Positions 1 through 64,000 of a DNA stretch of 64,000 nt are shown here, piece after piece. The notes under the pieces are model-generated. The model saw nothing but the letters and a program-made list of their open reading frames with translations. It was not told the DNA's origin and did not search any database. Made by a program: the position numbers and the translations under genes. The stretch covers positions 1,056,001-1,120,000 of the forward strand of contig OZ245046.1 in the NCBI GenBank assembly GCA_965224245.1, read 5' to 3'. This DNA comes from Candidatus Eiseniibacteriota bacterium. Its GTDB lineage: Bacteria > Eisenbacteria > RBG-16-71-46 > CAZAMP01. The first letter of the stretch is position 1, and each line of letters opens with the position of its first letter.

Positions 1-1
1 C

Positions 2-103
2 GCTCTCGATGCTCGCATTGCCGACTTCGGGGTCGGCATGTACTTCGTTCGACTCCGGACGGCGCACTCCACGTCGTTCTCCAGGCTCATCATCTCCCGG
101 TAG
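2..103 (+). CDS. 3' end of a secreted protein with FlgD-Ig/T9SS-like C-terminal domain (partial, runs off window)
   Basis: Frame 2 reads ALDARIADFGVGMYFVRLRTAHSTSFSRLIISR*; 'GMYFVRL...RLII' matches the tails of other secreted proteins here (e.g. GIYFVRI, GVYFARL). Confidence 0.65.
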   Translation, partial: ALDARIADFGVGMYFVRLRTAHSTSFSRLIISR

Positions 104-309
104 CGCCCCTCCACATGACCGGCGGCCGTGGCTCCGCGGCCGCCGGTCGCCGCCCATCGGCCCGTCGCCGCGGCCACCGTTCGGCGGCGGTCCCCGCTCG
201 TGCTAATCTGATGTCCTTCCAGTCGTTGCACCGGTACTCGACGCACGATCGAGTGCCGGGCAGGTGACAGGAGCGGCGATCGTGCGACGACGCCGATCCC
301 GCTGGAGGA

Positions 310-2025
310 GTGCGTGTGAAACGGTGGCCTCGCGCGGCCGGTTGCCTGGCTGCGCTCGCGATCGGCTCGCACCTGACCGGGTGTCAGGCCGATCGAACCG
401 AGCAGGCGTCGCGTCCGCGGCAGCTCTCGGTGCCCCTGGATCGCGACGTGCGCACGCTGGATCCCGGAAGCCCGTATGCCGCGGAGATCGTGACGTTCGA
501 CGTCCTGCGTCAGCTCTACGAGCCACTGGTGGAGCACGACCCCACCACGCTCGAGATCATGCCCCGCGTCGCGCGATCGTGGTCGACCACCGAGGACGGT
601 CTGCACTGGCGGTTCGAGCTACACCCGGATGCGCGCTTCGTCGACGACGCGTGCTTCTCCGGGGGACGTGGGCGCCGGATGAGGGCAGCTGACGTCAAGT
701 ACTCCATCGAGCGAAGCATCCGCCTCGCCGTCACGGAGGACTTGGCGCCGGAGGTTCCCCCGATTGCCGGGCTCGCTGCGTTCCGGAGCGGCTCCGCTCC
801 GGGGATCTCCGGCATCGCGGTCATCGAGCCCGAAGCGATCGCCATCGATCTGGTCGAGCCTCATCCCGCGCTCCTGCACTTCCTGGCCCGGCCGTCGTGC
901 TTCGTGGTGCCCCGCGAGGCGATCGACGCATACGGCGAGGGGATCGCGCGCCACCCGGTGGGATCGGGCCCGTTTCGACTCGTGGCGTGGGACCCGGTGA
1001 CGGGCGTCCTGCTCGCCCGTAACGATGGATACTGGCGGGTGGACGACGACGGTCACCGGCTTCCCTATCTCGACGCGCTTCGGTTCGTTCCGAGGGTGGG
1101 GACGAAACGCGCATATCGGCACTTCGCGCAGGGACAGCTCGATTGCCTGGCCAGCTATGCCGACGATCTCAGTCGCGACATCGCCGGCTCCGGAGACGGC
1201 ACGACGGCGAGCGCGCGCCGCTACGTGGTCCCGTGGCTGAACACGATCTTCGCACGCTTCGACCTCCGCTCCACGAACCCCCTGGTGGCCGACCCGAGGC
1301 TGCGCCAGGCGTTGATCCACGCGGTGCGGCGAACGGACACCAGCATCCACGTGCCGGCGCGTGGACTGCTTCCGCCGAAGCTCTCGCAGCTGTTCCCCGA
1401 TTCGCTGCGGAACCTCGATCGCCGGCGATCCCGCCTGCGCACGGTGAGCCCCGCACCCGGCCAGCATTCGGACGTGAACGCCGCACGACGCGCGCTCCGC
1501 GACGCCGGGTACCCCGACGGCGCGGGTCTGCCACCGCTGAGGCTCCTGTGGCAGATCGGAGACGGCGGGCGCGGCACCCGTCTGGTCAGCCAGCTCAACG
1601 CCATCGGGGTGGAGGTCGAGGTCCTCGTCGAGGACGACCCCCGCGCGTTCAGCGAGCTCGTCACCCAGGGCGGCTGCGATCTGTTCCGGGACGGCTGGGT
1701 CGCCGACTACCCGGATCCCGAGAACTTCCTCGCGCTGTTCTGTTCGGAGACCACGTCCTATCCCGGTACCTACGAGAGCGCTCGCTACGACAGTCTGTTC
1801 TGGGCGCTTCGGCGTACACCGGAACGATCCGAGCGTCGCCGCATCACGCTGGAACTGGAACAAACATTGCTTAAAGATCAGGTTGCGATCTTCCTCTACC
1901 ACGAGGCACAGGCCCAGCTGGTGGCGCCTCACGTGGCGAACTGGGAGCAGAACTGCACGAGCCCGCTGAACGTGCACCACTACGAGCGTGTCGCGTTCCA
2001 CGAGGCGGGACGGGAGGACCGGTGA
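310..2025 (+). CDS. ABC-type peptide/nickel solute-binding lipoprotein (family 5, OppA/DppA-like)
   Basis: Lipobox LTGC; motifs TLDP, LYEPLV, A.DVKYSIER, HPVGSGPFRL, GWVADYPDPENFL. Confidence 0.9.
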   Translation: MRVKRWPRAAGCLAALAIGSHLTGCQADRTEQASRPRQLSVPLDRDVRTLDPGSPYAAEIVTFDVLRQLYEPLVEHDPTTLEIMPRVARSWSTTEDGLHWRFELHPDARFVDDACFSGGRGRRMRAADVKYSIERSIRLAVTEDLAPEVPPIAGLAAFRSGSAPGISGIAVIEPEAIAIDLVEPHPALLHFLARPSCFVVPREAIDAYGEGIARHPVGSGPFRLVAWDPVTGVLLARNDGYWRVDDDGHRLPYLDALRFVPRVGTKRAYRHFAQGQLDCLASYADDLSRDIAGSGDGTTASARRYVVPWLNTIFARFDLRSTNPLVADPRLRQALIHAVRRTDTSIHVPARGLLPPKLSQLFPDSLRNLDRRRSRLRTVSPAPGQHSDVNAARRALRDAGYPDGAGLPPLRLLWQIGDGGRGTRLVSQLNAIGVEVEVLVEDDPRAFSELVTQGGCDLFRDGWVADYPDPENFLALFCSETTSYPGTYESARYDSLFWALRRTPERSERRRITLELEQTLLKDQVAIFLYHEAQAQLVAPHVANWEQNCTSPLNVHHYERVAFHEAGREDR

Positions 2026-3872
2026 CGATCCGGCGACGACTCCTGGGGACGTTCCTCCTCGTCGGGCTCTTGCCCGGTGCGGTGGTGACCGCCATCGTGT
2101 CGTCGGGCGCGCACCGGATGGCGCGCTCGCAGGGCGAGCAGGACGTTCGTGAAGCGGTGGAGACGTTCTCCACGCTGGTGCGCGCCGAGCTGGTCGCCGC
2201 GAGGAGCGAGCTCCTGTGGGCGGCCCACATGTCGGAGCTCCAGGAAGAGCGGCGTCCCGAGCGCGGATCCGGACAGCTGGCGTCCGCCTACGTCCTGGAT
2301 CAGATCGGTGCCGACGTGTTCGCAGCGGAGACCGAAGGCATCGACGCCCTCCTGGAGCCGACACGGCTCGTCCTGCTCGACCGGGGCCGCGGCGTCGCCT
2401 ACACGCACACACGCACCTGGTGGCGGCGTGTGCCGTGGGATCCGCTTCCGGTACCCATCGACGAGCTGCCGCCGCGGTATGCGACGTGGCTTCGTGGTCC
2501 CGACCAGTTCACCGACGACAGTCGGATCTTCGTGGAGCACCGGTCCACCGGCGCGCTTCTGGGAGTCGCGGTCGCGGTCACCGTGGGCGATGGTCTGAGC
2601 CGGGTCGTCATCGCCGAGTACCCGTTGCTCCCGTTCCTGCAGGCATCATTGCGTCGTGCCCACCGTGAGCGGCTCGAGCGTGCGTTCGTGGCGGCGTACG
2701 ACGCCGACTCGGATCGCACCATCTATCTCGTCCATCCCGACCCCGGGCGGATCGGGCGGCCGGTGGCGGGCGATCCGACGTGGGAGCGGCTCGGCCGGCG
2801 CCGGATCGAGGCGAGCGGGATGCGTGATTCCACAGACGTGCGGCGAGACCACTGGCAGACCGCTCACGCCGGGGACGTATTCCTCGCTGCACATGTCGAC
2901 TCCGTGACGGGCTGGGTCTTCGGGAGCGAAAGCTCGCTCGCATCGGTTCTCGCGCCCGTTCGCCGCAACATCCTGCACTCCGTCACGTTTTTCCTGCTCA
3001 TCAGCGGCGTCGTGGTGCTCGCGATCCTGCGCGCCACACGCGGAATCAGCCAGGCAGTGGAGACGATCGCGCACCGAACCCTGGCGATCGCTCGAGGGGA
3101 TCTCGGCACGCCGCTTCGTCTGCAACGATCCGACGAGTTCGGTGACATCGCCGATCACATCAACCGCATGGCAGACGATCTCCTGATGACCAGCGAGTCG
3201 CGAGCGATCGCCACCGTGCACGCCCGGCTCATGCACGAGCTGAAGGGTGTGGTGCACCAGATGCAGCTCCTGCTGTACAACGCTCGCGAGAACGAGGACG
3301 ACCCGGAGTTCCGGACCGAGTTCTTCGAGCTGATGGAGAGCATGATCGCCGACATCGAGGCGGTCGTCCTCCAGCTGCGTCGATCTAACCCGAGCGCGCC
3401 GGTGAGCTGGCAGGCAGTCGACGTCGACCGGATGATCACCGACATCGTGGAGTCGCCGCTGGTCGCGCTGCGCACCGACGTCGAGGTGACGCTGTCGCTT
3501 CACGGCGGCGTGGCCGAGATCGACCCCGGCTTCCTGACTGACGCCCTGGAGAACATCATCTCGAATGCACTCGACGCAATGGAGAACGGAGGGGTCCTCC
3601 GGATCTCGACCGGTCGGCGCGACGACGAGGAACCGGGGCCCACGCACGTGATCGAGATCGAGGATACGGGCATCGGCATGACGCGGGAGTTCGTCGATCA
3701 ACAGCTCTTCCGGCCGTTCGCGACCACCAAGGAGTGCGGAACGGGGCTCGGCATGTACGCCGCGAAACGCCTCGTCGATCGGATCGAAGGCTCGCTCACC
3801 GTCCGCAGCGAGCGCGGGCGCGGCACATGCGTCACACTCGCCGTCGGCCGATGCCTGGAGGCCGTCTCATGA
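2022..3872 (+). CDS. Membrane sensor histidine kinase (periplasmic sensor, HAMP, HisKA-like, HATPase); PrsK-like kinase core
   Basis: Two TM segments; HAMP (DEFGDIADHINRM); H-box LMHELKG; N-box NIISNALDA; DTGIGM; LFRPFATTK; GTGLG. GTGA overlap with the upstream gene. Confidence 0.9.
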   Translation: MTIRRRLLGTFLLVGLLPGAVVTAIVSSGAHRMARSQGEQDVREAVETFSTLVRAELVAARSELLWAAHMSELQEERRPERGSGQLASAYVLDQIGADVFAAETEGIDALLEPTRLVLLDRGRGVAYTHTRTWWRRVPWDPLPVPIDELPPRYATWLRGPDQFTDDSRIFVEHRSTGALLGVAVAVTVGDGLSRVVIAEYPLLPFLQASLRRAHRERLERAFVAAYDADSDRTIYLVHPDPGRIGRPVAGDPTWERLGRRRIEASGMRDSTDVRRDHWQTAHAGDVFLAAHVDSVTGWVFGSESSLASVLAPVRRNILHSVTFFLLISGVVVLAILRATRGISQAVETIAHRTLAIARGDLGTPLRLQRSDEFGDIADHINRMADDLLMTSESRAIATVHARLMHELKGVVHQMQLLLYNARENEDDPEFRTEFFELMESMIADIEAVVLQLRRSNPSAPVSWQAVDVDRMITDIVESPLVALRTDVEVTLSLHGGVAEIDPGFLTDALENIISNALDAMENGGVLRISTGRRDDEEPGPTHVIEIEDTGIGMTREFVDQQLFRPFATTKECGTGLGMYAAKRLVDRIEGSLTVRSERGRGTCVTLAVGRCLEAVS

Positions 3873-5254
3873 CGACGATCCTCGTCGTGGATGATCAGCG
3901 CGCGGCAAGACGGCTTCTCTACCACGCGCTGAAGGGCGAGTACCGGATCCTCGAGGCCGGGGATGGCTCGGCTGCACTGGACGCGCTGGAGAGCGAGAGC
4001 GTCGATCTCGTGCTGCTCGACATGCATCTTCCACCGGCAACCGACACCGCGCGCGAGGGCGTCCGAACGCAACGCACGATTGCCGAGCGCCATCCGGCGC
4101 TGCCGGTGATCGTCGTTACCAGCGACCACGAGCGTGATCTGGCGCTGGAGATGATCGAGAACGGCGTCGCGGATTTTCTTCTCAAGCCCGTGGACCCCGT
4201 GGTGCTCAAGATCGTGGTCAAGCGATCCCTCGAACGTTCACAGCTGCTGCGGGAGGTCGACGAGCTGCGCCGAGAGGTTCGCGAGCGCCATTCATTCGGC
4301 AGTCTCCTTGGCTGGAGTCCGGCCATGCAGGACTGCTTCGCGCGACTGGAGAAGCTCGCGCAGGTGCCCACGTCGCTGCTTCTCACCGGCGAGAGCGGTA
4401 CCGGGAAGAGCGCCGTGGCGCAGGCGCTCCATCACTCCGGTCCACGAGCGGACGGGCCGTTCGTGGTCGTGGATCCCGCCGCGATCCCCGAGACGCTGAT
4501 GGAGAGCGAGCTCTTCGGTCACGCCAAGGGATCGTTCACCGGCGCCGCCCGCGATGAGCCGGGCAGCATCCGCACGGCCGATGGGGGGACGCTCTTTCTC
4601 GACGAGATCGGCAACCTGAGCCTCGCCGTACAGGCGAAGCTGCTGCTGTTTCTCGACCGGCGCGTGCTGTCGCCCGTGGGATCCCGTCAGGAGATCGAGG
4701 TCGACGTTCGACTCGTGACGGCCACGAACGCGGATCTGGATGCGATGGTCCGCGACGGAACGTTTCGGGCCGATCTGCTCTACCGGCTTCAGGTCGCGAC
4801 CGTACGTCTGCCACCACTGCGGGACCGTACGGGCGACATTCGACCCCTGGCCGAGCACTTCGTCGCGGACATCTGCCGCTCACTGGGTCGCGCTGTGCCC
4901 GAGGTGTCCCCGGATGCGATGGCGCTCCTGACCTCGTACGCCTGGCCTGGCAACGTTCGGCAGCTACGGCACGTGCTGGAGAGCTCCCTCGTGCTGCTCG
5001 ACGGGGATCGGCTCGACGCGGCGGACCTGTCGCTTCCCACGGCGCCGGCCTCGGGAGCGAACGCCACCGATCCGGAGATGACGCGGGATGGGGAGGAAGT
5101 CGTCACCTTCAAGGGGCAGGTTACAAGATACGAATCGGCGCTCGTCGCCGATGCGCTGGCGTCCACCGGGGGTAACAAGGCGGCCGCCGGGCGCCTCCTG
5201 GGACTCGATGAGAACCAGATACGTTACCTGTGTCGCAAGCACGGTCTCGGGTGA
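3869..5254 (+). CDS. Sigma54-dependent response regulator (REC, AAA+, Fis-HTH), NtrC/PrsR-like
   Basis: ATG at 3869 overlaps the kinase stop (ATGA); ILVVDD, LLDMHLP, Walker A GESGTGKS, ESELFGH..GSFTGA, LFLDEI, WPGNVRQL, GNKAAAGRLLG. Confidence 0.93.
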   Translation: MTTILVVDDQRAARRLLYHALKGEYRILEAGDGSAALDALESESVDLVLLDMHLPPATDTAREGVRTQRTIAERHPALPVIVVTSDHERDLALEMIENGVADFLLKPVDPVVLKIVVKRSLERSQLLREVDELRREVRERHSFGSLLGWSPAMQDCFARLEKLAQVPTSLLLTGESGTGKSAVAQALHHSGPRADGPFVVVDPAAIPETLMESELFGHAKGSFTGAARDEPGSIRTADGGTLFLDEIGNLSLAVQAKLLLFLDRRVLSPVGSRQEIEVDVRLVTATNADLDAMVRDGTFRADLLYRLQVATVRLPPLRDRTGDIRPLAEHFVADICRSLGRAVPEVSPDAMALLTSYAWPGNVRQLRHVLESSLVLLDGDRLDAADLSLPTAPASGANATDPEMTRDGEEVVTFKGQVTRYESALVADALASTGGNKAAAGRLLGLDENQIRYLCRKHGLG

Positions 5255-6041
5255 GCTCGGCGATCGAGCGCCCGCTCCCGGCTTCGACGCCCCGATGAGA
5301 TGATTGCCGATGACCCCGAGGCATGACCGTCATCGGGCCAGCAGCGCGCCCGCGACCTGGCCGCGACCCGTTGCGTGCAATCAACGAAGTACGTGCCGAT
5401 ACTGTCTTGCTCGCCTGTCTCGATGTCCTCACGACGTCGATCGTGGCTCCGGACCGCGGTTGCATGTTTGCAACGCAGCCTCCATCGTGACATCCACGGA
5501 AAATGAAGTGAATGCATCATGGCGTCGTCGGCGCGGCGCCGCCCACAGTATTCATGGTGGCGCGGATACCGGGCCGACGTGCGACGCCGTCTCGGCGATC
5601 GGACGCAGGGGACGCCCGACACAAGTCCGCCTTCTTGTTGCTCGACATCGCGTGAAGACCACCAAAGGGTGCACATCTTGCGGCGTGCGTCCGGACGGGG
5701 TTCGTGCCGACTCGTGGCAACCTTGCTCGCCGTGTCCGTGAGCGCGTGCACCGACTCCCCGAGCCCGCCCGAGGACGAATGTCTCCGATCGCACCCAGGC
5801 CGGCGTCGCATCACCCGGCGCCGACATCCGTGCCGTTCCGCGGGAGACCGCCCGAGCCTCTCGACGTGGGGAAACGTGCGGCCCACTCGAGACGCGCCCC
5901 GGGGTCGGCGCTTCGGGATTCCCCTACAGCAGGGCCAGTAGTGCCCGACCTACGATTGATGGCACTGGTGTAAGTACGTCCAGCGAGCGCGCGTGACCGG
6001 AAGTAGTCGCGGTGGCGAACGGGTGATCGTCCACGGCACGA

Positions 6042-6668
6042 TCATCGCGTCGCACGTGCGTCGTCGATCGAGGTCGCTGGCGAGTCCGAGTCGATGTCAC
6101 CCTTCAGAAAGACCGCCCAGCCATGAACGACGCCGGTGTTTCCGGGCGCCTCGTCGGTCACGACGAGGTGGAAGTCGCCACCTCGCGCGAGGCCGACGAA
6201 CGACTCGAGCACCGGAGCCTCGGCCGACGTCCCGGCCTCGACGCCGTCCCGAAAGAAGAGACGTCCGTCGAGCACGACCGGGTAGGCGTGGAGTGCCTCG
6301 CCGTCGCACGCGTTCAGCCGGGCCATGAAGACCGCGAGTGGGGCGCGCACGTCCGGACGGCCGTCACCGTCCGCGTCGTAGAGAAGGGTGATCTCGACGT
6401 CGCCGACGTACCCGTGGGAGATGTCGACGGCGACCATCAGCGGCTCGATCTTCTGCCCGTCGTCCGGAATGTGAATGGGACCGACGGCCGCCCCGGAGGG
6501 GTCGTCGTCGGGGATCGCGGTCTCGGCTCGATCACTGTAGCCCTCGTACACCCCATCGTGGCAACGGATCGCGGTGTCCGGAGCGTGGCCCCTGGGCTTC
6601 GGACCTTGCGTGATCGTGCATCCCGCCATCAGCGCGGCACCGACCGCGATCAGCGTCGTGGTCATCAT
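6042..6668 (-). CDS. Lipoprotein with proprotein-convertase P-domain-like fold
   Basis: Lipobox LMAGC; IPDDDPSG, VDISHGYVGDVEITL, GDFHLVVTD..GNTGVVHGW. Paralog of 57916-58605. Confidence 0.7.
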   Translation of the reverse strand: MMTTTLIAVGAALMAGCTITQGPKPRGHAPDTAIRCHDGVYEGYSDRAETAIPDDDPSGAAVGPIHIPDDGQKIEPLMVAVDISHGYVGDVEITLLYDADGDGRPDVRAPLAVFMARLNACDGEALHAYPVVLDGRLFFRDGVEAGTSAEAPVLESFVGLARGGDFHLVVTDEAPGNTGVVHGWAVFLKGDIDSDSPATSIDDARATR

Positions 6669-6859
6669 GATCCCTCCTCGTGCGCCCGGGAGATCCGGGT
6701 CGACCGGTCCGATGTCGTCTTCATCGGATCATGCGCATTCCGGGGCGGAAGTGTCGGATGGCGATCCGGATCAACCGCCGTTCGCAACCGGTCCTCGTAT
6801 CCCGGAGGGCCGCGAGGGTCGATCGAGTCCCGGCGCTGGACGTGGCACGGGTGCGATAC

Positions 6860-7444
6860 ATGAGTGAGGCGCGACCGGCGGAGATCACCCAGATCCTCCA
6901 GAGCCTCCACTCCGATCCCGGCGGCCGGTGCACCGGGTCGGATCGCCTGTTCGAACGGGTCTACTCCGAGCTGCGCGAGCTCGCGTCGGGGCTGATGCGC
7001 CGCGAGCGGAAGGACCACACGCTCCAGTCGACGGCGCTGGTGCACGAGGCGTACGTCAGGCTGCTGGAGGGTCGTGAGCTGGACTGGCAGAGCCGGGCGC
7101 ACTTCTTCGGGAGCGCGGCCCGAGCCATGCGCCGGATCCTCGTCGAACATGCTCGCCGTCGTGCGTCGGACAAGCGGGGCGGCGCCTGGCGGCGAGTCAC
7201 GCTGGACGAGAATCTGGGACTGGAGGCGGTGTCCGCCAGCGAGCTGATCGAGCTCGACGACGTACTGAGCCGTCTCGGCCAGCTGGACGAGCGCATGGCT
7301 CGCATCGTCGAGCTCCGGGTGTTCGCGGGGATGACCGGCGAGGAGATCGGCCACGTACTCGGACTGTCGCGGCAGACCGTGCAGGAGGAGTGGAAGGTGG
7401 CGAAGATGTGGCTCCGTCACAAGCTGGCCGGAGACTCGCCATGA
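6860..7444 (+). CDS. ECF sigma factor of the Ser/Thr-kinase-associated type (TIGR02999/ECF43-like)
   Basis: EITQIL, VYSELRELA, HTLQSTALVHEAYVRL, WQSRAHFF, KRGG, IVELRVFAG, WKVAKMWL. ATG at 6860. Confidence 0.9.
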   Translation: MSEARPAEITQILQSLHSDPGGRCTGSDRLFERVYSELRELASGLMRRERKDHTLQSTALVHEAYVRLLEGRELDWQSRAHFFGSAARAMRRILVEHARRRASDKRGGAWRRVTLDENLGLEAVSASELIELDDVLSRLGQLDERMARIVELRVFAGMTGEEIGHVLGLSRQTVQEEWKVAKMWLRHKLAGDSP

Positions 7445-7662
7445 ATCCGGAACGCTTCCGGCGGCTGAAGGCGCTCCTCGTGGCCGCAAGCACGCTCCCG
7501 CTCGACGAACGCGACGCGTACCTCGCCACGGCCCGTGGCGACGATCCGGAGCTTCGCGCCGAGGCGGAGAGGATCCTCGCTCACGCGAAGGATCGCGATG
7601 GGATCCTGCGGACCGGCGAACGTGGTCCAGCCCTGATGCGAGGTCGCGAGGCCGCCACGTGA
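7441..7662 (+). pseudogene. Stand-alone N-terminal 73 aa of an ECF-associated Ser/Thr kinase; no kinase domain
   Basis: ATGA overlap with the sigma stop; MNPERFRRLKALL...ERDAYL...DDPELRAEAERILAH...ILRTG aligns with the N-terminus of kinase 36843-39767 (MTSPRFQRIREIV...DADLRSEVLKLLAH...VLRTG). Confidence 0.7.
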
Positions 7663-7769
7663 TCGTCCGACGCTCGCCGCTGGCCGGTCCAACGGTAGGC
7701 AGGGTGCCGACCGGGCGCTACCGCAGCGCGTGGTAGGCTCCCGGTGCGCTGCGGGTCATACCTCACGCC

Positions 7770-8810
7770 GTGACCCTTCACGAACGCCCATCAACCCCGA
7801 CCCAGACCACGGAGGTGCTGGTGATCATCGCCGTTCTCTACGATCCAGCCTCGCGTCAGCTTCGCAAAGGCGGTCACGAGCTCGTCGACGAGTGGGATCG
7901 CAATCCGGACAGCCGGATCTGGGCGATCATCGAGAACGAGCCGCCGGAGGCCGAGAAGGCCCTTCTCGCGAGTCGCTTCGGCATTCACGAGCTCGCGATC
8001 ACCGATGCGCTCCGGACGCGGCACCCTCCGAAGATCGAGACGTTTGAAGGGAGCACGTTCATTCTCATGCGCGGTCTGGATGCGGAGACCGACTCGCTGG
8101 AGTTCGGCACGATCCAGCTCTCCCTGTTCGTCTCGGAGCGCTCCCTCGTCACGCGCAGCTCCGGCTACTCGGTGAGCTCCCATGCCATCCTGGAGGCGCT
8201 GATGTCGGGTGAGATACCGCCGGACATCTCGCGAGCCGGCCTCGCGTTGCGGCTCTGCCGGCGAGTCTCGGATCGGTTCCTGCCGATTCTCCTCGCCGTC
8301 GAGCGACGCCTGGAAGCGATGGAGAACGAGATGCTGGATCAGCCGACGGATGACCTTCTCGCGGAGCTCGTTCGTCAGAAGGGAAGTCTCAAGAGGATCC
8401 TCCGTGTCCTCCAGTATCACGCGCAGGCCTTCACGGCGGTCGGCACGCACGTGCCGCAACAGCTCGCCGGTCACCACCACGAGCTGACCGACGTCCAGGA
8501 GCAGCTCGATCGGCAGCTCAGTCTGGCTCGGCTCCACTACGAGCTCACCGATGATCTGATGCAGGGGTACCTGTCTCTGTCCGCACACCGGCTGAACCAG
8601 ATCATGCAGACGCTGACGATCGTCACGGTCGTCTTCGTTCCGATCACGTTCATGGCCGGGATCTACGGAATGAACTTCGAGTTCATGCCGGAGCTGAACT
8701 TCCGGCCGGCCTATTTCGTTCTCCTCGGCGCGATGGTGCTCGTGGTGACGTCGATCCTCGTGCTGTTTCATCGCCGAGGCTGGATCGGACGTCGCGTCAC
8801 TCGCGGGTAA
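7770..8810 (+). CDS. corA: CorA-family Mg2+/Co2+ transporter
   Basis: GIYGMNFEFMPEL signature, LNQIMQTLT, two C-terminal TM helices. Start may lie slightly downstream. Confidence 0.9.
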   Translation: MTLHERPSTPTQTTEVLVIIAVLYDPASRQLRKGGHELVDEWDRNPDSRIWAIIENEPPEAEKALLASRFGIHELAITDALRTRHPPKIETFEGSTFILMRGLDAETDSLEFGTIQLSLFVSERSLVTRSSGYSVSSHAILEALMSGEIPPDISRAGLALRLCRRVSDRFLPILLAVERRLEAMENEMLDQPTDDLLAELVRQKGSLKRILRVLQYHAQAFTAVGTHVPQQLAGHHHELTDVQEQLDRQLSLARLHYELTDDLMQGYLSLSAHRLNQIMQTLTIVTVVFVPITFMAGIYGMNFEFMPELNFRPAYFVLLGAMVLVVTSILVLFHRRGWIGRRVTRG

Positions 8811-9006
8811 CGCACGGACGAGCGACGCGAGCGGTGACAGGGATTCGCGAGCCATGAGTTCCGTGCCGGCTCGGCGGGCCCACGGGCGTCACACCGGGCA
8901 AGACACCTGTGTCCGGGACTGGAAGGTGGACAACTTCTACGTGGAGGTCGTGCCGGATGAACGGTGAGATCGCGACTCCCCGAGCGATGCGCCCCTCGCT
9001 GACCCG

Positions 9007-9912
9007 TCACTTCCGGGCGGGATGCGCCGCCGCGTACTGCTCGTCGAGCCGCGCGTACGTCGCGGCGAGTGCATCGATCTCCGCCTCGTGGTCGTGGAGG
9101 TTCGCGTCTCCCTCGAAGGCGGCCAGCGCCGCGGGATCGAGGAGCTCGACGAGGCGTACCCACTCCGCCCACGCGGGTAGCGCGTGGAGCGCGCCGGAGT
9201 AGAGCGCGTCGAAGCCATCGATGACGTAGAGGGCGGTGCGATCGATGCCGAGGTCTCCCGCGTCGTCCTCTGCGAACACGGCGAAGGGGACGATCATGTC
9301 CACGGAGCTGGGATCGAGACTGAAGCGCTCACCGAATCCGAAGCGAGACGCGAGCCACTTCTCCCGCCCAACGACGCCCAGGGATGGATCGGCGGGGAAC
9401 CACTCGCCCGTGGCGCCGTCCTGGATCTCGATCCACACGTGGTCGTTGTGACGCTTGCCGAAGACGGACATCCGGTAGCCGCTCTCGGCCACCTTCCTTC
9501 GCGCCGTCTGCCCGCGGCGCGCGCTCTCGACGTGGACGTTGATCTCTCGTACGCGGCGCATGCGGAGGCCCAGCTCGTCGAGCATGGCCGTGGCCACGCG
9601 GGCGAGCTCGGCGCAGTTGCCGCCCCGACGTTGGAGGATCTCGTCGACGGTCCGCTTCTGGTAGTCGGTGGCGGTCCAGTCGAAGTGTGTGGCGAACCAG
9701 GTCACGACGGCGTCGGCACGCTCGCGGTCGGTGCTCGCGCTCTCGGACACCTGTCTGGCGAAGGCGGCCCGGTCGTCGAGGGCGAGCGAATGGAGAGCGT
9801 CGATCTCGTGAGCGGCGCCGGTCGTGTGCGCGTCGTCTTCCGGCCGCTCGCTCGCCAGGCCGGAGTCGAGTGTCAGGAGACCGACCAGGGAGGCGATGAC
9901 CACTCGCTGCAT
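9007..9912 (-). CDS. Secreted transglutaminase-like (Cys-His-Asp) protein
   Basis: Signal peptide MQRVVIASLVGLLTL; GGNCAELA, HVWIE, WFPADPS. Confidence 0.75.
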   Translation of the reverse strand: MQRVVIASLVGLLTLDSGLASERPEDDAHTTGAAHEIDALHSLALDDRAAFARQVSESASTDRERADAVVTWFATHFDWTATDYQKRTVDEILQRRGGNCAELARVATAMLDELGLRMRRVREINVHVESARRGQTARRKVAESGYRMSVFGKRHNDHVWIEIQDGATGEWFPADPSLGVVGREKWLASRFGFGERFSLDPSSVDMIVPFAVFAEDDAGDLGIDRTALYVIDGFDALYSGALHALPAWAEWVRLVELLDPAALAAFEGDANLHDHEAEIDALAATYARLDEQYAAAHPARK

Positions 9913-9946
9913 CGAAACTGGCTCCTCGTTGGACGCGGTCGTCTCG

Positions 9947-10729
9947 TCACGGCCGCGGTGAACGCGAGTGCGACGGTGGCGAGACCGCGTCGAGTCCGAC
10001 ATGGCTCGCCAGGCCGTATGCCATGATCCCGGTACGACCCACTTCGGTCTCGAGGCCGCTGCTCGTGTCGATGGTGTAGAGCGTCTCGAGTGCCGTCGAG
10101 GCACCATACAGAGTGCCGGAGTCGTCGAAGTGTAGCACCATGAACGTGACCGGTGCGGTGGTCTCACCGACGCGGGTCACGGTCGCGTCCGTGGGATCGA
10201 TCCGGTACAGGACGCCAGTCAACGTGGGCAGCCGCATTGACATTGCATACATCGTGGCGGTGGTGGGATCGATGGCGAGTCCGGCGAAGAACTCGTGAGG
10301 CCCGAACGCGGGCGTCCCCACCGGCGTGACCGTCGCCGTCGCGAGGTCGATGCGCACCAGCGCGTTCGGAAAGTTGAGCCCTGCATACAGCGCACCGGAT
10401 CCATCGAACGCCAGCCCGTAGCCGTTGTTGCCCACGGCCGTGATGGCGGTCGTCTTTCCGTGCACGGTGTCGACCAGCCGGAGGCTGTCCCCCGAGATCG
10501 TGAACATCGACCCCTGCGAGTCGATGGCGAGTCCGGCCCCTCCGTCGACGACGGTGGTCACGAACGTCGCCGACCCCGTGTGGCGATCGAGTGTGTACAG
10601 ATCTCCATTCACGTCGAGCGCATACGAGAGGCTCGACGCCTCGGAAGATGCGTCGGTCGCCCTGACCGGTGGGACGGTGAGCACGGCGATGGCGATGGTG
10701 AGAACCGTGCGTCGAAGATCGAGCATCAT
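9947..10729 (-). CDS. Secreted beta-propeller repeat protein
   Basis: Signal peptide; repeats of GLA(F/I)DxxGxLY...LYxID..T...T.VG. Confidence 0.7.
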   Translation of the reverse strand: MMLDLRRTVLTIAIAVLTVPPVRATDASSEASSLSYALDVNGDLYTLDRHTGSATFVTTVVDGGAGLAIDSQGSMFTISGDSLRLVDTVHGKTTAITAVGNNGYGLAFDGSGALYAGLNFPNALVRIDLATATVTPVGTPAFGPHEFFAGLAIDPTTATMYAMSMRLPTLTGVLYRIDPTDATVTRVGETTAPVTFMVLHFDDSGTLYGASTALETLYTIDTSSGLETEVGRTGIMAYGLASHVGLDAVSPPSHSRSPRP

Positions 10730-10951
10730 CTCTCCCGGGTGGAGTGTGGACGACGTCCGTGGAGACCCTGTCGGGGGCGACCGGGTGCCGGCGCGCGCCG
10801 GTGAGCCGGATCGATCCACGGTGGTGCCTATCCGGTTACCCGCAGTGTAGACGCGCTGTTCCGGGAGCTCACGTGCGAATGGTCACCTGTTACACGACCG
10901 TTACGGGCAACGTCCTTTGGCACGGTTGCCGTTTCGGCGGCCGGAACGACG

Positions 10952-10979
10952 CGGGGCGCCTCCTCTCGAAGGCGCCCCG
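10952..10979 (-). terminator. GC-rich hairpin downstream of the metalloprotease gene
   Basis: CGGGGCGCCT-8 nt-AGGCGCCCCG (10-bp stem); no clear U-tract. Confidence 0.35.
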
Positions 10980-11007
10980 GCGTTCGCGACCGGCAGAGCT
11001 TCGGGCG

Positions 11008-14000
11008 TCAGCCGGTGATCGTCAGCTTCTCGACCGCACGCCGATCGGCGGCGGTGAGCTGAAGGAAGTACACACCGGGAGCGACGAGCGTGCCAGCGGC
11101 ACTTCGACCGTCCCAGTACACCTCGAACGTACCCGCGTCCGCCGGCCCGTGGGCGAGCTGCCGGACCACACGCCCCCGCACGTCGAGGATCGACAGCGAC
11201 ATCGGAGCCGGCGCATCGAGCTCGTAGGTGAGCGTGCCGCCGCCCACCGGAAACGGATTTCGGGGCATCGACAGACCGAACGTGACGTGGGCGGTCTCGG
11301 GAAGCGAGAGCATCCCCGGCTCTCGCACGTGAAGGCTGTACGAGCCCGAGCTGTCGTCGTTGCTGAACACGGCGACCCCATACCAGTCCGCATCCGTGAC
11401 GGTCACCGACATCACCTCGGAGGCACCGCTCCCGGCCGCGTCCACGCGGGCCATCGCGCTCGCGGACCCCTGATACAGGGGCTGGCCGGCGGAGCTGAAG
11501 AAGACGAGCCCGAGGTCCAGACCCCCGGACTCGATCTCGACCTCGATCTCGACACCCTGACCGTCGGGAACGCTTCCGTCCACGAACAGATCCCAGATCT
11601 GAACGACCTCGGCGGCGGTCCAGGGCACGCCCGTCACATCCACTCCCATGGGGTCGAACACGAGCTTCTCGGCACCGTCCTCGAACGAGGCGGTGAACGG
11701 ACCCACCGCACCCCACAGGCGTTCCGGCCTCGGGTAGAGATTGCGGGGACCCAGATGGTTGTGATCGCTGGCCACGATGGACACGCCCGTCCCCTGGAAG
11801 TCGAGCGTCTGGTAGCAGCTGCCGCTGGACGGCGCGCAGTCCCAGACCGGAAGCACGCAGTTCTCGCCGGGTGACGACCGCATCCCCACCGCCGACCAGC
11901 CCGCGGTGGTCACGGGCATGATCGTCCACATGACGTTGGACTCGGACGTGGTCGCCGGAACCGACTCCTCCAGCGTGAAACGCGGACCCCACACGATCGT
12001 GTACTCACCGCCCGCGCCACTGTTCTCGGTCATCACGTAGGCGAAGTCGCTCGAGAAGAGCGGCGTGTAGCTGAACCACTCGCCGAGGTCGGTCGGAGGT
12101 CGGAAGTCCGACTGGGCCCGTGCGTCGTCCTTGGTCTGAAACCAGATCGCGACCGCGTTCCCGAACAGGTACGTGCCCGCGTCCAGGTCGGCGCTCGTGT
12201 TGTACTGACGGAAGTAGTACGGCTGATCGATGGCGAGAGGGACGTCCCAGACCTTGACCACCTGGCCCGCCGGCCAGTCGTACGTGTGGATGCCGCCGAG
12301 CACGTCGGCGCCGTGCTCCCAGTTCGTCGAGATGGGGCCCCATCCGTCCTCGAGCCGCCGGCGGAGGTAGTCGGTGGAGTAGCCGTCCCGGTAGTCGATG
12401 ACGATGAGCTCCACGCCACCGGGCCCCTCGGTGTCCGAGTGCTGGCGCTGCGTCTCGTACGTGGACTCGTCGAACATGGCAAGCGACGCATCCACACCGG
12501 CGGCGGGACGGCATCCGGCCACCGCCCACGCGTTCGCGTTGGGGGCGTAGCTGTACAGGGAGAGCTCCGACGTCTCGGTGTGCACGTATTCCTCGGGGAG
12601 TGGGAACTCCGACGGACCGATCTGGAGCGTGAACTGCCCGTCGGCCGCGTTCCGGCTCCAGACGACGAGGCCATACACGTCGTCGGCAGGAACGGTGTAG
12701 GTGTACACCTCACCGGCCGCGGCGCCGATCGTGTCGCGATACCACTCTGCGTCGAACTGAGAGGCGAAGTACATCGCGCCGTTCGATCGATAGAGCGCCA
12801 TGTCGAAGTCGGCGTCGCCGGAGATGTGATCGAGCTCGAACTGGAGCGTCTCGCCGGCGAAGAGGGGGACGTCCCAGGCACGCACGACGTTGTGCATGGA
12901 CCAGTTGTGGGTCGTGACGTCGCCGTTGGCGAACAGCATCTCCTCGCCGCTCTCGAAGCTCAGGTTGTAGGAGTCCGCCGCACCGGAGAAGCGGGTGATC
13001 TGGATGTGCTCGTTGCCGGGCCGACTGTGATTGTAGTCGCCCACGAGGAAGTCCACGGGCGCACCGGTGGCGGAGGCCGCCAGCAGCATGCGGTGGTTGT
13101 TCTCACCGTAGAGCGTCAGGTCGTAGTCCGCGGTGGCCGGGCTGCGAACACCCACCACCGACCAGCTGTTCCAACGCTGGGACATGACCTCGCTGTTCGC
13201 GACGTCGTTCCAGTAGAAGTACCCGCCGTGCGGGACCTCCCAGATGGCGGCCACGGTCGACTCGTCGACGTTCCGTTTCACGGGGTTCAAGAGGCCGTCG
13301 GAGTTGTCGTCGGCCCACGCCCAGTGTCGGGGGGTCCACTCGCAGAGGGCGTCCAGGTCGTTGTACTTCATGAGACATGGGACGTCGACGCCACAGGTGG
13401 CCAGCGCACAGTTCTCGTTCGGGACGTCCTCCCACAGATACCAGCTCTGGCAGATGTTGCAGTCGAGCCCGCCATTGCACGTGCCGTCCTCGGCGTACTC
13501 GTCGCAGGCGCCGAAGAGGTGCCCGAACTCGTGTGCCCACACCGGGCCCGTGGAGTCGAGAAAGAGCGACGCGAAGGCGTCGTAGTATCCGGCAAATGCA
13601 CGACCCGGCTCGTGGGGCTGGACGGCGAGGATGACGTTGTCCCAGCCGCCGTTCCAGGTCTGCAGCCAGAACGAGGCGTCGTCGGTGATCCGACCGTCGG
13701 CGTCCCAGTCGTAGATTCCGACGTTGTTGCAGGCCTCGTTCCACTGCTCCTCGGTCAGGCGATCGACGATCTCGGTGCTGATGGTCGTCTCCCATCGCAC
13801 CGCCACGCCGTCGTCGAAGCTCAGGTTGGCGCCGAGCGGGGCCTCGCTCGTGTAGTACTCGCGAGCCACGTCAGAGCGGGCGTATGCGGTGTACTTCTCG
13901 GACGCCGTGAAGCTGCTCGAGGGCGGGTTGATGAAGAAGTGCAGGATGAGCGTCGTCCCGCGCGCGTAGTGCACCGCGTCGTTGTCGGGAACGGTGCCGC

Positions 14001-14217
14001 CGCCGCGGTCTCCCGGGTCTGCCCGGTCGCTCTCGCGCACGCGATCCACGTCCTCCCATACGGCCGGGTCCGGGTCGGTGAACTCGAGATCGACGCGGGC
14101 CCGGGCCTCGGCCAGGAGGTCGGGATCCAGTCGCTCGATCGTGGGCGGCGTGACGCCGGCGCCGGCAGGCCCCGCCAGCACGGCTGCGAGGAATGAGAGC
14201 GTGAGGGTGCGCGTCAT
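11008..14217 (-). CDS. Secreted zinc metalloprotease (metzincin-like) with repeated beta-sandwich domains and FlgD-Ig C-terminal domain
   Basis: Signal peptide; WAHEFGHLFGACDEY (HExxHxxGxxD); Met-turn-like CLMKY; tail NPF...LDVRGRVVRQL...WDGR...GVYFLQL. Confidence 0.85.
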   Translation of the reverse strand: MTRTLTLSFLAAVLAGPAGAGVTPPTIERLDPDLLAEARARVDLEFTDPDPAVWEDVDRVRESDRADPGDRGGGTVPDNDAVHYARGTTLILHFFINPPSSSFTASEKYTAYARSDVAREYYTSEAPLGANLSFDDGVAVRWETTISTEIVDRLTEEQWNEACNNVGIYDWDADGRITDDASFWLQTWNGGWDNVILAVQPHEPGRAFAGYYDAFASLFLDSTGPVWAHEFGHLFGACDEYAEDGTCNGGLDCNICQSWYLWEDVPNENCALATCGVDVPCLMKYNDLDALCEWTPRHWAWADDNSDGLLNPVKRNVDESTVAAIWEVPHGGYFYWNDVANSEVMSQRWNSWSVVGVRSPATADYDLTLYGENNHRMLLAASATGAPVDFLVGDYNHSRPGNEHIQITRFSGAADSYNLSFESGEEMLFANGDVTTHNWSMHNVVRAWDVPLFAGETLQFELDHISGDADFDMALYRSNGAMYFASQFDAEWYRDTIGAAAGEVYTYTVPADDVYGLVVWSRNAADGQFTLQIGPSEFPLPEEYVHTETSELSLYSYAPNANAWAVAGCRPAAGVDASLAMFDESTYETQRQHSDTEGPGGVELIVIDYRDGYSTDYLRRRLEDGWGPISTNWEHGADVLGGIHTYDWPAGQVVKVWDVPLAIDQPYYFRQYNTSADLDAGTYLFGNAVAIWFQTKDDARAQSDFRPPTDLGEWFSYTPLFSSDFAYVMTENSGAGGEYTIVWGPRFTLEESVPATTSESNVMWTIMPVTTAGWSAVGMRSSPGENCVLPVWDCAPSSGSCYQTLDFQGTGVSIVASDHNHLGPRNLYPRPERLWGAVGPFTASFEDGAEKLVFDPMGVDVTGVPWTAAEVVQIWDLFVDGSVPDGQGVEIEVEIESGGLDLGLVFFSSAGQPLYQGSASAMARVDAAGSGASEVMSVTVTDADWYGVAVFSNDDSSGSYSLHVREPGMLSLPETAHVTFGLSMPRNPFPVGGGTLTYELDAPAPMSLSILDVRGRVVRQLAHGPADAGTFEVYWDGRSAAGTLVAPGVYFLQLTAADRRAVEKLTITG

Positions 14218-14747
14218 CGTGCACCTCCCTCGCTGGCACGTCGCGCGGCCGCCTCGCGTCGCGCGGCGTCGAGCCGGCGAAGCTCGAACTCGCTGGGCTC
14301 GGTGGGACCGAACTCCGTCGTGCCGCTGCCCATGCCTGCGGTGGTGGGTCGATCGGTGACCGGCGCATGTTCGGGGTGAGTGGCGCCCGAGGCTCTCGCG
14401 AGCGCGGCGAGGCGGAGCTTCGCGAGCTCGATCGCGTTCGGGGTCGCGGTCGGGAGCCCCGCGCCCGCGTCGAGCGTGACCGGTCGACGTCCCGAGTCGT
14501 CGCGCGGCCCGAGCCGGGGCGTCGTCGTCGGGACCGCTGAGTCGATCAGTCGCGATCCGACGATGGCAGTGGGGAGGGCGGATCGTGAAGCCTCCAGGTG
14601 ACGCGGCTCGATGAGGTCCGGAACCCCGATGACGGGAGCCGGGCCGGGTGGAGCCGCCAACGCGGAGACCGTCAGCAAGCAGGTCAGGAACAGAGCAATG
14701 CGCTGGATCCCGCGGCGTGCCCGGGGATCGATCTCGTGTCGGGCCAT
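14214..14747 (-). CDS. Small secreted Pro/Ala-rich hypothetical protein
   Basis: GAGGAG RBS; signal peptide IALFLTCLLTVSALA; stop overlaps the protease start (ATGA). Confidence 0.6.
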   Translation of the reverse strand: MARHEIDPRARRGIQRIALFLTCLLTVSALAAPPGPAPVIGVPDLIEPRHLEASRSALPTAIVGSRLIDSAVPTTTPRLGPRDDSGRRPVTLDAGAGLPTATPNAIELAKLRLAALARASGATHPEHAPVTDRPTTAGMGSGTTEFGPTEPSEFELRRLDAARREAAARRASEGGAR

Positions 14748-14993
14748 GTCGCCTCCTCGGCTTGCAGGGTCGTCTACGTGGGAGGTCGATCCCGAAGGGT
14801 CCGAGTGACGGCGGGGAAGCCGATCAGTATCGAATCGATGCTCGGTCCCCGTGTTCAAGCGGCCGGCCGTGTCACACGACAGCGCGGCGGTCGACCTCAG
14901 GATGAGGACCCGGCTGGACACTCGCGAGAGCCTTCCGCTAGAGTCAAACGTGCCCGCCGCGGTGGGCGGGTAGCCTCCAGCGGAAAGGCCACG

Positions 14994-15560
14994 ATGCAAG
15001 ACGGGTCGGGCCAGAGAGTCATTCCGGGCATGAGCTGGGACGAGGCGCGAGAGGTCCTCGCCACCGCCCTCATCCGGATGGTGGATGCCGACGATCGGTC
15101 GGATCTGGAGGATCTCGTGCAGGACGCGGCGGTGCGTGTCCATCGGGCCCTGGCCACGGCCGAGATTCGTGATGCGCGAGGATTCCTCGGGGTCGTGGCC
15201 CGGCGAACCTGGCTCGATCACCTCCGTGCCCGACGGCGTGCGCAGGCCCTCCGCGAGTGCCTGACGCAGGAGGCCGATCCCCCTCACACGCTGAGCACCG
15301 ACGCGCTCGGCGACCCGCGTGATCGGCTACAGCTCGTGGTCGAGGAGCTCTTCCGTCGCGAGTCGAACATCACATGCGGTGAGCTCTCTCGTGCGTACTT
15401 TCTCTCGCGTGACTGGAGAGAGGTCGCCGCGGAAGTGGGACTGACGCACGACACCGTGCGCAAACGGTGGTCGCGATGCGTCCGCTTGCTGCGCGAGCGG
15501 ATGCGGGAGGACGCGGACCTCTCCGCATTTCTGAACCTGACCCCGGGAGGCGTCGTGTGA
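14994..15560 (+). CDS. ECF RNA polymerase sigma factor
   Basis: Region 2 DLEDLVQDA...RRTWLDHLR; region 4 WREVAAEVGLTHDTVRKRWSRC. Start approximate. Confidence 0.8.
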   Translation: MQDGSGQRVIPGMSWDEAREVLATALIRMVDADDRSDLEDLVQDAAVRVHRALATAEIRDARGFLGVVARRTWLDHLRARRRAQALRECLTQEADPPHTLSTDALGDPRDRLQLVVEELFRRESNITCGELSRAYFLSRDWREVAAEVGLTHDTVRKRWSRCVRLLRERMREDADLSAFLNLTPGGVV

Positions 15561-16378
15561 GCTCGGTTCCGTCCGACAGTCACGTCGGTGCACGCCGTCG
15601 CTTTCTCGCGCTGGCTCTCGGTCTCCTCGACGACGACGAGGAGGCATCCGTGCGCGCGCATCTGACCGAGTGCGCGCCGTGCGACGCACGGTGGCGCACG
15701 TTCTCCGACGAGGACGAGCGTGACGAGCCCGGCCCGAGGCACATCCCGCCCAGGATGCTGGCACGCTGGCCGGTGGCCGTGCGCGATCTGAACGGGCTGG
15801 AGCGAGAGATGGTAATGCAGCACGTTGCCGGCTGTGGGACGTGTCGCTCGGATCTCGCCTTTCTCGGTCACGCACCGACGCTGGATCGTGTGGCCGACCC
15901 GCCGGTGGCGCCGTCATCGGCGCGTCGTGTCCTCGATCGGATCCGCGAGGTCATCGCACTCGCCGTCCTGGAGCCGCTCCCGGTATCGGTGTCACGGGGA
16001 TCGACCGTCGCCGCAGACGAGCGCACGGCGGGGCTCGATGCCTACGCGGGCGGTGATCATGTCCAGGCCGTCGAGCTCCTGGAGTCCGTGCTGCGGTCGG
16101 CTCCCGAAGACGCCGAGGCCGCTCTGTATCTCGGATCGGCCCTCATGCTGTCCGAGCGTACGGCCGACGCGATCCCGATCCTCGAGGAGGCCGCCGCGCG
16201 CGCACCCCGGGGCCGTGCGGCGGACGAGCTCCGATGGCAGCTCGCGCAGGCGTGCCTCGCCTCGGGGGAGCGCGCGCTCGCACGCCGGGCCCTGGAGGAC
16301 GTGGTGACCGCCGGCGGCCGGCACCGCGAGGCCGCGAGGCGGCTGCTCGACCGGCTGCCATCCGGCCCCACCGCATGA
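15557..16378 (+). CDS. Soluble anti-sigma-like protein with two zf-HC2/ZAS motifs and C-terminal TPRs
   Basis: GTGA overlap with the sigma stop; HLTECAPC and HVAGCGTC (HxxxCxxC); TPR helices; no TM segment. Confidence 0.75.
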   Translation: MSSVPSDSHVGARRRFLALALGLLDDDEEASVRAHLTECAPCDARWRTFSDEDERDEPGPRHIPPRMLARWPVAVRDLNGLEREMVMQHVAGCGTCRSDLAFLGHAPTLDRVADPPVAPSSARRVLDRIREVIALAVLEPLPVSVSRGSTVAADERTAGLDAYAGGDHVQAVELLESVLRSAPEDAEAALYLGSALMLSERTADAIPILEEAAARAPRGRAADELRWQLAQACLASGERALARRALEDVVTAGGRHREAARRLLDRLPSGPTA

Positions 16379-19146
16379 CACGCGGAGGAGCAGGCGACGA
16401 TCTGGCGCCTCTCCGAGAAGCGGATCGCCTCACCGAGCGCTACACCGCTCACTACCGCCGAAGTGAGTTCACCGAGGCACTCGATCTCGCGCGACGACAG
16501 CTCGAGCTCCTCCGCGAGCACCTGGAGCCGCGCCACCCGCGGATCGCCGACACGCTGAACGACATCGGACTCTTCTGCCAGGATCTCGGTCGCTACGACG
16601 AAGCGGTGGAGCTGACGGCGACGGCGCTCGAGATGCGGCGCGAGGTGCTGGGAGCGGGTCACCCCGACGTGGCCGAGAGCTGGAACAATCTGGCGCGACT
16701 CCACTGGCTGCGCGGAGAGTTCGACGAGGTGCTGCCGGCGCTGACGAGCGCGGTCGCAATCTGGCGCGCCATCGACGACGAATCCGAGCGAGTCGCCCTG
16801 GGACTCCACAACCTGGCCCGTCTCCATCACGATCTCGGTGACTTCGTCACCGCCGAGCCCCTGTATCGGCGCTCGCTGGCGCTCCGGCTCGGAATGAACG
16901 ATCGCACGGCGATCGTGTCGACCATGGCCTCGCTGGCCCGGTTGCTCATCGACGCCGGGGATCTCGCGGGTGCCGAGGAGCTGCTGCGAGAGGCTCATCC
17001 GATCGCGCGTGCGCTGGCCGACGACACGCCTCACATCTACCCGTTCACGATCGGCGCGCTGGCCACTCTGCTCAGCACGCGAGGCGCGCTCGAGGAGGCG
17101 GCCGCACTGCGGGAGGAGGAGGTCGCGTGCGCACGATCCCTGGGTGATGATCGAGTCAACCTGGCAACCGCGCTCGTCAATCAGGCGGTCGTTCTGTGTG
17201 ACCGGGGCGACTTCGACGCGGCCGAGCCGCTCTTGACCCGCGCGCTCGAGATACGGACCGCCACGCTCGGCGCGCACCATCCCGAGACCGCGCCCTGTCT
17301 CGCCGGACTCGCGAAGATCCTCGATGCACGCGGGGATCTCGGCGGCGCGGCCGCTCTCCTGCGTGACGCCCTCGAGCACTTCGAATCGGGCCCGGACGTG
17401 GCCCATCCCTTTTCGATTCGCACGCGGATGTTGCTGGCGCGGATCCTCGACGCGGACGGGGATCTCGAGGGTGCGGCGATCGTGCTCGAGGGCGCGTGCC
17501 GTCGCTTCGAGCTCGCCCGACCGCGGGCGGGTCACGGGATCGAACGGGCCACCTTCGTCGAGGAGCCGTACACGCATCTCGCGGACGTGTGTCTCCGGAC
17601 AGAGCGTCCGGCCGAGGCCTGGCAGGCGGCCGAACGATCCCGGGCCAGGGTGCTCGCCGATCTTCTCGTACAAGCGAACCATCGTCCGCTGACGAGCGCG
17701 GAGGCGGAGCGCGAGCGCGAGCTCGCGGCGGAGGAAGCCGCGATCGAGACCCAGGTGGAGGCCCTGGCGATCGGTGACCAGCGTGCCACTGAGCGACTCG
17801 GTGTGCTGCGCACGCGGCTCCTCGAGGCACAGGCGCAGCGAGGAGAGTTCCAGCGGGAGCTCATGGAACGCTATCCACTCGCGCATGGTCGCCCCGTCGA
17901 CTTCGAGCGGCTCCAGGAGGTCCTCGCGCCCGATCAGGCGATGGTCGGCTGGCTCGAGGTGACGGACCGCAGCGGAAGACGTCGCAGCTGGGGATACGTC
18001 GTACGCTCTCGCGGGGCCGTGAGCTGGGTACCGCTACCCGACGAGGCGGGCAGCGACGCGCCACGCCAGTGGCGGGACCGGCTCCTCCGGGATCGCGAGT
18101 CGGCGCTCGGAGTCGACGCGGACCCCGGGCTCGACGCGCTGTCGCACTCGATGTATCGCGTATGGATCGAGCCGCTGATGTCCGGCCTCCGCGATTGCCG
18201 CGCAGTCGTCGTCATCCCGTCGGGGTCGATGGCCAACGTGCCCGTGGAGGCGCTCCTCGCGGACGATGGCGAGACTCTCGGCGATCGGTTCGTGGTCACC
18301 TATGCGCCTTCGGCGACCGTCCACGCGTGGCTCGACGAGCGGCCGCCAACGGACGCCCCGCCCGGAACGGCGCTTCTCGTCGGGGACCCGGTCTTCCATC
18401 GCGACGACCTCGCCGGCGATGGATCCGCACCGCGCGGACGTGGGCGCGGGGACGCCACACCGCCGCGATCGGGTCGACTACGCCGGCTTCGATGGTCGCG
18501 CGAAGAGGTCATGCGATCGGCGGCGGTCTTCCCGGAGACCCGCGTCCTGCTCGGACCGGAAGCGTCGGAGCGAAACCTCCGGTCGATGGCCACTCGAGAC
18601 GAGCTCGCCCGGTACGACGTGATCCACCTGGCCACCCATGCCATGATCGACCATGAGCGCCCGGCCCGCTCGTCTCTCGTGTTGTCGCAGGTCGATCTGC
18701 CCGATCCGGTCGAGCAGGCACTTCTGGGGCAGCCGGTCGAACGCGGGTTCACGACCGCCGCCGACGTCTTGCGCGAGTGGCGACTGGATGCGCGGTTGAT
18801 CTCGCTCAGCGCGTGCGAGTCGGGTGTCGGCCGGCAGGTGGCGGGAGAGGGGATGGTCGGGTTCGTGCAGGCCTTTCTCGCCGCTGGAGCACGGAGCGTG
18901 CTCGTGAGCCTGTGGCCTGTCGACGACGAGGCCACGGCGCTTCTGATCTCCCGGTTTCACTCGAATCTCGCCGGTGTCGACGGCGCACCGCCCTCACCCG
19001 GACCGGAAGCGCTGCAGGAGGCGCGTCGCTGGCTGCGCACGTGGGAAGACGACCACGGATGGAGACCCTTCGCGCATCCCTACTACTGGGCCTCCTTCAT
19101 CCTGTTCGGGGTCGCCGCGGGGCCCGACGCGTCGCGGCCGTCGTAG
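16375..19146 (+). CDS. TPR-CHAT (caspase-like) protease
   Basis: ATGA overlap; N-terminal TPRs (HPDVAESWNNLA); catalytic IHLATHA (His) and LSACESG (Cys); SLWPVDD; HPYYWASFIL. Confidence 0.92.
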   Translation: MTRGGAGDDLAPLREADRLTERYTAHYRRSEFTEALDLARRQLELLREHLEPRHPRIADTLNDIGLFCQDLGRYDEAVELTATALEMRREVLGAGHPDVAESWNNLARLHWLRGEFDEVLPALTSAVAIWRAIDDESERVALGLHNLARLHHDLGDFVTAEPLYRRSLALRLGMNDRTAIVSTMASLARLLIDAGDLAGAEELLREAHPIARALADDTPHIYPFTIGALATLLSTRGALEEAAALREEEVACARSLGDDRVNLATALVNQAVVLCDRGDFDAAEPLLTRALEIRTATLGAHHPETAPCLAGLAKILDARGDLGGAAALLRDALEHFESGPDVAHPFSIRTRMLLARILDADGDLEGAAIVLEGACRRFELARPRAGHGIERATFVEEPYTHLADVCLRTERPAEAWQAAERSRARVLADLLVQANHRPLTSAEAERERELAAEEAAIETQVEALAIGDQRATERLGVLRTRLLEAQAQRGEFQRELMERYPLAHGRPVDFERLQEVLAPDQAMVGWLEVTDRSGRRRSWGYVVRSRGAVSWVPLPDEAGSDAPRQWRDRLLRDRESALGVDADPGLDALSHSMYRVWIEPLMSGLRDCRAVVVIPSGSMANVPVEALLADDGETLGDRFVVTYAPSATVHAWLDERPPTDAPPGTALLVGDPVFHRDDLAGDGSAPRGRGRGDATPPRSGRLRRLRWSREEVMRSAAVFPETRVLLGPEASERNLRSMATRDELARYDVIHLATHAMIDHERPARSSLVLSQVDLPDPVEQALLGQPVERGFTTAADVLREWRLDARLISLSACESGVGRQVAGEGMVGFVQAFLAAGARSVLVSLWPVDDEATALLISRFHSNLAGVDGAPPSPGPEALQEARRWLRTWEDDHGWRPFAHPYYWASFILFGVAAGPDASRPS

Positions 19147-19152
19147 GTCGAC

Positions 19153-19806
19153 CTACTCGTACTCGGTGACGACGATACGACCGGTGCCGACCTGGGCCAC
19201 GATGCGTCCGTCCGTGCCGCTTCCGATGACCCCGTCGACGAGAGTCCGGGTGACCGTGCCGTCGACCGGAAACGACACGCTGGCGCTCCCCACTCCGACG
19301 GCGAGATGCACCTCCACGTCGGTGTCCGCCGGAAGCTCGAGCCGGATGTCCCCGACGCCCGTGGCGAAGCTGCACTGTCCCGCCGCCCGGCCGGTGTAGC
19401 GGACGTTGCCCACGCCGGTGTGGAGAACCGGCCGCACACCGTCCGGAACCGTCACGTCGAGATCCACCGAGGTGTTCCGGACACCGTCCGGAACGGTCGT
19501 GATGACGTGAAGGCCCCGCTCGAGCTCGAGGATCTCGACGTCGATGTCGGAGAGATCCTCCGCCCGGGCCGCCCGCTTCGTGACGGTGACCCGCATGACC
19601 CCGTCCTCTCCGGGCCTCACCGTCACCGTTCCAGCGAAGTTGCTGACCTGGATCAGATCGGGAGACTCGAACTCGACGCTCGTTTCGCTCGTCTCGGAGA
19701 CCTTCGGGGTGGGGCGCGTGACGCTTGCGTCATCGCCACACCCGGCCAGGACCGCCGCCACGAGCCCGGCGGCGATCGACGACGTTCGCGCGATGCTCAT
19801 CGTCAT
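19153..19806 (-). CDS. Lipoprotein with DUF4097-like beta-strand repeats
   Basis: Lipobox LAGC; VDLDVTVP, TGVGNV, TGVGDIRL, GTGRIVV. Confidence 0.7.
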   Translation of the reverse strand: MTMSIARTSSIAAGLVAAVLAGCGDDASVTRPTPKVSETSETSVEFESPDLIQVSNFAGTVTVRPGEDGVMRVTVTKRAARAEDLSDIDVEILELERGLHVITTVPDGVRNTSVDLDVTVPDGVRPVLHTGVGNVRYTGRAAGQCSFATGVGDIRLELPADTDVEVHLAVGVGSASVSFPVDGTVTRTLVDGVIGSGTDGRIVAQVGTGRIVVTEYE

Positions 19807-19838
19807 ACCTCTCTCTGCTCGTCCCTCACCGACGGCGT

Positions 19839-20594
19839 TCAGCGCGCCGACGGGCGCCCACGACCGAAGAGAACGCCGAAGGAGACGGTCACCTCCGGCC
19901 CGCTGTAGTTGCGATGGCTCCCGATCTGCTGGTCGAAGTCCGCGACGAAGTCGTAGCCACCCGCCACCCCGGCGCGGAAGCGACTGCCGAGGAAGAAGTC
20001 CACGCCCACACCGACGCGAGCGCCGGGAGCACTCTCCGAGAAGGTCTCCACCGCGGCTGCTCCGGTCTCCACGCGACTGTTCGTCGCCGAGCCGAAGAAC
20101 GGCCCCACGGCGATCGAGCCATACGGACGGACGTCGCGCGTCAGGGCGAGCGGCGGCGGGTAGTAGGAGAGTCCGACGAGCACCGCCGTCACCGCGGCGG
20201 ACTCCGAGACGACCTCGCCGGCCTCGACGTCGCTGGTCGCACCGGCGTCGATGAGATTGATGGATACGCCGAGGTTCCAGTCCTGCCTCGCCCAGTATCG
20301 GTAGGAGATCGACGCGACGGCGCCCGCGTCGCGGGCCTCCGAGCGAACACCACCCCGGGAGACGTCGTGGCGGATGGTCACGCTGCTCAGCGTTCCGGCA
20401 GCGAGCGAGAGCCCGTGGCGGCCCTCGAGGAGGAGGAGGTCGGCCCCGCGGGCGTCGGCTCCCGTCGTCCCGGCACGCGCCGGCGCCGGCGAGACGATCG
20501 AGCACGCGAGAAGCGCAAACGCGCAGATCGCACACGCACGGGCCGCGCAGGTGCGGAGCGCGCACGACAGGGGGAACGATGGAGACCGGAACAT
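19839..20594 (-). CDS. Small outer-membrane beta-barrel protein (8-stranded OMP-like)
   Basis: Signal peptide; amphipathic strands, PYGSIAVG, GVGVDFF, terminal strand VTVSFGVLF. Confidence 0.7.
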   Translation of the reverse strand: MFRSPSFPLSCALRTCAARACAICAFALLACSIVSPAPARAGTTGADARGADLLLLEGRHGLSLAAGTLSSVTIRHDVSRGGVRSEARDAGAVASISYRYWARQDWNLGVSINLIDAGATSDVEAGEVVSESAAVTAVLVGLSYYPPPLALTRDVRPYGSIAVGPFFGSATNSRVETGAAAVETFSESAPGARVGVGVDFFLGSRFRAGVAGGYDFVADFDQQIGSHRNYSGPEVTVSFGVLFGRGRPSAR

Positions 20595-21217
20595 CGCGAG
20601 CCTCCTTGCGGCTGGCGGCGGCGGCCATCACCGCAGGCGGGATAGCCGATCAGATCTCCCACGCGACTACGGAGAGGCCGAGGTTTGGGTTCGCCGACTC
20701 TCGTCTCTGAACGACGTTCGGGCCGCGGGGCGGTCAGAGCGACGGCGGCGGGCTCCACGTCCGGACGGCTCAGCCGAAGGATCAGGCGCCTGCCGCCGGA
20801 GCCACGTGCGCGGTCTTCCATCGCGGCGGAGGACAGTGCGACCAGGACCTTCCGGTCTGAGTCCGGCTTCGGCCGGTTCGCCTGCCATGCCTCTCTCGAA
20901 GCCGACTCGGTCGACCTGGTGTCCGTGGAGGGCACGCAGACGCCGACCCGCCGACGCACGTGGAGTCAGATCAAGAGCTACCACGACTAGCATCTCGTGC
21001 TCTCGTCGACAGCTCCTTCCCCCTTTTTCTTCTCCTGCGCGTTCAGTCCACGAATGCACATGTACGGGTGGACATTGCTCCCATCACCGTCGGGGATCGG
21101 CGGTGGTTCGGCCCAAAGAGAGAAGAGGTCCGACCGAGTGGGGCGGTCGAGACGTGGCGTCCTCCGTTGCCGGAGCTCTGGTGCACGGCTGGACCACGCG
21201 GTCACAGGAGGCAACCC

Positions 21218-22837
21218 ATGTGCATTCCGACAATCGAAGGTGCGCATACGACAGCGAGGATCATGGCCAGCGCGGTGTCGATCCTGCTGGCGGCGCTCCC
21301 GGCCTCCGCCGCCGTCGACGGCACGATCGTCGACGCGGCAGTGGCCCGTGGGACGACGGTTGCGAGAGGGGCGGGTTCGGGGGTCTGCACCTTCGCGGAC
21401 GTGAGCCTGTACCCCGCGGAGGCGAGTGTCGTCTCGGTCGCGATCGGAGACGTCGATGGGGACCACGTCGTGGACATGGTCGCGGGTGTCGGTGTCTACG
21501 ATGGCGGCGACGAGGAGCCCGGCCGCGAGGGAGCCGACCCCACCGCCAGATATCGGCCGGACGCGGCCGTGTTTCCAGGCCTCGGAGATGGCACCTTCGG
21601 TCCGGCCCGCCTGGTCGATCTCGGAGGGCTGGGCCGGGGTGCGGACGTCACGCTCGCCGACGTGAACGGCGACGGCATCCTGGACCTGTTGGCGGGCTAC
21701 GGCCGCCATGTCGACGTGCGCACGGACGTCCACCTGGGTCAGGGCGATGCGACCTTCGTGCTCGCGGCCTCGTACGACTCCGTGGGGCCTCCGCACGTGG
21801 CCGGGGATCTGAACGGCGACGACGTCCAGGATCTGGTCGGCGTGGACGAAGGAGGGGTCGTCGGGGTGCGACTCGGATCCGGAGATGGATCGTTCGGTGG
21901 GGCGAGCTACTACGAATCCGGTGCGCTCTCCTCCAGAGTGCTCGATCTGGGGGATCTGAATGGTGACGGGGCTCCCGACTTGGTCGTGGGCGGTCACCAC
22001 TCGGGGGCCCGCGGCATCGCGATTGTGCTCGGTCGGGGGGATGGGTCGTTTGCTGGAGCCGTCTTCCACTCCTTCCCGGTGAGCGTGTTCGTCGTTGGGA
22101 TCCGAATCGCGGACTTCGACCGGGATGGCATCGCGGACATCGCACTCGTGGGCGCATACTCGCCCGAGGGCATCCTGCTCATCGGGCTCGGAGACGGCGC
22201 GCTGTTCTGGACGCACTACTTCGAGACCGGAGGAGCCCGGGGTCAGCTCGAGGTCGAGGACCTGAACTGCGACGGGCTCCTGGATGTCGCCATCCTCGAC
22301 AGTCAGACGACGGGCGAACCCACCCGGGTGGCCATCCTGTTCGGTTCCGGAGGAGAGACGTTTGCGCCTCCGGTGTTTCACACCGTCTACGCTCGCGGCG
22401 AGCTCGCGATCGCAGACCTGAACCACGACGAGATCCCCGACTTCGCGGTGGCGGGGGGGACCACCACGAGTCGCGTGTCGGTACTGCTCGGGCAGGAGGT
22501 CCGATACACGCCGGTCGAGCTGCTCGACTTCGACGTGCACGCCTCCGGAAACGGCGTGACGCTCCGCTGGGTCACCGGGTGGGAGCGCGACCTGCGTGGG
22601 TTCGACGTCACTATGGAGTGCCGGTGGCATCGGGATCTACTACATCCGGCTCACGCACGGGGACCACGAGGACACGAGCGTCGTTCAGCGGATCCGGTGA
22701 TCGGGTCGTCTCCGGCCGTCATTCCCGCGGAAGCGTGCCCCGGATCCGGGCCGCGACCTTCTCCGCGCCGCCGTCCATGTTGGCCAGCGTCGCCACCGTG
22801 TACCCCGCATCGGGATAGATGTCGAGAACCCCGTTGA
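21218..22837 (+). CDS. FG-GAP/VCBS repeat protein, probably 3'-truncated
   Basis: AGGAG RBS; repeats (G/A)DxNGDGxxDL..GxGDGxF; TPVELLDF...VTLRW linker, then a low-complexity tail overlapping the convergent gene by 119 bp. Confidence 0.8.
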   Translation: MCIPTIEGAHTTARIMASAVSILLAALPASAAVDGTIVDAAVARGTTVARGAGSGVCTFADVSLYPAEASVVSVAIGDVDGDHVVDMVAGVGVYDGGDEEPGREGADPTARYRPDAAVFPGLGDGTFGPARLVDLGGLGRGADVTLADVNGDGILDLLAGYGRHVDVRTDVHLGQGDATFVLAASYDSVGPPHVAGDLNGDDVQDLVGVDEGGVVGVRLGSGDGSFGGASYYESGALSSRVLDLGDLNGDGAPDLVVGGHHSGARGIAIVLGRGDGSFAGAVFHSFPVSVFVVGIRIADFDRDGIADIALVGAYSPEGILLIGLGDGALFWTHYFETGGARGQLEVEDLNCDGLLDVAILDSQTTGEPTRVAILFGSGGETFAPPVFHTVYARGELAIADLNHDEIPDFAVAGGTTTSRVSVLLGQEVRYTPVELLDFDVHASGNGVTLRWVTGWERDLRGFDVTMECRWHRDLLHPAHARGPRGHERRSADPVIGSSPAVIPAEACPGSGPRPSPRRRPCWPASPPCTPHRDRCREPR

Positions 22838-24164
22838 TGCCCGGGAAGCCGCCCGCGTGCCCGAACGACAGAAGACCGTCGGCGGTCCTCCGCAGCGTGA
22901 ATCCGTAGCCATAGCCCCGCGCGATCCCGGCGCGAGCGCCGCGATCGGACGTCCACGCGGTCATGAGATCCAGCGTCTCGGAGGAGACGAGTCGTCCCCC
23001 GACGAGGGCGTTCGCGAATCGCGCCAGGTCCCCGACGGTCGAGTAGCCGCCACCGGCGGGGGTGCCCTTGACCGAGTGGAGGAGCGTGTTCTCGCGAAGG
23101 TGCCCCTCGTCCTCGTAGTAGCCCACGGCCAGGTTCGGGTCGGTGCCGTCGGACTCGTAGCTGTCCGTGGCGAGCATCCCCGCGGGTCGGTAGACGTGTT
23201 CGCGGATGTAGTCGAAGTAGGTCTCGGCACTCACCGCCTCGATGATCATGCCCAGCACGAAGAAGCCCGCGTTGGAGTATGAGAACCGCGTCCCGGGGGA
23301 GAATGCGAGCGGCTCGTCCACGAAGAGCGGCAGGTAGTCCGCGGGCTCGCGGTACTCGAGCTTCGAGGCCAGCAGGAACTCCTCGGTGAAGTGCGTACCC
23401 ATTCCGGACGTGTGGGTCAGGAGATGCCGGACGGTGACGCTGTCGCGGACCTGCGGGTTGGGATAGTCTGGAAGATGCGTGCCGACGACGTCGTCCCAGC
23501 CGATCCGCCCGGCCTCGACGAGCTGAGCGACGGCCACTGCCGTGAACATCTTGTTCATGGAGCCGAGGTTGAACCGGGTGTCCACGTCGTTGGGCACGCC
23601 GCAGCGCCGGTGCGCCAGTCCCCAGGCACCCTCGAAGATCACATGACCATCGTGGGCAATGAGGGCGGTTCCCGAGAAACGTCCCTCCCCCGCGATGGAA
23701 TCGACGTAGGCACGCGTGGCCTCGACCAGCGCGTCGTCGTCTGCCGCCACGACGGGAGCGTTCTCCGGGGAGTCGGTCTCCTCGACGCGCAGCCCGTCGA
23801 TCCGATGCGGGGGATCCGCCTCGGCGCGAAGGCTCAGACGGACGTACTCGTCAGAGCGCGTCCGGCACACCACGACGATCTCGAGCTCCCGGTCGACCTC
23901 GACGACGAGCGGTTCCACTCCGGCGAGATCCTCGGCGGTCCGTCGCAGCATCGACATGCGGTCCTCGATCGAGCCCATGCTCTGGATCCGATCACTCAGC
24001 TGCGTCGTGACGAACGCGCGAACCCGGTCGTCGTCGGCGGGGTGGACGAGCGTGGTCAGCCAGCTCGACATCAGTCGTCCGGCCACGGTCTGGGGCAGAT
24101 CGACGGCCACCGCCGGGAGCACGACGGTGAGCAGCACCGCGGTCGACAAGAGCATTTTCTTCAC
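22719..24164 (-). CDS. Secreted serine hydrolase, beta-lactamase class C/AmpC-like family, with N-terminal extra domain
   Basis: GGAGGA RBS and GTG start; signal peptide; FNLGSMNK (SxxK), LLTHTSG, FSYSN (YxN), FGHAGG. Confidence 0.9.
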   Translation of the reverse strand: MKKMLLSTAVLLTVVLPAVAVDLPQTVAGRLMSSWLTTLVHPADDDRVRAFVTTQLSDRIQSMGSIEDRMSMLRRTAEDLAGVEPLVVEVDRELEIVVVCRTRSDEYVRLSLRAEADPPHRIDGLRVEETDSPENAPVVAADDDALVEATRAYVDSIAGEGRFSGTALIAHDGHVIFEGAWGLAHRRCGVPNDVDTRFNLGSMNKMFTAVAVAQLVEAGRIGWDDVVGTHLPDYPNPQVRDSVTVRHLLTHTSGMGTHFTEEFLLASKLEYREPADYLPLFVDEPLAFSPGTRFSYSNAGFFVLGMIIEAVSAETYFDYIREHVYRPAGMLATDSYESDGTDPNLAVGYYEDEGHLRENTLLHSVKGTPAGGGYSTVGDLARFANALVGGRLVSSETLDLMTAWTSDRGARAGIARGYGYGFTLRRTADGLLSFGHAGGFPGINGVLDIYPDAGYTVATLANMDGGAEKVAARIRGTLPRE

Positions 24165-24354
24165 GTCGCATCCTCCAGACGGGCGTCGACCATCCGTCGG
24201 AACCGACCGGCACCGCGCCGACGTTCGGACCACTCGAGCGCGTGTCGTAGACTGCCAGGAAGACGATGCAAGTGCCAGGCCTCCAGCACCGCGTGTCGTT
24301 CTCTTGCGCCGATCGTGGCCGCGATACCCGCACGCCTGGAACGGCGGGGGAGGA

Positions 24355-24394
24355 GCAAGAAAAAGACCCCCCGACACGCTGGGTGTCGAGGGGC
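24355..24394 (-). terminator. Rho-independent terminator of 24421-25014
   Basis: Minus strand CCCCTCGACAC-loop-GTGTCGGGGGG followed by TCTTTTTCTT. Confidence 0.65.
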
Positions 24395-24420
24395 CGATGA
24401 CGTGGATCGGACGCGAACGA

Positions 24421-25014
24421 TCAATAGAGCGACTTGATGCGGCTCCAGCTGGTCGACTCGACGGGAGTGGACGAGTCACCCGTGAACACGACCGTGCACA
24501 TTCCCTCGGAGTTGATCTCCACGCTGCCGCACCCCGTGACCACCGTGTTGGTCTCCATGTAGCGGAGCTCGAACGGCGACATGCGGGGCGTGAAGTCGAA
24601 CGACGCCTGGATCGGGCCCAGTCCGTGCTCGGGCAGGATCTGGAACGTCCCAACGACCTCACCGTCGATCATGAAGTTCATGTCGATGAAGCCGCAGCCC
24701 GGCGTGAGGCCGTTGCGATCGAGAAAGATCTCGATGTCGGCGTGGTCGACGGGATTGAGATCGGTGGTGTGCTCACCGTAGGCGGTGTCGCCGGCGTTCC
24801 ACCAGTGGGGGAAATACACCACGTTCCACGTGTCCGCGGGAATGCTCGGGAAGATGACGGTGCTCTCGCCGACGGCGGTTGCCCCGTGATACTCGCCCGG
24901 TACGTGCTCGACCTCGTCCTGCTGGATACCGTTGTTGTCTGCATCCGACGCGTACGCGACGCTACCGGCCACCGTCAACGCCGCCGCTAACGTGAACCCG
25001 AGAACATGACGCAT
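24421..25014 (-). CDS. Small secreted protein with C-terminal TPVESTSWSRIKSLY tail
   Basis: GAGGAG RBS; signal peptide; conserved terminal motif. Confidence 0.8.
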   Translation of the reverse strand: MRHVLGFTLAAALTVAGSVAYASDADNNGIQQDEVEHVPGEYHGATAVGESTVIFPSIPADTWNVVYFPHWWNAGDTAYGEHTTDLNPVDHADIEIFLDRNGLTPGCGFIDMNFMIDGEVVGTFQILPEHGLGPIQASFDFTPRMSPFELRYMETNTVVTGCGSVEINSEGMCTVVFTGDSSTPVESTSWSRIKSLY

Positions 25015-25497
25015 GGGAGACTCCTCTCGGTGTCAGACCTGGTACACGATCGTTCGTCGTGCACGTCCGATGAGCTCGACCCGGCCAGCGAGGCGTACCA
25101 CCACGTCGGATCGACGCTACTACACAGCCCACAATGATACCACCGTTTGGCGGGGGTGGAGCAGAGAGAAAGTCCATGCGGATTCTGCTACGTGGTGGCT
25201 CGCGGCACCCCGCCCGGCGATGACGCCGGGGAGGGGCGCGAGCGCGACGATCTCCTCGTCGGCGCGTCCGACGTCTTCCGCCACGAGAAGAGCGCGCACT
25301 TGTCCCGGTGGCGAAGCTCCGAGGCCGCGCGATCGACCGCCGGTAGAATGTCCGGCGCGAGCTTCAGGAGCAGGTCCGTCGACAGGACGCCGACGTGATC
25401 GTCGTCCGGTGTGCCCGATCTGCGCCCTGAAGGCGGCTCCCCGCAGATCGGCCTCGTCGACACGCGGATCCGCCCAGCGGTCCACCGACCGCGTCGG

Positions 25498-27966
25498 TCA
25501 GAGTCCGTCCTCCGCCAGAGAGGTCATCTCCGGATGCTGGACGTGCATGTCGAACCACCGGAGCTGCTCCCAGAGCACGTGCTCGATGCTCTCCCGGGAT
25601 CGGTATCCGTGATCCTCGAACGGCAGCAGGACGAGGCGCGCGATGCCTCCGGCGCCACGAACGGCCTCGAAGAACACCTCCGACTGGAACGTCAGCGTTC
25701 CCGGATTCGAATCGTCGTCACCGTGGATGATGAGGATCGGCTCCTGTATCTGGTCCGCGAAGAAGGTCGGCGAGACCTGGATGTAGACGTCCCTGGCCTC
25801 GAACAGGGAGCGCCGCTCGGACTGGAATCCGAACGGCTGGTTCGTCTTGTTGTACGAGCCGCTCCGCGCGATGCCGGCCCGGAAGAGGTCGGTGTGCGCG
25901 AGCAGGTTGGCCACCATGAGTCCGCCGTGACTGTGACCGATGACGCCGATCCGATCGGGATCGGTCACTCCGATCTCCACCGCCTTGGCCACGGCGGCCT
26001 CCGCGTCGGCCACGAGCTGCGGCACGAACGTGTCATACGTCGTCTCGGGGTCGCCGAGCATGGGCATGGCGGTCTGGTCGAGGACCGCGTAGCCACGCAG
26101 GAGGAAGAACAGCGGCGTCGCGCCCCAGAAGCGGCTGAAGCGCTGGACCGATCCGCGGACCTGTCCCGCCGTGGACGCGCCGGAGTACTCGAGCGGATAG
26201 GCGTAGACCACCGTCGGCAGCCGGGTTCCCTCCTCGTAGCCGGGAGGCAGATACAGGTGGAAGCTGAGCGGCACGCCGTCTTCGCGCTCGTAGCGCACGA
26301 TGCGCTTCTCGATCTCGCGCAGCTGCGGGGTGGGATCCGCGAACCGCGTGATCGGCTCGCGTGTCAGGGCCCGCGTCGCCTCGCCGTCCTCCGCGTCGAT
26401 CTCGGCGCCCAGCGTCGCGAGGTAGTAGTTGGGAACGTCGGAAGCGGACTCGGAGCGCATCACGAAACGATCGTCGTCGCCGGCGAACGCCACGAACGAC
26501 TCGTACCGATCCGGGTCGCAACGAAACAGACGTTCGGTCTCGCCCGTGCCCAGGTGACGTAGATCGAGAAAGGGCCGATCGCCCTGATCGGTGGCGCCAC
26601 TTCCGCGGAAGTAGACCACGTCTCCGTTCTGTCGCAGCACCCACCGTCCGTTCGCCAGCGGGCGGAGCACGGGCTTGCCGGGATCTCCGTAACGATCGCC
26701 CTCGTCGAGATCGAACCACGGACGCGACGTGCCGTCGGCGACGTTCACGAGGGACACGTATCGCCAGCGACGTATCCGCTCGCGCTGTGTGAGAACCAGC
26801 GTGTCGCCGTCCTCGGTCCACACGGTCCACCAGGGCTGGATGCGATGCTGCGCGCGGAAGACCTCCTTTGGTTCCTCGGTGAACGGCGCGTCCAGTCGCA
26901 CGATCCGGTCGCGGTGGGGGACCTCCGCCACCGGGTCTCCGCCGTCGAGGGCTTCGACCCAGAAGAGCGTGTGGGGCGCGGTCGGGCGCCAGGAGACGGC
27001 ACGCGGACCCTCCGGCACCCCGTGCGTTGGAACGCTGTCGGCCAGGGGGAGCGAGGCGACGCTCGCGACCACGTCACCATCCGCGTTCCAGACCTCTATC
27101 TCGCTGGCGAAGCGCCACCAGGCCACCTCGTGCGACCAGGGCGCGACCAGACGCTCGACCAGGATGAAGCGCCCGTCCGGGGAGAACTCCGCCGTCGTGT
27201 AGGGCGCCGCCTCACCGAGCACCGTCGTCTTGCCCGACGTCGGATCCACGATCACGGGCTGGCACTGGGCGTAGTACTCGAACAGTGCCTCGTCGTGAGC
27301 GGTCTCGAGCAGGTTGCGCGCCTCGTACGTGGAGCGTGCCGTCGCCTCGTCACCTTCGAGGATCTCGGGGCCCAGCGGGATCACCGGCGCCGCCGGCGAC
27401 TCACCGCGCTCCGGGATGCGAAGCACGACGAGACGCCGCTGGTCGGGCAGCCAGGCCACCTGCTTGCCGAGGAGCGGATTGAGAACGAGGCCGTCGATCT
27501 CCGTCAGATCACCTCGCACCGAGCCGACCCACAGGCCGATGTGATCGGGGTATCCGACGGTGGCGGCGAAGCGAGTGCCGTCGGCGGTCCAGCTGACGTC
27601 GAGGACCTCGGCGTCCGCGGGCAGATCGAGGGGGGTCGTCGTGCCGTCCTCGACCCGGACCAGACGCGGGGAGGTCCCCCCGTGCCAGCCGTGAAAGCCG
27701 TTGGTGGCCGGATTGACGCGCATGCCGGCGAGCTTGTGCATGGGCGCGGCGAGCTCGGAGAGCGGCGGATACGTCATCGGATCCGCGAGGAACAGGTGCT
27801 CACCGGTGGGCGTCGTCCATACCCACGGGAGCTGTGGTGCGTGGAGAACCTCCAGCACGTCCGGGTCGGGAGACTGCCACCCGGTGGTCGCGGGGGAGCG
27901 GGTGCCGTCCGCGGCGGCGATGGAGGCCAGCATCGTGATCACGAGGCCGGTCAGAAGACGGGACAT
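25498..27966 (-). CDS. S9 family prolyl oligopeptidase-like serine peptidase (resembles S9D glutamyl endopeptidase)
   Basis: Signal peptide; propeller domain; GHSHGG nucleophile, GIARSGSYN..PFGFQSE, IHGDDDSN, PFEDHGY. Confidence 0.9.
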   Translation of the reverse strand: MSRLLTGLVITMLASIAAADGTRSPATTGWQSPDPDVLEVLHAPQLPWVWTTPTGEHLFLADPMTYPPLSELAAPMHKLAGMRVNPATNGFHGWHGGTSPRLVRVEDGTTTPLDLPADAEVLDVSWTADGTRFAATVGYPDHIGLWVGSVRGDLTEIDGLVLNPLLGKQVAWLPDQRRLVVLRIPERGESPAAPVIPLGPEILEGDEATARSTYEARNLLETAHDEALFEYYAQCQPVIVDPTSGKTTVLGEAAPYTTAEFSPDGRFILVERLVAPWSHEVAWWRFASEIEVWNADGDVVASVASLPLADSVPTHGVPEGPRAVSWRPTAPHTLFWVEALDGGDPVAEVPHRDRIVRLDAPFTEEPKEVFRAQHRIQPWWTVWTEDGDTLVLTQRERIRRWRYVSLVNVADGTSRPWFDLDEGDRYGDPGKPVLRPLANGRWVLRQNGDVVYFRGSGATDQGDRPFLDLRHLGTGETERLFRCDPDRYESFVAFAGDDDRFVMRSESASDVPNYYLATLGAEIDAEDGEATRALTREPITRFADPTPQLREIEKRIVRYEREDGVPLSFHLYLPPGYEEGTRLPTVVYAYPLEYSGASTAGQVRGSVQRFSRFWGATPLFFLLRGYAVLDQTAMPMLGDPETTYDTFVPQLVADAEAAVAKAVEIGVTDPDRIGVIGHSHGGLMVANLLAHTDLFRAGIARSGSYNKTNQPFGFQSERRSLFEARDVYIQVSPTFFADQIQEPILIIHGDDDSNPGTLTFQSEVFFEAVRGAGGIARLVLLPFEDHGYRSRESIEHVLWEQLRWFDMHVQHPEMTSLAEDGL

Positions 27967-28171
27967 GATGCGCGTCCTCGCTTCCTGGATGAAGTGAATG
28001 CCGTGAGCCGAACATTGAATGTGGGTAGCGTAGTGGGTTCACGGGGGGGCGTTCAAGCACGAGGTCGACGGTCAGGAACGGACCTGCGTCGTGAGCGAGC
28101 AGGTGTCCGACCTCGCACGGAGGTCGGGATCGTCTGCCCGTTCATCGGCGCGGGATGCGGCGGTGACGCCC

Positions 28172-29278
28172 TCAGCGTGCGCACTCGAAGCTCTCGAAGT
28201 GGCGGATCAGACCCCGAGCTTCCTCGCCCGACACGTCGATACGGAACCGGCGGACGAACTCCAGGAAGAGACCGAGGTTCGTGTCGTGGTCGTACGGCGC
28301 GAGCGACGACGTGACGTCTCCTCTCAGCTCCGCGTTCACGTCGAGGGTGAGCGTGGGGGCGTCGCAGGAGAAGTCGAGGTGCTCGAGCGAGACGTACCGG
28401 GGTGCGGGGCTCGCCGCGGTCCGAAACCACACCCTCCTCGCGCGGAGATCGTGGACCACCGACCACTGCGCGACGGGGTCGATGAAGGGGTCGTCGAGGG
28501 TCTCGAAACCGTAGTCCACGGCGCCGGCATGGCCGGCGTCGTCGTCCGGCCCGGCCGTGACGCCGGCGGCGAAGGTCTCCAGCCGGTCCACCACGTGGGA
28601 GAAGCGCTGGGCCGAGTCATCGGGGTTTGCCCACCACCAGCGGGCGCCGCCTCGCTCGTGCGCCTTCACGGCCCGTTCGTACCGCATGTTCGTGAGGACC
28701 CGGAACGGAAGGTCCTCGCCGCGGTAGACGACGAGACGGCCATCCAGGTACTCGAACACGGCACAGTCGCCGCTGGCGTCCGCCAGAAAGAAGTGAGACC
28801 GGACCTCCTGCTCCTCGTCGATCCGCACCCGGCTGTCCACCGCGACGGCCGCCTCGACGCTTCCGCACGTGTCCAGAACGTATTGCACCCAGGACCCCGA
28901 GTCGAGCGGGGCTCGGCTGTCCGGCTCCGGCGCCTCGGAGGCCCGCAGGTACAGTGTGTCCACGACGAGGCCGGCCTCGTTCATGCCGTTCTGCGCGAAC
29001 TCGATGCCCGCTTCGGCGAACGTGACGCTTCCATACCGGGAGACCCACTTGAAGTAGTCCCCGACGATGCCGGCCCGGAAGCTCTGCTTCTCGACGTCGC
29101 GACGGTTCACGATCAGCACGCCGCGGATGGGCACGGGGAACTCGACGCTGATGCCCACGAGCGCCCTCGATGGCGTCTCCAAGTGAAAGGCGGTGCCGGC
29201 GCGAACGGCGTCTCCGACGAGACACACGAGGAGCAGCGAGACGAGGGCCACGCGGATCGCGGTGCCTGGGGGTTTCAT
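28172..29278 (-). CDS. Linear amide C-N hydrolase (choloylglycine hydrolase/penicillin V acylase fold) lacking the catalytic Cys1
   Basis: KWVSRYGSVTF, GMNEAGL, WVQYVLD, HFFLADASG, LTN, QWSVVHDL; mature N-terminus is GTAF rather than CTAF. Confidence 0.8.
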   Translation of the reverse strand: MKPPGTAIRVALVSLLLVCLVGDAVRAGTAFHLETPSRALVGISVEFPVPIRGVLIVNRRDVEKQSFRAGIVGDYFKWVSRYGSVTFAEAGIEFAQNGMNEAGLVVDTLYLRASEAPEPDSRAPLDSGSWVQYVLDTCGSVEAAVAVDSRVRIDEEQEVRSHFFLADASGDCAVFEYLDGRLVVYRGEDLPFRVLTNMRYERAVKAHERGGARWWWANPDDSAQRFSHVVDRLETFAAGVTAGPDDDAGHAGAVDYGFETLDDPFIDPVAQWSVVHDLRARRVWFRTAASPAPRYVSLEHLDFSCDAPTLTLDVNAELRGDVTSSLAPYDHDTNLGLFLEFVRRFRIDVSGEEARGLIRHFESFECAR

Positions 29279-29530
29279 GCCGCTCCTTTGCCGTGAGAGG
29301 TCCGGCGTGGCAGTCGGGTCTTCACCGGACGGAATCGGGGCCAGCATGCACGTCTTCGGCGGATCCGGTCAAGGCGACCACGGGACCGGATCGGTACGCA
29401 GGAGAGTCGATCGGCCCTCGCGGGGGCGCCGCCGGCCCGCTCGTCCCCGGTGGACGGCCGGTGGTCCCAATGCCGTTCGCCGGATTCGGGTCGGCGCGCT
29501 ACAGTGACGGCACGCCGAACAGGGGGTCAC

Positions 29531-30658
29531 GTGAACGATACCCGCACGCCGGCCTACCGCAATTCGACGGTCTGGAAGGTCAGCTTCGCGGCGTCCGCCG
29601 TCGTATCGCTGCTGCACGCCAGCTCCTCGGTGATCGGGAATCTGTCCCGGGGAGCGTACGTCGCGGCATGGGAGCCACTCACGTGGGAGGTGACCAGCGG
29701 TCTCGCATCGGGCGCGCTGGTGCCCTTCGTGGCCGAGTTTGCCCTGCGATGTCGCATCACGCGAGCCGGGCTCTGGCTCCGCGTGCCGGCCCACCTGCTG
29801 GCCGCTGCCGTGTACTCTCTGGCTCACGTGGCCGCAATGGTGGGTCTCCGGCATGGCGTTTACGCGCTGGCCGGCAGCCGCTACGAGTTCGGGGACGTAC
29901 GGGCGGGACTGCTCTTCGAGGGGTTCCGGGACGCGGTGATCTATGCATTGATCGTGGCGATCACCTACGGCGTGGACTACTACCATCGCTACCGGCAGCG
30001 GGAGCTGAACGCCTCGAGGCTGGAGACCAGCCTGGCCACCGCGAGGCTCGAGGCCCTCGAGCAGCACGTCCAGCCGCACTTCTTGTTCAACACGCTGAAC
30101 ATGATCTCGTCGATCATGCACGAGAACGTCGACAAGGCGGATCACATGCTCACCCACCTCAGCGATCTCCTCCGCCTGTCGGTCGGCCATCGTGGTGCGC
30201 AACAGGTTCCGCTGTCCGAGGAGCTGGAGATTCTCCACGCCTACCTGGAGATCATGGAGGTCCGGTTCGAAGATCGTCTGGAAGTGGTGGTGGACGCGTC
30301 GATGGACTGCGAGGATGCCCTCGTACCCCCGTTTCTGCTGCAGCCGCTGGTGGAGAACGCGATCAAGCACGGAATCGCGCGTCGCGGAGGTGGTGGACAC
30401 GTTCACGTGGCGATCGAGCGGCGGGGATCGTCACTGGAGATCCAGGTCACCGACGATGGGCCCGGGACCTCGGCCTCGCTGGAGGAGCTCCTCGAGAAGG
30501 GAGTCGGGCTCTCGGCCACCGTCGAACGGCTCTCGCACCTGTATGATCAGGAACACACGTTCCGGGTCGGCAACGGCGACCTCGGTGGGCTGGAGGTCTC
30601 GGTGACGCTACCCTACCGCGCGAGCCCGCGCCTGGTGAGAGTCGACGACCATGTCTGA
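29531..30658 (+). CDS. LytS/YehU-family sensor histidine kinase
   Basis: About 4 TM helices; QPHFLFNTLN, LSEELE, LQPLVENAIKHG, DDGPG. Confidence 0.92.
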   Translation: MNDTRTPAYRNSTVWKVSFAASAVVSLLHASSSVIGNLSRGAYVAAWEPLTWEVTSGLASGALVPFVAEFALRCRITRAGLWLRVPAHLLAAAVYSLAHVAAMVGLRHGVYALAGSRYEFGDVRAGLLFEGFRDAVIYALIVAITYGVDYYHRYRQRELNASRLETSLATARLEALEQHVQPHFLFNTLNMISSIMHENVDKADHMLTHLSDLLRLSVGHRGAQQVPLSEELEILHAYLEIMEVRFEDRLEVVVDASMDCEDALVPPFLLQPLVENAIKHGIARRGGGGHVHVAIERRGSSLEIQVTDDGPGTSASLEELLEKGVGLSATVERLSHLYDQEHTFRVGNGDLGGLEVSVTLPYRASPRLVRVDDHV

Positions 30659-31463
30659 CACACCCGTGCGCGTTCTCATCGTGGACGACGAGCCCCCCGC
30701 GCGGCGCAAGATCGCGCGTCTGCTGGAGGGCGATCCGGGAGTGGCCGTCGTGGGCGAGGCGGGCGACGGCCGCTCGGCCGTCGACGCCATCCGGTCGCTC
30801 CGACCCGAGGTCGTGTTCCTCGACATCCAGATGCCGGAGATCGACGGGTTCGGCGTGCTGGAGGCGCTCGCACCCGAGGAGCTACCCGAGATCGTGTTCG
30901 TCACCGCGTACGATCAGTACGCCATCCAGGCGTTCGAGGTGGCCGCGCTCGACTATCTGCTGAAGCCGTTCGACGCACCGCGTCTCCGAGAGGCTCTGGA
31001 CCGGGCCAAGGCGCGTGTCCGCAACACCCGGGAGGCCGCGCCGGGCGCCGCGGGGGAGCAAGGACACGACGCCGAGCTCGCGGAGCGGATCCGGAGTCTT
31101 CTCGCCCAGCTGGATCATGCCGCAGGCGCGTCGTCGCGCATCCTGGTAAAGGACCGCGACCGCGCTCGCTTCGTGTCGGTCGACGAGATCCGGTGGATAC
31201 GCGGTGCCGGTAACTACGTCGAGATCCACGCGGCTCGCGGCACGCATCTCCTCCGCGAGACCCTGGACGGCATTCAGCAGCGGCTCGATCCACGTCGTTT
31301 CCTCCGGGTGCATCGCTCCTACGTGGTGAACATCGACCACGTGCGGGAGATCGAGCCCCTCTCGCACGGAGATCACCTCCTGGTGCTCACCGACGGCTCG
31401 GAGGTCCGGCTCAGCCGCCGGTACCGGAGCGAGCTACCCGACGACCTGCTGCGCGGTCTCTGA
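30651..31463 (+). CDS. LytTR-family response regulator
   Basis: IVDDEPPAR, FLDIQMP, FVTAYDQYA, DYLLKPF, FLRVHRSYVVN. Confidence 0.95.
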   Translation: MSDTPVRVLIVDDEPPARRKIARLLEGDPGVAVVGEAGDGRSAVDAIRSLRPEVVFLDIQMPEIDGFGVLEALAPEELPEIVFVTAYDQYAIQAFEVAALDYLLKPFDAPRLREALDRAKARVRNTREAAPGAAGEQGHDAELAERIRSLLAQLDHAAGASSRILVKDRDRARFVSVDEIRWIRGAGNYVEIHAARGTHLLRETLDGIQQRLDPRRFLRVHRSYVVNIDHVREIEPLSHGDHLLVLTDGSEVRLSRRYRSELPDDLLRGL

Positions 31464-31608
31464 CACCACCCCCGGTCGTCCCCGCGTTCATCCCGCTGAC
31501 CCCTCCGGTCGCGCCGTGTAGCCCAAAGATCATGTCGCACAATGAGTTGGACGCTAGCATGAACGTACGTCGAAACAGTGCGGCGTTCTGTCTTCAGGAG
31601 GTGTCGAG

Positions 31609-34600
31609 ATGCTTCGTGGTCCCCTTTCGGCCGTGACCGTCCTCGTGACCATGGTGAGCCTGATCCTCGGAGCACCGCCGGCCCGCACCGAGGCCGGCAG
31701 CCACGTCGAGGACTTCACGACCACGACGTACCGTGATCCGGTTGCGTCCACCGCGAACTGGGACACGGGCGCCGGGGAGCTCCGGCTCGATCCCTTCGTC
31801 CGGGGGGTGGTCGGCAGCCTCGGCCTCGGCGACAGCCGGAAGGTCGCCGTCGCGGGAGACCACGCGTTCGTGGCCGGCATCGCGAACGGCCTCCACGTGA
31901 TCGACATCCAGGATCCCGAGAGCCCGTTCCTCGTGACGACGGTCGCCGTTGCGGGCGACGCGCAGGCCGTCGCGGTCGCCGGGGACAACGCCTTCGTACT
32001 CGACACCGCGAGCGGCCTCATGGTGTTCGACACCACGGATCCCACGAGCCCCGTGCTGCTCGGATCGGTCGCGATGCCGGAGGTTCCGATCGACGTCACG
32101 ATCGAAGACGGACACGCGTTCGTGGCCGACTACTCCGGAGGCATCCAGGTGGTAGACGTCCGCGATCCCACCACCCCGACCGTGATCGGCGGTGTGGCCA
32201 CCACGAACGCCCGGGGAGTCGCGATCGCGGGTGAACACGCCTTCGTGGCCGATGGGGCGAGCGGCCTGCGAGTCCTCGACATCAGCGACCCTGCGACTCC
32301 CGCGATCGTCGCGACGCTGACTCCGGGGGGCTCGGTGAGCGGACAGGGGGTCGCGGTCGCTGGAGATCACGTCTTCCTGGCCTCGTTGACGGCGGGGCTC
32401 CTGGTGATCGACGTGAGCGATCCCACCACGCCGAGCGTGGTGGGCAATCTCGACACGCCGGGCGCCTCGACGGAGGTCGAGATCTGGGGAGACCTCGCCC
32501 TGGTCTCGGACTGGAGTAGCTTCCAGATGATCGACATCAGCGATCCCACCGCCCCGACCCTCGTCGACGACGTGGTCACCGACGCGGCCTGCCAGTCGGT
32601 GGCGGTCGCCGGAAGTCGCGCGTTCGTGGTCAACGGGTACACGGGTCTGCAGGTGATCGAGTTCGCGAACCCGTGGCCCCATCCACCGGGTCCCGTGGGC
32701 ACCGTCTCGCTGTCCGGGAGCGGTCCCATCGGAGTCGCCGTCGAAGGCGATCATGCGTATCTCGTCGACAGCGCCAATGGCGGCCTGCTCGTCGTCGACA
32801 TCAGCGACCCGACCCTGCCGGCGCTGGTCGGTACCGTCGCGAGCGGCACCGGCAACCCTTCGTACGACGTGGCCGTTGCCGGGGATCTCGCGATACTGGC
32901 CGACGTGAACGACGGCCTCGTCGTGATCGACGTCGGCGATCCGACGGCGCCGGCGGTGGTGGCCACCCTCGCCACACCCGGATGGCACGAGGGCGTCGCG
33001 GTGTCGGGGGACCATGCGTACCTGACCGCATCCGCCATCGGGCTCCAGGTGATCGACATCAGCGATCCCACGAGCCCGGTGATGGTCGGGAGCGTCTCAC
33101 CTCCCGACGACGCGATCGACGTGGCCGTCGACGGGGAGCACGCGTTCCTGGCAAGCGGCTTCAACGGCCTTCAAGTGGTCGACGTCAGCGATCCCTCGAA
33201 CCCGATCCTCGTCGGAGGCGTCGACACGCCCGGCACTGCGCTCGGAGTCGCCGTGTCCGGCAACCACGCGTACGTGGCGGACCGCGACGCCGGGGTACAT
33301 GTGATCGACGTCGAGGATCCCGCAAATCCCGTACTGGTCAGGACCGTCCCGACCCTCGACCACGCACAGAAGGTCGAGGTCTCGGGCGACGAGCTGTTCG
33401 TGGCCGACTTCCTCGGCGGTCTCCAGACGATCGACATCTCCGATCCCTCGAACGCCACACGACTCGGCGGCTACGTCTTCTACACGGGGTACGACCTCGC
33501 GCTGGCCGGGGAGCACGCCTTCGTGGCCAGCGGGAGCGGCCTGACCGTGATCCCGGTCTACCAGGAGGCGTTCGACACCCGCCGTGACCGCGGACAGTCG
33601 CTGCCGGTCGACGGCACGGATGCAACGATCGTGCGCGCGCGTCTCACGACGAGCCAGACCACCGTCGTCGACTGGGAGCTGAGCGCGGACGGCGGCACGA
33701 GCTTCCAGTCCGTGTCCCCAGGATCGGGCTGGCAGGCGATCGATGCGCCGGGACCCGACCTCCTGTGGCGCTCGACCCACGGCCTCTCGCAGCTCGGCAC
33801 GAATCCGACCGCTTACTCCCTGACGCTCGACTGGCTGTGCGAGGCCGGGCCGATCACGTCGATCTCCGACGTCCCGGGCGACCAGGGAGGCTGGGTGGCT
33901 GTGGACTTCACCCGATCGGGCTACGACTTCACCGATGAGGTCACCTCACCGGTGACCGGATACCAGATCTACCGGCGCGTGGATGACGCGACACGCGTCC
34001 GGGACGTACGGGAGGTCGGTCGAGCACCCGCACCGTCGGAGCTCGCGAAGACCGCGAGCGCGTCGTTCGGCGTCGACCGGGTGCGGATCCTCGACGACGA
34101 GTGGTTCGTGCTCGGCGGCGGCGGTGCGAGCACGCGTCAGGTGGGAGAGCTGCCGCCCGGCACCTGGCAGGTGCTGACCTGGGTCGCCGCGCGCCAGGCG
34201 GATGCCTACGGCGTTGCGATTCCGACGCACGGTGACTCGACCGGCGCCGGCGCCGCGTGGTCGGTCAATCTCGTGACGACACACACCACGATCCCATCGC
34301 TGTGGTTCGCGAGCGCCCCGGACAGCGGCTACTCGGTGGACGACCTGCCGCCCGGCGTGCCGTCCGGACTCGTGCGAACGGGCACGGAGCTCTCGTGGGA
34401 TGCCGCCACCGAGGAGGACTTCCAGCATCACACCGTCTACGGCTCGAGCACGGCGGAGCTGGATGGGACCGCCACACTCATCGATTACACCATCGACACG
34501 ACCTTCGACGTGAGCAGCACGTCCTTCGGCTACTATCACGTGACCACGTCGGACCACGCGGGGAACGAGAGCGAAGCTGCCAGCGTCGACGGCGGGCTCC

Positions 34601-34905
34601 TCTCGGCGCCCGACACGGCCCTGCCCACGGCCTTCCCGCTTTCAATACCGGGACCGAACCCATCCCAGCGCGGCACCTCGCTGGCGTTCGCCCTGCCCGT
34701 GTCGTCCGGGGTGCGCCTCGGGATCTACGACGCCGGCGGTCGCCGCGTGCTCACGCTGGTCGATGGAGCCCGGCCCGCCGGCGTTCACCGGGTGGTCTGG
34801 GGCGGCCGTGACCAGGGTGGCCGGCGCGTGGCCCCGGGAATCTACTTCGTTCGAATCGAGGCTGGTGAGCATCGCGCGTCGCGGCGGCTCACCGTCGTGC
34901 GATGA
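31609..34905 (+). CDS. Secreted LVIVD-repeat beta-propeller protein with FlgD-Ig C-terminal domain
   Basis: AGGAGG RBS; about a dozen V.V.GDHA(F/Y)VA...GL.VID(I/V)SDP..P repeats; tail PNP...IYDAGGRRV...GIYFVRI. Confidence 0.9.
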   Translation: MLRGPLSAVTVLVTMVSLILGAPPARTEAGSHVEDFTTTTYRDPVASTANWDTGAGELRLDPFVRGVVGSLGLGDSRKVAVAGDHAFVAGIANGLHVIDIQDPESPFLVTTVAVAGDAQAVAVAGDNAFVLDTASGLMVFDTTDPTSPVLLGSVAMPEVPIDVTIEDGHAFVADYSGGIQVVDVRDPTTPTVIGGVATTNARGVAIAGEHAFVADGASGLRVLDISDPATPAIVATLTPGGSVSGQGVAVAGDHVFLASLTAGLLVIDVSDPTTPSVVGNLDTPGASTEVEIWGDLALVSDWSSFQMIDISDPTAPTLVDDVVTDAACQSVAVAGSRAFVVNGYTGLQVIEFANPWPHPPGPVGTVSLSGSGPIGVAVEGDHAYLVDSANGGLLVVDISDPTLPALVGTVASGTGNPSYDVAVAGDLAILADVNDGLVVIDVGDPTAPAVVATLATPGWHEGVAVSGDHAYLTASAIGLQVIDISDPTSPVMVGSVSPPDDAIDVAVDGEHAFLASGFNGLQVVDVSDPSNPILVGGVDTPGTALGVAVSGNHAYVADRDAGVHVIDVEDPANPVLVRTVPTLDHAQKVEVSGDELFVADFLGGLQTIDISDPSNATRLGGYVFYTGYDLALAGEHAFVASGSGLTVIPVYQEAFDTRRDRGQSLPVDGTDATIVRARLTTSQTTVVDWELSADGGTSFQSVSPGSGWQAIDAPGPDLLWRSTHGLSQLGTNPTAYSLTLDWLCEAGPITSISDVPGDQGGWVAVDFTRSGYDFTDEVTSPVTGYQIYRRVDDATRVRDVREVGRAPAPSELAKTASASFGVDRVRILDDEWFVLGGGGASTRQVGELPPGTWQVLTWVAARQADAYGVAIPTHGDSTGAGAAWSVNLVTTHTTIPSLWFASAPDSGYSVDDLPPGVPSGLVRTGTELSWDAATEEDFQHHTVYGSSTAELDGTATLIDYTIDTTFDVSSTSFGYYHVTTSDHAGNESEAASVDGGLLSAPDTALPTAFPLSIPGPNPSQRGTSLAFALPVSSGVRLGIYDAGGRRVLTLVDGARPAGVHRVVWGGRDQGGRRVAPGIYFVRIEAGEHRASRRLTVVR

Positions 34906-35055
34906 ACTCGTGGCGGAGTCGGGGCGCACTGGACGGACGCCGGTGCGCCCCGGTACAGTCGACCTCCCGACCGTGGGCACGATGCCCGAGCCGGACGGCA
35001 GTGACGGACGGTGATGGGCGTGCCGGGTACCTCGAGGGGGGAATCTCTGGGCACG

Positions 35056-36057
35056 ATGAAGCACCTGATCGCGACGGCGATCGTGATCGTCTCGTGTGGC
35101 ATCCCCGCCCTGGCCGAGGGTCCCCACCACTACGTGTTCTTCGAGTTCGATCGCCACCGCATCCGGGAACCGAGCTTCCTCGATCATCCCGTCATCGAGG
35201 GCGCACAGCTCAAGTACTCCTGGCGGACGCTCGAGCCGGCTCGCGACGCGTACGACTTCTCCAGCATCGACGCCGACCTCGAGTTCCTCGAGTCACACGG
35301 GAAGCGATTGTTCATCCAGCTGCAGGAGGTGTCGTTCGTCCCGACGATCGTGAACGTGCCGCAGTATCTGCGCGACGACCCGGTGTACGGTGGAGGGGTG
35401 GCGATGATGTACGGGGACACCGGCGACGGCGCCGGGCCGGTGCCCGAGGGCTGGGTGGCGCGGCGGTGGGACCCGGCGGTCCGCGAGCGCTTCGGACGTC
35501 TGCTCGAGGCGATGGGGCGCGCCTTCGACGGCCGGATCGAGGGGATCAACCTGCCGGAGTCCTCCATCGGTTTCGGAGCACCCGAGCATTATCCCGACGA
35601 CTTCACGGCATCGGGCTACCGGGACGCGATCGTTGCGATCATGAGCATGCTGCGCTCCGCGTTCGCGAGGTCGGTGGTCATTCAGTACGCCAACTTCATG
35701 CCCGGTGAGTCTCTGCCAGAGCGGGACGAGGGGTACCTCAGCAGCGTGTATGCCCATGCCGACTCGGCCGGGGTCGGAGTCGGGGGACCGGACCTGCTTC
35801 CGTACAGGTGGTATCAGCAGCAGCACAGCCACCCGCTGATCCGCGAACGCGCGCCGGGCACCATCGCCGGTGTCGCCGTGCAGTTCGGGAACTACGGCGA
35901 CGTGCACCGTCGGACGGGTCGGGTCATCACGGTGCCCGAGCTTCATGCGTATGCGCGAGACGACCTGCATCTCGACTACCTGTTCTGGTCCACCGAGGAG
36001 CCTTACTACTCACGGGACGTGCTTCCGTACCTGCGCGAGCGTGGGGGGGCTCCGTAG
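35056..36057 (+). CDS. Secreted TIM-barrel glycoside-hydrolase-like protein (clan GH-A-like)
   Basis: Signal peptide; YSWRTLEP..AYDFSSID, VPQYL, RWDPAV.ERF, INLPES. Confidence 0.6.
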   Translation: MKHLIATAIVIVSCGIPALAEGPHHYVFFEFDRHRIREPSFLDHPVIEGAQLKYSWRTLEPARDAYDFSSIDADLEFLESHGKRLFIQLQEVSFVPTIVNVPQYLRDDPVYGGGVAMMYGDTGDGAGPVPEGWVARRWDPAVRERFGRLLEAMGRAFDGRIEGINLPESSIGFGAPEHYPDDFTASGYRDAIVAIMSMLRSAFARSVVIQYANFMPGESLPERDEGYLSSVYAHADSAGVGVGGPDLLPYRWYQQQHSHPLIRERAPGTIAGVAVQFGNYGDVHRRTGRVITVPELHAYARDDLHLDYLFWSTEEPYYSRDVLPYLRERGGAP

Positions 36058-36255
36058 GTCCCGTGGCCGGCACGACGGCACCTCGTCGCCCCGACGTGGG
36101 CCGGCTCGGTGCGGCTTCTCGAGACGTGTAGGCCTCGGACGCATGGGGCTCATCCGCAGGATCGTCCTGGATCATCGCGCTGACGAATCTGCTACTCTGG
36201 TACGACCGCCGATCGAGCCATGCGCCGAGTTTTCCCACGCCGGGTCGAGGAACCG

Positions 36256-36831
36256 ATGGACGAGGCACAACGCGCGGAGATCACCGCGGCCCTGCTCGAG
36301 ATCGAGGCGCCTTCCCGGCGCGCACCGGACACCGACCGCCTGGTCGGACTCCTCTACGAAGATCTGCGTCGGATTGCCGGCGGGTACTTCCGCCACGAGC
36401 GAGGCGATCACACCCTTCAGCCGACGGCGCTCGTACACGAGGCGTACCTTCGTCTGGTGGATCAGTCCCGGGTCCAGTGGCGGAATCGTGCGCACTTCCT
36501 GGGGGTCGCGGCCCGCGTGATGCGACAGGTGCTCGTCGACCACGCGCGGCGGCGCGGAGCCCAGAAGCGTGGGGGCGGATGGGAGCGCATGACGCTCGAC
36601 GTGTCGATGCTCGATCCGAAGGCCTCGTCGCCGGTGGAGATTCTGGTCGTGGACGACGCGATCGACAAGCTCTCGGGCCAGGACGAGCGAGCGGCGCGTG
36701 TCGCCGAGCTCCGGCTCTTCGGCGGGATGACGAGCAAGGAGATCGGTGAGGCGCTGGGCGTCTCGGAGCGGGTCATCGCGGACGACTGGGTCGTGGCCCG
36801 CATGTGGCTCGGTCGCGCGCTCGCGTCCTGA
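36256..36831 (+). CDS. ECF sigma factor of the Ser/Thr-kinase-associated type (TIGR02999/ECF43-like)
   Basis: LYEDLRRIA, HTLQPTALVHEAYLRL, WRNRAHFL, KRGGG, DWVVARMWL. Paralog of 6860-7444. Confidence 0.92.
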   Translation: MDEAQRAEITAALLEIEAPSRRAPDTDRLVGLLYEDLRRIAGGYFRHERGDHTLQPTALVHEAYLRLVDQSRVQWRNRAHFLGVAARVMRQVLVDHARRRGAQKRGGGWERMTLDVSMLDPKASSPVEILVVDDAIDKLSGQDERAARVAELRLFGGMTSKEIGEALGVSERVIADDWVVARMWLGRALAS

Positions 36832-36842
36832 CAGAGGTCGAT

Positions 36843-39767
36843 TCAGCCCGACATCGCGGCCAGCGCCGCCCGGTAGGGGCTCGCGTCATCCGGACGGCCC
36901 CACGCCTCGAAGAGCCGAGCAGCGCCCTCGAGTCCCATTCGTTTCCAGTGGGGCACCCAGAGACAGCCGTCACAGAACACCTCGCGCGCTTCGAGCATGA
37001 GCGCCGCGGATTCCGTCACGCGGGCGGCATCTCGCCCCACGCAGATGCCGAGATAGGTGCGGGCCATCGCGGTCTTCCAGTTGTCCTCGTCGAGTCCGGC
37101 GGTGTACGTGTCCAGTGCACGCCGAAAGAACGCCTCGGCAGCCGCGTCACGCCCCAGGGCCAGCTGTGTCGTGGCGAGCGTGAAGACGCAGTCGCCCACC
37201 TCGTGGTGATCCTCGCCGAGCTGTTCCTCGCGCAGTGCCACGGCCTCACGCAGGTGGGTCTCCGCCTCCTCGTCGCGACCCTCGTGGTGCAGGAGCCCAC
37301 CGAGGTTCAGAAGCAAGAGGCCGACGAACGGATGGTCCTCCTGGACCCCCCGGGTGACCGCGAGCCCTTCCCGGTAGTAGGGCTCCGCCTCGGCCAGTCG
37401 ACCCTGTCCGTGCAAGGCGACGGCAACGTTGTTGAGTCCGATGCCGACGTAGACGTGTTCGGATCCGAAGTCGCGACGGAACCCATCGAGCGCCTTGCGG
37501 GCGGCCGGCTCACCGTCCACGTAATCCTGCTGAGACAGGAGGTTCACCGCGCAGTTGTTGTAGGCGATGGTGACGTCGGGGTGCTCCTCGCCCAGGAGCT
37601 TGTGCTTCAGCTCGAGCGCTTCGCGGTGAAACGGCTCGGCCGCCGCGTGATTCCCGTCGGCGGCGATCACGTATGCCAGGTTTCCCAGGCTCGTGGCCAC
37701 GGTCGGGTGCTCGTTGCCCACGAGCCGGCGCCACTGCTCGAGGGCTTCCCGGCCGATCTCCCGCGCCTCGGCGTGTTTGCCCCGGGCGCTGAGGATCAGA
37801 GAGAGGTCGCTGAGGCTCGTCGCGACCTGTGGATGATCCCCGTCGTAGAGTTCTCGCCGGATCGTGAGGGCCTCGCGGGAGTAGCGCTCCGCCGGCTCGA
37901 GCCGACCGCGGTCCTTCTCCACGCTGGACAGTGCATTCAGACAGCGCGCGAGCTCCACGTCGGCACCGGGTCCGACGCGCCGACACACGGCCATCGCCTC
38001 CACGAGCAGCGACTCGGCCTCGGCGAGTCGAGATCGAAGATGCACGACGCCGGCGAGATCGTGGAGCGTCGCCGCCACCGCCCGCGCATCGGCGCCGAGC
38101 GTGCGGCGACGAACGGCGAGTGCGCCGGTGAGGAGCGACTCCGCCTCCGCGTAGCGGCCGCGCGATCGCAGCACGTTGCCGAGCACGACCTCGCTCCGGA
38201 TCCGATGCTCGTCGTCGAGGGAGGTTCGCTCCTTCCAGATGTCCAGCGCCGCGCGAATCTGCTCCTCGGACGCCTCGAACTCGCCGAGCGCGAGATAGGC
38301 CTCGCCGATCGTGTGGTGGATCGTGGCCCGAACGTCCGGCTCGTCGTCCAGTCCGCGGGATACGTCGCGGGCCGTGAGGTCCAGCACCTCGCGCACCGTC
38401 GCGTCGCGACCGGCGGCCGCGGGATCGGCCGAGGCGAGCATCTCCTGGAGAAACGCGCTGATGCGTTCGGCACGCTGCGCCTCCCGACGCTGGAGCCGAA
38501 GCTGGACCGACATCGCCACACCGAACGCGACCAGCAGCACGAACAGCGTCGCGAGGAACGCGAACGGCATCTTGTGTCGGGCGACGAGCTTCCGGAGCTG
38601 GTAGGTCGCGCTCGGGGGCCGGGCCACGATCGGCTGGTCGCCCAGGTAGCGCTCGATGTCGTCGGCCAGAGTCCGGACGCTCTGATAACGTCGCTCGGGA
38701 TCCTTCGCGAGGGCCTTCTGCAGGATCGTCTGGATGTCGCCGCGAAGCCCGCGCACGACCGAGTCCGCCCGCACCGGTGGGCTGTCGGAGACGATTCGCA
38801 AGACCTCGTGCAAGGGCTTTCCCTCGAGGTCGTACGGGCGCCGACCGGTCAGCATCTCGTACAGGATCACACCGAGTGAGTACACGTCGGTCCGGATGTC
38901 GATCGCGTCCGGATCTCCGCGAACCTGCTCGGGACTCATGTACGCGGGAGTCCCCTGGATCCGGCCCACCTCGCTCAGGGGACTGGTCATCGAGACGTCG
39001 GGGTCTGTGAGCCGTGCGAGTCCGAAATCGAGCACCTTGATCGGGGGGACCGGGGCCGGTGCGCTGCCGTCCGGTCCGGGCCGCGTCGGGTCGGATACCA
39101 GGATGTTGGCGGGCTTGATGTCGCGGTGGATGACGCCGCGAAGGTGTGCATACGCGATGGCGTCGGTGATCTCGAGAAAGAGCGCGAGGCGCTGGCGGAT
39201 CACCGACCTCGATCCCGGGTCGTCCGGGGCGGTCCGCCGGAGATAGTCGTCGAGGGGCTCGCCGTCCACGAGCTCCATGACCAGGTAGTGCTCGCCGTCG
39301 TCGGTTTGACCGGCCTCGTGCACGGCCGCGATCCCCGGGTGCTTGAGCAGTCCGAGCGCGCGAACCTCGCGCAGGAACAGCTTCACGTGATGATCATCGA
39401 GGCGGGCGCCGTATCTGACGACCTTCACCGCTACCCGTCGTCGTGTCGTGGCCTGCTCCGCCTCGTACACCCGGCCCATGCCGCCCTCGCCCAGCACGCC
39501 GAGGATGCGATAGGAACCGATTCGGTCGGGGAGAGGCCGTGCGGAAGCCGGCTCCGCCGGACGTTCGGGAGCGTCGAGGTCGACCGCGAAGCGCCCGGTG
39601 CGGAGCACGCTCTCGGGGTCGTCGTGGGCCAGGAGCTTCAGGACCTCGGAGCGAAGATCCGCATCCCCCTCGCAGGCGCGTTCCACGAACTCGCGTCGCG
39701 AGGGTTCGTCGTGCGCCCGAGCCTCGAGAACGATCTCGCGAATCCGCTGAAATCGAGGGGACGTCAT
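36843..39767 (-). CDS. Hanks-type Ser/Thr kinase with TM helix and C-terminal TPRs
   Basis: GEGGMG, VAVK, HRDIKPAN, DFG, GTPAYMSPEQ, DVYSLG; TM FAFLATLFVLLVAFGVAM; TPRs HP.VA.SL.NLA. Confidence 0.95.
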   Translation of the reverse strand: MTSPRFQRIREIVLEARAHDEPSRREFVERACEGDADLRSEVLKLLAHDDPESVLRTGRFAVDLDAPERPAEPASARPLPDRIGSYRILGVLGEGGMGRVYEAEQATTRRRVAVKVVRYGARLDDHHVKLFLREVRALGLLKHPGIAAVHEAGQTDDGEHYLVMELVDGEPLDDYLRRTAPDDPGSRSVIRQRLALFLEITDAIAYAHLRGVIHRDIKPANILVSDPTRPGPDGSAPAPVPPIKVLDFGLARLTDPDVSMTSPLSEVGRIQGTPAYMSPEQVRGDPDAIDIRTDVYSLGVILYEMLTGRRPYDLEGKPLHEVLRIVSDSPPVRADSVVRGLRGDIQTILQKALAKDPERRYQSVRTLADDIERYLGDQPIVARPPSATYQLRKLVARHKMPFAFLATLFVLLVAFGVAMSVQLRLQRREAQRAERISAFLQEMLASADPAAAGRDATVREVLDLTARDVSRGLDDEPDVRATIHHTIGEAYLALGEFEASEEQIRAALDIWKERTSLDDEHRIRSEVVLGNVLRSRGRYAEAESLLTGALAVRRRTLGADARAVAATLHDLAGVVHLRSRLAEAESLLVEAMAVCRRVGPGADVELARCLNALSSVEKDRGRLEPAERYSREALTIRRELYDGDHPQVATSLSDLSLILSARGKHAEAREIGREALEQWRRLVGNEHPTVATSLGNLAYVIAADGNHAAAEPFHREALELKHKLLGEEHPDVTIAYNNCAVNLLSQQDYVDGEPAARKALDGFRRDFGSEHVYVGIGLNNVAVALHGQGRLAEAEPYYREGLAVTRGVQEDHPFVGLLLLNLGGLLHHEGRDEEAETHLREAVALREEQLGEDHHEVGDCVFTLATTQLALGRDAAAEAFFRRALDTYTAGLDEDNWKTAMARTYLGICVGRDAARVTESAALMLEAREVFCDGCLWVPHWKRMGLEGAARLFEAWGRPDDASPYRAALAAMSG

Positions 39768-39859
39768 CTCCGGCGGCGGCCTCCCGACCCGGGTCCGGAT
39801 CGTGCCTCGCGAGGTGTCCTGAACCGTTCAGTGTGATGGTGTACCTAAAGTTTGATTGG

Positions 39860-39888
39860 ATCGTAGCAGTGAGCTTCTGGTGGTGCAA
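39860..39888 (-). promoter_or_regulatory. Sigma70-like promoter for the kinase gene
   Basis: Minus strand TTGCAC-N17-TACGAT in an AT-richer patch about 90 bp upstream of the ATG. Confidence 0.5.
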
Positions 39889-39948
39889 GACGTCGTGCGC
39901 CGAGACCGGAGCGCGAACGAGGAGCTGGAAGACGAGGATGTCCCCTGG

Positions 39949-39985
39949 CGAGGGCGGGGCACGCACGCGGCATGCCCCGCCCTCG
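39949..39985 (-). terminator. 13-bp hairpin immediately after the stop of 39989-42907
   Basis: CGAGGGCGGGGCA-11 nt-TGCCCCGCCCTCG; no U-tract. Confidence 0.45.
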
Positions 39986-39988
39986 GCC

Positions 39989-42907
39989 TCACGGCAGCAG
40001 GATCAGCTTCCGGCTCGTCGAGGTCGATCCGACCTCGAGACGGACGTAGTACGTCGCGGGCGCGGCACGGCGACCGTCGGCGCGCCGGCCGTCCCAGGTC
40101 ACCCGGTGGTATCCGGCGTCCAGGGGCTCATCGAGCAACGTTCGCACACGACGACCCGTCGCGGAGTACACGTCGATCCGGGCGGTGGTGCGTTCGGGGA
40201 GTCCGAACCGGATCGTCGTTCCGGCGCGGAACGGGTTCGGACGGACCGTGGCCACGAGGGACTGCGCCGGCGCCACCGACCCGGGATCCGCGCGATACGC
40301 CACCTGATCCCAGATGTCGCGGATGGTCTCCGCGGGGACGAGCGCGGCCTGGTTGATGGTCTCGGCGATGTCCGCGGCCAGATCGTCGTTGGTCGGGTCG
40401 CCGTCGAGGATCAGATCGGCGATCTCCTGAAGCGCCTGGCTCGCGGTGAAGCCGTCCTCGGAGACCACGTCGCTCGTGTGGAGCTTCCCTGACGCCACGT
40501 TCAGAAGGAGCGCCAGGTAGTGCTGCTTCGCACGATCCAGGAGGAGCGCGCCGCCGGAGACCGTGAACGTGTCGTAGATCGTCTCCAGATCCAGCGGCTC
40601 AGGACCGGCGCCACCATCCATGAACGTCACGCCCTCCACCACGATCGCGTTCAACCCGTTGTCGTGGAAGTGCTCGAACAGCAGCGCGGGGAAGTTCACC
40701 CGCATGTTCGTCTCGGACTCGTGCGCATGGCCGCGTCCGGTGATGAGCGCCTTCGCCTGGTGCTTCCAGTAGCCCATGCCGCGGATGGGACCGACCGCCG
40801 ACACGCAGGTCAGGTCGAAGTCGAGGACCTGGTCGGTCTCGAGCGTCACCGATGCGTGTCCGTCGGGCGGTGTGTTCGCGGCGTAGCCGAGCGGCACCAG
40901 GATCGACACCTCGCCGAGCCCGGGGTCCGATGCGAGGTCATCGAAGTGGTACTCGCCCATCGCATCGGTCACCGTGCTCAGGAACTGCCCGTCGGGCGTC
41001 GCGAGATCCACGGTGACCCCGGCCAGGACGCTCTGACAGTTCGATCCGACCTTTCCGGACACCGAGACCAGGGCCGGCTCGGATGCGTCGTCACAGCTCG
41101 GACACGTCAGACCGGCCGGAACCGAGACGCCGGGAGCAGCGGTGTTGAACGCCGTCAGGAGCACGTTGTCGAAATACGGCGCGGACGAGGAGCGCGGCGA
41201 CCCGCCGAAGCCGTTCGGGTCGTCGAGGTAGAGCAGCCGGATCCGGATCGCGGTCGCGCCGGGCTCGATCAGATCCGATACGTCCTTGCGGAAGACGAGC
41301 CAGTCCGCACCCGATGTGGCGTGGTAGACGAAGCCGTCGGTTCGGGTCACGTCGCACTGGCCGGCGACGATGGAGACGATCTCGAAGTCGACGAACCGCT
41401 GGACGTCGGCGGCAAAGTCCTCGTGATACCAGCAGAACGCCAGCTCGAACCCGGTCGCGTCCGCAGGCAACGGGATGGGCGGGGACTCCACGCCGATGCG
41501 GATGTGACGCCCCTCGTCCTCGACCTCGGTCGGGGTGCGAGGGACCTCGCCGCTGCCCGGGTCGTAGGCGACCCACGACCAGTCGTTGGCGAGGCAGGTC
41601 GTCGCCGCACACGGCGGGGTCAACTCGCGCCGGAAGCCGGCGATCCCCGCTCCGACGGGAAGCGACGCGGTCCAGCCGTCGCTCTCACCGTCGCCGTCGG
41701 GCACGGCCTCGGGCTCGAAGTCGGCGTCGACGGTCCCCGCGATCTGGATCTCGTCGATCTCCCAGGCGCCGCCGGCCTCCTCGTAGGCGCCGTCGGAGAC
41801 GAAGCGAAGCCGGAGGGTGACGCTCTGCCCGGCGTACGCGGAGAGGTCCACCGAGTCGAGCGCGAACGATCCGTTCGAGCCGTCGAACTGGGCGACGATG
41901 TCGAACGACGACGAGCCGGACGGCCGAACCTCGACGAGGCAGAAGTCGAAGAACGCCTCGGTCTGGTAGCGATGCACGAGATCGAGGCTGACCGATCCCG
42001 ACGGCAGCGTGACGGTCTTGGACAGCCGCTGATCCCAGAGCGGACCATACGCGGAACCTGCGGTCACGATCCGGCAGGGGTCGGTCGTGCCGCACCAGAA
42101 CACGCCTCGCGAACCGCTCGCCGCGTCCGACTCGGTGAGCTGCCAGTGGATCTCGTCGGTGCCGCGCACCGGCCCCTGGGTGTTGACGCTGCTCTCGTCG
42201 AACGGCTGCCAGCCGCCGTCGGACGCGTCGAAGCTCTCGAAATAGATGCACGTGGGGTCGGGTGGACACGCGAGCACGAAGTCGACCGTCCGGTCGCCGG
42301 TGACGAAGAGCTGCGTACTGCCGCCTGGGGGAGAGACGGCATCATAGCCCGTCGCATCCACCGAGAGCACGGGCAAGGGCGGCTGTGTCTGAGACGGATC
42401 ACAGCTGAACGACGCACCACCGGGAGCGAACACGTCGGTGAATGCGTACTGCCCGGTGGCATCCGTCAGCGTGGTGAGCGACGTGCCATCGACGAGATCG
42501 AGGGTGATCTCGACCCCGGCGAGCGCGCCATCGCAGTCGGACACGACCTGTCCGGAGATCGTCGCGAGGATGCAGATCAGATCCAGGTCCACCGACACGG
42601 GTGCGGCGAGGTCCATCGACACGAACGTCGGGGACACCGCCTGATAGCCGGCCGGTGGCTGGAACACGAAGAACGCCTGTCCGGCGTCGGGCAGGCCGAG
42701 AAACGCGAAGTCCCCCGACGCGTCGGTGCAGGCGAGCTCGAAGCCGGTCGGGGTGAACCCGAGCACCAGCACGTTCGCGACCGCGCCGCAATCCGAGGTG
42801 ACGCGTCCCGAGACGTCCGCGGCCATCGCGGGGGGGACCGACCCGAGCAAGACGGCCGCCACGAGCGGGATCGTCCTCGCGGTGAGTCCGTTACGGGGTT
42901 GCTGCAT
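39989..42907 (-). CDS. Large secreted protein: carboxypeptidase-regulatory/Cna-B-like repeats, jelly-roll (InhA/MAM-like) domains, FlgD-Ig C-terminal domain
   Basis: GGAGG RBS; three (I/V)SGxV.SxC...TD..G.(F/Y).F repeats; LRLRFVSDG; tail PNPF...WDGR...TYYVRL. Confidence 0.8.
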   Translation of the reverse strand: MQQPRNGLTARTIPLVAAVLLGSVPPAMAADVSGRVTSDCGAVANVLVLGFTPTGFELACTDASGDFAFLGLPDAGQAFFVFQPPAGYQAVSPTFVSMDLAAPVSVDLDLICILATISGQVVSDCDGALAGVEITLDLVDGTSLTTLTDATGQYAFTDVFAPGGASFSCDPSQTQPPLPVLSVDATGYDAVSPPGGSTQLFVTGDRTVDFVLACPPDPTCIYFESFDASDGGWQPFDESSVNTQGPVRGTDEIHWQLTESDAASGSRGVFWCGTTDPCRIVTAGSAYGPLWDQRLSKTVTLPSGSVSLDLVHRYQTEAFFDFCLVEVRPSGSSSFDIVAQFDGSNGSFALDSVDLSAYAGQSVTLRLRFVSDGAYEEAGGAWEIDEIQIAGTVDADFEPEAVPDGDGESDGWTASLPVGAGIAGFRRELTPPCAATTCLANDWSWVAYDPGSGEVPRTPTEVEDEGRHIRIGVESPPIPLPADATGFELAFCWYHEDFAADVQRFVDFEIVSIVAGQCDVTRTDGFVYHATSGADWLVFRKDVSDLIEPGATAIRIRLLYLDDPNGFGGSPRSSSAPYFDNVLLTAFNTAAPGVSVPAGLTCPSCDDASEPALVSVSGKVGSNCQSVLAGVTVDLATPDGQFLSTVTDAMGEYHFDDLASDPGLGEVSILVPLGYAANTPPDGHASVTLETDQVLDFDLTCVSAVGPIRGMGYWKHQAKALITGRGHAHESETNMRVNFPALLFEHFHDNGLNAIVVEGVTFMDGGAGPEPLDLETIYDTFTVSGGALLLDRAKQHYLALLLNVASGKLHTSDVVSEDGFTASQALQEIADLILDGDPTNDDLAADIAETINQAALVPAETIRDIWDQVAYRADPGSVAPAQSLVATVRPNPFRAGTTIRFGLPERTTARIDVYSATGRRVRTLLDEPLDAGYHRVTWDGRRADGRRAAPATYYVRLEVGSTSTSRKLILLP

Positions 42908-43321
42908 ACTGCCTCCCAGGTTGTCCGGGCGCGATCGGCCCGGCGGGAACGGGCGGAACGGGAAGTGCACGCGCCTCCGGGACGCGAAGCACGGGAGCGT
43001 GGGAGCGCGGGAGCGGTCCCGGTCCGTCGCTCCTCACCTGGGAATGCGCAAAACGGGGGCGGTGACAGCGGCGCCTTCTCGAGACGAGGCCCCGGAGGTG
43101 CGCGACCGGGGAGACCGGGCAAGTGTCGGCTTTCGAAGACGTTGGAGGCGTTCACGGTGCCGCGCGCCGGGCCCCGCCGGGCCGGGGCCACCGGGCTCCA
43201 TCTCGGCGGCTCGCGGGTCGTTGGCAGGGACTGGCCCCTCGGCGGCCGATTCTCCGTGTCCAGAGATGAGACCGACGCCGCTGCACGGCGCCGGCGGCAT
43301 CGCCCGGACGGAGGAGGACCC

Positions 43322-44803
43322 ATGCAGACGGCCAGAACCTCGCCCCGCCGCGCGCTGCGGAGCATCACCGGCTCGCTGGCGCTCACGGTCGCGACGAGCG
43401 GCGCGTCCGCCACCGCGGCGGACTTCCTCGTACCCGACGACTTTCCGTTGCCGATCGCCGTCCAGCTCGCGTGCAACAGCCTCGATCCCGTCAACACGAT
43501 CCGGATCACCGAGCGCATCACGATCACGGGCACCATCGACATCGACGCGTCCTGCGACGGTACCGGTGCCGTCGTCATCCGTCCGGACGTGGATGGCGAT
43601 CGCGCTACCATCGAGTCCGCGCACGCCGGCCCGGCGTTCCGCCTCGTCTCCTGTGAACGAGTCACCCTGCAGGATCTCGACGTGGTCCGCACGTGGCCCA
43701 ACTCGACGAACCTCATCGAGATCTTCACCGCGATCGACTGCACGATCGAGCGCTGTCGCCTGGGGTCGGTGCTGTTCGTGAGTGCGCGTGACGGCCGGGG
43801 CTCGACGCAGCCACCCGATGGAGCCCGGCGCGCCGCCGGCAGCGTGCTGTCGATCGCGTACCCGAAGAACGTCGTGGTCCGGAACTCGCTGTGCTTCTCG
43901 ACACCGCACGGAGCCTTCAGCCGGGGGATCGAGGTCACGAACATGTCCGACACCGACAACTCGATCTTCCTCTACAACAACGTGGTGGGGGACTACGCGG
44001 AGTACGGCATCAGCGTGCAAGGAGGTGGTCTCGACGGACCGCTCGCATTGCTGCGCAACAACGTGGCCGTGAACCACGTCGATCTGGCGGTCGAGCCGGT
44101 GGCCTATCGAAGCGACTTCTTCGCGCCCGGCGAGGTCGTGACGTCGCACAACGTCGCGCTGGCGACGCTGGGCCAGGTCGAGGTCATCGGCGGCGGCGCG
44201 ATCACCATCACGGCGGACGGCGTGCCGGTGGCGGAGTTCCTGCGCCTCGAGCGCCCGGAGGTGGACGACGTCTTCGTCGAGTACCGCTGGTTCATCGGGG
44301 ACTGGGATCCGAACGTGGATCTCTACCGGCTGGAGCCGGCCGCGAATCCCATGCACGACGCACCGGGCGCGTTCGGCCAGACCGTCGCCGACGGGTCGCC
44401 TCATCCCCGGGACGTCGCAGTCGAGGACGACATCGAGCACGATGCCAGGCCGAGCGGGGACACGCTCCACACCGATCGCGGCGTGGATCAGCTCGAGCTG
44501 GATCAGCTTGCCGTGATCAATCCGTCGGGGCGGTCCGGACCGCTCCGAGCGTCACCCCGGACGAATCCCTCCTTCGCGCCTGCCGCGATCCAGTACGCGA
44601 CCGAGATCGAGGGGAGCCTTCGCCTCGAGGTGTTCGACATCTCCGGACGCCGGCGTTTTGTCGACGAGCGGATCGTCACGGCTGGAGACACCGGCGCAAT
44701 CGCGATCCCCGACGACGGTCCTGGCGTGAGGTTCTACCGACTGCTTCTCACATCGTCGCGAGGCGCTAGCCAGCTCTCCGGCAAGCTCCAGCGTCTCGAC
44801 TAG
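43322..44803 (+). CDS. Secreted right-handed beta-helix (pectin-lyase-like fold) protein with divergent FlgD-like tail
   Basis: GGAGGAGG RBS before ATG 43322; signal peptide; VTLQDL, CTIERC, VVVRNS, LYNNVV, LLRNNV; tail NP...VFDISGRR...GVRFYRL. Confidence 0.7.
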   Translation: MQTARTSPRRALRSITGSLALTVATSGASATAADFLVPDDFPLPIAVQLACNSLDPVNTIRITERITITGTIDIDASCDGTGAVVIRPDVDGDRATIESAHAGPAFRLVSCERVTLQDLDVVRTWPNSTNLIEIFTAIDCTIERCRLGSVLFVSARDGRGSTQPPDGARRAAGSVLSIAYPKNVVVRNSLCFSTPHGAFSRGIEVTNMSDTDNSIFLYNNVVGDYAEYGISVQGGGLDGPLALLRNNVAVNHVDLAVEPVAYRSDFFAPGEVVTSHNVALATLGQVEVIGGGAITITADGVPVAEFLRLERPEVDDVFVEYRWFIGDWDPNVDLYRLEPAANPMHDAPGAFGQTVADGSPHPRDVAVEDDIEHDARPSGDTLHTDRGVDQLELDQLAVINPSGRSGPLRASPRTNPSFAPAAIQYATEIEGSLRLEVFDISGRRRFVDERIVTAGDTGAIAIPDDGPGVRFYRLLLTSSRGASQLSGKLQRLD

Positions 44804-44928
44804 TCAGAAACCCGGGAGACCGTGCGGGCCGGGGACGACGAAGCGAGTCGAGCTCGGCCCGACGTCCGGCGGACCGGGGGTGTGCCGAGCCCCGGGGGCG
44901 GGCACCCCAGGGCTCGACACGTGGGTGT

Positions 44929-47900
44929 TCACCGCCGGAGCAGCAGCTTCACCGACGCGATCGGCTCGCCGTCGAGCCGGAGCCGGGCGAAGTAGACTCC
45001 GCTGGGAGCGGCGTTTCCGGTCGCGTCCCGCCCGTCCCAGACGACCTCGTGGAGGCCGACGTCGATCCGTCCCAGGTCCGCGCGACCGACGAGGCGGCCG
45101 GACACGTCGTAGACGTCCAGCGTCGCGTCCCCGGTGCGAGTCGTCTGGAATCGAAGCCGTGTGCTGGCGTGGAACGGGTTGGGCATCGCGACGAGACGTC
45201 CCGCCGGCGGCTCGGAGGAGATCCCGGGCTCGTCGGTTTCCAGGAGGCCGCCCGGCTGTCGGATGACGAGGTGGCCGTTCTCGGTGCCCTCGGGGTCGAT
45301 CCCCTGCACGCACACGGTCACGCTGCCCTGTGCCGGTCCGCCGCGCAGCAGCTCGGTGGACCAGGTCGGATCGGGAACGGTCAGGTCGGCGAGGAACTCG
45401 TATCCGACCTCCTCCACGGTGACCCGTGCCGTCACCGGAGAGATGTTGTGAATGGTCGCCATGAAATCGTGTGGCGACCCGTCTCCGGGGTAGCTGGCGG
45501 TCTGGTAGAAGCCCCACGGCTCGACGAACGCGACCTCCTGATAGCCCTCGGGGAACGAGAACTCGAGCAACAGCTCCGCCGGCTGATCGGTCGGATTCGA
45601 GATCCGAAGTCCGCCGGCGCCGAGTGCACCCGTGATGCCGACCGTGGCCGTCGCCTCGGGGGCGAGCACGAGATCGGACTGCAGTCGGACGTCGATGGCG
45701 AACGACGCGATGGGGTCGGCGGAATCTCCGCGCCGGTGCAGCTCGATCAGCGTCTGATCCGGGAACTGGGCGGGATCGGTCTCGAGCTGCGCCGACAGAC
45801 ACCGGCGCTCTCCCGCGAACGAAGGGATGCTGTCAAGCTCGGACGCGACCGGGCTCGGAGGAATCTGGAGCGGCCACTCGACGTCGTCCTCGTCCCCCGC
45901 GCAAGCCGATCGCGCGATGGCCAGGAGGTCGGCGGCTTCCTGGTAGCGCCGGCTCGAGACGTCGTTCAGCGTGCCGAACACGTCCGAGTAGAACTCGCCC
46001 CCACCTAGGACGTCCACACCTGACGAGACGCCGCACCGCCCCGCGCGCCCTGTCGTGCCGCCCTTGACGCCGATCGCCATCGGAAACCACGATTGCTGGG
46101 ACGTGAGATAGAACGTGTCCACGGTGGCCAGACCACCGAGCCGCACTACCGTCCAGCTGGCGGTGCCCACGAGGTCGCGGAAGATGTCGTGCTGCATGGC
46201 GATCCGGGTGAGCTTCAGCATGTCGAACGCGCACGAGTACGGGTAGGTGCCGTCGGTGTCCTGGATGTCGAGACCGGCGGGATTCGTGAAGTACGTGTGG
46301 TCGAGACCGGCCGTGGCGGCGCGCGCGTTCATCATGTCCACGAAGTCCTTCGTCGTTCCGTAGTGGTCGGACCAGGTGGCGTCGCCTCCGGTGAGCAAGT
46401 CGGCGACCGCGTAGGAGGCATCGTTGTCCGATTCGGACATCGTCAGGATCAGCAGGGTCTCCAGGCTGAGAAACTCACCCGCGACGAGGGGAGACGTCGT
46501 GCCCGCGATATTGTTCGCGGCCCACGACGGGACCAGGTACACGTCGGAGAGGTCGGCGAGCCCATCCTCGATCATCTCGCAGGCCAGGAGCGCGGTCATG
46601 ATCTTCGTCGTGCTCGCGATCTGCACCTCCTCGAAGAGGCGCCGCGAGTACACGATCGTGTTCTCGCAGTCCCGTGCCATCGACGTCACGCAGCGATGCT
46701 GCTCGGGCTGGCGCCAGGGAAGCAGCGCGTACACGATGCCGCTGTAGCCGTCGTGGTTCGGCGCGCCGATGGCGAGTCCGGCGCGTGAGCCGGCGTTGTT
46801 GTCGAATCGCCCGAAGGTCAGCGACATGCCGAGCCGCTGATCGTTCCAGGCCTGGTAGTCGATCTTCTTCGTGTTGTAGGTGATGTGCGAGGCCACGTCG
46901 AGCCCCGTGGCGTTCCCGTAGAGCACGTGAACGTGGCCCGAGTTGACGACCGAAGCGAGGTTCTGTCCGGGGGCGGAGATCGCGAGGTCGTCGTACGGCC
47001 CCACGGTGAAGCGGCCTGCGGCCACGGCGTACCCGAACAGCTCGTCCGTTCCCGGCGTGCCGTCCACATCCGACTGTGTGAGACGCAGGACGCTGGACTC
47101 GCGGAGGCCGGTGAACGATCCGTCGGCGACGTACACCTGGCCGGCGTTGTCCTTCGTGCCCACGTCGCGCCACGGCTCACCGATGACGAGTGATCGATAG
47201 CCGCTCTCGTCGTCGGTGAAGTTCCCCACCGCCAGCGACCAGCCGAAGTAGGCATTCGATTGGGGCGGTGCGCCCGGCCAGAGGTCGACGGCCGTGTGCC
47301 AGTCGCTCGGGCTGGTGTCCAGGCCCCCGGGGCCGCCTTCGGTGAGGAAGATGCGTCCCTCGTTCGCCAGACCGATCACGGTCATGTGGGGCGCGCCGAT
47401 GATCAGGTCGTCGCTCGGATCCCCCATGACGTGGCCGGCGGCCAGCTTGGCGCCGAACTCACTGTCGGCCGGCGGGGCGCTCAGCCAGTCGGACGCGCTG
47501 AACTCGGTGCGGCGCGGGTCGTCCCACCGGAGTCCCGAGGCGTTTCCGTAGAACACGGACACTCCACCCTGGCGACCGTCCCGGCCGGGTCCGCCGACGG
47601 CCAGGTCCTCGTATCCGTCGTCGTCGAAGTCGCCGACCGCCAGGGCCCAGCCGAAGCGCTCGTCGGCCTGGAAGGCCCCGACCAGGGCTGCGCTGGCGTT
47701 CGGCGAGATGCCGATGCCCGCGATCCCCGGGTAAATGAGAACCGCACCCCCGTTGTTGAAGGTGCTCCCCATCCCGTCGTTGGTGTTGACGAACGGGAGA
47801 GCCACTGCGAGATCGTCGGCGCCGTCGCCGTCGAAGTCCCCTGCGGCGAGGACCCGGCCCATCTCGATGCTGGTGTCGTCCTCCCAGCTCGGATCGATGG

Positions 47901-48243
47901 AGAGCTTGTCCGCGCCCGCGTGCGTGAGCCCGGTCGGGCTCCCGTAGTTGATCGTGACGAATCCGTGATGGCGCGTATCCGGGTAGTCACCTTGCTCGTC
48001 GTGGGGGGAGCCCACGGCGAGGTCGTTGTAGCCGTCGTCGTCGAAGTCTCCGGCGGCCGAGGCCCAGCCGAAGTAGTCCCCTGGCTCGCGAGCTCCCCGG
48101 GACTCCTCCCCTTGACGGATCAAGGAGAGATGGGCGATCGCCGGCTGAAACGTGATCGAGACCGCCAGAGCGGCACCGAGCACTCGCGTCCACCGCCTCG
48201 TTGCGGTACGGACGATCGGGAAGAAACGTCGTTCATGGAACAT
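44929..48243 (-). CDS. Fusion: integrin-alpha FG-GAP propeller, S11 D-Ala-D-Ala carboxypeptidase, FlgD-Ig C-terminal domain (paralog 1)
   Basis: About 7 FGxxLAxGDF..DG..DLA(V/I)GAP repeats; IASTTKIMT, SDNDAS, FTNPAGLD, VKGGTT; PNPF...GVYFARL. Confidence 0.85.
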   Translation of the reverse strand: MFHERRFFPIVRTATRRWTRVLGAALAVSITFQPAIAHLSLIRQGEESRGAREPGDYFGWASAAGDFDDDGYNDLAVGSPHDEQGDYPDTRHHGFVTINYGSPTGLTHAGADKLSIDPSWEDDTSIEMGRVLAAGDFDGDGADDLAVALPFVNTNDGMGSTFNNGGAVLIYPGIAGIGISPNASAALVGAFQADERFGWALAVGDFDDDGYEDLAVGGPGRDGRQGGVSVFYGNASGLRWDDPRRTEFSASDWLSAPPADSEFGAKLAAGHVMGDPSDDLIIGAPHMTVIGLANEGRIFLTEGGPGGLDTSPSDWHTAVDLWPGAPPQSNAYFGWSLAVGNFTDDESGYRSLVIGEPWRDVGTKDNAGQVYVADGSFTGLRESSVLRLTQSDVDGTPGTDELFGYAVAAGRFTVGPYDDLAISAPGQNLASVVNSGHVHVLYGNATGLDVASHITYNTKKIDYQAWNDQRLGMSLTFGRFDNNAGSRAGLAIGAPNHDGYSGIVYALLPWRQPEQHRCVTSMARDCENTIVYSRRLFEEVQIASTTKIMTALLACEMIEDGLADLSDVYLVPSWAANNIAGTTSPLVAGEFLSLETLLILTMSESDNDASYAVADLLTGGDATWSDHYGTTKDFVDMMNARAATAGLDHTYFTNPAGLDIQDTDGTYPYSCAFDMLKLTRIAMQHDIFRDLVGTASWTVVRLGGLATVDTFYLTSQQSWFPMAIGVKGGTTGRAGRCGVSSGVDVLGGGEFYSDVFGTLNDVSSRRYQEAADLLAIARSACAGDEDDVEWPLQIPPSPVASELDSIPSFAGERRCLSAQLETDPAQFPDQTLIELHRRGDSADPIASFAIDVRLQSDLVLAPEATATVGITGALGAGGLRISNPTDQPAELLLEFSFPEGYQEVAFVEPWGFYQTASYPGDGSPHDFMATIHNISPVTARVTVEEVGYEFLADLTVPDPTWSTELLRGGPAQGSVTVCVQGIDPEGTENGHLVIRQPGGLLETDEPGISSEPPAGRLVAMPNPFHASTRLRFQTTRTGDATLDVYDVSGRLVGRADLGRIDVGLHEVVWDGRDATGNAAPSGVYFARLRLDGEPIASVKLLLRR

Positions 48244-48541
48244 GACGTGGCTCCTGTCTTCGTCGGATGTCGGCTCGGGGCGGGCTTCTTCCGGGACCGA
48301 CTCCGTCTACGTGGAGCGGGCTGCGAGCCGCTGGGGAAGCACTCCGATGCTGCACGCGGCTCTACTCGGTAGTGCGGAAAATGCCGGCGCGCTGTCACCT
48401 TCGCCGGTGGACTCGCGGGGATCGTCGCGATCGAGCCGCAGACCCGCTGGTCACACGGAAGCGGGCATCGCACGCGCGTTTTCCGTTCACTCGTGCCATA
48501 CTCCCACGGTTCGGAACGACCCTCCGGAAGTCGAGGTAGGG

Positions 48542-50797
48542 ATGCGGACACGTCTCGGGCGCTACTCGATCGTGGGCAAGCTGGGTCAGGGTGGCATGGG
48601 CGTCGTCTACGAGGGGCTCGACGAGACGCTCCGGCGACGCGTCGCGCTGAAGGTGCTCGCGGAGCCCGGCGACGCGAGCGCCCGCGATCGGTTCCTCCGC
48701 GAGGCCCAGGCCGCCGCCGCGCTGACCCACCCCAACGTGTGCCAGATCTACGAGATCGGAGAGGATGGGGACGAGCTCTTCCTCGCGCTTGAGTTCCTCG
48801 AAGGCCGGCCGCTGGATCAGGCGCTGACGGGCGGTCCTCTATCCGCGCCGGAGGCCGTGGATATCTGTCGGAGCGCGCTGGCGGGGCTGGCGGCGCTGCA
48901 CGGCGCCGGCCTCGTGCACCGTGACCTGAAGCCGTCGAACCTGTTCCTGGTCCGTGACGGCGTGAAGCTGCTCGACTTCGGTCTCGTGCGCCGCGCGTCT
49001 CCCGAGGGACCGGACGATCTCGTCCTCACCCGGCCCGGGACGACCATGGGAACGCCGTTCTACATGGCACCCGAGCAGTGGCGAGGCGAGCCGGTGACCG
49101 CCGCCACCGACCTCTACGCGATGGGGGCGGTCCTGTACGAGATGGTGACGGGAGCGCCGCCGTTTCCCGGGAAGTCCGTAGGGGAGGTTTGCGACGGTGC
49201 GATCCACCGGCATCCGCCGCCGCTCGCGGGCGGGGCGGGCGTCCTGGCCCTCGACCGGGTGGTTCAGCGCGCGCTGTCCAAGCGCCCGGAGGACCGATAC
49301 GGGTCGGCCGCGGACATGGTCGACGCACTCGGCACGATCGGTGGAAGCCGGAACGCGACGGGGAGCGTCGACGCTCCGGTGCGCGCGCTGAAGCGCCTCG
49401 TGGCGATCCCGTTCCGGGTGCTGAAGCCGGACCCCGAGACCGACTTCCTGGCGTTCAGTCTTCCCGATGCGGCCGCCATGTCGCTGTCCGGTCGGCCGTC
49501 GCTGGTCGTGCGATCCACGCACGCGGCCAGCCGGTTTGCGGGAGGACCGCTGGATCCTCCCACGATCGCCCGCGACCTCGACGTCGACGCCGTGCTGTCG
49601 GGCACCCTGGTCCGACACCGCGACCGCGTGCGCGTGAACGCGCAGGTGATGAACGTCCCCGACGGGACCGTCGTCTGGTCACACCAGCTCGAAGGCACGC
49701 TGGACGACCTGTTCGCGCTCGAGGACTCGCTGGCGGGAAGCCTGGCGGCGTCGGTGGAGGGGACGCTCGATGCCGACGTGTCGAACGCGGTCACGCGGGA
49801 GCTGCCGGCCGGCTCGGCGTATCGGAACTACCTGCGCGCAAACGACATCCGCTACTCGGCGATGCGGCCGACGGCGCTCATCGAGGCACGTGACCTGTAC
49901 CGGGCGTGCGTCGACGAGGACGCGACGATGGCGCCCGCGTGGGCAAGATTGGGTCGCATTCACCGCATCATCGCCAAGTACGGCTTCGGCGACGGCGAGA
50001 CGAACCGGCGCCAGGCACGCGAGGCCTTCCAGAGAGCACTCGACCTCGAGCCCGATCTGCCGCTCGCGCACAACCTCTACACGTTCTTCCAGCTCGAGGA
50101 GGAGGGGGACGCCGAGAGCGCCATGGTCCGTCTGCTCGGTCGGGCGAGGGCCCACGGCGAGGATCCCGATCTGTTCGCGGGACTCGTGGCCACGCTCAGG
50201 TTCTGCGGACTGCTCGATGCGTCGTTGGCGGCCTACGAGCGCGCGCGCAGCCTGGACCCGGCGATCCAGACGAGCGTTCACCACACGTACCATCTCGCCG
50301 GCGACTGGGTCCGGGCCGCGGACGCGGACCGGGACGAGCCCTTCTTCCTCCGGCTCGTCTGCTGGGACCACCTGGGGCGGTCCGAGGACGCCGTGGCGGC
50401 GCTGACCAAGGCCGCGAGCCCGGACCAGGCGGGCGTGGAGGGCATGGTCGCCGGCGCGGCGCTGGCGGCGATGACCGATGACCCCGACCGATGCTCGGAG
50501 TACCTACGGCGAATGGCCACGGTCGGCATGCACGATCCCGAGGCGCTCGCGCTGGTCGCGATGATCGCGGCGCGGGCGGATCTGGTCCCGGACGCCCTGC
50601 GGTTGCTGGATCGCGCCGTGGACAGAGGCTTTGCCGCCGCGACGCACATCCTTCGGGATCCCTGGTTCGATTCCGTCCGAGCGGAACCCGGGCTCGCCCC
50701 GATCGCCGAGAAGGCCGAGCGGAAGGTGCAGGCGGCCCGCGCGATGTTCCGGATGTCGGGCGGAGGGGAGCTGCTCGGGGTGGGCACGGGGGACTGA
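48542..50797 (+). CDS. Cytoplasmic Ser/Thr kinase with TolB_N-like and TPR domains
   Basis: GQGGMG, VALK, HRDLKPSN, DFG, GTPFYMAPEQ; LVAIPFRVL...VDAVLSGTL...VRVNAQ; TPR tail. Confidence 0.92.
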   Translation: MRTRLGRYSIVGKLGQGGMGVVYEGLDETLRRRVALKVLAEPGDASARDRFLREAQAAAALTHPNVCQIYEIGEDGDELFLALEFLEGRPLDQALTGGPLSAPEAVDICRSALAGLAALHGAGLVHRDLKPSNLFLVRDGVKLLDFGLVRRASPEGPDDLVLTRPGTTMGTPFYMAPEQWRGEPVTAATDLYAMGAVLYEMVTGAPPFPGKSVGEVCDGAIHRHPPPLAGGAGVLALDRVVQRALSKRPEDRYGSAADMVDALGTIGGSRNATGSVDAPVRALKRLVAIPFRVLKPDPETDFLAFSLPDAAAMSLSGRPSLVVRSTHAASRFAGGPLDPPTIARDLDVDAVLSGTLVRHRDRVRVNAQVMNVPDGTVVWSHQLEGTLDDLFALEDSLAGSLAASVEGTLDADVSNAVTRELPAGSAYRNYLRANDIRYSAMRPTALIEARDLYRACVDEDATMAPAWARLGRIHRIIAKYGFGDGETNRRQAREAFQRALDLEPDLPLAHNLYTFFQLEEEGDAESAMVRLLGRARAHGEDPDLFAGLVATLRFCGLLDASLAAYERARSLDPAIQTSVHHTYHLAGDWVRAADADRDEPFFLRLVCWDHLGRSEDAVAALTKAASPDQAGVEGMVAGAALAAMTDDPDRCSEYLRRMATVGMHDPEALALVAMIAARADLVPDALRLLDRAVDRGFAAATHILRDPWFDSVRAEPGLAPIAEKAERKVQAARAMFRMSGGGELLGVGTGD

Positions 50798-50807
50798 CGG
50801 GGCGGTG

Positions 50808-51620
50808 ATGCACACGCGATCGATCGAGAGCTGGGAGCACGATCACGCTTTCGGTCAGGATCGGGTGCGACCCGGCGAACGGCGCACGATGATCGTGATC
50901 GCCATCACCGCCACGACCATGGCGGTCGAGGTCGTCGCTGGCATCCTGTTCGGATCCATGGCACTGCTGGCCGATGGTCTGCACATTGGGCTCGCACGCG
51001 GTCGCCCTCGGCCTGAGCGCGTTCGCCTACGTGTACGCACGGCGCCGCGCGCACGACGAGCGGTTCAGCTTGAGGACGGGAAAGGTCAACGCGCTCGCCG
51101 GGTTCACCGGCGCGATCCTGCTGGTGGGGTTTGCGCTGGTTGCCCCACGGATGAAGATCGCCAGGCTCACGAGGACCACGATCTGCGGTCCGCCTACCTG
51201 CACGTACTGGCCGATGCGCTGACGTCGCTGACGGCCATCTTCGCGCTCGTCGCAGGCAAGTACCTGGGGCTCGACTGGCTGGATCCTCTGATGGGGATCG
51301 TCGGCGCGCTTCTGGTCGCGAAGTGGTCGCGAGGGTTGATCCGGCAGACCCGCCGCGTGCTGCTCGACAGGCAAGCCGCCCCCCGCATCCGGGAGGCGAT
51401 CCGGAGCGGCATCGAGGACGCGACCGACGACCGCATCACCGATCTCCACGTGTGGTCGATCGGACCGGGAATCCACGCGGCCGAGATCTCCCTGGTCACG
51501 CCGAGCCCCGCGCCGCCCGACGCGTACAAGGCACGGCTGCCCGGGGGACTCGGTTTGGTTCACGTGACCGTCGAGATTCACCGCTGCACCGATCCGGTCG
51601 AAGCCGGTGGGCGGCCGTGA
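50808..51620 (+). pseudogene. CDF family (DmeF-like) Co/Ni/Zn efflux transporter, frameshifted and internally deleted
   Basis: SMALLADGLH continues in another frame as GSHAVALG...GKVNALAGF after an extra T at 50986-50987; returns near 51140 to HDLRSAYLHVLADALTS...DLHVWSIG; central TM helices missing. Confidence 0.85.
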
Positions 51621-51811
51621 GCGGCGCGCCCCCGGTACTTCCACTAACCTTTTGTTGGTAGGAACGTTGTGCTGCCCGGGGTCGGTATCGGCTGCTCGGC
51701 CGACCTGGCCCGGCTCGCCTCCGACCCGAACGCCGCGTGCGTTCGAGCACGATCCTGGTGTTGCTCTGGCGACAACCGACCGATCACGTCCGATCAACTC
51801 GGAGGCCCGTC

Positions 51812-54800
51812 ATGGCGCATTCGCCCGCCGGCACGCCCGTTCTTCCGTCTCCTTCGCGCGTCGCGGCCATGGCCACCGCCTTGCTCGCGCTCACCGGTGC
51901 GGCCCATGCGCACCTGTCCATCATTCGCCAGGGCTACGAGAGCGCGGAGATCTCGGAGTCCAGCGATCAGCACGGATTTGCCGTGGCGGCCGGTGATTTC
52001 AACGGCGACGGATACGACGACCTCGCGATGGGCGCCCCCCAGGAGGACGGTCCCGCGGGCGCCAACTCCGGCGTCGTGTGCGTGAACTGGGGCTCGGAGT
52101 ACGGCATCACGCACGAGGGCGCAATCGTGTACGACGCCGACGACATGGGGGGGGCCGCCAGCGCCGGGGCGAACCTCGGCTTCGCGCTCGCGTCGGAAGA
52201 TCTGGACGGAGACGGGTTCGACGATCTGATCGTCGGCGCACCCTTCGAGACGGTGAACGGAGCGGCCGGCGCGGGCGCCGTCTACGTCATGACGGGAAGC
52301 ACGCTCGGGCTCGTGCCCTGGCTGCGGATCGACCAGTCCGACCTCGGCGGCACGGCCGAGACGGGCGACTGGTTCGGGTTCTCGCTGGACACGGGGTATC
52401 TCGACGACGACGCGTACCCCGATCTGCTGATGGGTGCCCCCGGCGAGGATACGGCCCGGGGAACCGTGTGGTTTCTCTTCGGAACGAGCACCGGTCCATA
52501 CGGAAGCGCGAACCACATCAATCCCACATACGGCGGCTACTCCACCGGGAGCGGCGATTTCTACGGCTACTCGGTGGCCGCCGGGAACTTCATGGGCGGC
52601 GCAGAAGACGACATCATCGTCGGGGCCCCACACTTTCCCCAGGCCAGTGCGCCGAGCGACCTCGGTGCGGTCTTCGTGACGCCCGGATCCGCGGGCGGCC
52701 CCGATCGGGCGGCGACGCGCCGGTACTTCGCCAACGGCGGGCAGGCCGGCGCCGAGTTCGGACGCTCGGTGGCGGTCGGACACCTCCTCTCGAGCGCGTA
52801 CGACGCGGTCGCGGTGGGCGAGCCGCTCCACGACAAGGGCGGGATCGTGGACGCGGGGCGGGTGACGGTGTATCCGGGCTGGTCGGGTGGTCTCAACACC
52901 GATGCCGCACTTCCGCTGTACAGCTCGGTGGCCGGCGGGGTCGACGAGGCGAGCGACGGATTCGGTCAGGTGCTGGCCGTGGACTACTTCTGGGACGCGA
53001 GCGACGGCTACCAGGACCTCGTCATCGGAACGCCCGGCGAGGGGTTCGGCACGCCCGACGCGTATGGTCAGGTGCAGATCCTCAACGGTGGTCCCTCCGG
53101 GCCCATCGGCGCCTACGGCTGGTTCGGGTTCAACCAGGGGACGCTCAACGAGACGCCCGAGCCGCTCGACGTTCTGGGAGCGTCGATCGCCTTCGGTCGC
53201 TTCGACGGCACCGACCTGGTGAACCTCGCCGTCGGCGCGCCCGGCGAGGACGCATTCGGCGGCATGGTGCACGTGATCGCGCCGTGGCGCCAGGTGTTCA
53301 ACCTGTCGTGCGACAACTCCATCGTCCTCGACTGCGACGAGAACATCTACTTCTCACAGAAGCCCTTCGAGCGGGTTCGGATCGCGTCGACCACGAAGAT
53401 CATGACCGTGCTGATCGCGGTGCAGGCGGTGGAGTGGTATGACGAGCTGTCCTACGACGACGTCTACACCGTTCCGGCGTGGGTGGCCGACCAGATTCCC
53501 GGCTCGCAGGTTCCTCTCTTCGAGGGCGAGACGATCACGCTCCGGGATCTCATGTACACGTGCCTGATGCTCTCGGGAAACGACGCCGCGTTCGCGATCG
53601 CGGACATGATCCAGGGGGGCGAGGGCCCCGACGTGTCGGTGCCGCTGTTCGTGGCCCGCATGAACGCGATCGCGAGCATCCTGAACATGGACGACACGCA
53701 CTTCCACAACCCGGCGGGACTCGACGAGGAGCCCGTGGGCCCGGACCTGGGCGAACACTACTCCACGCCCCAGGACATGGCCAAGCTCAGCGCATATGCG
53801 ATGACGTTCGACACGTTCCACACGATCGCCGGCACCACGGCGTGGCCCATGGTCCGGCACTTTCCGGCCTTCGACATCGCGTGGACGGTCAACAACATCT
53901 TCGCCGGCGTGCTGATGAACAACATCGAGCCGCTCGTCGGCATCAAGGGCGGCTACACGACGCTCGCCCAGAACACCGGCTGCTTCGCGGGCGAGACGCC
54001 CCTCGGCGCGCGATCCATCGCGGGCACGTATCACACGCCCGACGCGCTGAGCGACAACTATGGCCCCGATGCGGGTGCGCTCGTGCAGCTCGGGCTCGGG
54101 TCGTGCGGGTTTTCGTTCGAGCTACCCGACGAGTGGTCGTATACGGACAGCCCGATCAACATCGGTCGCGTGTCGTCGGGTGTGGGGAGTCGTCGCGGAT
54201 TCTCCTCGGGCATCCCGCGAGAGTTCCATGGCGACATGGCGTACTCGGTTTACCGGACCTCTTGGGACACGGGGCTGCCGTCCTCGTTCGAGGCGTGGAT
54301 CACGCACGTGGCCGAGCTTCGGGGCCGGGCCTCGTATGAGCTCGGCGCGAGCCACCACGACGGACACGGCCCGATCAAGATCACGAACGTCGGCGACGCC
54401 ACCGCCTCGGTACAGGTGTGGCAGCCGATCGACGTCACGACCGTGGACCTCGAGCCGGGGGAGACGGCCCTGGTGCCCGAGTACCTCGGGCGATGGGCGC
54501 TCGGCTTCCCGGTGCGATTCACGTCGAACGGCGGCGAGAGCCCGATCGACCTCGACGTGGAGATCCCCTGGCGCCATCTCGTGACGGCGCCGGAGGCGCC
54601 GACGTCCGATCCCGTGTACCAGACGACGCTCATGCGGGAGAGCGACATCCGGGATCAGGTGGAGATCCGGACCGAGGGGATGGATCCGGCACCCGACTTC
54701 CACTCCATCGTCGGTCACGTGGAAGGGGTGCTGCTCGAGGCTCCGGATCCGGCGGGGACCGAGCCGCCGGCCGCCATCACGCTTCGCGCACCGACGCCGA

Positions 54801-55063
54801 ACCCGTTCCGCGCGGCGGCCCGGATCTCGTTCGACCTCTCCCGCGCGGGAGAGGTCGGTGTCGAGATCTACGACGTGTCGGGTCGCCTCGTACGCACGTT
54901 CGCGCCCCAGCGCATGGCGCCCGGAGGCTGGGGTCTCCGGTGGGACGGCCGCGACGACGGCGGCGCCGAGGCGGCCAGCGGCGCCTACTTCTACCACGTC
55001 GTCGTCGACGGTGAGGTCGCGGCCACCGGCAAGCTCACCCGCATCGTCGACGCGGCGGGGTGA
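51812..55063 (+). CDS. Fusion: integrin-alpha FG-GAP propeller, S11 D-Ala-D-Ala carboxypeptidase, FlgD-Ig C-terminal domain (paralog 2)
   Basis: GGAGG RBS; FG-GAP repeats; IASTTKIMT, SGNDAA, FHNPAGLD, IKGGYT; PNPF...GAYFY. Confidence 0.85.
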   Translation: MAHSPAGTPVLPSPSRVAAMATALLALTGAAHAHLSIIRQGYESAEISESSDQHGFAVAAGDFNGDGYDDLAMGAPQEDGPAGANSGVVCVNWGSEYGITHEGAIVYDADDMGGAASAGANLGFALASEDLDGDGFDDLIVGAPFETVNGAAGAGAVYVMTGSTLGLVPWLRIDQSDLGGTAETGDWFGFSLDTGYLDDDAYPDLLMGAPGEDTARGTVWFLFGTSTGPYGSANHINPTYGGYSTGSGDFYGYSVAAGNFMGGAEDDIIVGAPHFPQASAPSDLGAVFVTPGSAGGPDRAATRRYFANGGQAGAEFGRSVAVGHLLSSAYDAVAVGEPLHDKGGIVDAGRVTVYPGWSGGLNTDAALPLYSSVAGGVDEASDGFGQVLAVDYFWDASDGYQDLVIGTPGEGFGTPDAYGQVQILNGGPSGPIGAYGWFGFNQGTLNETPEPLDVLGASIAFGRFDGTDLVNLAVGAPGEDAFGGMVHVIAPWRQVFNLSCDNSIVLDCDENIYFSQKPFERVRIASTTKIMTVLIAVQAVEWYDELSYDDVYTVPAWVADQIPGSQVPLFEGETITLRDLMYTCLMLSGNDAAFAIADMIQGGEGPDVSVPLFVARMNAIASILNMDDTHFHNPAGLDEEPVGPDLGEHYSTPQDMAKLSAYAMTFDTFHTIAGTTAWPMVRHFPAFDIAWTVNNIFAGVLMNNIEPLVGIKGGYTTLAQNTGCFAGETPLGARSIAGTYHTPDALSDNYGPDAGALVQLGLGSCGFSFELPDEWSYTDSPINIGRVSSGVGSRRGFSSGIPREFHGDMAYSVYRTSWDTGLPSSFEAWITHVAELRGRASYELGASHHDGHGPIKITNVGDATASVQVWQPIDVTTVDLEPGETALVPEYLGRWALGFPVRFTSNGGESPIDLDVEIPWRHLVTAPEAPTSDPVYQTTLMRESDIRDQVEIRTEGMDPAPDFHSIVGHVEGVLLEAPDPAGTEPPAAITLRAPTPNPFRAAARISFDLSRAGEVGVEIYDVSGRLVRTFAPQRMAPGGWGLRWDGRDDGGAEAASGAYFYHVVVDGEVAATGKLTRIVDAAG

Positions 55064-55179
55064 CCGCGGTCCCGGTGACCCCGATCGGGCGTTTCGCACG
55101 ATCGTCTTGCAGGTTTCTCCCTCCGATTTCGAATGGTCGAGGACCACGACCATTTCGACGCGAAGGAGGACCCGACGCG

Positions 55180-55659
55180 ATGACCACGACGATCCGCGAC
55201 CAGATCGCGCGCGACGAGATCGCGCGCGATGACATGTCGATCGACTGTCCAGAGCTGTGGCCGCCTCTCGAATCGCGACGTCCGACGCTGCTCTACTCCG
55301 GTACCTGACGGTTCTGTCGATGGGCGGCGCGGGTCGTCGCCAGGATCGATCGAAGCCGCCGGGTGAGCCTGTTGCCGCTGGCCGATCCCGAGGCCGGGCG
55401 ACTCCTGGCCGACGTTCCCGAGGATCGACGCCTCGGGTCCTGGTGGCTCGTCTCGTCCGATGGCAGGCCCGTCCCGGGAGATCGAGGGGGTGGCATCGCC
55501 CTCCTGACGGCGCTGGGGCCCACGCACCGTCTGGGACGCGTGCTCGGCGCGCTCGGCCTGTCGGCCACCGTGGACGCTCTGGATCGCTGGCTGTCCGTCA
55601 CCCGCGGACGCCTCGGCCGGTTCGTCCCGGACGGTCCGGCGCCTCGCTGCTTTCCCTAG
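55180..55659 (+). CDS. DCC/DUF393-family thiol-disulfide oxidoreductase; candidate selenoprotein (in-frame TGA 55306-55308 as Sec43, UxxC)
   Basis: AAGGAGGA RBS; LLYSGT-[TGA]-RFCRWAARVVARID...LLPL continues in frame to TAG at 55659; TGA sits at the first Cys of the DCC CxxC motif; SECIS-like hairpin follows. Confidence 0.7.
55317..55349 (+). promoter_or_regulatory. Putative bacterial SECIS element
   Basis: TCGAT-G-GGCGGCG-[CGGGT]-CGTCGCC-AGG-ATCGA; apical loop begins 21 nt after UGA with G at loop position 2. Confidence 0.55.
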
Positions 55660-55739
55660 GCGGGGGCGGTCCCGCCGGGCGGCACCTCGGGCCGACCCTG
55701 GCGGATGCCGACCGGGCGATCGAGGTGTAGAATGTCCGG

Positions 55740-57791
55740 ATGACCCGAGATGCACGCGCCCACACTCGGTCTTGCGGACCCGTCCGAGGCTCGCGACGCG
55801 GGCGCTGGCGGGCGCTCAGCCTCGTGCTGGTTCACGTCGTGGCGGGGCTCCATGTGCTCCACTGGTGGCGCACCGGCCGGACGATCACCCCGGTCGAGCC
55901 CAGCGAGGCCATGCAGACGCTGGGCGAGGGGCTGGTCAACGCCGGCTTCGTCCTCTTCGTCGTGCTCATCCTGGGTACGATGATCTTCGGCCGGTTCTTC
56001 TGCGGCTGGGCCTGTCACATCGTCGCCCTCCAGGATCTCTGCACGACGCTTCTCCGGAAGCTCCGGATCGAGCCGAGGCCGTTTCGCTCGCGCCTTCTCG
56101 TGTACGTCCCCCTGGCGGCGGCCGTCTACATGTTCGTCGCCCCGACGGTCGTGCGGCTGTGGCTCGGGCAGTCGTTCCCGGGACTCCGCGCGCACTTCGA
56201 GACCGACGACTTCTGGGCACGCTTTCCGGACTGGCCGATCGCCGTGCTGACGTTCGTGGTGTGTGGGTTCGTGGCCGTGTGGGTGCTCGGGAACAAGGGG
56301 TTCTGCACCTACGCGTGTCCGTACGGTGGCATCTTCGGGCTGGCCGATCGGGCCGCGCCGGGCCGCATTCGCGTGACCGATGCCTGTGACGGCTGCGCGC
56401 ACTGCACGGTGAGCTGCACCTCCAACGTTCGCGTCCACGAGGAGGTGCGAACCTGGGGCATGGTGGTCGATCCGGGCTGCATGAAGTGCACGGACTGCAT
56501 CAGCGTCTGTCCGATGGGCGCGCTCCACTACGGCTTCGGCGCACCCGGCCACAAGCGCCGGACGGATGCTCCTCCCGTGCGGCCTCGATACGACTTCACC
56601 TGGCCTCAGGAGATCGCGATGGCGGCGATCTTCCTGGTGTCGATCGTCACGTTCCTGGCGCTCTACGACGCGGTGCCGCTTCTGATGGCGCTCGGTCTGG
56701 CCGCGATCACCACGCACGTCGTGATGACCCTGGCTCGTCTCCGGACGGATCGGAACGTGACGTTCGCGCGTCATCGCCTGCGGACCGCCGGGCGCATGCA
56801 GCGCCGTGGGTGGGTGTTCGCGGTGCTCGCGGTCGTGTGGACGCTCTTCACGCTCCACAGCGCGGCCGTGCAGGCGAACGCGCTGGCCGGACAGCGGGCG
56901 GTGGCGGCGGCGCGAAAGGCACCGGCGGCACCGGTGGACGCGCTGGAACACGGCCGGCGACTCCTCGAGCGTGCCCGCTCGTGGGGTCTGTTCGAATCCC
57001 CACAGCTCGACGTTCGCCTGGCGGCGGTCAACGCGCAGCTCGGCGACGTCGGCGCCGCCGAGGCACTCTACCGGCGGGCGCTCGCGCACGAGCCCGATCT
57101 TCCGGAGGCCCACCACGCGCTGGCCCGGATCGCGCGAGAGCGCGGCGATCTTCCGGGGGCCCTGAAGCACCTCGAGGCCGTGGTGAACGAGGAGCCCGAG
57201 TTTCCGAGCGGTCACAACGATCTCGCCGAGGTGCTCCTGGATCTGGATCGCAGTGGGGATGCCGTCGCGGCGATGGAGGTGCTCGTGGCGCGGCGGCCGC
57301 ACCATCTTCCGTTCAGGGTGACGCTGGCGGTGGTGACCGCGCACGACGGACGGGTGGACGAGGCGCTCGCGCAGCTGCGCGCGATCGCCGAGGCACATCC
57401 CGAGGACGCGTCGTCGCGGCTCATGTACGGCCTCATCCTCGCCTCCGAGGGTCGGCTGGAGGACGCGCTGGCGTCGGTGCGCGCGTCGCTGCGTGTGGAT
57501 CCGGAGAACGCCGAGGCGCACTACACGTGCGCGCGGCTCCTGATCCAGCTCCGCCGCACCGACGAGCTGGCGACACATCTGGAGGAGGCGTGCCGGCTGG
57601 ATCCGTTCCAGCCCACGTACGCCACGGCGTGGGCGGCACTGATGGCGCGCTCCGGCCGGGCCGATGCACTCGTGGCTGCGTTGCGGGCCCGGGCGGCGGG
57701 CGATCGAGCCGCACGCTTCCGGCTGCTCCACCTCCATCGCGCGCTCGGCCACGAGGCGGATGCGGGGGCGCTGGCGCGGGAGTTCGAGTGA
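55740..57791 (+). CDS. Membrane 4Fe-4S-binding protein (NapH/MauN/YccM-like polyferredoxin) fused to C-terminal TPRs
   Basis: GRFFCGWAC, FCTYACPYG, CDGCAHCTVSC, CMKCTDCISVCP; multiple TM helices; TPR tail. Confidence 0.85.
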   Translation: MTRDARAHTRSCGPVRGSRRGRWRALSLVLVHVVAGLHVLHWWRTGRTITPVEPSEAMQTLGEGLVNAGFVLFVVLILGTMIFGRFFCGWACHIVALQDLCTTLLRKLRIEPRPFRSRLLVYVPLAAAVYMFVAPTVVRLWLGQSFPGLRAHFETDDFWARFPDWPIAVLTFVVCGFVAVWVLGNKGFCTYACPYGGIFGLADRAAPGRIRVTDACDGCAHCTVSCTSNVRVHEEVRTWGMVVDPGCMKCTDCISVCPMGALHYGFGAPGHKRRTDAPPVRPRYDFTWPQEIAMAAIFLVSIVTFLALYDAVPLLMALGLAAITTHVVMTLARLRTDRNVTFARHRLRTAGRMQRRGWVFAVLAVVWTLFTLHSAAVQANALAGQRAVAAARKAPAAPVDALEHGRRLLERARSWGLFESPQLDVRLAAVNAQLGDVGAAEALYRRALAHEPDLPEAHHALARIARERGDLPGALKHLEAVVNEEPEFPSGHNDLAEVLLDLDRSGDAVAAMEVLVARRPHHLPFRVTLAVVTAHDGRVDEALAQLRAIAEAHPEDASSRLMYGLILASEGRLEDALASVRASLRVDPENAEAHYTCARLLIQLRRTDELATHLEEACRLDPFQPTYATAWAALMARSGRADALVAALRARAAGDRAARFRLLHLHRALGHEADAGALAREFE

Positions 57792-57915
57792 GCGTGCGCC
57801 ACGCTCGCCGCGAGCCGCCGTGTGCGACCGTGTTCCGGTGGTACAATCGACGTCGTTCGGTGGCTCACGCGACGGCGCGTCGTGACGTCTGATCAAACTC
57901 GAACGATCCGGGACG

Positions 57916-58605
57916 ATGCAAATGAGATCGATGCACGCCTTCGGTATCGCGATGCTGCTCGGCGGAAGCGCCGGTGCAGAGAAGATCCCGGTGGACGACG
58001 GCGCCTCCCTCGACGGAGGCGGGCTCTGCGACGGGTGGTACGACGTCGTACTCCGCGGTGACGGTGCGGGCATCCCCGACTGCGATCCCGACGGGATCAT
58101 GCTCGGTCCGCTGGTTCTCGACGGGTACTATCTGATCACCGGCGTGCTTCTCGAGGTGGACATCGACCACACATGGGTGGGGGATCTCCGGCTCCAGCTC
58201 TTCTTCGACGAGGACTGCGACGGGACGCCGGAGGTGGGGCCGATGGCCGCGCTCTGCCGTCCCGGCCTGGCCGGCTGCGACGCGGACGGATGCTGCGGAT
58301 GCTCGGGCAACCTCGTCGGGATCTATCACTTCGTCGAGCCCCGGACGGGTATCGATCCGCTCGGAGAGCCGGTCTGTCCGGGCGACTTCCCGCCGGGGTG
58401 CTACGCCGAGGCACCCGATACCGAGGTTTCCTTCGGCGCTATGGATAGCGGCAGCTACTTCGGGGGGTGCTTCACGCTGTTCGCAGCGGACGGTGCCTGT
58501 GCGGACACGGGCACCATTCACGAGTGGGCGGTGCACGTCGAGCTACAGCACTACGTGCCGGCGCGCCCGACCACGTGGTCGAGGCTGAAGTCGCGCTACC
58601 GCTGA
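57916..58605 (+). CDS. Secreted Cys-rich P-domain-like protein with C-terminal VPARPTTWSRLKSRYR tail
   Basis: Signal peptide; IPDCDPDG, VDIDHTWVGDLRLQL, DTGTIHEWAV. Paralog of 6042-6668. Confidence 0.75.
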   Translation: MQMRSMHAFGIAMLLGGSAGAEKIPVDDGASLDGGGLCDGWYDVVLRGDGAGIPDCDPDGIMLGPLVLDGYYLITGVLLEVDIDHTWVGDLRLQLFFDEDCDGTPEVGPMAALCRPGLAGCDADGCCGCSGNLVGIYHFVEPRTGIDPLGEPVCPGDFPPGCYAEAPDTEVSFGAMDSGSYFGGCFTLFAADGACADTGTIHEWAVHVELQHYVPARPTTWSRLKSRYR

Positions 58606-58615
58606 CGGGATGACG

Positions 58616-58804
58616 TCAGTCCGTCCGAGTGCGGATCTCGCTGTCGGAATCAGTGGCCGCGATCGCCCTTGGGGGTTCCTGGTCGTCGCGGGTCCGGCAC
58701 GCGGACCCCGGCGAGGCTCAGGTCGGCACCCCGAGCCGGGGGAAGACGATCGTCTGGAGCAGGATCCAGCCACCGATGAGGCCGATCGCCAGCAAGATGT
58801 CCAT
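58616..58804 (-). CDS. Small membrane protein; candidate selenoprotein (28 aa, in-frame TGA 58720-58718, then 33 aa)
   Basis: GGGGAGG RBS; MDILLAIGLIGGWILLQTIVFPRLGVPT-[TGA]-ASPGSACRTRDD...RTD*; SECIS-like hairpin; read-through stop lies 10 bp from the convergent gene. Confidence 0.55.
58686..58714 (-). promoter_or_regulatory. Putative bacterial SECIS element
   Basis: Minus strand TCGC-CG-GGGTCCG-[CGTGC]-CGGACCC-GCGA; perfect 7-bp upper stem; loop begins 16 nt after UGA with GU at loop positions 2-3. Confidence 0.5.
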
Positions 58805-58999
58805 GTCAGAGCCTCCCCTCGGGGGCCGAAACGACTGGTGAGCGTCGACGCAGAGATAGGATGGAGGAAAGCGGCCGGAAGTTTCAATCGTTCGTGCTCG
58901 AGATCGATCACAGGCGCCCCGATGTTCGACACGCCCGATCCAGGGACAGGTCTCCGCGTGGCGCGGGGTCCGAGCCGCGGACGTCAGATGCGGCGGCGG

Positions 59000-59989
59000 T
59001 CAGCGCGACGACGGATGCGTGGCGCCGGCGATCAGACGCAGGGATTCCTCGATCTCGGACTCCGGCGCACCGCCGAAGTCGTGCCACAGGAGTGCTTCGG
59101 TCACGCCGAGCTCGGCGAGACGGTCGAGGCTGGCGGCGAACGTCTGTCGCGCGCCGATGAACCCGCGGCCGCCCCGGGCGGTCTCGGTCACGACCTCCTC
59201 GCCATGGGGCGGTTGTCTCCGGGCCGCGGCCATCCGGTCGAAACCGCGGGTGGCACGCGCCATCGCCTCGGCGTCGGTCGCGGCGACGCACGTGAACAGG
59301 GCCGCTCCTACCTCGGCCCGATCGGCGCTCCGGCCGCCGGCCTCGAGTCCTGTGCGGTGGGCGGCGGTCATCGACGCGATCGCCTCGTGGTTGCCGAGGT
59401 CCGGTGTGGTCAACACGAGGATCGGATCGCCATCCTCACCGGCCGCGCGCGCGGCCTCGGCCGAGCCCACCGCACGCCAGATCGGCGGCATCGGCTCCTG
59501 CACCGGCGATACGCGGCTGATCAGGTCTCCGTACGATCGGTGTCGGCCGTCGATCGTGCCACCGGTGCCGCTCCACGCGTGTCGGAGCATCCCGAGTGCC
59601 TCGTCGAAGCGAGATCGCTTCTCGTCGAACGGGATGCCCAGTGCCTGGAACTCGACGGGGGAGATGCCCGAGCCCACGCCGAGATCCAGCCGTCCACCGG
59701 AGAGGCGATCGACGAGCGCGTACTCCTCGGCGAGGAGCAGGGGATCTCGAAACGGCAGGACGGCCACGGCGACGCCGAGGCGCAGGCGCCGGGTCCGTTG
59801 CGCGGCGGCCGCGAGGAACACCGCCGGGCTCGGCATGCGGCTCACCGCGCGCCCGTGATGCTCGGCGATCCAGAACCCGTGGTAGCCGAGCGCCTCGGCG
59901 AGCACGGCACGACGCAGCGCTGTCTCGTAGACGTCCCGGTCCGGCCCGGGGGAGAGCTCCGGCATCAGCGAGAAGATCGATTGCCTCAA
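59000..59989 (-). CDS. LLM-class (luciferase-like) flavin-dependent oxidoreductase
   Basis: AEALGYHGFWIAEHH, T.RLRLG.AV, LAEEYALVDRLSGGRLDLGVGSG, PVQEPMPPIW. Confidence 0.9.
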   Translation of the reverse strand: MRQSIFSLMPELSPGPDRDVYETALRRAVLAEALGYHGFWIAEHHGRAVSRMPSPAVFLAAAAQRTRRLRLGVAVAVLPFRDPLLLAEEYALVDRLSGGRLDLGVGSGISPVEFQALGIPFDEKRSRFDEALGMLRHAWSGTGGTIDGRHRSYGDLISRVSPVQEPMPPIWRAVGSAEAARAAGEDGDPILVLTTPDLGNHEAIASMTAAHRTGLEAGGRSADRAEVGAALFTCVAATDAEAMARATRGFDRMAAARRQPPHGEEVVTETARGGRGFIGARQTFAASLDRLAELGVTEALLWHDFGGAPESEIEESLRLIAGATHPSSR

Positions 59990-60246
59990 TGTCCACGATA
60001 CCCCTGTGAGACGTCGGCGGACGAGCCCAAGTCATCCTCGACCACCCGATACGGGGAATGTCCGCATGAGGATGCGCCCTTTTGCGGGATCGTCGGTGCC
60101 GTCCCGGCTCGCGCGATACTCACCGGCCGCCTGTGATCCGTCTCACGAGCCACGTATACTCGATCTCGCGCACCGGGCGGGACACCGGATCACGATATCG
60201 AGCTCGCGCGCCCGTCGCAACGGATCCGCGATCGAGGGGAAGCGAC

Positions 60247-60642
60247 GTGAGGAATCGGATCCACGACGATGAGCGAGCCGCCTCCTGCCTCTACGAGTAT
60301 GTTCGCCGCCACAACGACGCGCTGTCTCGAAAGACGTTCGATCACCTGGCCGAGCTGTTTCACGCCGACGGAGAGCTGTGCTTTCGTGGCCTGAGTCTGG
60401 GACCGTTCGTCGGACCGGAGGACATCACCGGGGCATTCGAGCGTCGGCCGCCCCGGAGCCGGATCGAGATCGGCCCACCGATCACCGTGGGCGACGCGGT
60501 CGAGGCGGAGTTTCGCTCCGCCGGCGCCGTCGGTCCTGCCGAGGGAACGATCCGGCTCGAGCAGGACGGTGGGCGGATCCGGCGGCTGACGATCCACATC
60601 GGCCGGGTCGGCGGCGGCCGCGGCTCGACGGACCGGGATTGA
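60247..60642 (+). CDS. SnoaL/NTF2-like fold protein
   Basis: LAELFHADG, GPFVGPEDI.GAF, terminal GGRIRRLTI; GAGGGG RBS before GTG. Confidence 0.6.
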   Translation: MRNRIHDDERAASCLYEYVRRHNDALSRKTFDHLAELFHADGELCFRGLSLGPFVGPEDITGAFERRPPRSRIEIGPPITVGDAVEAEFRSAGAVGPAEGTIRLEQDGGRIRRLTIHIGRVGGGRGSTDRD

Positions 60643-61048
60643 TCACCCCGCGCGTTGCCGACGCGGACTGAAACGCCACGTCATCCGACGAGACTCGCCG
60701 CCCCCGTCGTGTCGCCATGTCGCCAGCCTCGGGTGACGTGCGACACGATCCGGATGGGAGATCACCGGACCGCGACCGGGCTCACGCGGGTATCCACCGC
60801 GTCGAGTAGGCGTAACGCCACCGGCCCCGACGGCGTCGAGCGGCGGCATCCGACATGCAAGTGCACATGCGAGGCGCGTCGGCGAAGCTCGCCGCTCCCC
60901 GAGCGCGGACGCTCGCGCGCGTCGTTCGTCCGCGCGCTCTCGAGACCCCGGATGTTGCTTCCCCGGATACGGCGCATGTCGCATGCGAGGCGTCACTGCC
61001 CTCGGCAGCCCCTGGAAGGTCCTCCTCGCCACGGACGATGGAGACGCG

Positions 61049-62893
61049 ATGACCATGAGAGCAGGCTCGGGCTCGGATCCAGACCGAGCGCAACGGGTCG
61101 GGTTCCCCTCCGCGGCCGTGATCCGGGTCGGCGTGGCCCTCGTGGCGGCCGCGATCCCGCCGGCGCCGGGGGACGGATCGGCGGCGGAGGCGACGCCCGA
61201 CGAGGGCCGGCGTCCGGCCCATCCGCCGCACGGCGCTACTCCAGCGGCGGAGACGCCGGACGCGAACGCGCTGCGCGCGATCCTCGACGCGAGGCTCACC
61301 GCGCACCACCGCCGGTTCGGCATCGCCGTGCGTGAGGCCGGCGTGCGCTCGTGCATCGAGAGTGTCACGGTCTACTGCCCGAGCGAGCTCGTTCCGGACG
61401 TCCGGACGTACTACGAGAGCTACTGGGAATCCGGACCCTGGCCGTACGAGGTCGACGTGGTCGCGGTGGACGAGCTCGGCACGGTCACGGGGGGAGAAGA
61501 TCCGGCTGCGTTCCGCGCAGCGCTCGCGAGCGACATCTCCGAGCGTCACGCGGGCGCCTGCAACTACGTGATGCTGATCGGCGACGCAAACGACCATCCG
61601 GCCTTCGACGCGGAGGGCCAGCTCCACGAAGCGACGTGGGGGGTCGGGGAGTGGGCGGACGTCTGGGCCGAGCAGGTCGCGCGCGGGGCACCTCGCCACG
61701 GGCAGCCCGGAAACGACGTGATCCCCAGCTTCCTCGTGCCCGACACCGACCCCCCTGGCGTCAATCTCGCGGGGGTCGCGCCGTACCTCCACACCGACAA
61801 ACCCTACGTTCCCGGCGGCACCGACATGATCCTCACCCGGCTCCCGGTCGATTCCGCCGTCGAGTTCCTGGCATGGGCGTACAAGGAGATCACCGTCAAC
61901 GATCGCTACCTGGAGCTCGGCAACGACGGTCGGGCCGCGCGGGTGCTGATGGCCGTCGGCGACGTCGACCATCGCGCCGACGGAGAGGGTGCCTGGGTCG
62001 CCGCCATCGCGGACTCGGTGGCCGAGCACCTGTCCGGCGAGTCGCTCGCCCGTCTCGACGAGTCCGCGCTCGAGGGCCCGTGCGATCGCAACGCCGCGCT
62101 GATCGACGAGTGGGGACACCGCCCCGAGCTGTTCCTGATTCCGGCCGCGGTAGCCAGTGACCGATACGCTCCCGGTACGTTCGCCGACGAGCGGGTCGCC
62201 GGCTGCGCGTTCGACGTGTGGCAGCTGGACGAGTACACGTATCCACCCGCAGTCATGCTGGCGGCCGGCGCCGGCGACTTCGCCCGCACCGAGACGCGAG
62301 GGAGCCCCGTGTTCGAGGATCTGCTCGGGGGGGCGTGGCGTCGGGGCTCGCCGTTCGTCATGGCTCCTGTCGCCGGCATCCGGCAGGCGACGACCGCTCG
62401 GATCGCCACCACGTTCGTGGACGAGCTCCTGCGCGGCGATCGCTCCCGGTCTCTGGCCGAGATCGCAACGCGCGCGCTGGAGCGCGTCGTGGCGGAGCAT
62501 GCCGGCGACTCGACGCTCGTCCGCGTCGTGTCCTCGATCGCGCTGTTCGGCAGCCCCCTGACGCGATGGGCGTTTCGGGAGCCCGAGCTGTCGGCCGGCG
62601 CCGGAGATCGCGCGTCTCCGGTGCCGCCCGACGTCACCGTGCCGAACCCGTTCGCGACCGGTTCCGCCGTACACCTGCGTCTTCCGGACGCGGGCCACGT
62701 CGAGCTGGTCGTGTACGACGTCATGGGGCGCCGCGTGCGAACACTCGCACGGGGCCAGAGCCCGGCCGGACATCGGCGGATACGATGGGATGCCCGGGAC
62801 GACGACGGTCGCGCCCTGAGGGCGGGTGCCTACTACGTGCGGCTCACGACGCGGGGCCGTCCGGTCACCGTGTCGGTGGTCGTCGTCCCGTGA
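61049..62893 (+). CDS. Secreted peptidase C25 (gingipain)-like protein with FlgD-Ig C-terminal domain
   Basis: YVMLIGD, IPSF, TDKPY, RLPVDS, LFGSP echo C25 motifs; tail PNPF...VYDVMGRRVRTL...GAYYVRL. Start approximate. Confidence 0.6.
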   Translation: MTMRAGSGSDPDRAQRVGFPSAAVIRVGVALVAAAIPPAPGDGSAAEATPDEGRRPAHPPHGATPAAETPDANALRAILDARLTAHHRRFGIAVREAGVRSCIESVTVYCPSELVPDVRTYYESYWESGPWPYEVDVVAVDELGTVTGGEDPAAFRAALASDISERHAGACNYVMLIGDANDHPAFDAEGQLHEATWGVGEWADVWAEQVARGAPRHGQPGNDVIPSFLVPDTDPPGVNLAGVAPYLHTDKPYVPGGTDMILTRLPVDSAVEFLAWAYKEITVNDRYLELGNDGRAARVLMAVGDVDHRADGEGAWVAAIADSVAEHLSGESLARLDESALEGPCDRNAALIDEWGHRPELFLIPAAVASDRYAPGTFADERVAGCAFDVWQLDEYTYPPAVMLAAGAGDFARTETRGSPVFEDLLGGAWRRGSPFVMAPVAGIRQATTARIATTFVDELLRGDRSRSLAEIATRALERVVAEHAGDSTLVRVVSSIALFGSPLTRWAFREPELSAGAGDRASPVPPDVTVPNPFATGSAVHLRLPDAGHVELVVYDVMGRRVRTLARGQSPAGHRRIRWDARDDDGRALRAGAYYVRLTTRGRPVTVSVVVVP

Positions 62894-62899
62894 CGCGGT

Positions 62900-63517
62900 C
62901 TACCAGATCGACCGGAGATGTCCCCAGCTCGTGTCCTCCGATGGCGTCTCGACGTCCAGCGTGAGCGTCACGTCGTCATGAAACGCATCGGTGGATGCGC
63001 CGACAGGTCGCGTGCCCCGGAGTCTGATCCGGATCGTGCGCGTGCCCGTCGGCACCACGCGCTCGTCAGAGACCCGGTTCCATTCGTTGATCGGCGTGAT
63101 GTCGCCGCTCGAGTACGTTTCGAGCGCGACGTCCGACGCATCACGAAACTCGACCACCACGCTGGCGAAGTCGTTGGTCCCCGCTTCGCCGTTGGAGCGG
63201 CCGTACGCCGAGAAGCTCGACGTGACCCGGCCGGCGTCGATCTGGGTGTCGAGCGTGGAGACGTCCACGTCCTGATGGATCTCGTTGACCCAGGGTCCGG
63301 CGTCACCGGTGATGCCGCCGTGAAACGAATAGGTCCCGGCGTACACCGCCGCCGCATCCCCGGTGACCGCGTAGCCGTTGCCATCGGAGTCGGTCCATCC
63401 GCTGAGGTCTCCGGTCTCGGCATCGCCGTTCACGACGAGGTTGTCGCCGGCATGCGCGGCTCCAGCCAGGAGCCAGACGGCGAGTAGGGCGATGCTCGGG
63501 TGCAAGGCGGCGCTCAT
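62900..63517 (-). CDS. Secreted galactose-binding-like/CBM jelly-roll protein with C-terminal TPSEDTSWGHLRSIW tail
   Basis: GGGAGG RBS; signal peptide; NLVVNGDAETGDLSGW, QDVDVS, VPTGTRTIRIRL, DDVTL. Confidence 0.75.
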   Translation of the reverse strand: MSAALHPSIALLAVWLLAGAAHAGDNLVVNGDAETGDLSGWTDSDGNGYAVTGDAAAVYAGTYSFHGGITGDAGPWVNEIHQDVDVSTLDTQIDAGRVTSSFSAYGRSNGEAGTNDFASVVVEFRDASDVALETYSSGDITPINEWNRVSDERVVPTGTRTIRIRLRGTRPVGASTDAFHDDVTLTLDVETPSEDTSWGHLRSIW

Positions 63518-63876
63518 CGGTCAGCCTCCCGTGTCGGCGGATCAATCGGACGGGATCCCGCTGCGTTCGATCGGCTCGCGGGCAATACGAACAGAGACTC
63601 CAGTCTATCGCATCGGTGAGTTCGGATGACGCGTCCGCCGGTCGTTCCGGCGACCCGGCTGCACGCCGTGGCCGATACCGACCGGCGCGCCGTTTCGCGC
63701 GGCGGTTCGTCCGGATCATCGTGAGCCCCGACCCTCGTGTGCTCGGCCTGGACGCCGGCGCTTGCCGTTGCGGTGGGGGACACGGTTCGGGCATGCTGAG
63801 CGTACCGGCCGATCGAGCCGCGGCCGCCGGGGCGCCGGCCGGCCCGAGCATGCGTTCACGAGAGCAGGGGAACGAG

Positions 63877-64000
63877 ATGCGGGACGTCGACTTCATCTTC
63901 GTCGCCAGCAACGCGCAGCGGCGAGTGGCCTCCACGGGGCTCAGCGCGTGGACCGTCACCGAGGGAATCCGCCTCAACGACTACTCCCAGGCGCGTCGTC
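63877..64000 (+). CDS. 5' end of a hypothetical protein (partial)
   Basis: AGGGG RBS; open frame MRDVDFIFVASNAQRR... to the window edge. Confidence 0.4.
   Translation, partial: MRDVDFIFVASNAQRRVASTGLSAWTVTEGIRLNDYSQARR

Follow-up and report, generated by a model that had tools for sequence, protein, structure and literature searches.

Class C low-molecular-weight penicillin-binding proteins (PBPs) form MEROPS family S11, which includes E. coli PBP5/DacA, B. subtilis DacB/PBP5* and the Streptomyces K15 DD-transpeptidase. To our knowledge, the well-studied S11 enzymes of Gram-negative bacteria are all periplasmic. Soluble DD-peptidases that leave the producing cell are known from actinomycetes (Streptomyces R61, Actinomadura R39). 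They are single enzymes of families S12 and S13 from Gram-positive producers, without a propeller and with canonical third motifs, whose physiological role is still unclear and for which protection from beta-lactams has been suggested. The PBP4-like enzymes of Bdellovibrio also belong to S13. Cargo of the type IX secretion system (T9SS) folds in the periplasm before export. In the accessible parts of PMC11205867, type A cargo of Bacteroidota, such as gingipains and chitinases, carries a Sec signal at the N-terminus and a beta-sandwich of ~80 aa at the C-terminus. R39 is mentioned in PMC3276566, the available text of which, together with that of PMC4686830, describes Bd0816 and Bd3459 of Bdellovibrio bacteriovorus, predatory DD-endopeptidases whose structure departs from that of the housekeeping type and whose substrate is the peptidoglycan of a different cell.

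Two propeller-S11 fusion genes and their family

The window analysed here is a 64,000-nucleotide stretch of Candidatus Eiseniibacteriota DNA; its host is an uncultured soil-type bacterium. Two divergent ORFs of the window, of 1104 aa (44929-48243, minus strand) and 1108 aa (51737-55063, plus strand), are separated by 3.5 kb and share 32% identity across their full length (~1096 columns, E 2e-120, BLASTP), in line with the original observation of two divergent paralogs of ~1100 aa. The FG-GAP, S11 and FlgD/T9SS-like parts that it had assigned to both proteins were recovered by Pfam: FG-GAP in paralogs 1 and 2 (E 3e-24 and 1.5e-31), Peptidase_S11 (85.1 and 102.7 bits; cut-off 27.6) and FlgD_ig (41.7 and 36.6 bits; cut-off 27), with Beta-lactamase2 as a secondary match (E 9e-10 and 4e-4). 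Since the database version of paralog 2 has 1083 aa, translation probably begins at the ATG at 51812. The features are as follows.

44929..48243, minus strand: paralog 1 (P0001), 1104 aa, with signal peptide, propeller, S11 domain, beta-sandwich and T9SS-type tail
48133..48243, minus strand: predicted signal peptide, aa 1-37, cleavage between AIA and H38, read from the sequence
46708..48132, minus strand: FG-GAP propeller, aa 38-512, HLSLIRQG to PWRQ, 3 DxDxDG-type loops
45874..46707, minus strand: S11 domain, aa about 513-790
46603-46614, minus strand: SxxK motif, S544-T-T-K547
46423-46431, minus strand: SxN motif, S605-D-N607
46057-46065, minus strand: third motif, KGG, K727-G-G729
45199..45861, minus strand: family-specific beta-sandwich, aa 795-1015 (family middle-region profile E 2.2e-42)
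44932..45198, minus strand: FlgD_ig / T9SS type A-like sorting domain (FlgD_ig 41.7 bits; TIGR04183 22.0; tail profile E 1.9e-25)
48152..50797, plus strand: Ser/Thr protein kinase gene (Pkinase, FlgO-like, TPR), true start uncertain, link to the fusion system not demonstrated
50631..51620, plus strand: cation-efflux-like ORF, middle part apparently out of frame, outside the system
51737..55063, plus strand: paralog 2 (P0002), 1108 aa counted from GTG; 1083 aa (P0003) from the ATG at 51812
51812..51910, plus strand: predicted signal peptide, cleavage between AHA and H59, read from the sequence
51911..53293, plus strand: seven-blade FG-GAP propeller, aa 59-519, two DxDxDG-type loops
53294..54121, plus strand: S11 domain, aa 520-795
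53387-53398, plus strand: SxxK motif, S551-T-T-K554
53573-53581, plus strand: SxN motif, S613-G-N615
53945-53953, plus strand: third motif, KGG, K737-G-G739
54122..54781, plus strand: family-specific beta-sandwich, aa 796-1015 (AlphaFold2 pLDDT 90, all-beta)
54782..55060, plus strand: FlgD_ig / T9SS type A-like sorting domain (FlgD_ig 36.6 bits; TIGR04183 17.3; tail profile E 2.3e-33)

Kinase genes like the one between the paralogs occur near family members at about chance level, and neighbourhood comparison revealed no conserved partner or immunity gene beside them. The genome holds four propeller-S11 fusion genes. Two ordinary stand-alone S11 genes lie elsewhere, one with PBP5_C and both without the tail, so the fusions are additional to the housekeeping enzyme and do not represent it. 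In the S11 tree, paralog 1 sits on a deep, long branch (1.07), which marks it as an ancient paralog and not the product of a recent tandem duplication.

By sequence, both genes belong to a widespread, uncharacterised family of putatively exported enzymes of ~1,100 aa. The stored relatives with a length of 800 aa or more number at least 149 and come from Eisenbacteria, Krumholzibacteriota, Planctomycetota and Verrucomicrobiota, and nearly all of the best ~90 matches among 1.84 billion representatives measure 1050-1180 aa, with the S11 domain at residues about 500-790. The fused S11 domains form one clade apart from stand-alone S11 (SH-like support 100, stem 0.84, 157 rows). A literature search returned no paper on the architecture of propeller, S11 domain and T9SS-type tail. 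The four genes, the long relatives and their single clade, the family-wide third motif, the export genes and the structure model described below are findings of the present analysis.

Domain architecture and catalytic residues

Behind the hydrophobic N-terminus, the sequence continues as HLSLIRQGEES after AIA in paralog 1 and as HLSIIRQGYES after AHA in paralog 2. The shared motif AHLS(L/I)IRQG.ES, originally read as the mature start, is therefore present in both, but its first residue has to be corrected, since cleavage at the AxA signal-peptidase site would most likely leave His, instead of Ala, at the N-terminus of the mature protein. This site is kept across the family alignment (A31 in 75/98, A33 in 89/98 sequences). 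In the AlphaFold2 model of paralog 2, the HLSII strand is the fourth strand of the last blade of the propeller, which comprises seven blades of four strands each, with E33-35 completing blade 7 in the DSSP strand pattern; Foldseek matched this propeller to integrin alpha propellers (E about 1e-20, TM to target about 0.7). The linker between propeller and S11 domain, noted earlier as PWRQ...C...DC, can be read directly in both sequences (PWRQ..C..DC) and is near-invariant in the family. The combination of HLSIIRQG-type strand and PWRQ exit was found in 4/4 paralogs and nowhere else among the 34,163 ORFs of the genome. It should be noted that FG-GAP propellers are joined to many unrelated enzymes, in this genome for example to a C25 peptidase and a PhoD phosphatase, so that the propeller gives no peptidoglycan-specific clue.

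The S11 assignment is reproduced by sequence comparison (3mfd, E 2e-22; K15, about 1e-17), by Foldseek for paralog 2 (3mfd, E 4.6e-18, rmsd 3.2 A, 258 columns, 32% identity) and by hhalign against a 40-sequence S11 profile (probability 100, E 1.7e-57, 38% identity across 249 columns). SxxK and SxN are intact in both paralogs (STTK, SDN/SGN), and the S11 sequence is canonical but for one residue, with STTK, SGND and NPAGL-type motifs. As first described, KGG stands in place of KTG: it occupies the position of KTG in both B. subtilis DacB (3mfd) and the K15 enzyme, and falls in the KTG column of the profile. In the 98-sequence alignment, with a mean column identity of 36%, S526, K529, S588, K712 and G714 are invariant, while N590 (97/98) and T716 (95/98) are nearly so, implying that the catalytic residues of the fused family are under constraint. 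The suggestion that KGG reflects altered specificity is strengthened and generalised, as the substitution is a family trait and not a peculiarity of these two genes. The third motif of the 149 long members is KGG in 80, KPG in 49, KTG in 6, KSG in 4, KDG in 4 and another in 6; KGG or KPG thus occurs in 129/149, versus KTG in 43/51 short, stand-alone S11 hits, and the carboxylate-binding Thr is missing in 139/149, the other 10 having T or S. Alternatively, this loss could mean that catalysis is weakened, not that the specificity is new.

For the beta-sandwich that follows, no clear fold relative was obtained with paralog 2 (VIA best Z 7.4, within the tool's stated background; Foldseek TM at most 0.26), and a profile search of this genome placed the domain in the four paralogs only. 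A tail-less Planctomycetaceae homolog retains both this domain and the N-terminal motif; a tailed Krumholzibacteriota homolog retains the domain and carries the motif as YLGLIRQG. The structure prediction proposed earlier as a check gave a confident model of paralog 2 (pLDDT 92.9, pTM 0.88 across 1083 residues), the pTM of which points to a rigid multi-domain body, with the propeller rigidly joined to the peptidase domain. The earlier observation is accordingly confirmed; its interpretation as a whole is partly supported. The results themselves lend no support to an adhesin role or to action on foreign walls, on D-amino-acid peptides or on beta-lactams.

Proposed export and function, and alternatives

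Both tails score slightly below the cut-off of 23 bits of TIGR04183, the T9SS type A sorting model. Of the 453 matches to the tail profile among the genome ORFs, 421 are located no more than 15 aa from the ORF end, and these 421 cover many enzyme kinds. The tail is also found on 2/7 M23 peptidase genes, suggesting that the cargo extends to further families of wall-active enzymes. PorU (469.6 bits; curated cut-off 420) and SprA (540 bits summed; curated cut-off 200) are both encoded in the genome, and a PorV-like gene scoring below its cut-off adjoins PorU. GldM gave no match, in a search whose controls likewise gave none. A literature search found nothing on type IX secretion in Eisenbacteria. 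With the T9SS assignment resting on similarity, export beyond the outer membrane is plausible.

As a whole, the following reading is given about an even chance: the paralogs would be T9SS-exported, propeller-fused DD-peptidases acting on extracellular D-Ala material with a changed leaving-group preference. The Sec signal peptide would be cleaved after AxA, before His, and the new N-terminal strand HLSIIRQG would close the seven-blade, integrin-alpha-like propeller, from which the PWRQ..C..DC junction would lead directly into a serine DD-peptidase domain of the PBP5/DacB/K15 type, followed by the beta-sandwich and, in FCB-group phyla, the T9SS C-terminal domain. After folding in the periplasm, the protein would be recognised by its tail and pass through the SprA translocon, and the PorU sortase would release it or attach it to the surface. 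Once outside, its catalytic apparatus of Ser/Lys (SxxK), Ser/Asn (SxN) and Lys/Gly would acylate on a D-Ala-X peptide bond of the material encountered, namely muropeptides, further D-Ala peptides, or the peptidoglycan of dead cells or of cells other than the producer, with the propeller gripping substrate or surface. With Gly or Pro in place of the KTG threonine across the family, the hydroxyl normally binding the substrate's terminal carboxylate would be lost, so the enzyme probably prefers a leaving group unlike that of ordinary DD-carboxypeptidases, for example that of an endopeptidase-type bond. Most likely, the paralogs are DD-peptidase-like enzymes that retain catalytic competence, leave the cell by type IX secretion and act on D-Ala peptides or on peptidoglycan that is not the cell's own, the substrate carboxylate being recognised in an altered way. 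The family probably cuts wall material of other cells, outside the producer.

The periplasmic location of well-studied S11 enzymes, the relatives in Planctomycetota and Verrucomicrobiota that lack the tail, and the folding of T9SS cargo in the periplasm would also suit an enzyme remodelling the producer's own wall, its tail being only a structural Ig-like domain. There is little chance of this, as the identical tail type ends 421 ORFs of such varied kinds, PorU and SprA are encoded, two ordinary S11 genes are already available, and the patchy occurrence (17/151 genomes sampled from the phylum) is ill-suited to a core wall function. Departure from peptidoglycan chemistry is unlikely: the S11 domain would then be an exported peptidase, esterase or amidase with the propeller as general binding module, and its substrate might be D-amino-acid peptides from the environment or some different polymer that is secreted or lies on a surface. 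The missing carboxylate-binding Thr, the NCBIfam PBP models, all far under their cut-offs (best 53.7 bits versus 610), the long stem parting the clade from ordinary S11 and the like propellers on the C25 peptidase and PhoD phosphatase are consistent with it, whereas the domain is canonical save for one residue and keeps its 38% identity to the S11 profile and 32% to DacB.

The non-canonical third motif and the large, adhesin-like architecture might further be taken to indicate a catalytically dead adhesin or lectin that uses the PBP fold to hold D-Ala-D-Ala termini. This is highly improbable, given that 98/98 sequences, at 36% mean column identity, keep the SxN Ser, both Lys and the nucleophile Ser, and that SxxK is retained in 148/149 long members. 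A beta-lactam decoy, sensor or weak beta-lactamase guarding against neighbours' antibiotics would agree with the penicillin-binding fold, the intact SxxK, SxN and K.G, the secondary Beta-lactamase2 matches and the extracellular location that we infer from PorU, SprA and the tail census. It is improbable nonetheless: the class A beta-lactamase model reaches 15.4 bits against a cut-off of 200, the 460-aa propeller and conserved beta-sandwich would be left without reason, and, according to the accessible text of PMC6478713, the KTG threonine hydroxyl hydrogen-bonds the beta-lactam carboxylate in PBP5, so that its replacement by Gly or Pro speaks, if anything, against good beta-lactam binding.

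Comparison with known systems

With the S11 PBPs, the paralogs share a homologous catalytic domain (PF00768 above cut-off), best matched among solved structures by 3mfd and 1skf, with SxxK, SxN and K.G in the same columns. They differ in adding an N-terminal seven-blade propeller through a conserved junction, in lacking PBP5_C (no Pfam match; the hhalign match ends at the S11 end) and a membrane-anchor helix, in carrying a T9SS-type tail, and in having KGG or KPG, not KTG, in a separate clade. Seven FG-GAP blades and DxDxDG Ca-type loops are shared with integrin alpha-subunits and bacterial FG-GAP/VCBS propellers; in contrast to integrin alpha, the paralogs are without a beta-subunit partner, and in this genome only the S11 fusions have the HLSIIRQG strand and PWRQ exit. 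The N-terminal Sec signal and C-terminal beta-sandwich correspond to those of Bacteroidota type A cargo, and the genome likewise has PorU, PorV and SprA homologs, whereas the paralogs' phylum has no experimentally known T9SS and the tail scores better as FlgD_ig than as TIGR04183. The literature search found no DD-peptidase among T9SS cargo. Bd0816 and Bd3459 are likewise extra Sec-exported PBP paralogs beside a housekeeping copy. As far as the available text of PMC3276566 (Figure 9 legend) and PMC4686830 describes them, they are PBP4-like, of about 46 kDa, keep SXXK, SXN and KTG, have neither propeller nor T9SS tail, and are paired with an ankyrin immunity protein, unlike the present family with no conserved neighbour found. 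The two Bdellovibrio enzymes are the best precedent for the job proposed for the paralogs.

Architecture of the two fusion proteins

The genes under study lie in a region of 69% G+C, C1:1056001-1120000, of a 6.94-Mb genome that consists of 27 contigs and is rated 97% complete. Named homologs of both proteins are found in ‘Candidatus Eisenbacteria’ MAGs. The genome carries four full-length copies in all, which are listed below with the ORFs around the two copies in the window.

Fusion genes and adjoining ORFs (window positions, or positions on contig C1 where given)
44929-48243 (-): paralog 1 (P0001), ORF of 1104 aa
51737-55063 (+): paralog 2 (P0002), ORF of 1108 aa
C1:6272159: third copy, 54% identity to paralog 2
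C1:4164628: fourth copy, 40% identity to paralog 2
48152-50797 (+): Ser/Thr kinase ORF between the paralogs, with Pkinase, a weak FlgO-like stretch and TPRs
50631-51620 (+): cation-efflux-family ORF between the paralogs, with CDF transporter-like ends and mixed codon-position G+C
43034-44803 (+): 589-aa ORF convergent with paralog 1, with coding-type codon-position G+C (0.68/0.52/0.86)

The two paralogs are divergently oriented and align over their full length with 32% identity (E 2e-120). Since the database version of paralog 2 has 1083 aa, its start is likely the ATG at 51812. In both proteins, Pfam places FG-GAP repeats, Peptidase_S11 and a C-terminal FlgD_ig domain. The original prediction had described two paralogous fusions with a set of shared motifs, every one of which is present: AxA followed by HLS(L/I)IRQG.ES after the hydrophobic leader, PWRQ..C..DC at the junction of the propeller and the S11 domain, and SxxK, SxN and KGG. 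The structure prediction proposed at that time was also carried out. AlphaFold2, run on the 1083-aa form with a 98-sequence alignment, returned a seven-blade propeller and an S11 fold with a mean pLDDT of 92.9 and a pTM of 0.88, a value that in a four-domain chain points to confident relative placement of the domains.

The propeller scores 84.7 bits (paralog 1) and 108.2 bits (paralog 2) against PF01839 (FG-GAP). It can be observed in the DSSP string of the model that each of the seven blades has four strands. The final blade takes three of its strands from residues 458-489 and the fourth from the N-terminal strand at residues 33-35 (HLS), which appears to provide the usual ‘velcro’ closure of a propeller. 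Foldseek finds the integrin alpha propellers (E about 1e-20, TM to target about 0.7), and loops of the DxDxDG type number three in paralog 1 and two in paralog 2. Across the 34,163 ORFs of the genome, the four paralogs are the only ones to contain the N-terminal motif or the middle domain, and both elements are retained in homologs from Planctomycetaceae (HLSIIRQG) and Krumholzibacteriota (YLGLIRQG). Judged from these matches, the two elements co-occur with the S11 fusion wherever checked. Elsewhere in the genome, locus L111 (G000:C1:6222859-6225987) joins an FG-GAP propeller to a PhoD-like phosphatase and has no tail by Pfam. By its domain content, this protein is a further case in which the propeller serves as the chassis of a putative exported enzyme.

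The middle domain, at residues about 796-1015, is all-beta and reaches a pLDDT of 90 when modelled alone. As to fold relatives, a Foldseek search of the PDB yielded no usable match (TM <=0.26), and neither did the protein atlas. The best score in the VIA wide search, Z 7.4, lies inside the stated background of 7 to 8, a level at which the SID1 ectodomain, TPPII, GOLD and the C-terminal jelly rolls of subtilisins are matched. The domain was also considered as PBP5_C and is not detectable as such, there being no match to PF07943 and the hhalign alignment to PBP5_C-bearing S11 proteins stopping at the end of the S11 domain.

The S11 domain and its third motif

Both sequence and fold place the catalytic domain in S11. 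Against Peptidase_S11 (PF00768, cut-off 27.6) the paralogs score 85.1 and 102.7 bits, respectively, and hhalign against a 40-sequence S11 profile gives a probability of 100 (E 1.7e-57). The modelled domain has the penicillin-binding / DD-peptidase fold, being aligned by Foldseek to 3mfd (DacB) with E 4.6e-18 and an rmsd of 3.2 A over 258 columns at 32% identity. The catalytic motifs are STTK in both proteins, SDN in paralog 1 and SGN in paralog 2, and KGG in both, so that the strict K-T/S-G motif of strand beta3 is absent from each. KGG stands opposite KTG in alignments to both B. subtilis DacB and the Streptomyces K15 enzyme, and falls in the KTG column of the 40-sequence profile. In the alignment of 98 sequences, where mean column identity is 36%, five residues are invariant (98/98): the nucleophile Ser, the general-base Lys of SxxK, the Ser of SxN and, in the third motif, Lys and Gly. 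The Asn of SxN is found in 97 and a Thr two residues past the third-motif Gly in 95. Such conservation of catalytic residues suggests a working enzyme rather than a dead domain. Cys508 and Cys765 are near-invariant, each in 96 of the 98, and may form a disulfide.

Between its Lys and Gly, the third motif has G in 66 of these 98 sequences, P in 28, S in 2, T in 1 and Q in 1. Of 225 collected relatives with any S11 match, 212 have a long one, and these entered a wider tally.

Third motif of the S11 domain according to protein length
Long members (at least 800 aa), n=149: KGG 80, KPG 49, KTG 6, KSG 4, KDG 4, other 6
Stand-alone S11 proteins (<500 aa), n=51: KTG 43, other 8

KGG or KPG is thus carried by 129 of the 149 long members, and KTG or KSG by 10. 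It had been proposed that KGG in the two paralogs is under selection. This holds in spirit: the change characterises the family as a whole, and KGG alternates in it with KPG. By the usual mimicry argument, the KTG threonine makes the same contact to the terminal D-Ala carboxylate as it makes to the carboxylate of a beta-lactam. Replacement of this threonine throughout the family would therefore mean that one contact to the substrate carboxylate has been given up or relocated. For the drug, the relevant passage of PMC6478713 on the PBP5-meropenem complex describes bidentate hydrogen bonds from the threonine hydroxyl to the carboxylate.

Distribution, gene neighbourhood and putative export tail

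A search with the S11 domain alone against 1.84 billion representatives returned 16,914 matches at E <=0.001. Nearly all of the top ~90 are proteins of 1050-1180 aa in which the domain spans residues about 500-790, and below them follow ordinary S11 enzymes of 350-450 aa. Among the best 120 database relatives, 104 combine FG-GAP with Peptidase_S11 and 79 of these also have FlgD_ig; the few with a name are labelled ‘FG-GAP repeat protein’, ‘hypothetical protein’ or ‘D-alanyl-D-alanine carboxypeptidase’. A FastTree tree was calculated for 181 S11 domains, comprising all 149 long and all 12 mid-length members with the first 20 of the 51 short ones as outgroup, the other 31 being omitted. Here, the fused domains form a single clade of 157 rows (SH-like support 100, stem 0.84) under a root that is approximate, because four outgroup rows fall on the wrong side of it. 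KPG predominates in the deeper branches and in one 17-row clade, and KGG in a crown clade (68 of 72 rows). Paralog 1 sits on a deep, long branch, and paralog 2 shares a 10-row clade with the copy at C1:6272159, positions which indicate that the two neighbours are old paralogs and not the product of a recent tandem duplication.

Within the phylum the distribution is patchy. The family was found at E <=1e-40 in 17 of the 151 sampled genomes, including the present one, which has the highest copy number, and the unpublished genome G015; by taxonomic family, it occurs in 7/10, 6/60 and 0/32 genomes. Outside the phylum, a Krumholzibacteriota MAG encodes the full architecture including the tail, and the propeller with S11 is encoded by MAGs of Planctomycetaceae, Planctomycetota, Phycisphaerales and Verrucomicrobiales. 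The proteins from Planctomycetaceae and Phycisphaerales have the middle domain and lack the tail, and the middle-domain profile had no match at E <=10 in the Verrucomicrobiales protein (P0099). As read from these sequences, the family core is propeller, S11 and beta-sandwich, to which the secretion tail has been added in particular lineages. A 788-aa protein of a deltaproteobacterial MAG (P0114), encoded on an 11.5-Mb contig, has six FG-GAP repeats and an S11 domain (E 2.4e-52) with canonical KTG and no domain after it; it may be the product of a separate propeller-S11 fusion event. As a whole, this is a sizeable, multi-phylum and uncharacterised family, in which a new architecture and a systematic change in the active site are set on what would be an exported DD-peptidase theme.

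Gene neighbourhoods were compared in 26 stretches, namely the window, two other loci of the same genome, 18 loci spread over 14 further genomes of the phylum and five public ones (one a duplicate). No conserved partner or immunity gene was found near the family genes in these 26. An ECF sigma factor recurs in five of them and a TPR Ser/Thr kinase in four. As linked partners they were rejected, their recurrence being explained by abundance in the genome: there are 44 ECF sigma genes (PF07638), about one per 158 kb, and ~13% of 20-kb stretches are expected to contain such a gene by chance. It should be noted that an ECF sigma gene adjoins a TPR Ser/Thr kinase gene at window 36184-36831 (+) and 36843-39767 (-), where the two are convergent, and also at 15864-18947 of locus L006 (region of G000:C1:4172378), where they are co-directional and abutting. 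Regarding the ORFs around the paralogs, the 5' end of the kinase ORF overlaps that of paralog 1, which makes a real start further downstream probable for the kinase. The middle ~100 residues of the ORF at 50631-51620 (+) read as out-of-frame and Arg-rich, and this ORF may be a pseudogene or contain compensating frameshifts. No Pfam family matched the ORF at 43034-44803 (+).

The tail comprises the last ~85 residues of each paralog. FlgD_ig is matched above its cut-off, and TIGR04183 (T9SS type A sorting domain; cut-off 23) gives 22.0 bits for paralog 1 and 17.3 bits for paralog 2; a PorU C-terminal region is matched as well. A FlgD hook-capping protein was rejected as the identity of the tail, the full-length FlgD models scoring 28.7-29.6 bits against cut-offs of 230-383 with only the Ig-like part matched. 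Components of a type IX system are encoded in the genome: PorU (469.6 bits, cut-off 420), SprA (540 bits summed, cut-off 200) and, adjoining PorU, a PorV-like gene at 92.8 bits, under the cut-off of 250. A genome search for GldM (TIGR03517) gave no match, and the controls in the same search were likewise silent. A profile of the tail matches 453 ORFs of the genome, and in 421 the match ends <=15 residues from the stop; examples in the window are 31609-34905, 39989-42970 and 60983-62893. The predicted cargo includes an LVIVD propeller protein, an InhA-like/CarboxypepD_reg protein, a PhoX phosphatase, a 1765-aa C25 (gingipain-type) peptidase with FG-GAP repeats and many FG-GAP-only proteins. The tail is also present on two of the seven M23 peptidase genes, both large (L104, C1:755180-758047, and L105, C1:5209503-5212904), one with HYR and the other with BACON and a beta-helix; these two are possible fellow wall-cutting cargo. 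It is absent from the remaining five M23 genes, from three Amidase_2 genes and from two stand-alone S11 genes, one encoding a 408-aa DacA-like protein with PBP5_C and the other assigned to S11 from a single search result. With tails on the fusions and none on the ordinary S11 proteins, the four fusions seem to be extra S11 copies labelled for a very large predicted exported set.

Proposed function and comparison with known systems

The analysis established the domain architecture, the constraint on the catalytic residues, the separateness of the clade and the presence of export machinery and of a tail on hundreds of ORFs. The family very probably consists of exported, catalytically competent S11-type enzymes. 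In the proposed mechanism, the signal peptide would be cleaved between AxA and H, and the protein would fold in the periplasm before export, pass through SprA and be processed by PorU. Outside the cell, the only material within reach of the S11 domain would be peptidoglycan of foreign or dead cells, muropeptides and other D-Ala peptides, in which it would cut a D-Ala-X bond via an acyl-enzyme; the propeller would hold the polymer or a surface. Gly or Pro in place of Thr would move the preference away from substrates whose recognition depends on a free terminal carboxylate. That the enzymes act on non-self peptidoglycan or on fragments of it is a tentative proposal, with slightly less than an even chance. 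The complete explanation, a DD-peptidase-like enzyme exported to act on non-self wall material with altered carboxylate recognition, is judged to be evenly poised. As regards the original prediction, its observation is confirmed, and its interpretation receives partial support.

The principal rivals differ in where the protein acts and on what. A dead binding protein, which would retain the fold and have lost the chemistry, is opposed by the invariance of the catalytic Ser and Lys, the Ser of SxN and the Lys/Gly pair across 98 sequences. DD-peptidases are textbook periplasmic enzymes of wall maintenance and the targets of beta-lactams. With low probability, the fusions might be periplasmic enzymes of the producer's own wall or decoys for beta-lactams; regarding the former, the ordinary periplasmic DD-peptidases, which lack the tail, can presumably maintain that wall. 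Somewhat more probable than these, though still unlikely, is that the S11 domain acts on a substrate other than peptidoglycan. A more specific form of the non-self wall explanation, which we consider improbable, is that propeller and S11 form a composite enzyme. Conserved Arg/Gln pairs of the closing blade (R64/Q65 in HLSIIRQG and R518/Q519 in PWRQ, numbered as in paralog 2), placed at the cleft, would replace the KTG Thr in recognition, and the enzyme would cut cross-links in which the leaving group lacks a free carboxylate, such as the D-Ala-Gly or D-Ala-L-Ala bridges found in Gram-positive walls. It would then be a T9SS-delivered weapon or necromass tool, harmless to the producer's wall during periplasmic transit, and for that reason no immunity protein would be needed.

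In comparison with enzymes of the PBP5/DacA type, the fusions have no PBP5_C and score 20-54 bits against the DacA, DacC and DacD NCBIfam models, far under the cut-offs of 610-765, and this identity is ruled out. In the open-access and bioRxiv literature searched, no description of a protein combining FG-GAP with S11 or of a DD-peptidase as T9SS cargo was found, nor any link between Eisenbacteria and type IX secretion; in the relevant part of PMC2605481, FG-GAP is paired only with trypsin. The family offers a natural experiment on the role of the KTG threonine and should be easy to test, because the core is expected to express as a soluble protein. The closest functional precedent is found in Bdellovibrio, where secreted and structurally modified PBP4-like DD-endopeptidases are described as de-crosslinking prey walls (PMC3276566, PMC4686830). 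That pair differs from the present proteins in belonging to another PBP family, retaining KTG (PMC3276566, Figure 9 legend), having no propeller and needing an immunity protein. A PBP4 (S13) identity of the Bd3459 type, with an inserted domain II, was rejected for the fusions, both of which are assigned to S11 by Pfam with no S13 match and have S11 enzymes as their best solved relatives. The exocellular DD-peptidases of actinomycetes provide a second, older parallel. If the proposed explanation is correct, these proteins would be the second example, after the Bdellovibrio enzymes, of PBPs turned outward, here in abundant uncultured bacteria of soil and sediment, and could reveal either attack on neighbours or the recycling of bacterial necromass, whose D-amino-acid peptides resist ordinary proteases.

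Follow-up and report, generated by a model that had tools for sequence, protein, structure and literature searches.

Within the window, i.e., the whole stretch of 64,000 nucleotides of Candidatus Eiseniibacteriota DNA that was analysed, a frame running from 55180 to 55659 on the forward (+) strand is composed of 42 sense codons, an in-frame TGA (55306-55308, +), 116 sense codons and a final TAG (55657-55659). If the TGA is read as U, no other stop is encountered and the frame comprises 159 codons followed by the stop; its putative product is a DCC1-like thiol-disulfide oxidoreductase with the motif U43-R-F-C46. In this U-x-x-C motif, codon 43 is the TGA, and the TGT at 55315-55317 (+) encodes Cys46, the second (resolving) residue. 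The initial annotation had described two open reading frames, 55060-55308 and 55363-55659, which share one frame and are split only by a TGA, and both these coordinates and the length of 159 amino acids on read-through were found to be right. The two are the halves of a single frame that is open from 55309 on, and the GTG at 55363 is merely the first start codon usable by the ORF lister rather than a real frame boundary. The strong ribosome-binding site also claimed there corresponds to a Shine-Dalgarno-like AGGAGG, read from the sequence at 55165-55170 (+), with a 9-nt spacer to the ATG at 55180. As for the true start, the ATG at codon 19 could be an alternative to that at 55180, because residues 1-33 are unconserved and are modelled with a low pLDDT (51-63). 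The region 55100-55700 is found with 0 differences in Logan contigs from three runs, all of the same sample, so that the TGA is present in these read data too; since the sample may be the assembly's own source, this comparison excludes only a slip in this particular assembly. Another run (X4) does not reach the TGA, and the public runs listed as holding the region include none of RNA.

The gene just upstream (51737-55063, +) encodes 1108 amino acids with FG-GAP repeats, a D-alanyl-D-alanine carboxypeptidase domain (Peptidase_S11) and a C-terminal FlgD Ig-like domain (FlgD_ig), and it ends with a TGA (55061-55063). The downstream gene (55740-57791, +) encodes 683 amino acids with 4Fe-4S domains (Fer4_5, Fer4_7) followed by many TPR repeats; no recurrence of this gene beside the homologues of the 55180-55659 frame was observed, and the neighbours in the window gave no functional lead. 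The clustering of stop-to-stop ORFs of at least 90 amino acids within about 2 kb of 128 loci, which is a crude approach in high-GC DNA rich in spurious ORFs, revealed recurrent neighbours that are clade-specific, none of which includes the window.

The read-through protein matches the Pfam family DCC1-like (PF04134) through residues 37-146, aligned with profile positions 1-111 of 113 and spanning the TGA; the match is marginal, with 28.0 bits against a cut-off of 27.8. A search of the same protein against NCBIfam returned no family match, and the genome-wide search with PF04134 listed only the other copy of the domain, which is of the Cys type, and not the 55180-55659 locus. This second copy (G000:C1:5298957-5299289, -) carries a C-x-x-C motif and reaches 96-99 bits. 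The difference between 28.0 and 96-99 bits implies that the window protein represents a divergent subfamily.

The protein collection contains 84 homologues, falling into two classes. The first includes full-length proteins of about 123-160 amino acids with a C-x-x-C motif, named in their sources as DCC family, DUF393 or "DCC family thiol-disulfide oxidoreductase YuxK", the close ones also bearing a precomputed PF04134 annotation. The second includes many pieces of 93-115 amino acids that start just past the position of the TGA and are entered as "hypothetical protein" (e.g., the NCBI entries of 96-105 amino acids). Such a class of short fragments is what would be expected if Sec forms were cut by gene callers. 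In the alignment of the 84 members, C43 is conserved in at least 90% and C46 is the only invariant column. The N-terminal redox motif of DCC1-like proteins is D-x-x-C-x-x-C; the position of its Asp is occupied by Ser in the window and, among 82 TGA sequences, by Ser in 44, by Asp in 28 and by Ala in 7.

An AlphaFold2 model of the read-through protein, built on the 84-row alignment, has a mean pLDDT of 88.3 and a pTM of 0.77. It contains a strand (36-39), a helix (44-56), a second strand (63-66), short helices, two further strands (89-91 and 97-99) and three helices extending to residue 148. Residue 43 is placed at the N-terminus of the first helix, directly ahead of residues 44-56. In thioredoxins and glutaredoxins the attacking Cys likewise sits just before the first helix. 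The comparison of the model with the PDB through Foldseek gave a best E of 0.067 and nothing at E <=0.001; a wide search with VIA gave best rows with Z from 5.2 to 3.2 (the best with an rmsd of 2.9 A over 76 residues), and according to this tool a Z below 8 may reflect merely a common arrangement. The top rows of both searches, weak as they are, belong nearly all to the thioredoxin fold (N-domains of GST, glutaredoxins, NrdH, thioredoxins, ArsD and CLIC). The model is hence worded here as consistent with a thioredoxin-like fold. The search by sequence among solved structures disclosed no relative, the one match being at chance level (E 0.13).

Outside the Pfam domain, the C-terminal tail (residues 147-159; 55618-55656, +) shows near-invariant columns in two alignments and a pLDDT of 91-96 in the model. 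These 13 residues are proline-rich and near-invariant across the subfamily, and could represent a docking motif for a partner.

Related loci were retrieved through the conserved peptide pattern of this tail, and the sample thus represents only the tail-bearing subfamily. A total of 131 loci was fetched, 51 of which derive from one-per-species genomes and 80 of which are the best of 151 found in metagenomes; in 127 of them the tblastn alignment with the read-through protein includes column 43, four (L072, L125, L128 and L144) falling short. Three TGA loci (L024, L026 and L040) lie in genomes flagged as unpublished, and no result depends on them. The alternation between TGA and Cys codons that the initial annotation had proposed to look for, with conservation on both sides, is evident: the codon at column 43 is TGA in 98 loci, TGC in 24 and TGT in 5. 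The TGA, which at that stage might still have been peculiar to this assembly, is therefore shared with 98 related loci. Within the aligned stretch, a single stop is present in every one of the 99 TGA rows and no stop in the Cys rows; a Cys is found at +3 in 96 of the 98 TGA loci (2 are without it), and an in-frame ATG, GTG or TTG lies upstream in 94 of 98, two of the others running off the contig and two (L078 and L050) being without a canonical start.

Both flanks of the TGA bear the mark of protein-level selection. Over 82 distinct TGA sequences, the mean entropy at codon positions 1, 2 and 3 is 0.44, 0.44 and 1.25 in the nine codons upstream of the TGA and 0.42, 0.35 and 0.82 in the fourteen codons downstream of it, and the peptide upstream is near-fixed (R in 80/82, P in 78/82, L in 78/82 and Y in 76/82). 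A stop codon that three phyla retain at the same column, between flanks that are both under purifying selection, is not a nonsense mutation. A pseudogene, i.e., a dead or dying gene in which a TGC or TGT codon has mutated to TGA, would need nothing but a single-base change, and both the Cys forms of the same subfamily (29 of 127 loci) and the lack of a close relative with the gene for comparison are compatible with it; against it stand the occurrence of the same TGA in 98 loci from at least three phyla, the codon-position periodicity on both flanks and the fact that no second stop or frameshift is present in any of the 99 TGA rows.

According to the record titles, the TGA form is found in 14 of 14 Gemmatimonadota, in 18 of 32 Actinomycetota (the carriers being mostly Gaiellaceae and other Thermoleophilia) and in 2 of 3 Acidobacteriota; the single alphaproteobacterial locus has a Cys codon. 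A rapid maximum-likelihood analysis of 127 rows, with column 43 masked and L070 omitted, gave a tree whose best topology requires at least 10 Sec/Cys changes; the well-supported branches by themselves require 2, and shuffled labels 26.3 on average. The window protein stands alone on its own branch, its best identity (66%) being with a metagenome locus. Among 40 genomes of the same family or class, 39 yielded no homologue and one gives a weak match (E 8.9e-4, 38% identity over 82 residues); hence, the gene is not traceable within its own lineage. The locus L070 (2028-2087), from a Gemmatimonadetes MAG, keeps the TGA and has a deletion right past the C-R-W-A motif that removes the hairpin described below together with some of the domain; it probably reflects either a defective copy or an assembly fault.

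A SECIS-like hairpin follows the TGA at 55323-55341 (+). It starts 14 nt past the UGA and has a 7-bp stem, in which 55323-55329 pair with 55335-55341, and a 5-nt loop (55330-55334, CGGGU), the first base of which is 21 nt after the A of the UGA; a G occupies loop position 2. The window sequence alone does not fold significantly better than its shuffles (z -1.46 over 76 nt, with 15 of 200 shuffles as good; z -1.79 over 45 nt, with 10 of 200), so that the case for a hairpin beyond chance comes from comparative evidence only. The RNAalifold analysis was performed on 60 nt from the TGA in 82 distinct sequences (L070, unalignable on account of its deletion, was left out). The consensus is one helix, joining columns 18-24 with 30-36, which coincides with the window stem and its 5-nt loop. 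In this structure 96.7% of the cells are paired, a level that none of 500 shuffles attains (their mean is 92.8%), four of the seven pairs show compensatory changes on both sides (1 of 500 shuffles has as many), and the covariation score is 0.162 vs 0.101 (reached by 0 of 500). When the partner strand is shifted by 1-3 columns, pairing amounts to 27-85%, with fewer compensatory changes except at +2 (21 cells). The G at loop position 2 is present in 83 of 83 distinct TGA sequences, the consensus loop being C/A-G-G/U-N-N. The initial annotation had described a two-tier hairpin: its stem-loop, the 21-nt distance and the G at loop position 2 stood, and its lower tier turned out to be particular to the window. 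In fact, the lower pairing (55317-55321 with 55345-55349) is formed in 47.1% of the cells across the 82 related sequences, with no both-side change. Likewise, the folding suggested there yielded a conserved and covarying hairpin when relatives were included, and nothing beyond chance for the single window sequence. An alternative register, given by the minimum-energy fold of 45 nt of the window, was rejected, its pairs being formed in 68.3% of the cells in relatives and in 67.8% in shuffles.

The hairpin goes with the TGA. All six core pairs are preserved in 97 of 98 TGA rows vs 3 of 29 Cys rows, a contrast that is inflated by relatedness; the independent-pairs sign test for Sec with intact hairpin finds only 2 pairs on supported branches (p = 1) and has no power. 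Loop position 3 is a C in 0 of 98 TGA rows vs 18 of 29 Cys rows, which is a synonymous choice of Arg codon. The contrast between the two forms is informative because the peptide encoded across the hairpin (A-A-R-V-V-A) is similar in both. A hairpin that appears to be under selection at the RNA level and that accompanies the TGA, not the Cys codon, adds to the evidence set out above against a pseudogene, which we regard as extremely improbable.

The machinery on which the initial annotation had made its reading depend is present in the host genome, which is 97.4% complete. A tRNA-Sec scores 71.9 bits (cut-off 47) and is called by ARAGORN as tRNA-SeC with anticodon tca; selA (515.8 bits), selB (324 bits) and selD (378.4 bits) are all over their cut-offs. 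The selD gene of the host (G000:C1:4218184-4219107, +; locus L018) has itself one in-frame TGA, the selenophosphate synthetase being in turn a selenoprotein. TGA ends 20 of 23 open frames of the host with at least 300 codons and GC3 >0.8, besides the gene just upstream of the locus; it is therefore an ordinary stop in this genome and a reassigned code is excluded.

The genome loci derive from 50 genomes; selA exceeds its cut-off in 42 of these, namely in 28 of 34 with TGA and in 14 of 16 with Cys, and selB is over the cut-off in 0 of the 8 genomes without selA. Six of these eight are TGA genomes (MAGs whose completeness is unstated), five of which have selD and the sixth a selD fragment at a contig end, with an in-frame TGA. 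The other two are Cys genomes in which selB and selD are also below the cut-offs, one of them being largely a single 2.6-Mb contig. Thus, among the 50 genomes, there is no TGA carrier without a Sec-trait gene or fragment, and both trait-less genomes use Cys. In a Gaiellaceae MAG, selA was matched as two adjoining pieces (G074:C14:143356-144563, -; 304 + 174 bits), pointing to a frameshift or to faulty assembly.

These data also bear on the possibility that the TGA is read through by something other than Sec, either by a near-cognate Cys or Trp tRNA or by Cys carried on tRNA-Sec. Computation does not distinguish the inserted residue, and Cys is tolerated at position 43 in 29 natural homologues; such a read-through is nevertheless very unlikely in view of the full Sec machinery of the host, of a suitably spaced SelB-type hairpin whose conservation is limited to TGA forms, and of the distribution just described, in which one or more Sec-trait genes or fragments occur in all 34 TGA genomes, and Cys codons in the two genomes devoid of them.

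A different possibility is that the TGA is a real stop, which would give a 42-residue peptide and a separate C-terminal protein started downstream. The products of 93-115 amino acids reported by gene callers in several sources would be in agreement with it, as would the usual role of TGA in the host. The annotated downstream starts, however, vary by locus (from 93 to 115 amino acids), protein-level conservation extends over the 14 codons lying between the TGA and these starts, among them that of the invariant Cys46, and the C-terminal piece would miss the whole redox motif as well as the first strand and helix; moreover, no ribosome-binding site is seen by eye ahead of the GTG at 55363. Termination at this TGA is accordingly held to be very improbable, and the short "hypothetical protein" entries among the homologues agree with the earlier expectation that gene callers would split the gene.

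The alternation at column 43, the covarying hairpin, the machinery and the coding character of both sides support the reading of a Sec-containing DCC protein advanced in the initial annotation. On this sequence-level evidence, 55180-55659 is very probably one intact, functional selenoprotein gene of the DCC1-like (DUF393) family, whose TGA would encode Sec. Both the cis and the trans parts of bacterial Sec insertion are present, and in the Sec forms selection acts on them; from these parts we infer that recoding takes place. The product would be a small cytoplasmic protein of the thioredoxin fold, in which the first Cys of the redox motif is replaced by selenocysteine. Given these components, SelB with Sec-tRNA(Sec) would bind the hairpin at 55323-55341 and place Sec at codon 43 without termination. 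Because of the motif, the model and the family annotation, it can be proposed that Sec43, directly ahead of helix 1, would attack a disulfide or an oxidised substrate, that Cys46 would resolve the intermediate as a selenenylsulfide, and that a cellular reductant would then reduce the latter. The selection of Sec at the attacking position argues that the redox chemistry of DCC proteins may be catalytic and rate-limiting.

In the minimal SECIS of E. coli fdhF, which begins 11 nt past the UGA, the upper stem bears a bulged U, and the loop, which contains GU, lies at a fixed distance from the UGA. The consensus stem found here is, instead, a plain 7-bp helix with no bulged base and a 14-nt spacer. 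It resembles the bacterial SECIS (E. coli fdhF and the bSECISearch consensus) in being a hairpin located in the coding region just past the UGA, with an apical loop that is small and includes a G, the features given as common to these elements in PMC1088965.

Sec-containing thioredoxin, glutaredoxin, DsbA-like, thiol:disulfide interchange and redoxin-family proteins are listed with UxxC in Table 1 of PMC13188914. Like these selenoproteins of the thioredoxin fold, the window protein would have Sec in place of the first Cys of CxxC at the start of helix 1, Cys homologues are common and the SECIS lies directly behind the UGA; unlike them, it matches PF04134 and not PF00085, PF00462, PF01323, PF13098 or PF08534, and it has extra C-terminal helices (100-148, in the model) and the conserved tail. 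With the Cys-type DCC1-like/DUF393/YuxK proteins (PF04134) it shares a domain match over the whole length and both redox positions; it differs from them in the putative Sec at the first Cys and in its lower score, as reported above. Arabidopsis DCC1 is described in PMC6603150 as a thioredoxin that is functional and that affects mitochondrial complex I and ROS; no bacterial PF04134 member with a tested function was found in the literature.

The same review (PMC13188914, 2026) describes its Table 1, which comprises 119 families and subfamilies, as the fullest inventory of selenoproteins, and neither this table nor the text has an entry for PF04134, DCC, DUF393 or YuxK. The terms DCC, DUF393 and YuxK are also absent from the text of PMC13326102 and PMC12013277 (the BSepDB and deep-Sep papers). 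In the main text of openly available papers no description of a Sec version of DCC/DUF393/YuxK/COG3011 was found; an earlier mention in a supplement or a subscription journal is possible. On balance, it seems somewhat probable that this is a selenoprotein family present in no published inventory, with a Sec majority in a DCC-like subfamily, many Sec/Cys exchanges and nearly every Sec copy annotated as truncated. The Sec form accounts for about three quarters of the sampled loci of this subfamily, which is spread among Gemmatimonadota, Actinomycetota (Gaiellaceae and their relatives) and Acidobacteriota from soil and sediment; if the family is indeed as described, it may rank among the more common selenoproteins in these soil phyla, which have been little studied. 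It would add to selenium biology a thioredoxin-fold family with repeated Sec/Cys exchange and would extend the use of selenoproteins in Gemmatimonadota, Thermoleophilia and Vicinamibacteria, little sampled by earlier surveys centred on marine and gut environments. At least 98 loci are annotated as fragments or not at all, a defect that would be corrected by a family model into which a Sec-aware rule is built; in addition, Sec at the attacking position would offer a handle for biochemical work on the DCC family. A UxxC selenoprotein of the thioredoxin fold with a standard bacterial SECIS is of a standard kind, and the advance is incremental, since Sec would be inserted by the usual bacterial mechanism and new Sec families of this sort continue to be described at regular intervals (nine in PMC12013277).

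Finally, the second, Cys-type DCC1-like domain of the genome, reported above, is fused behind an RNase_T/DnaQ-like exonuclease domain in an ORF of 398 amino acids (L154:1414-2610, -), an uncommon combination of redox and nuclease functions.
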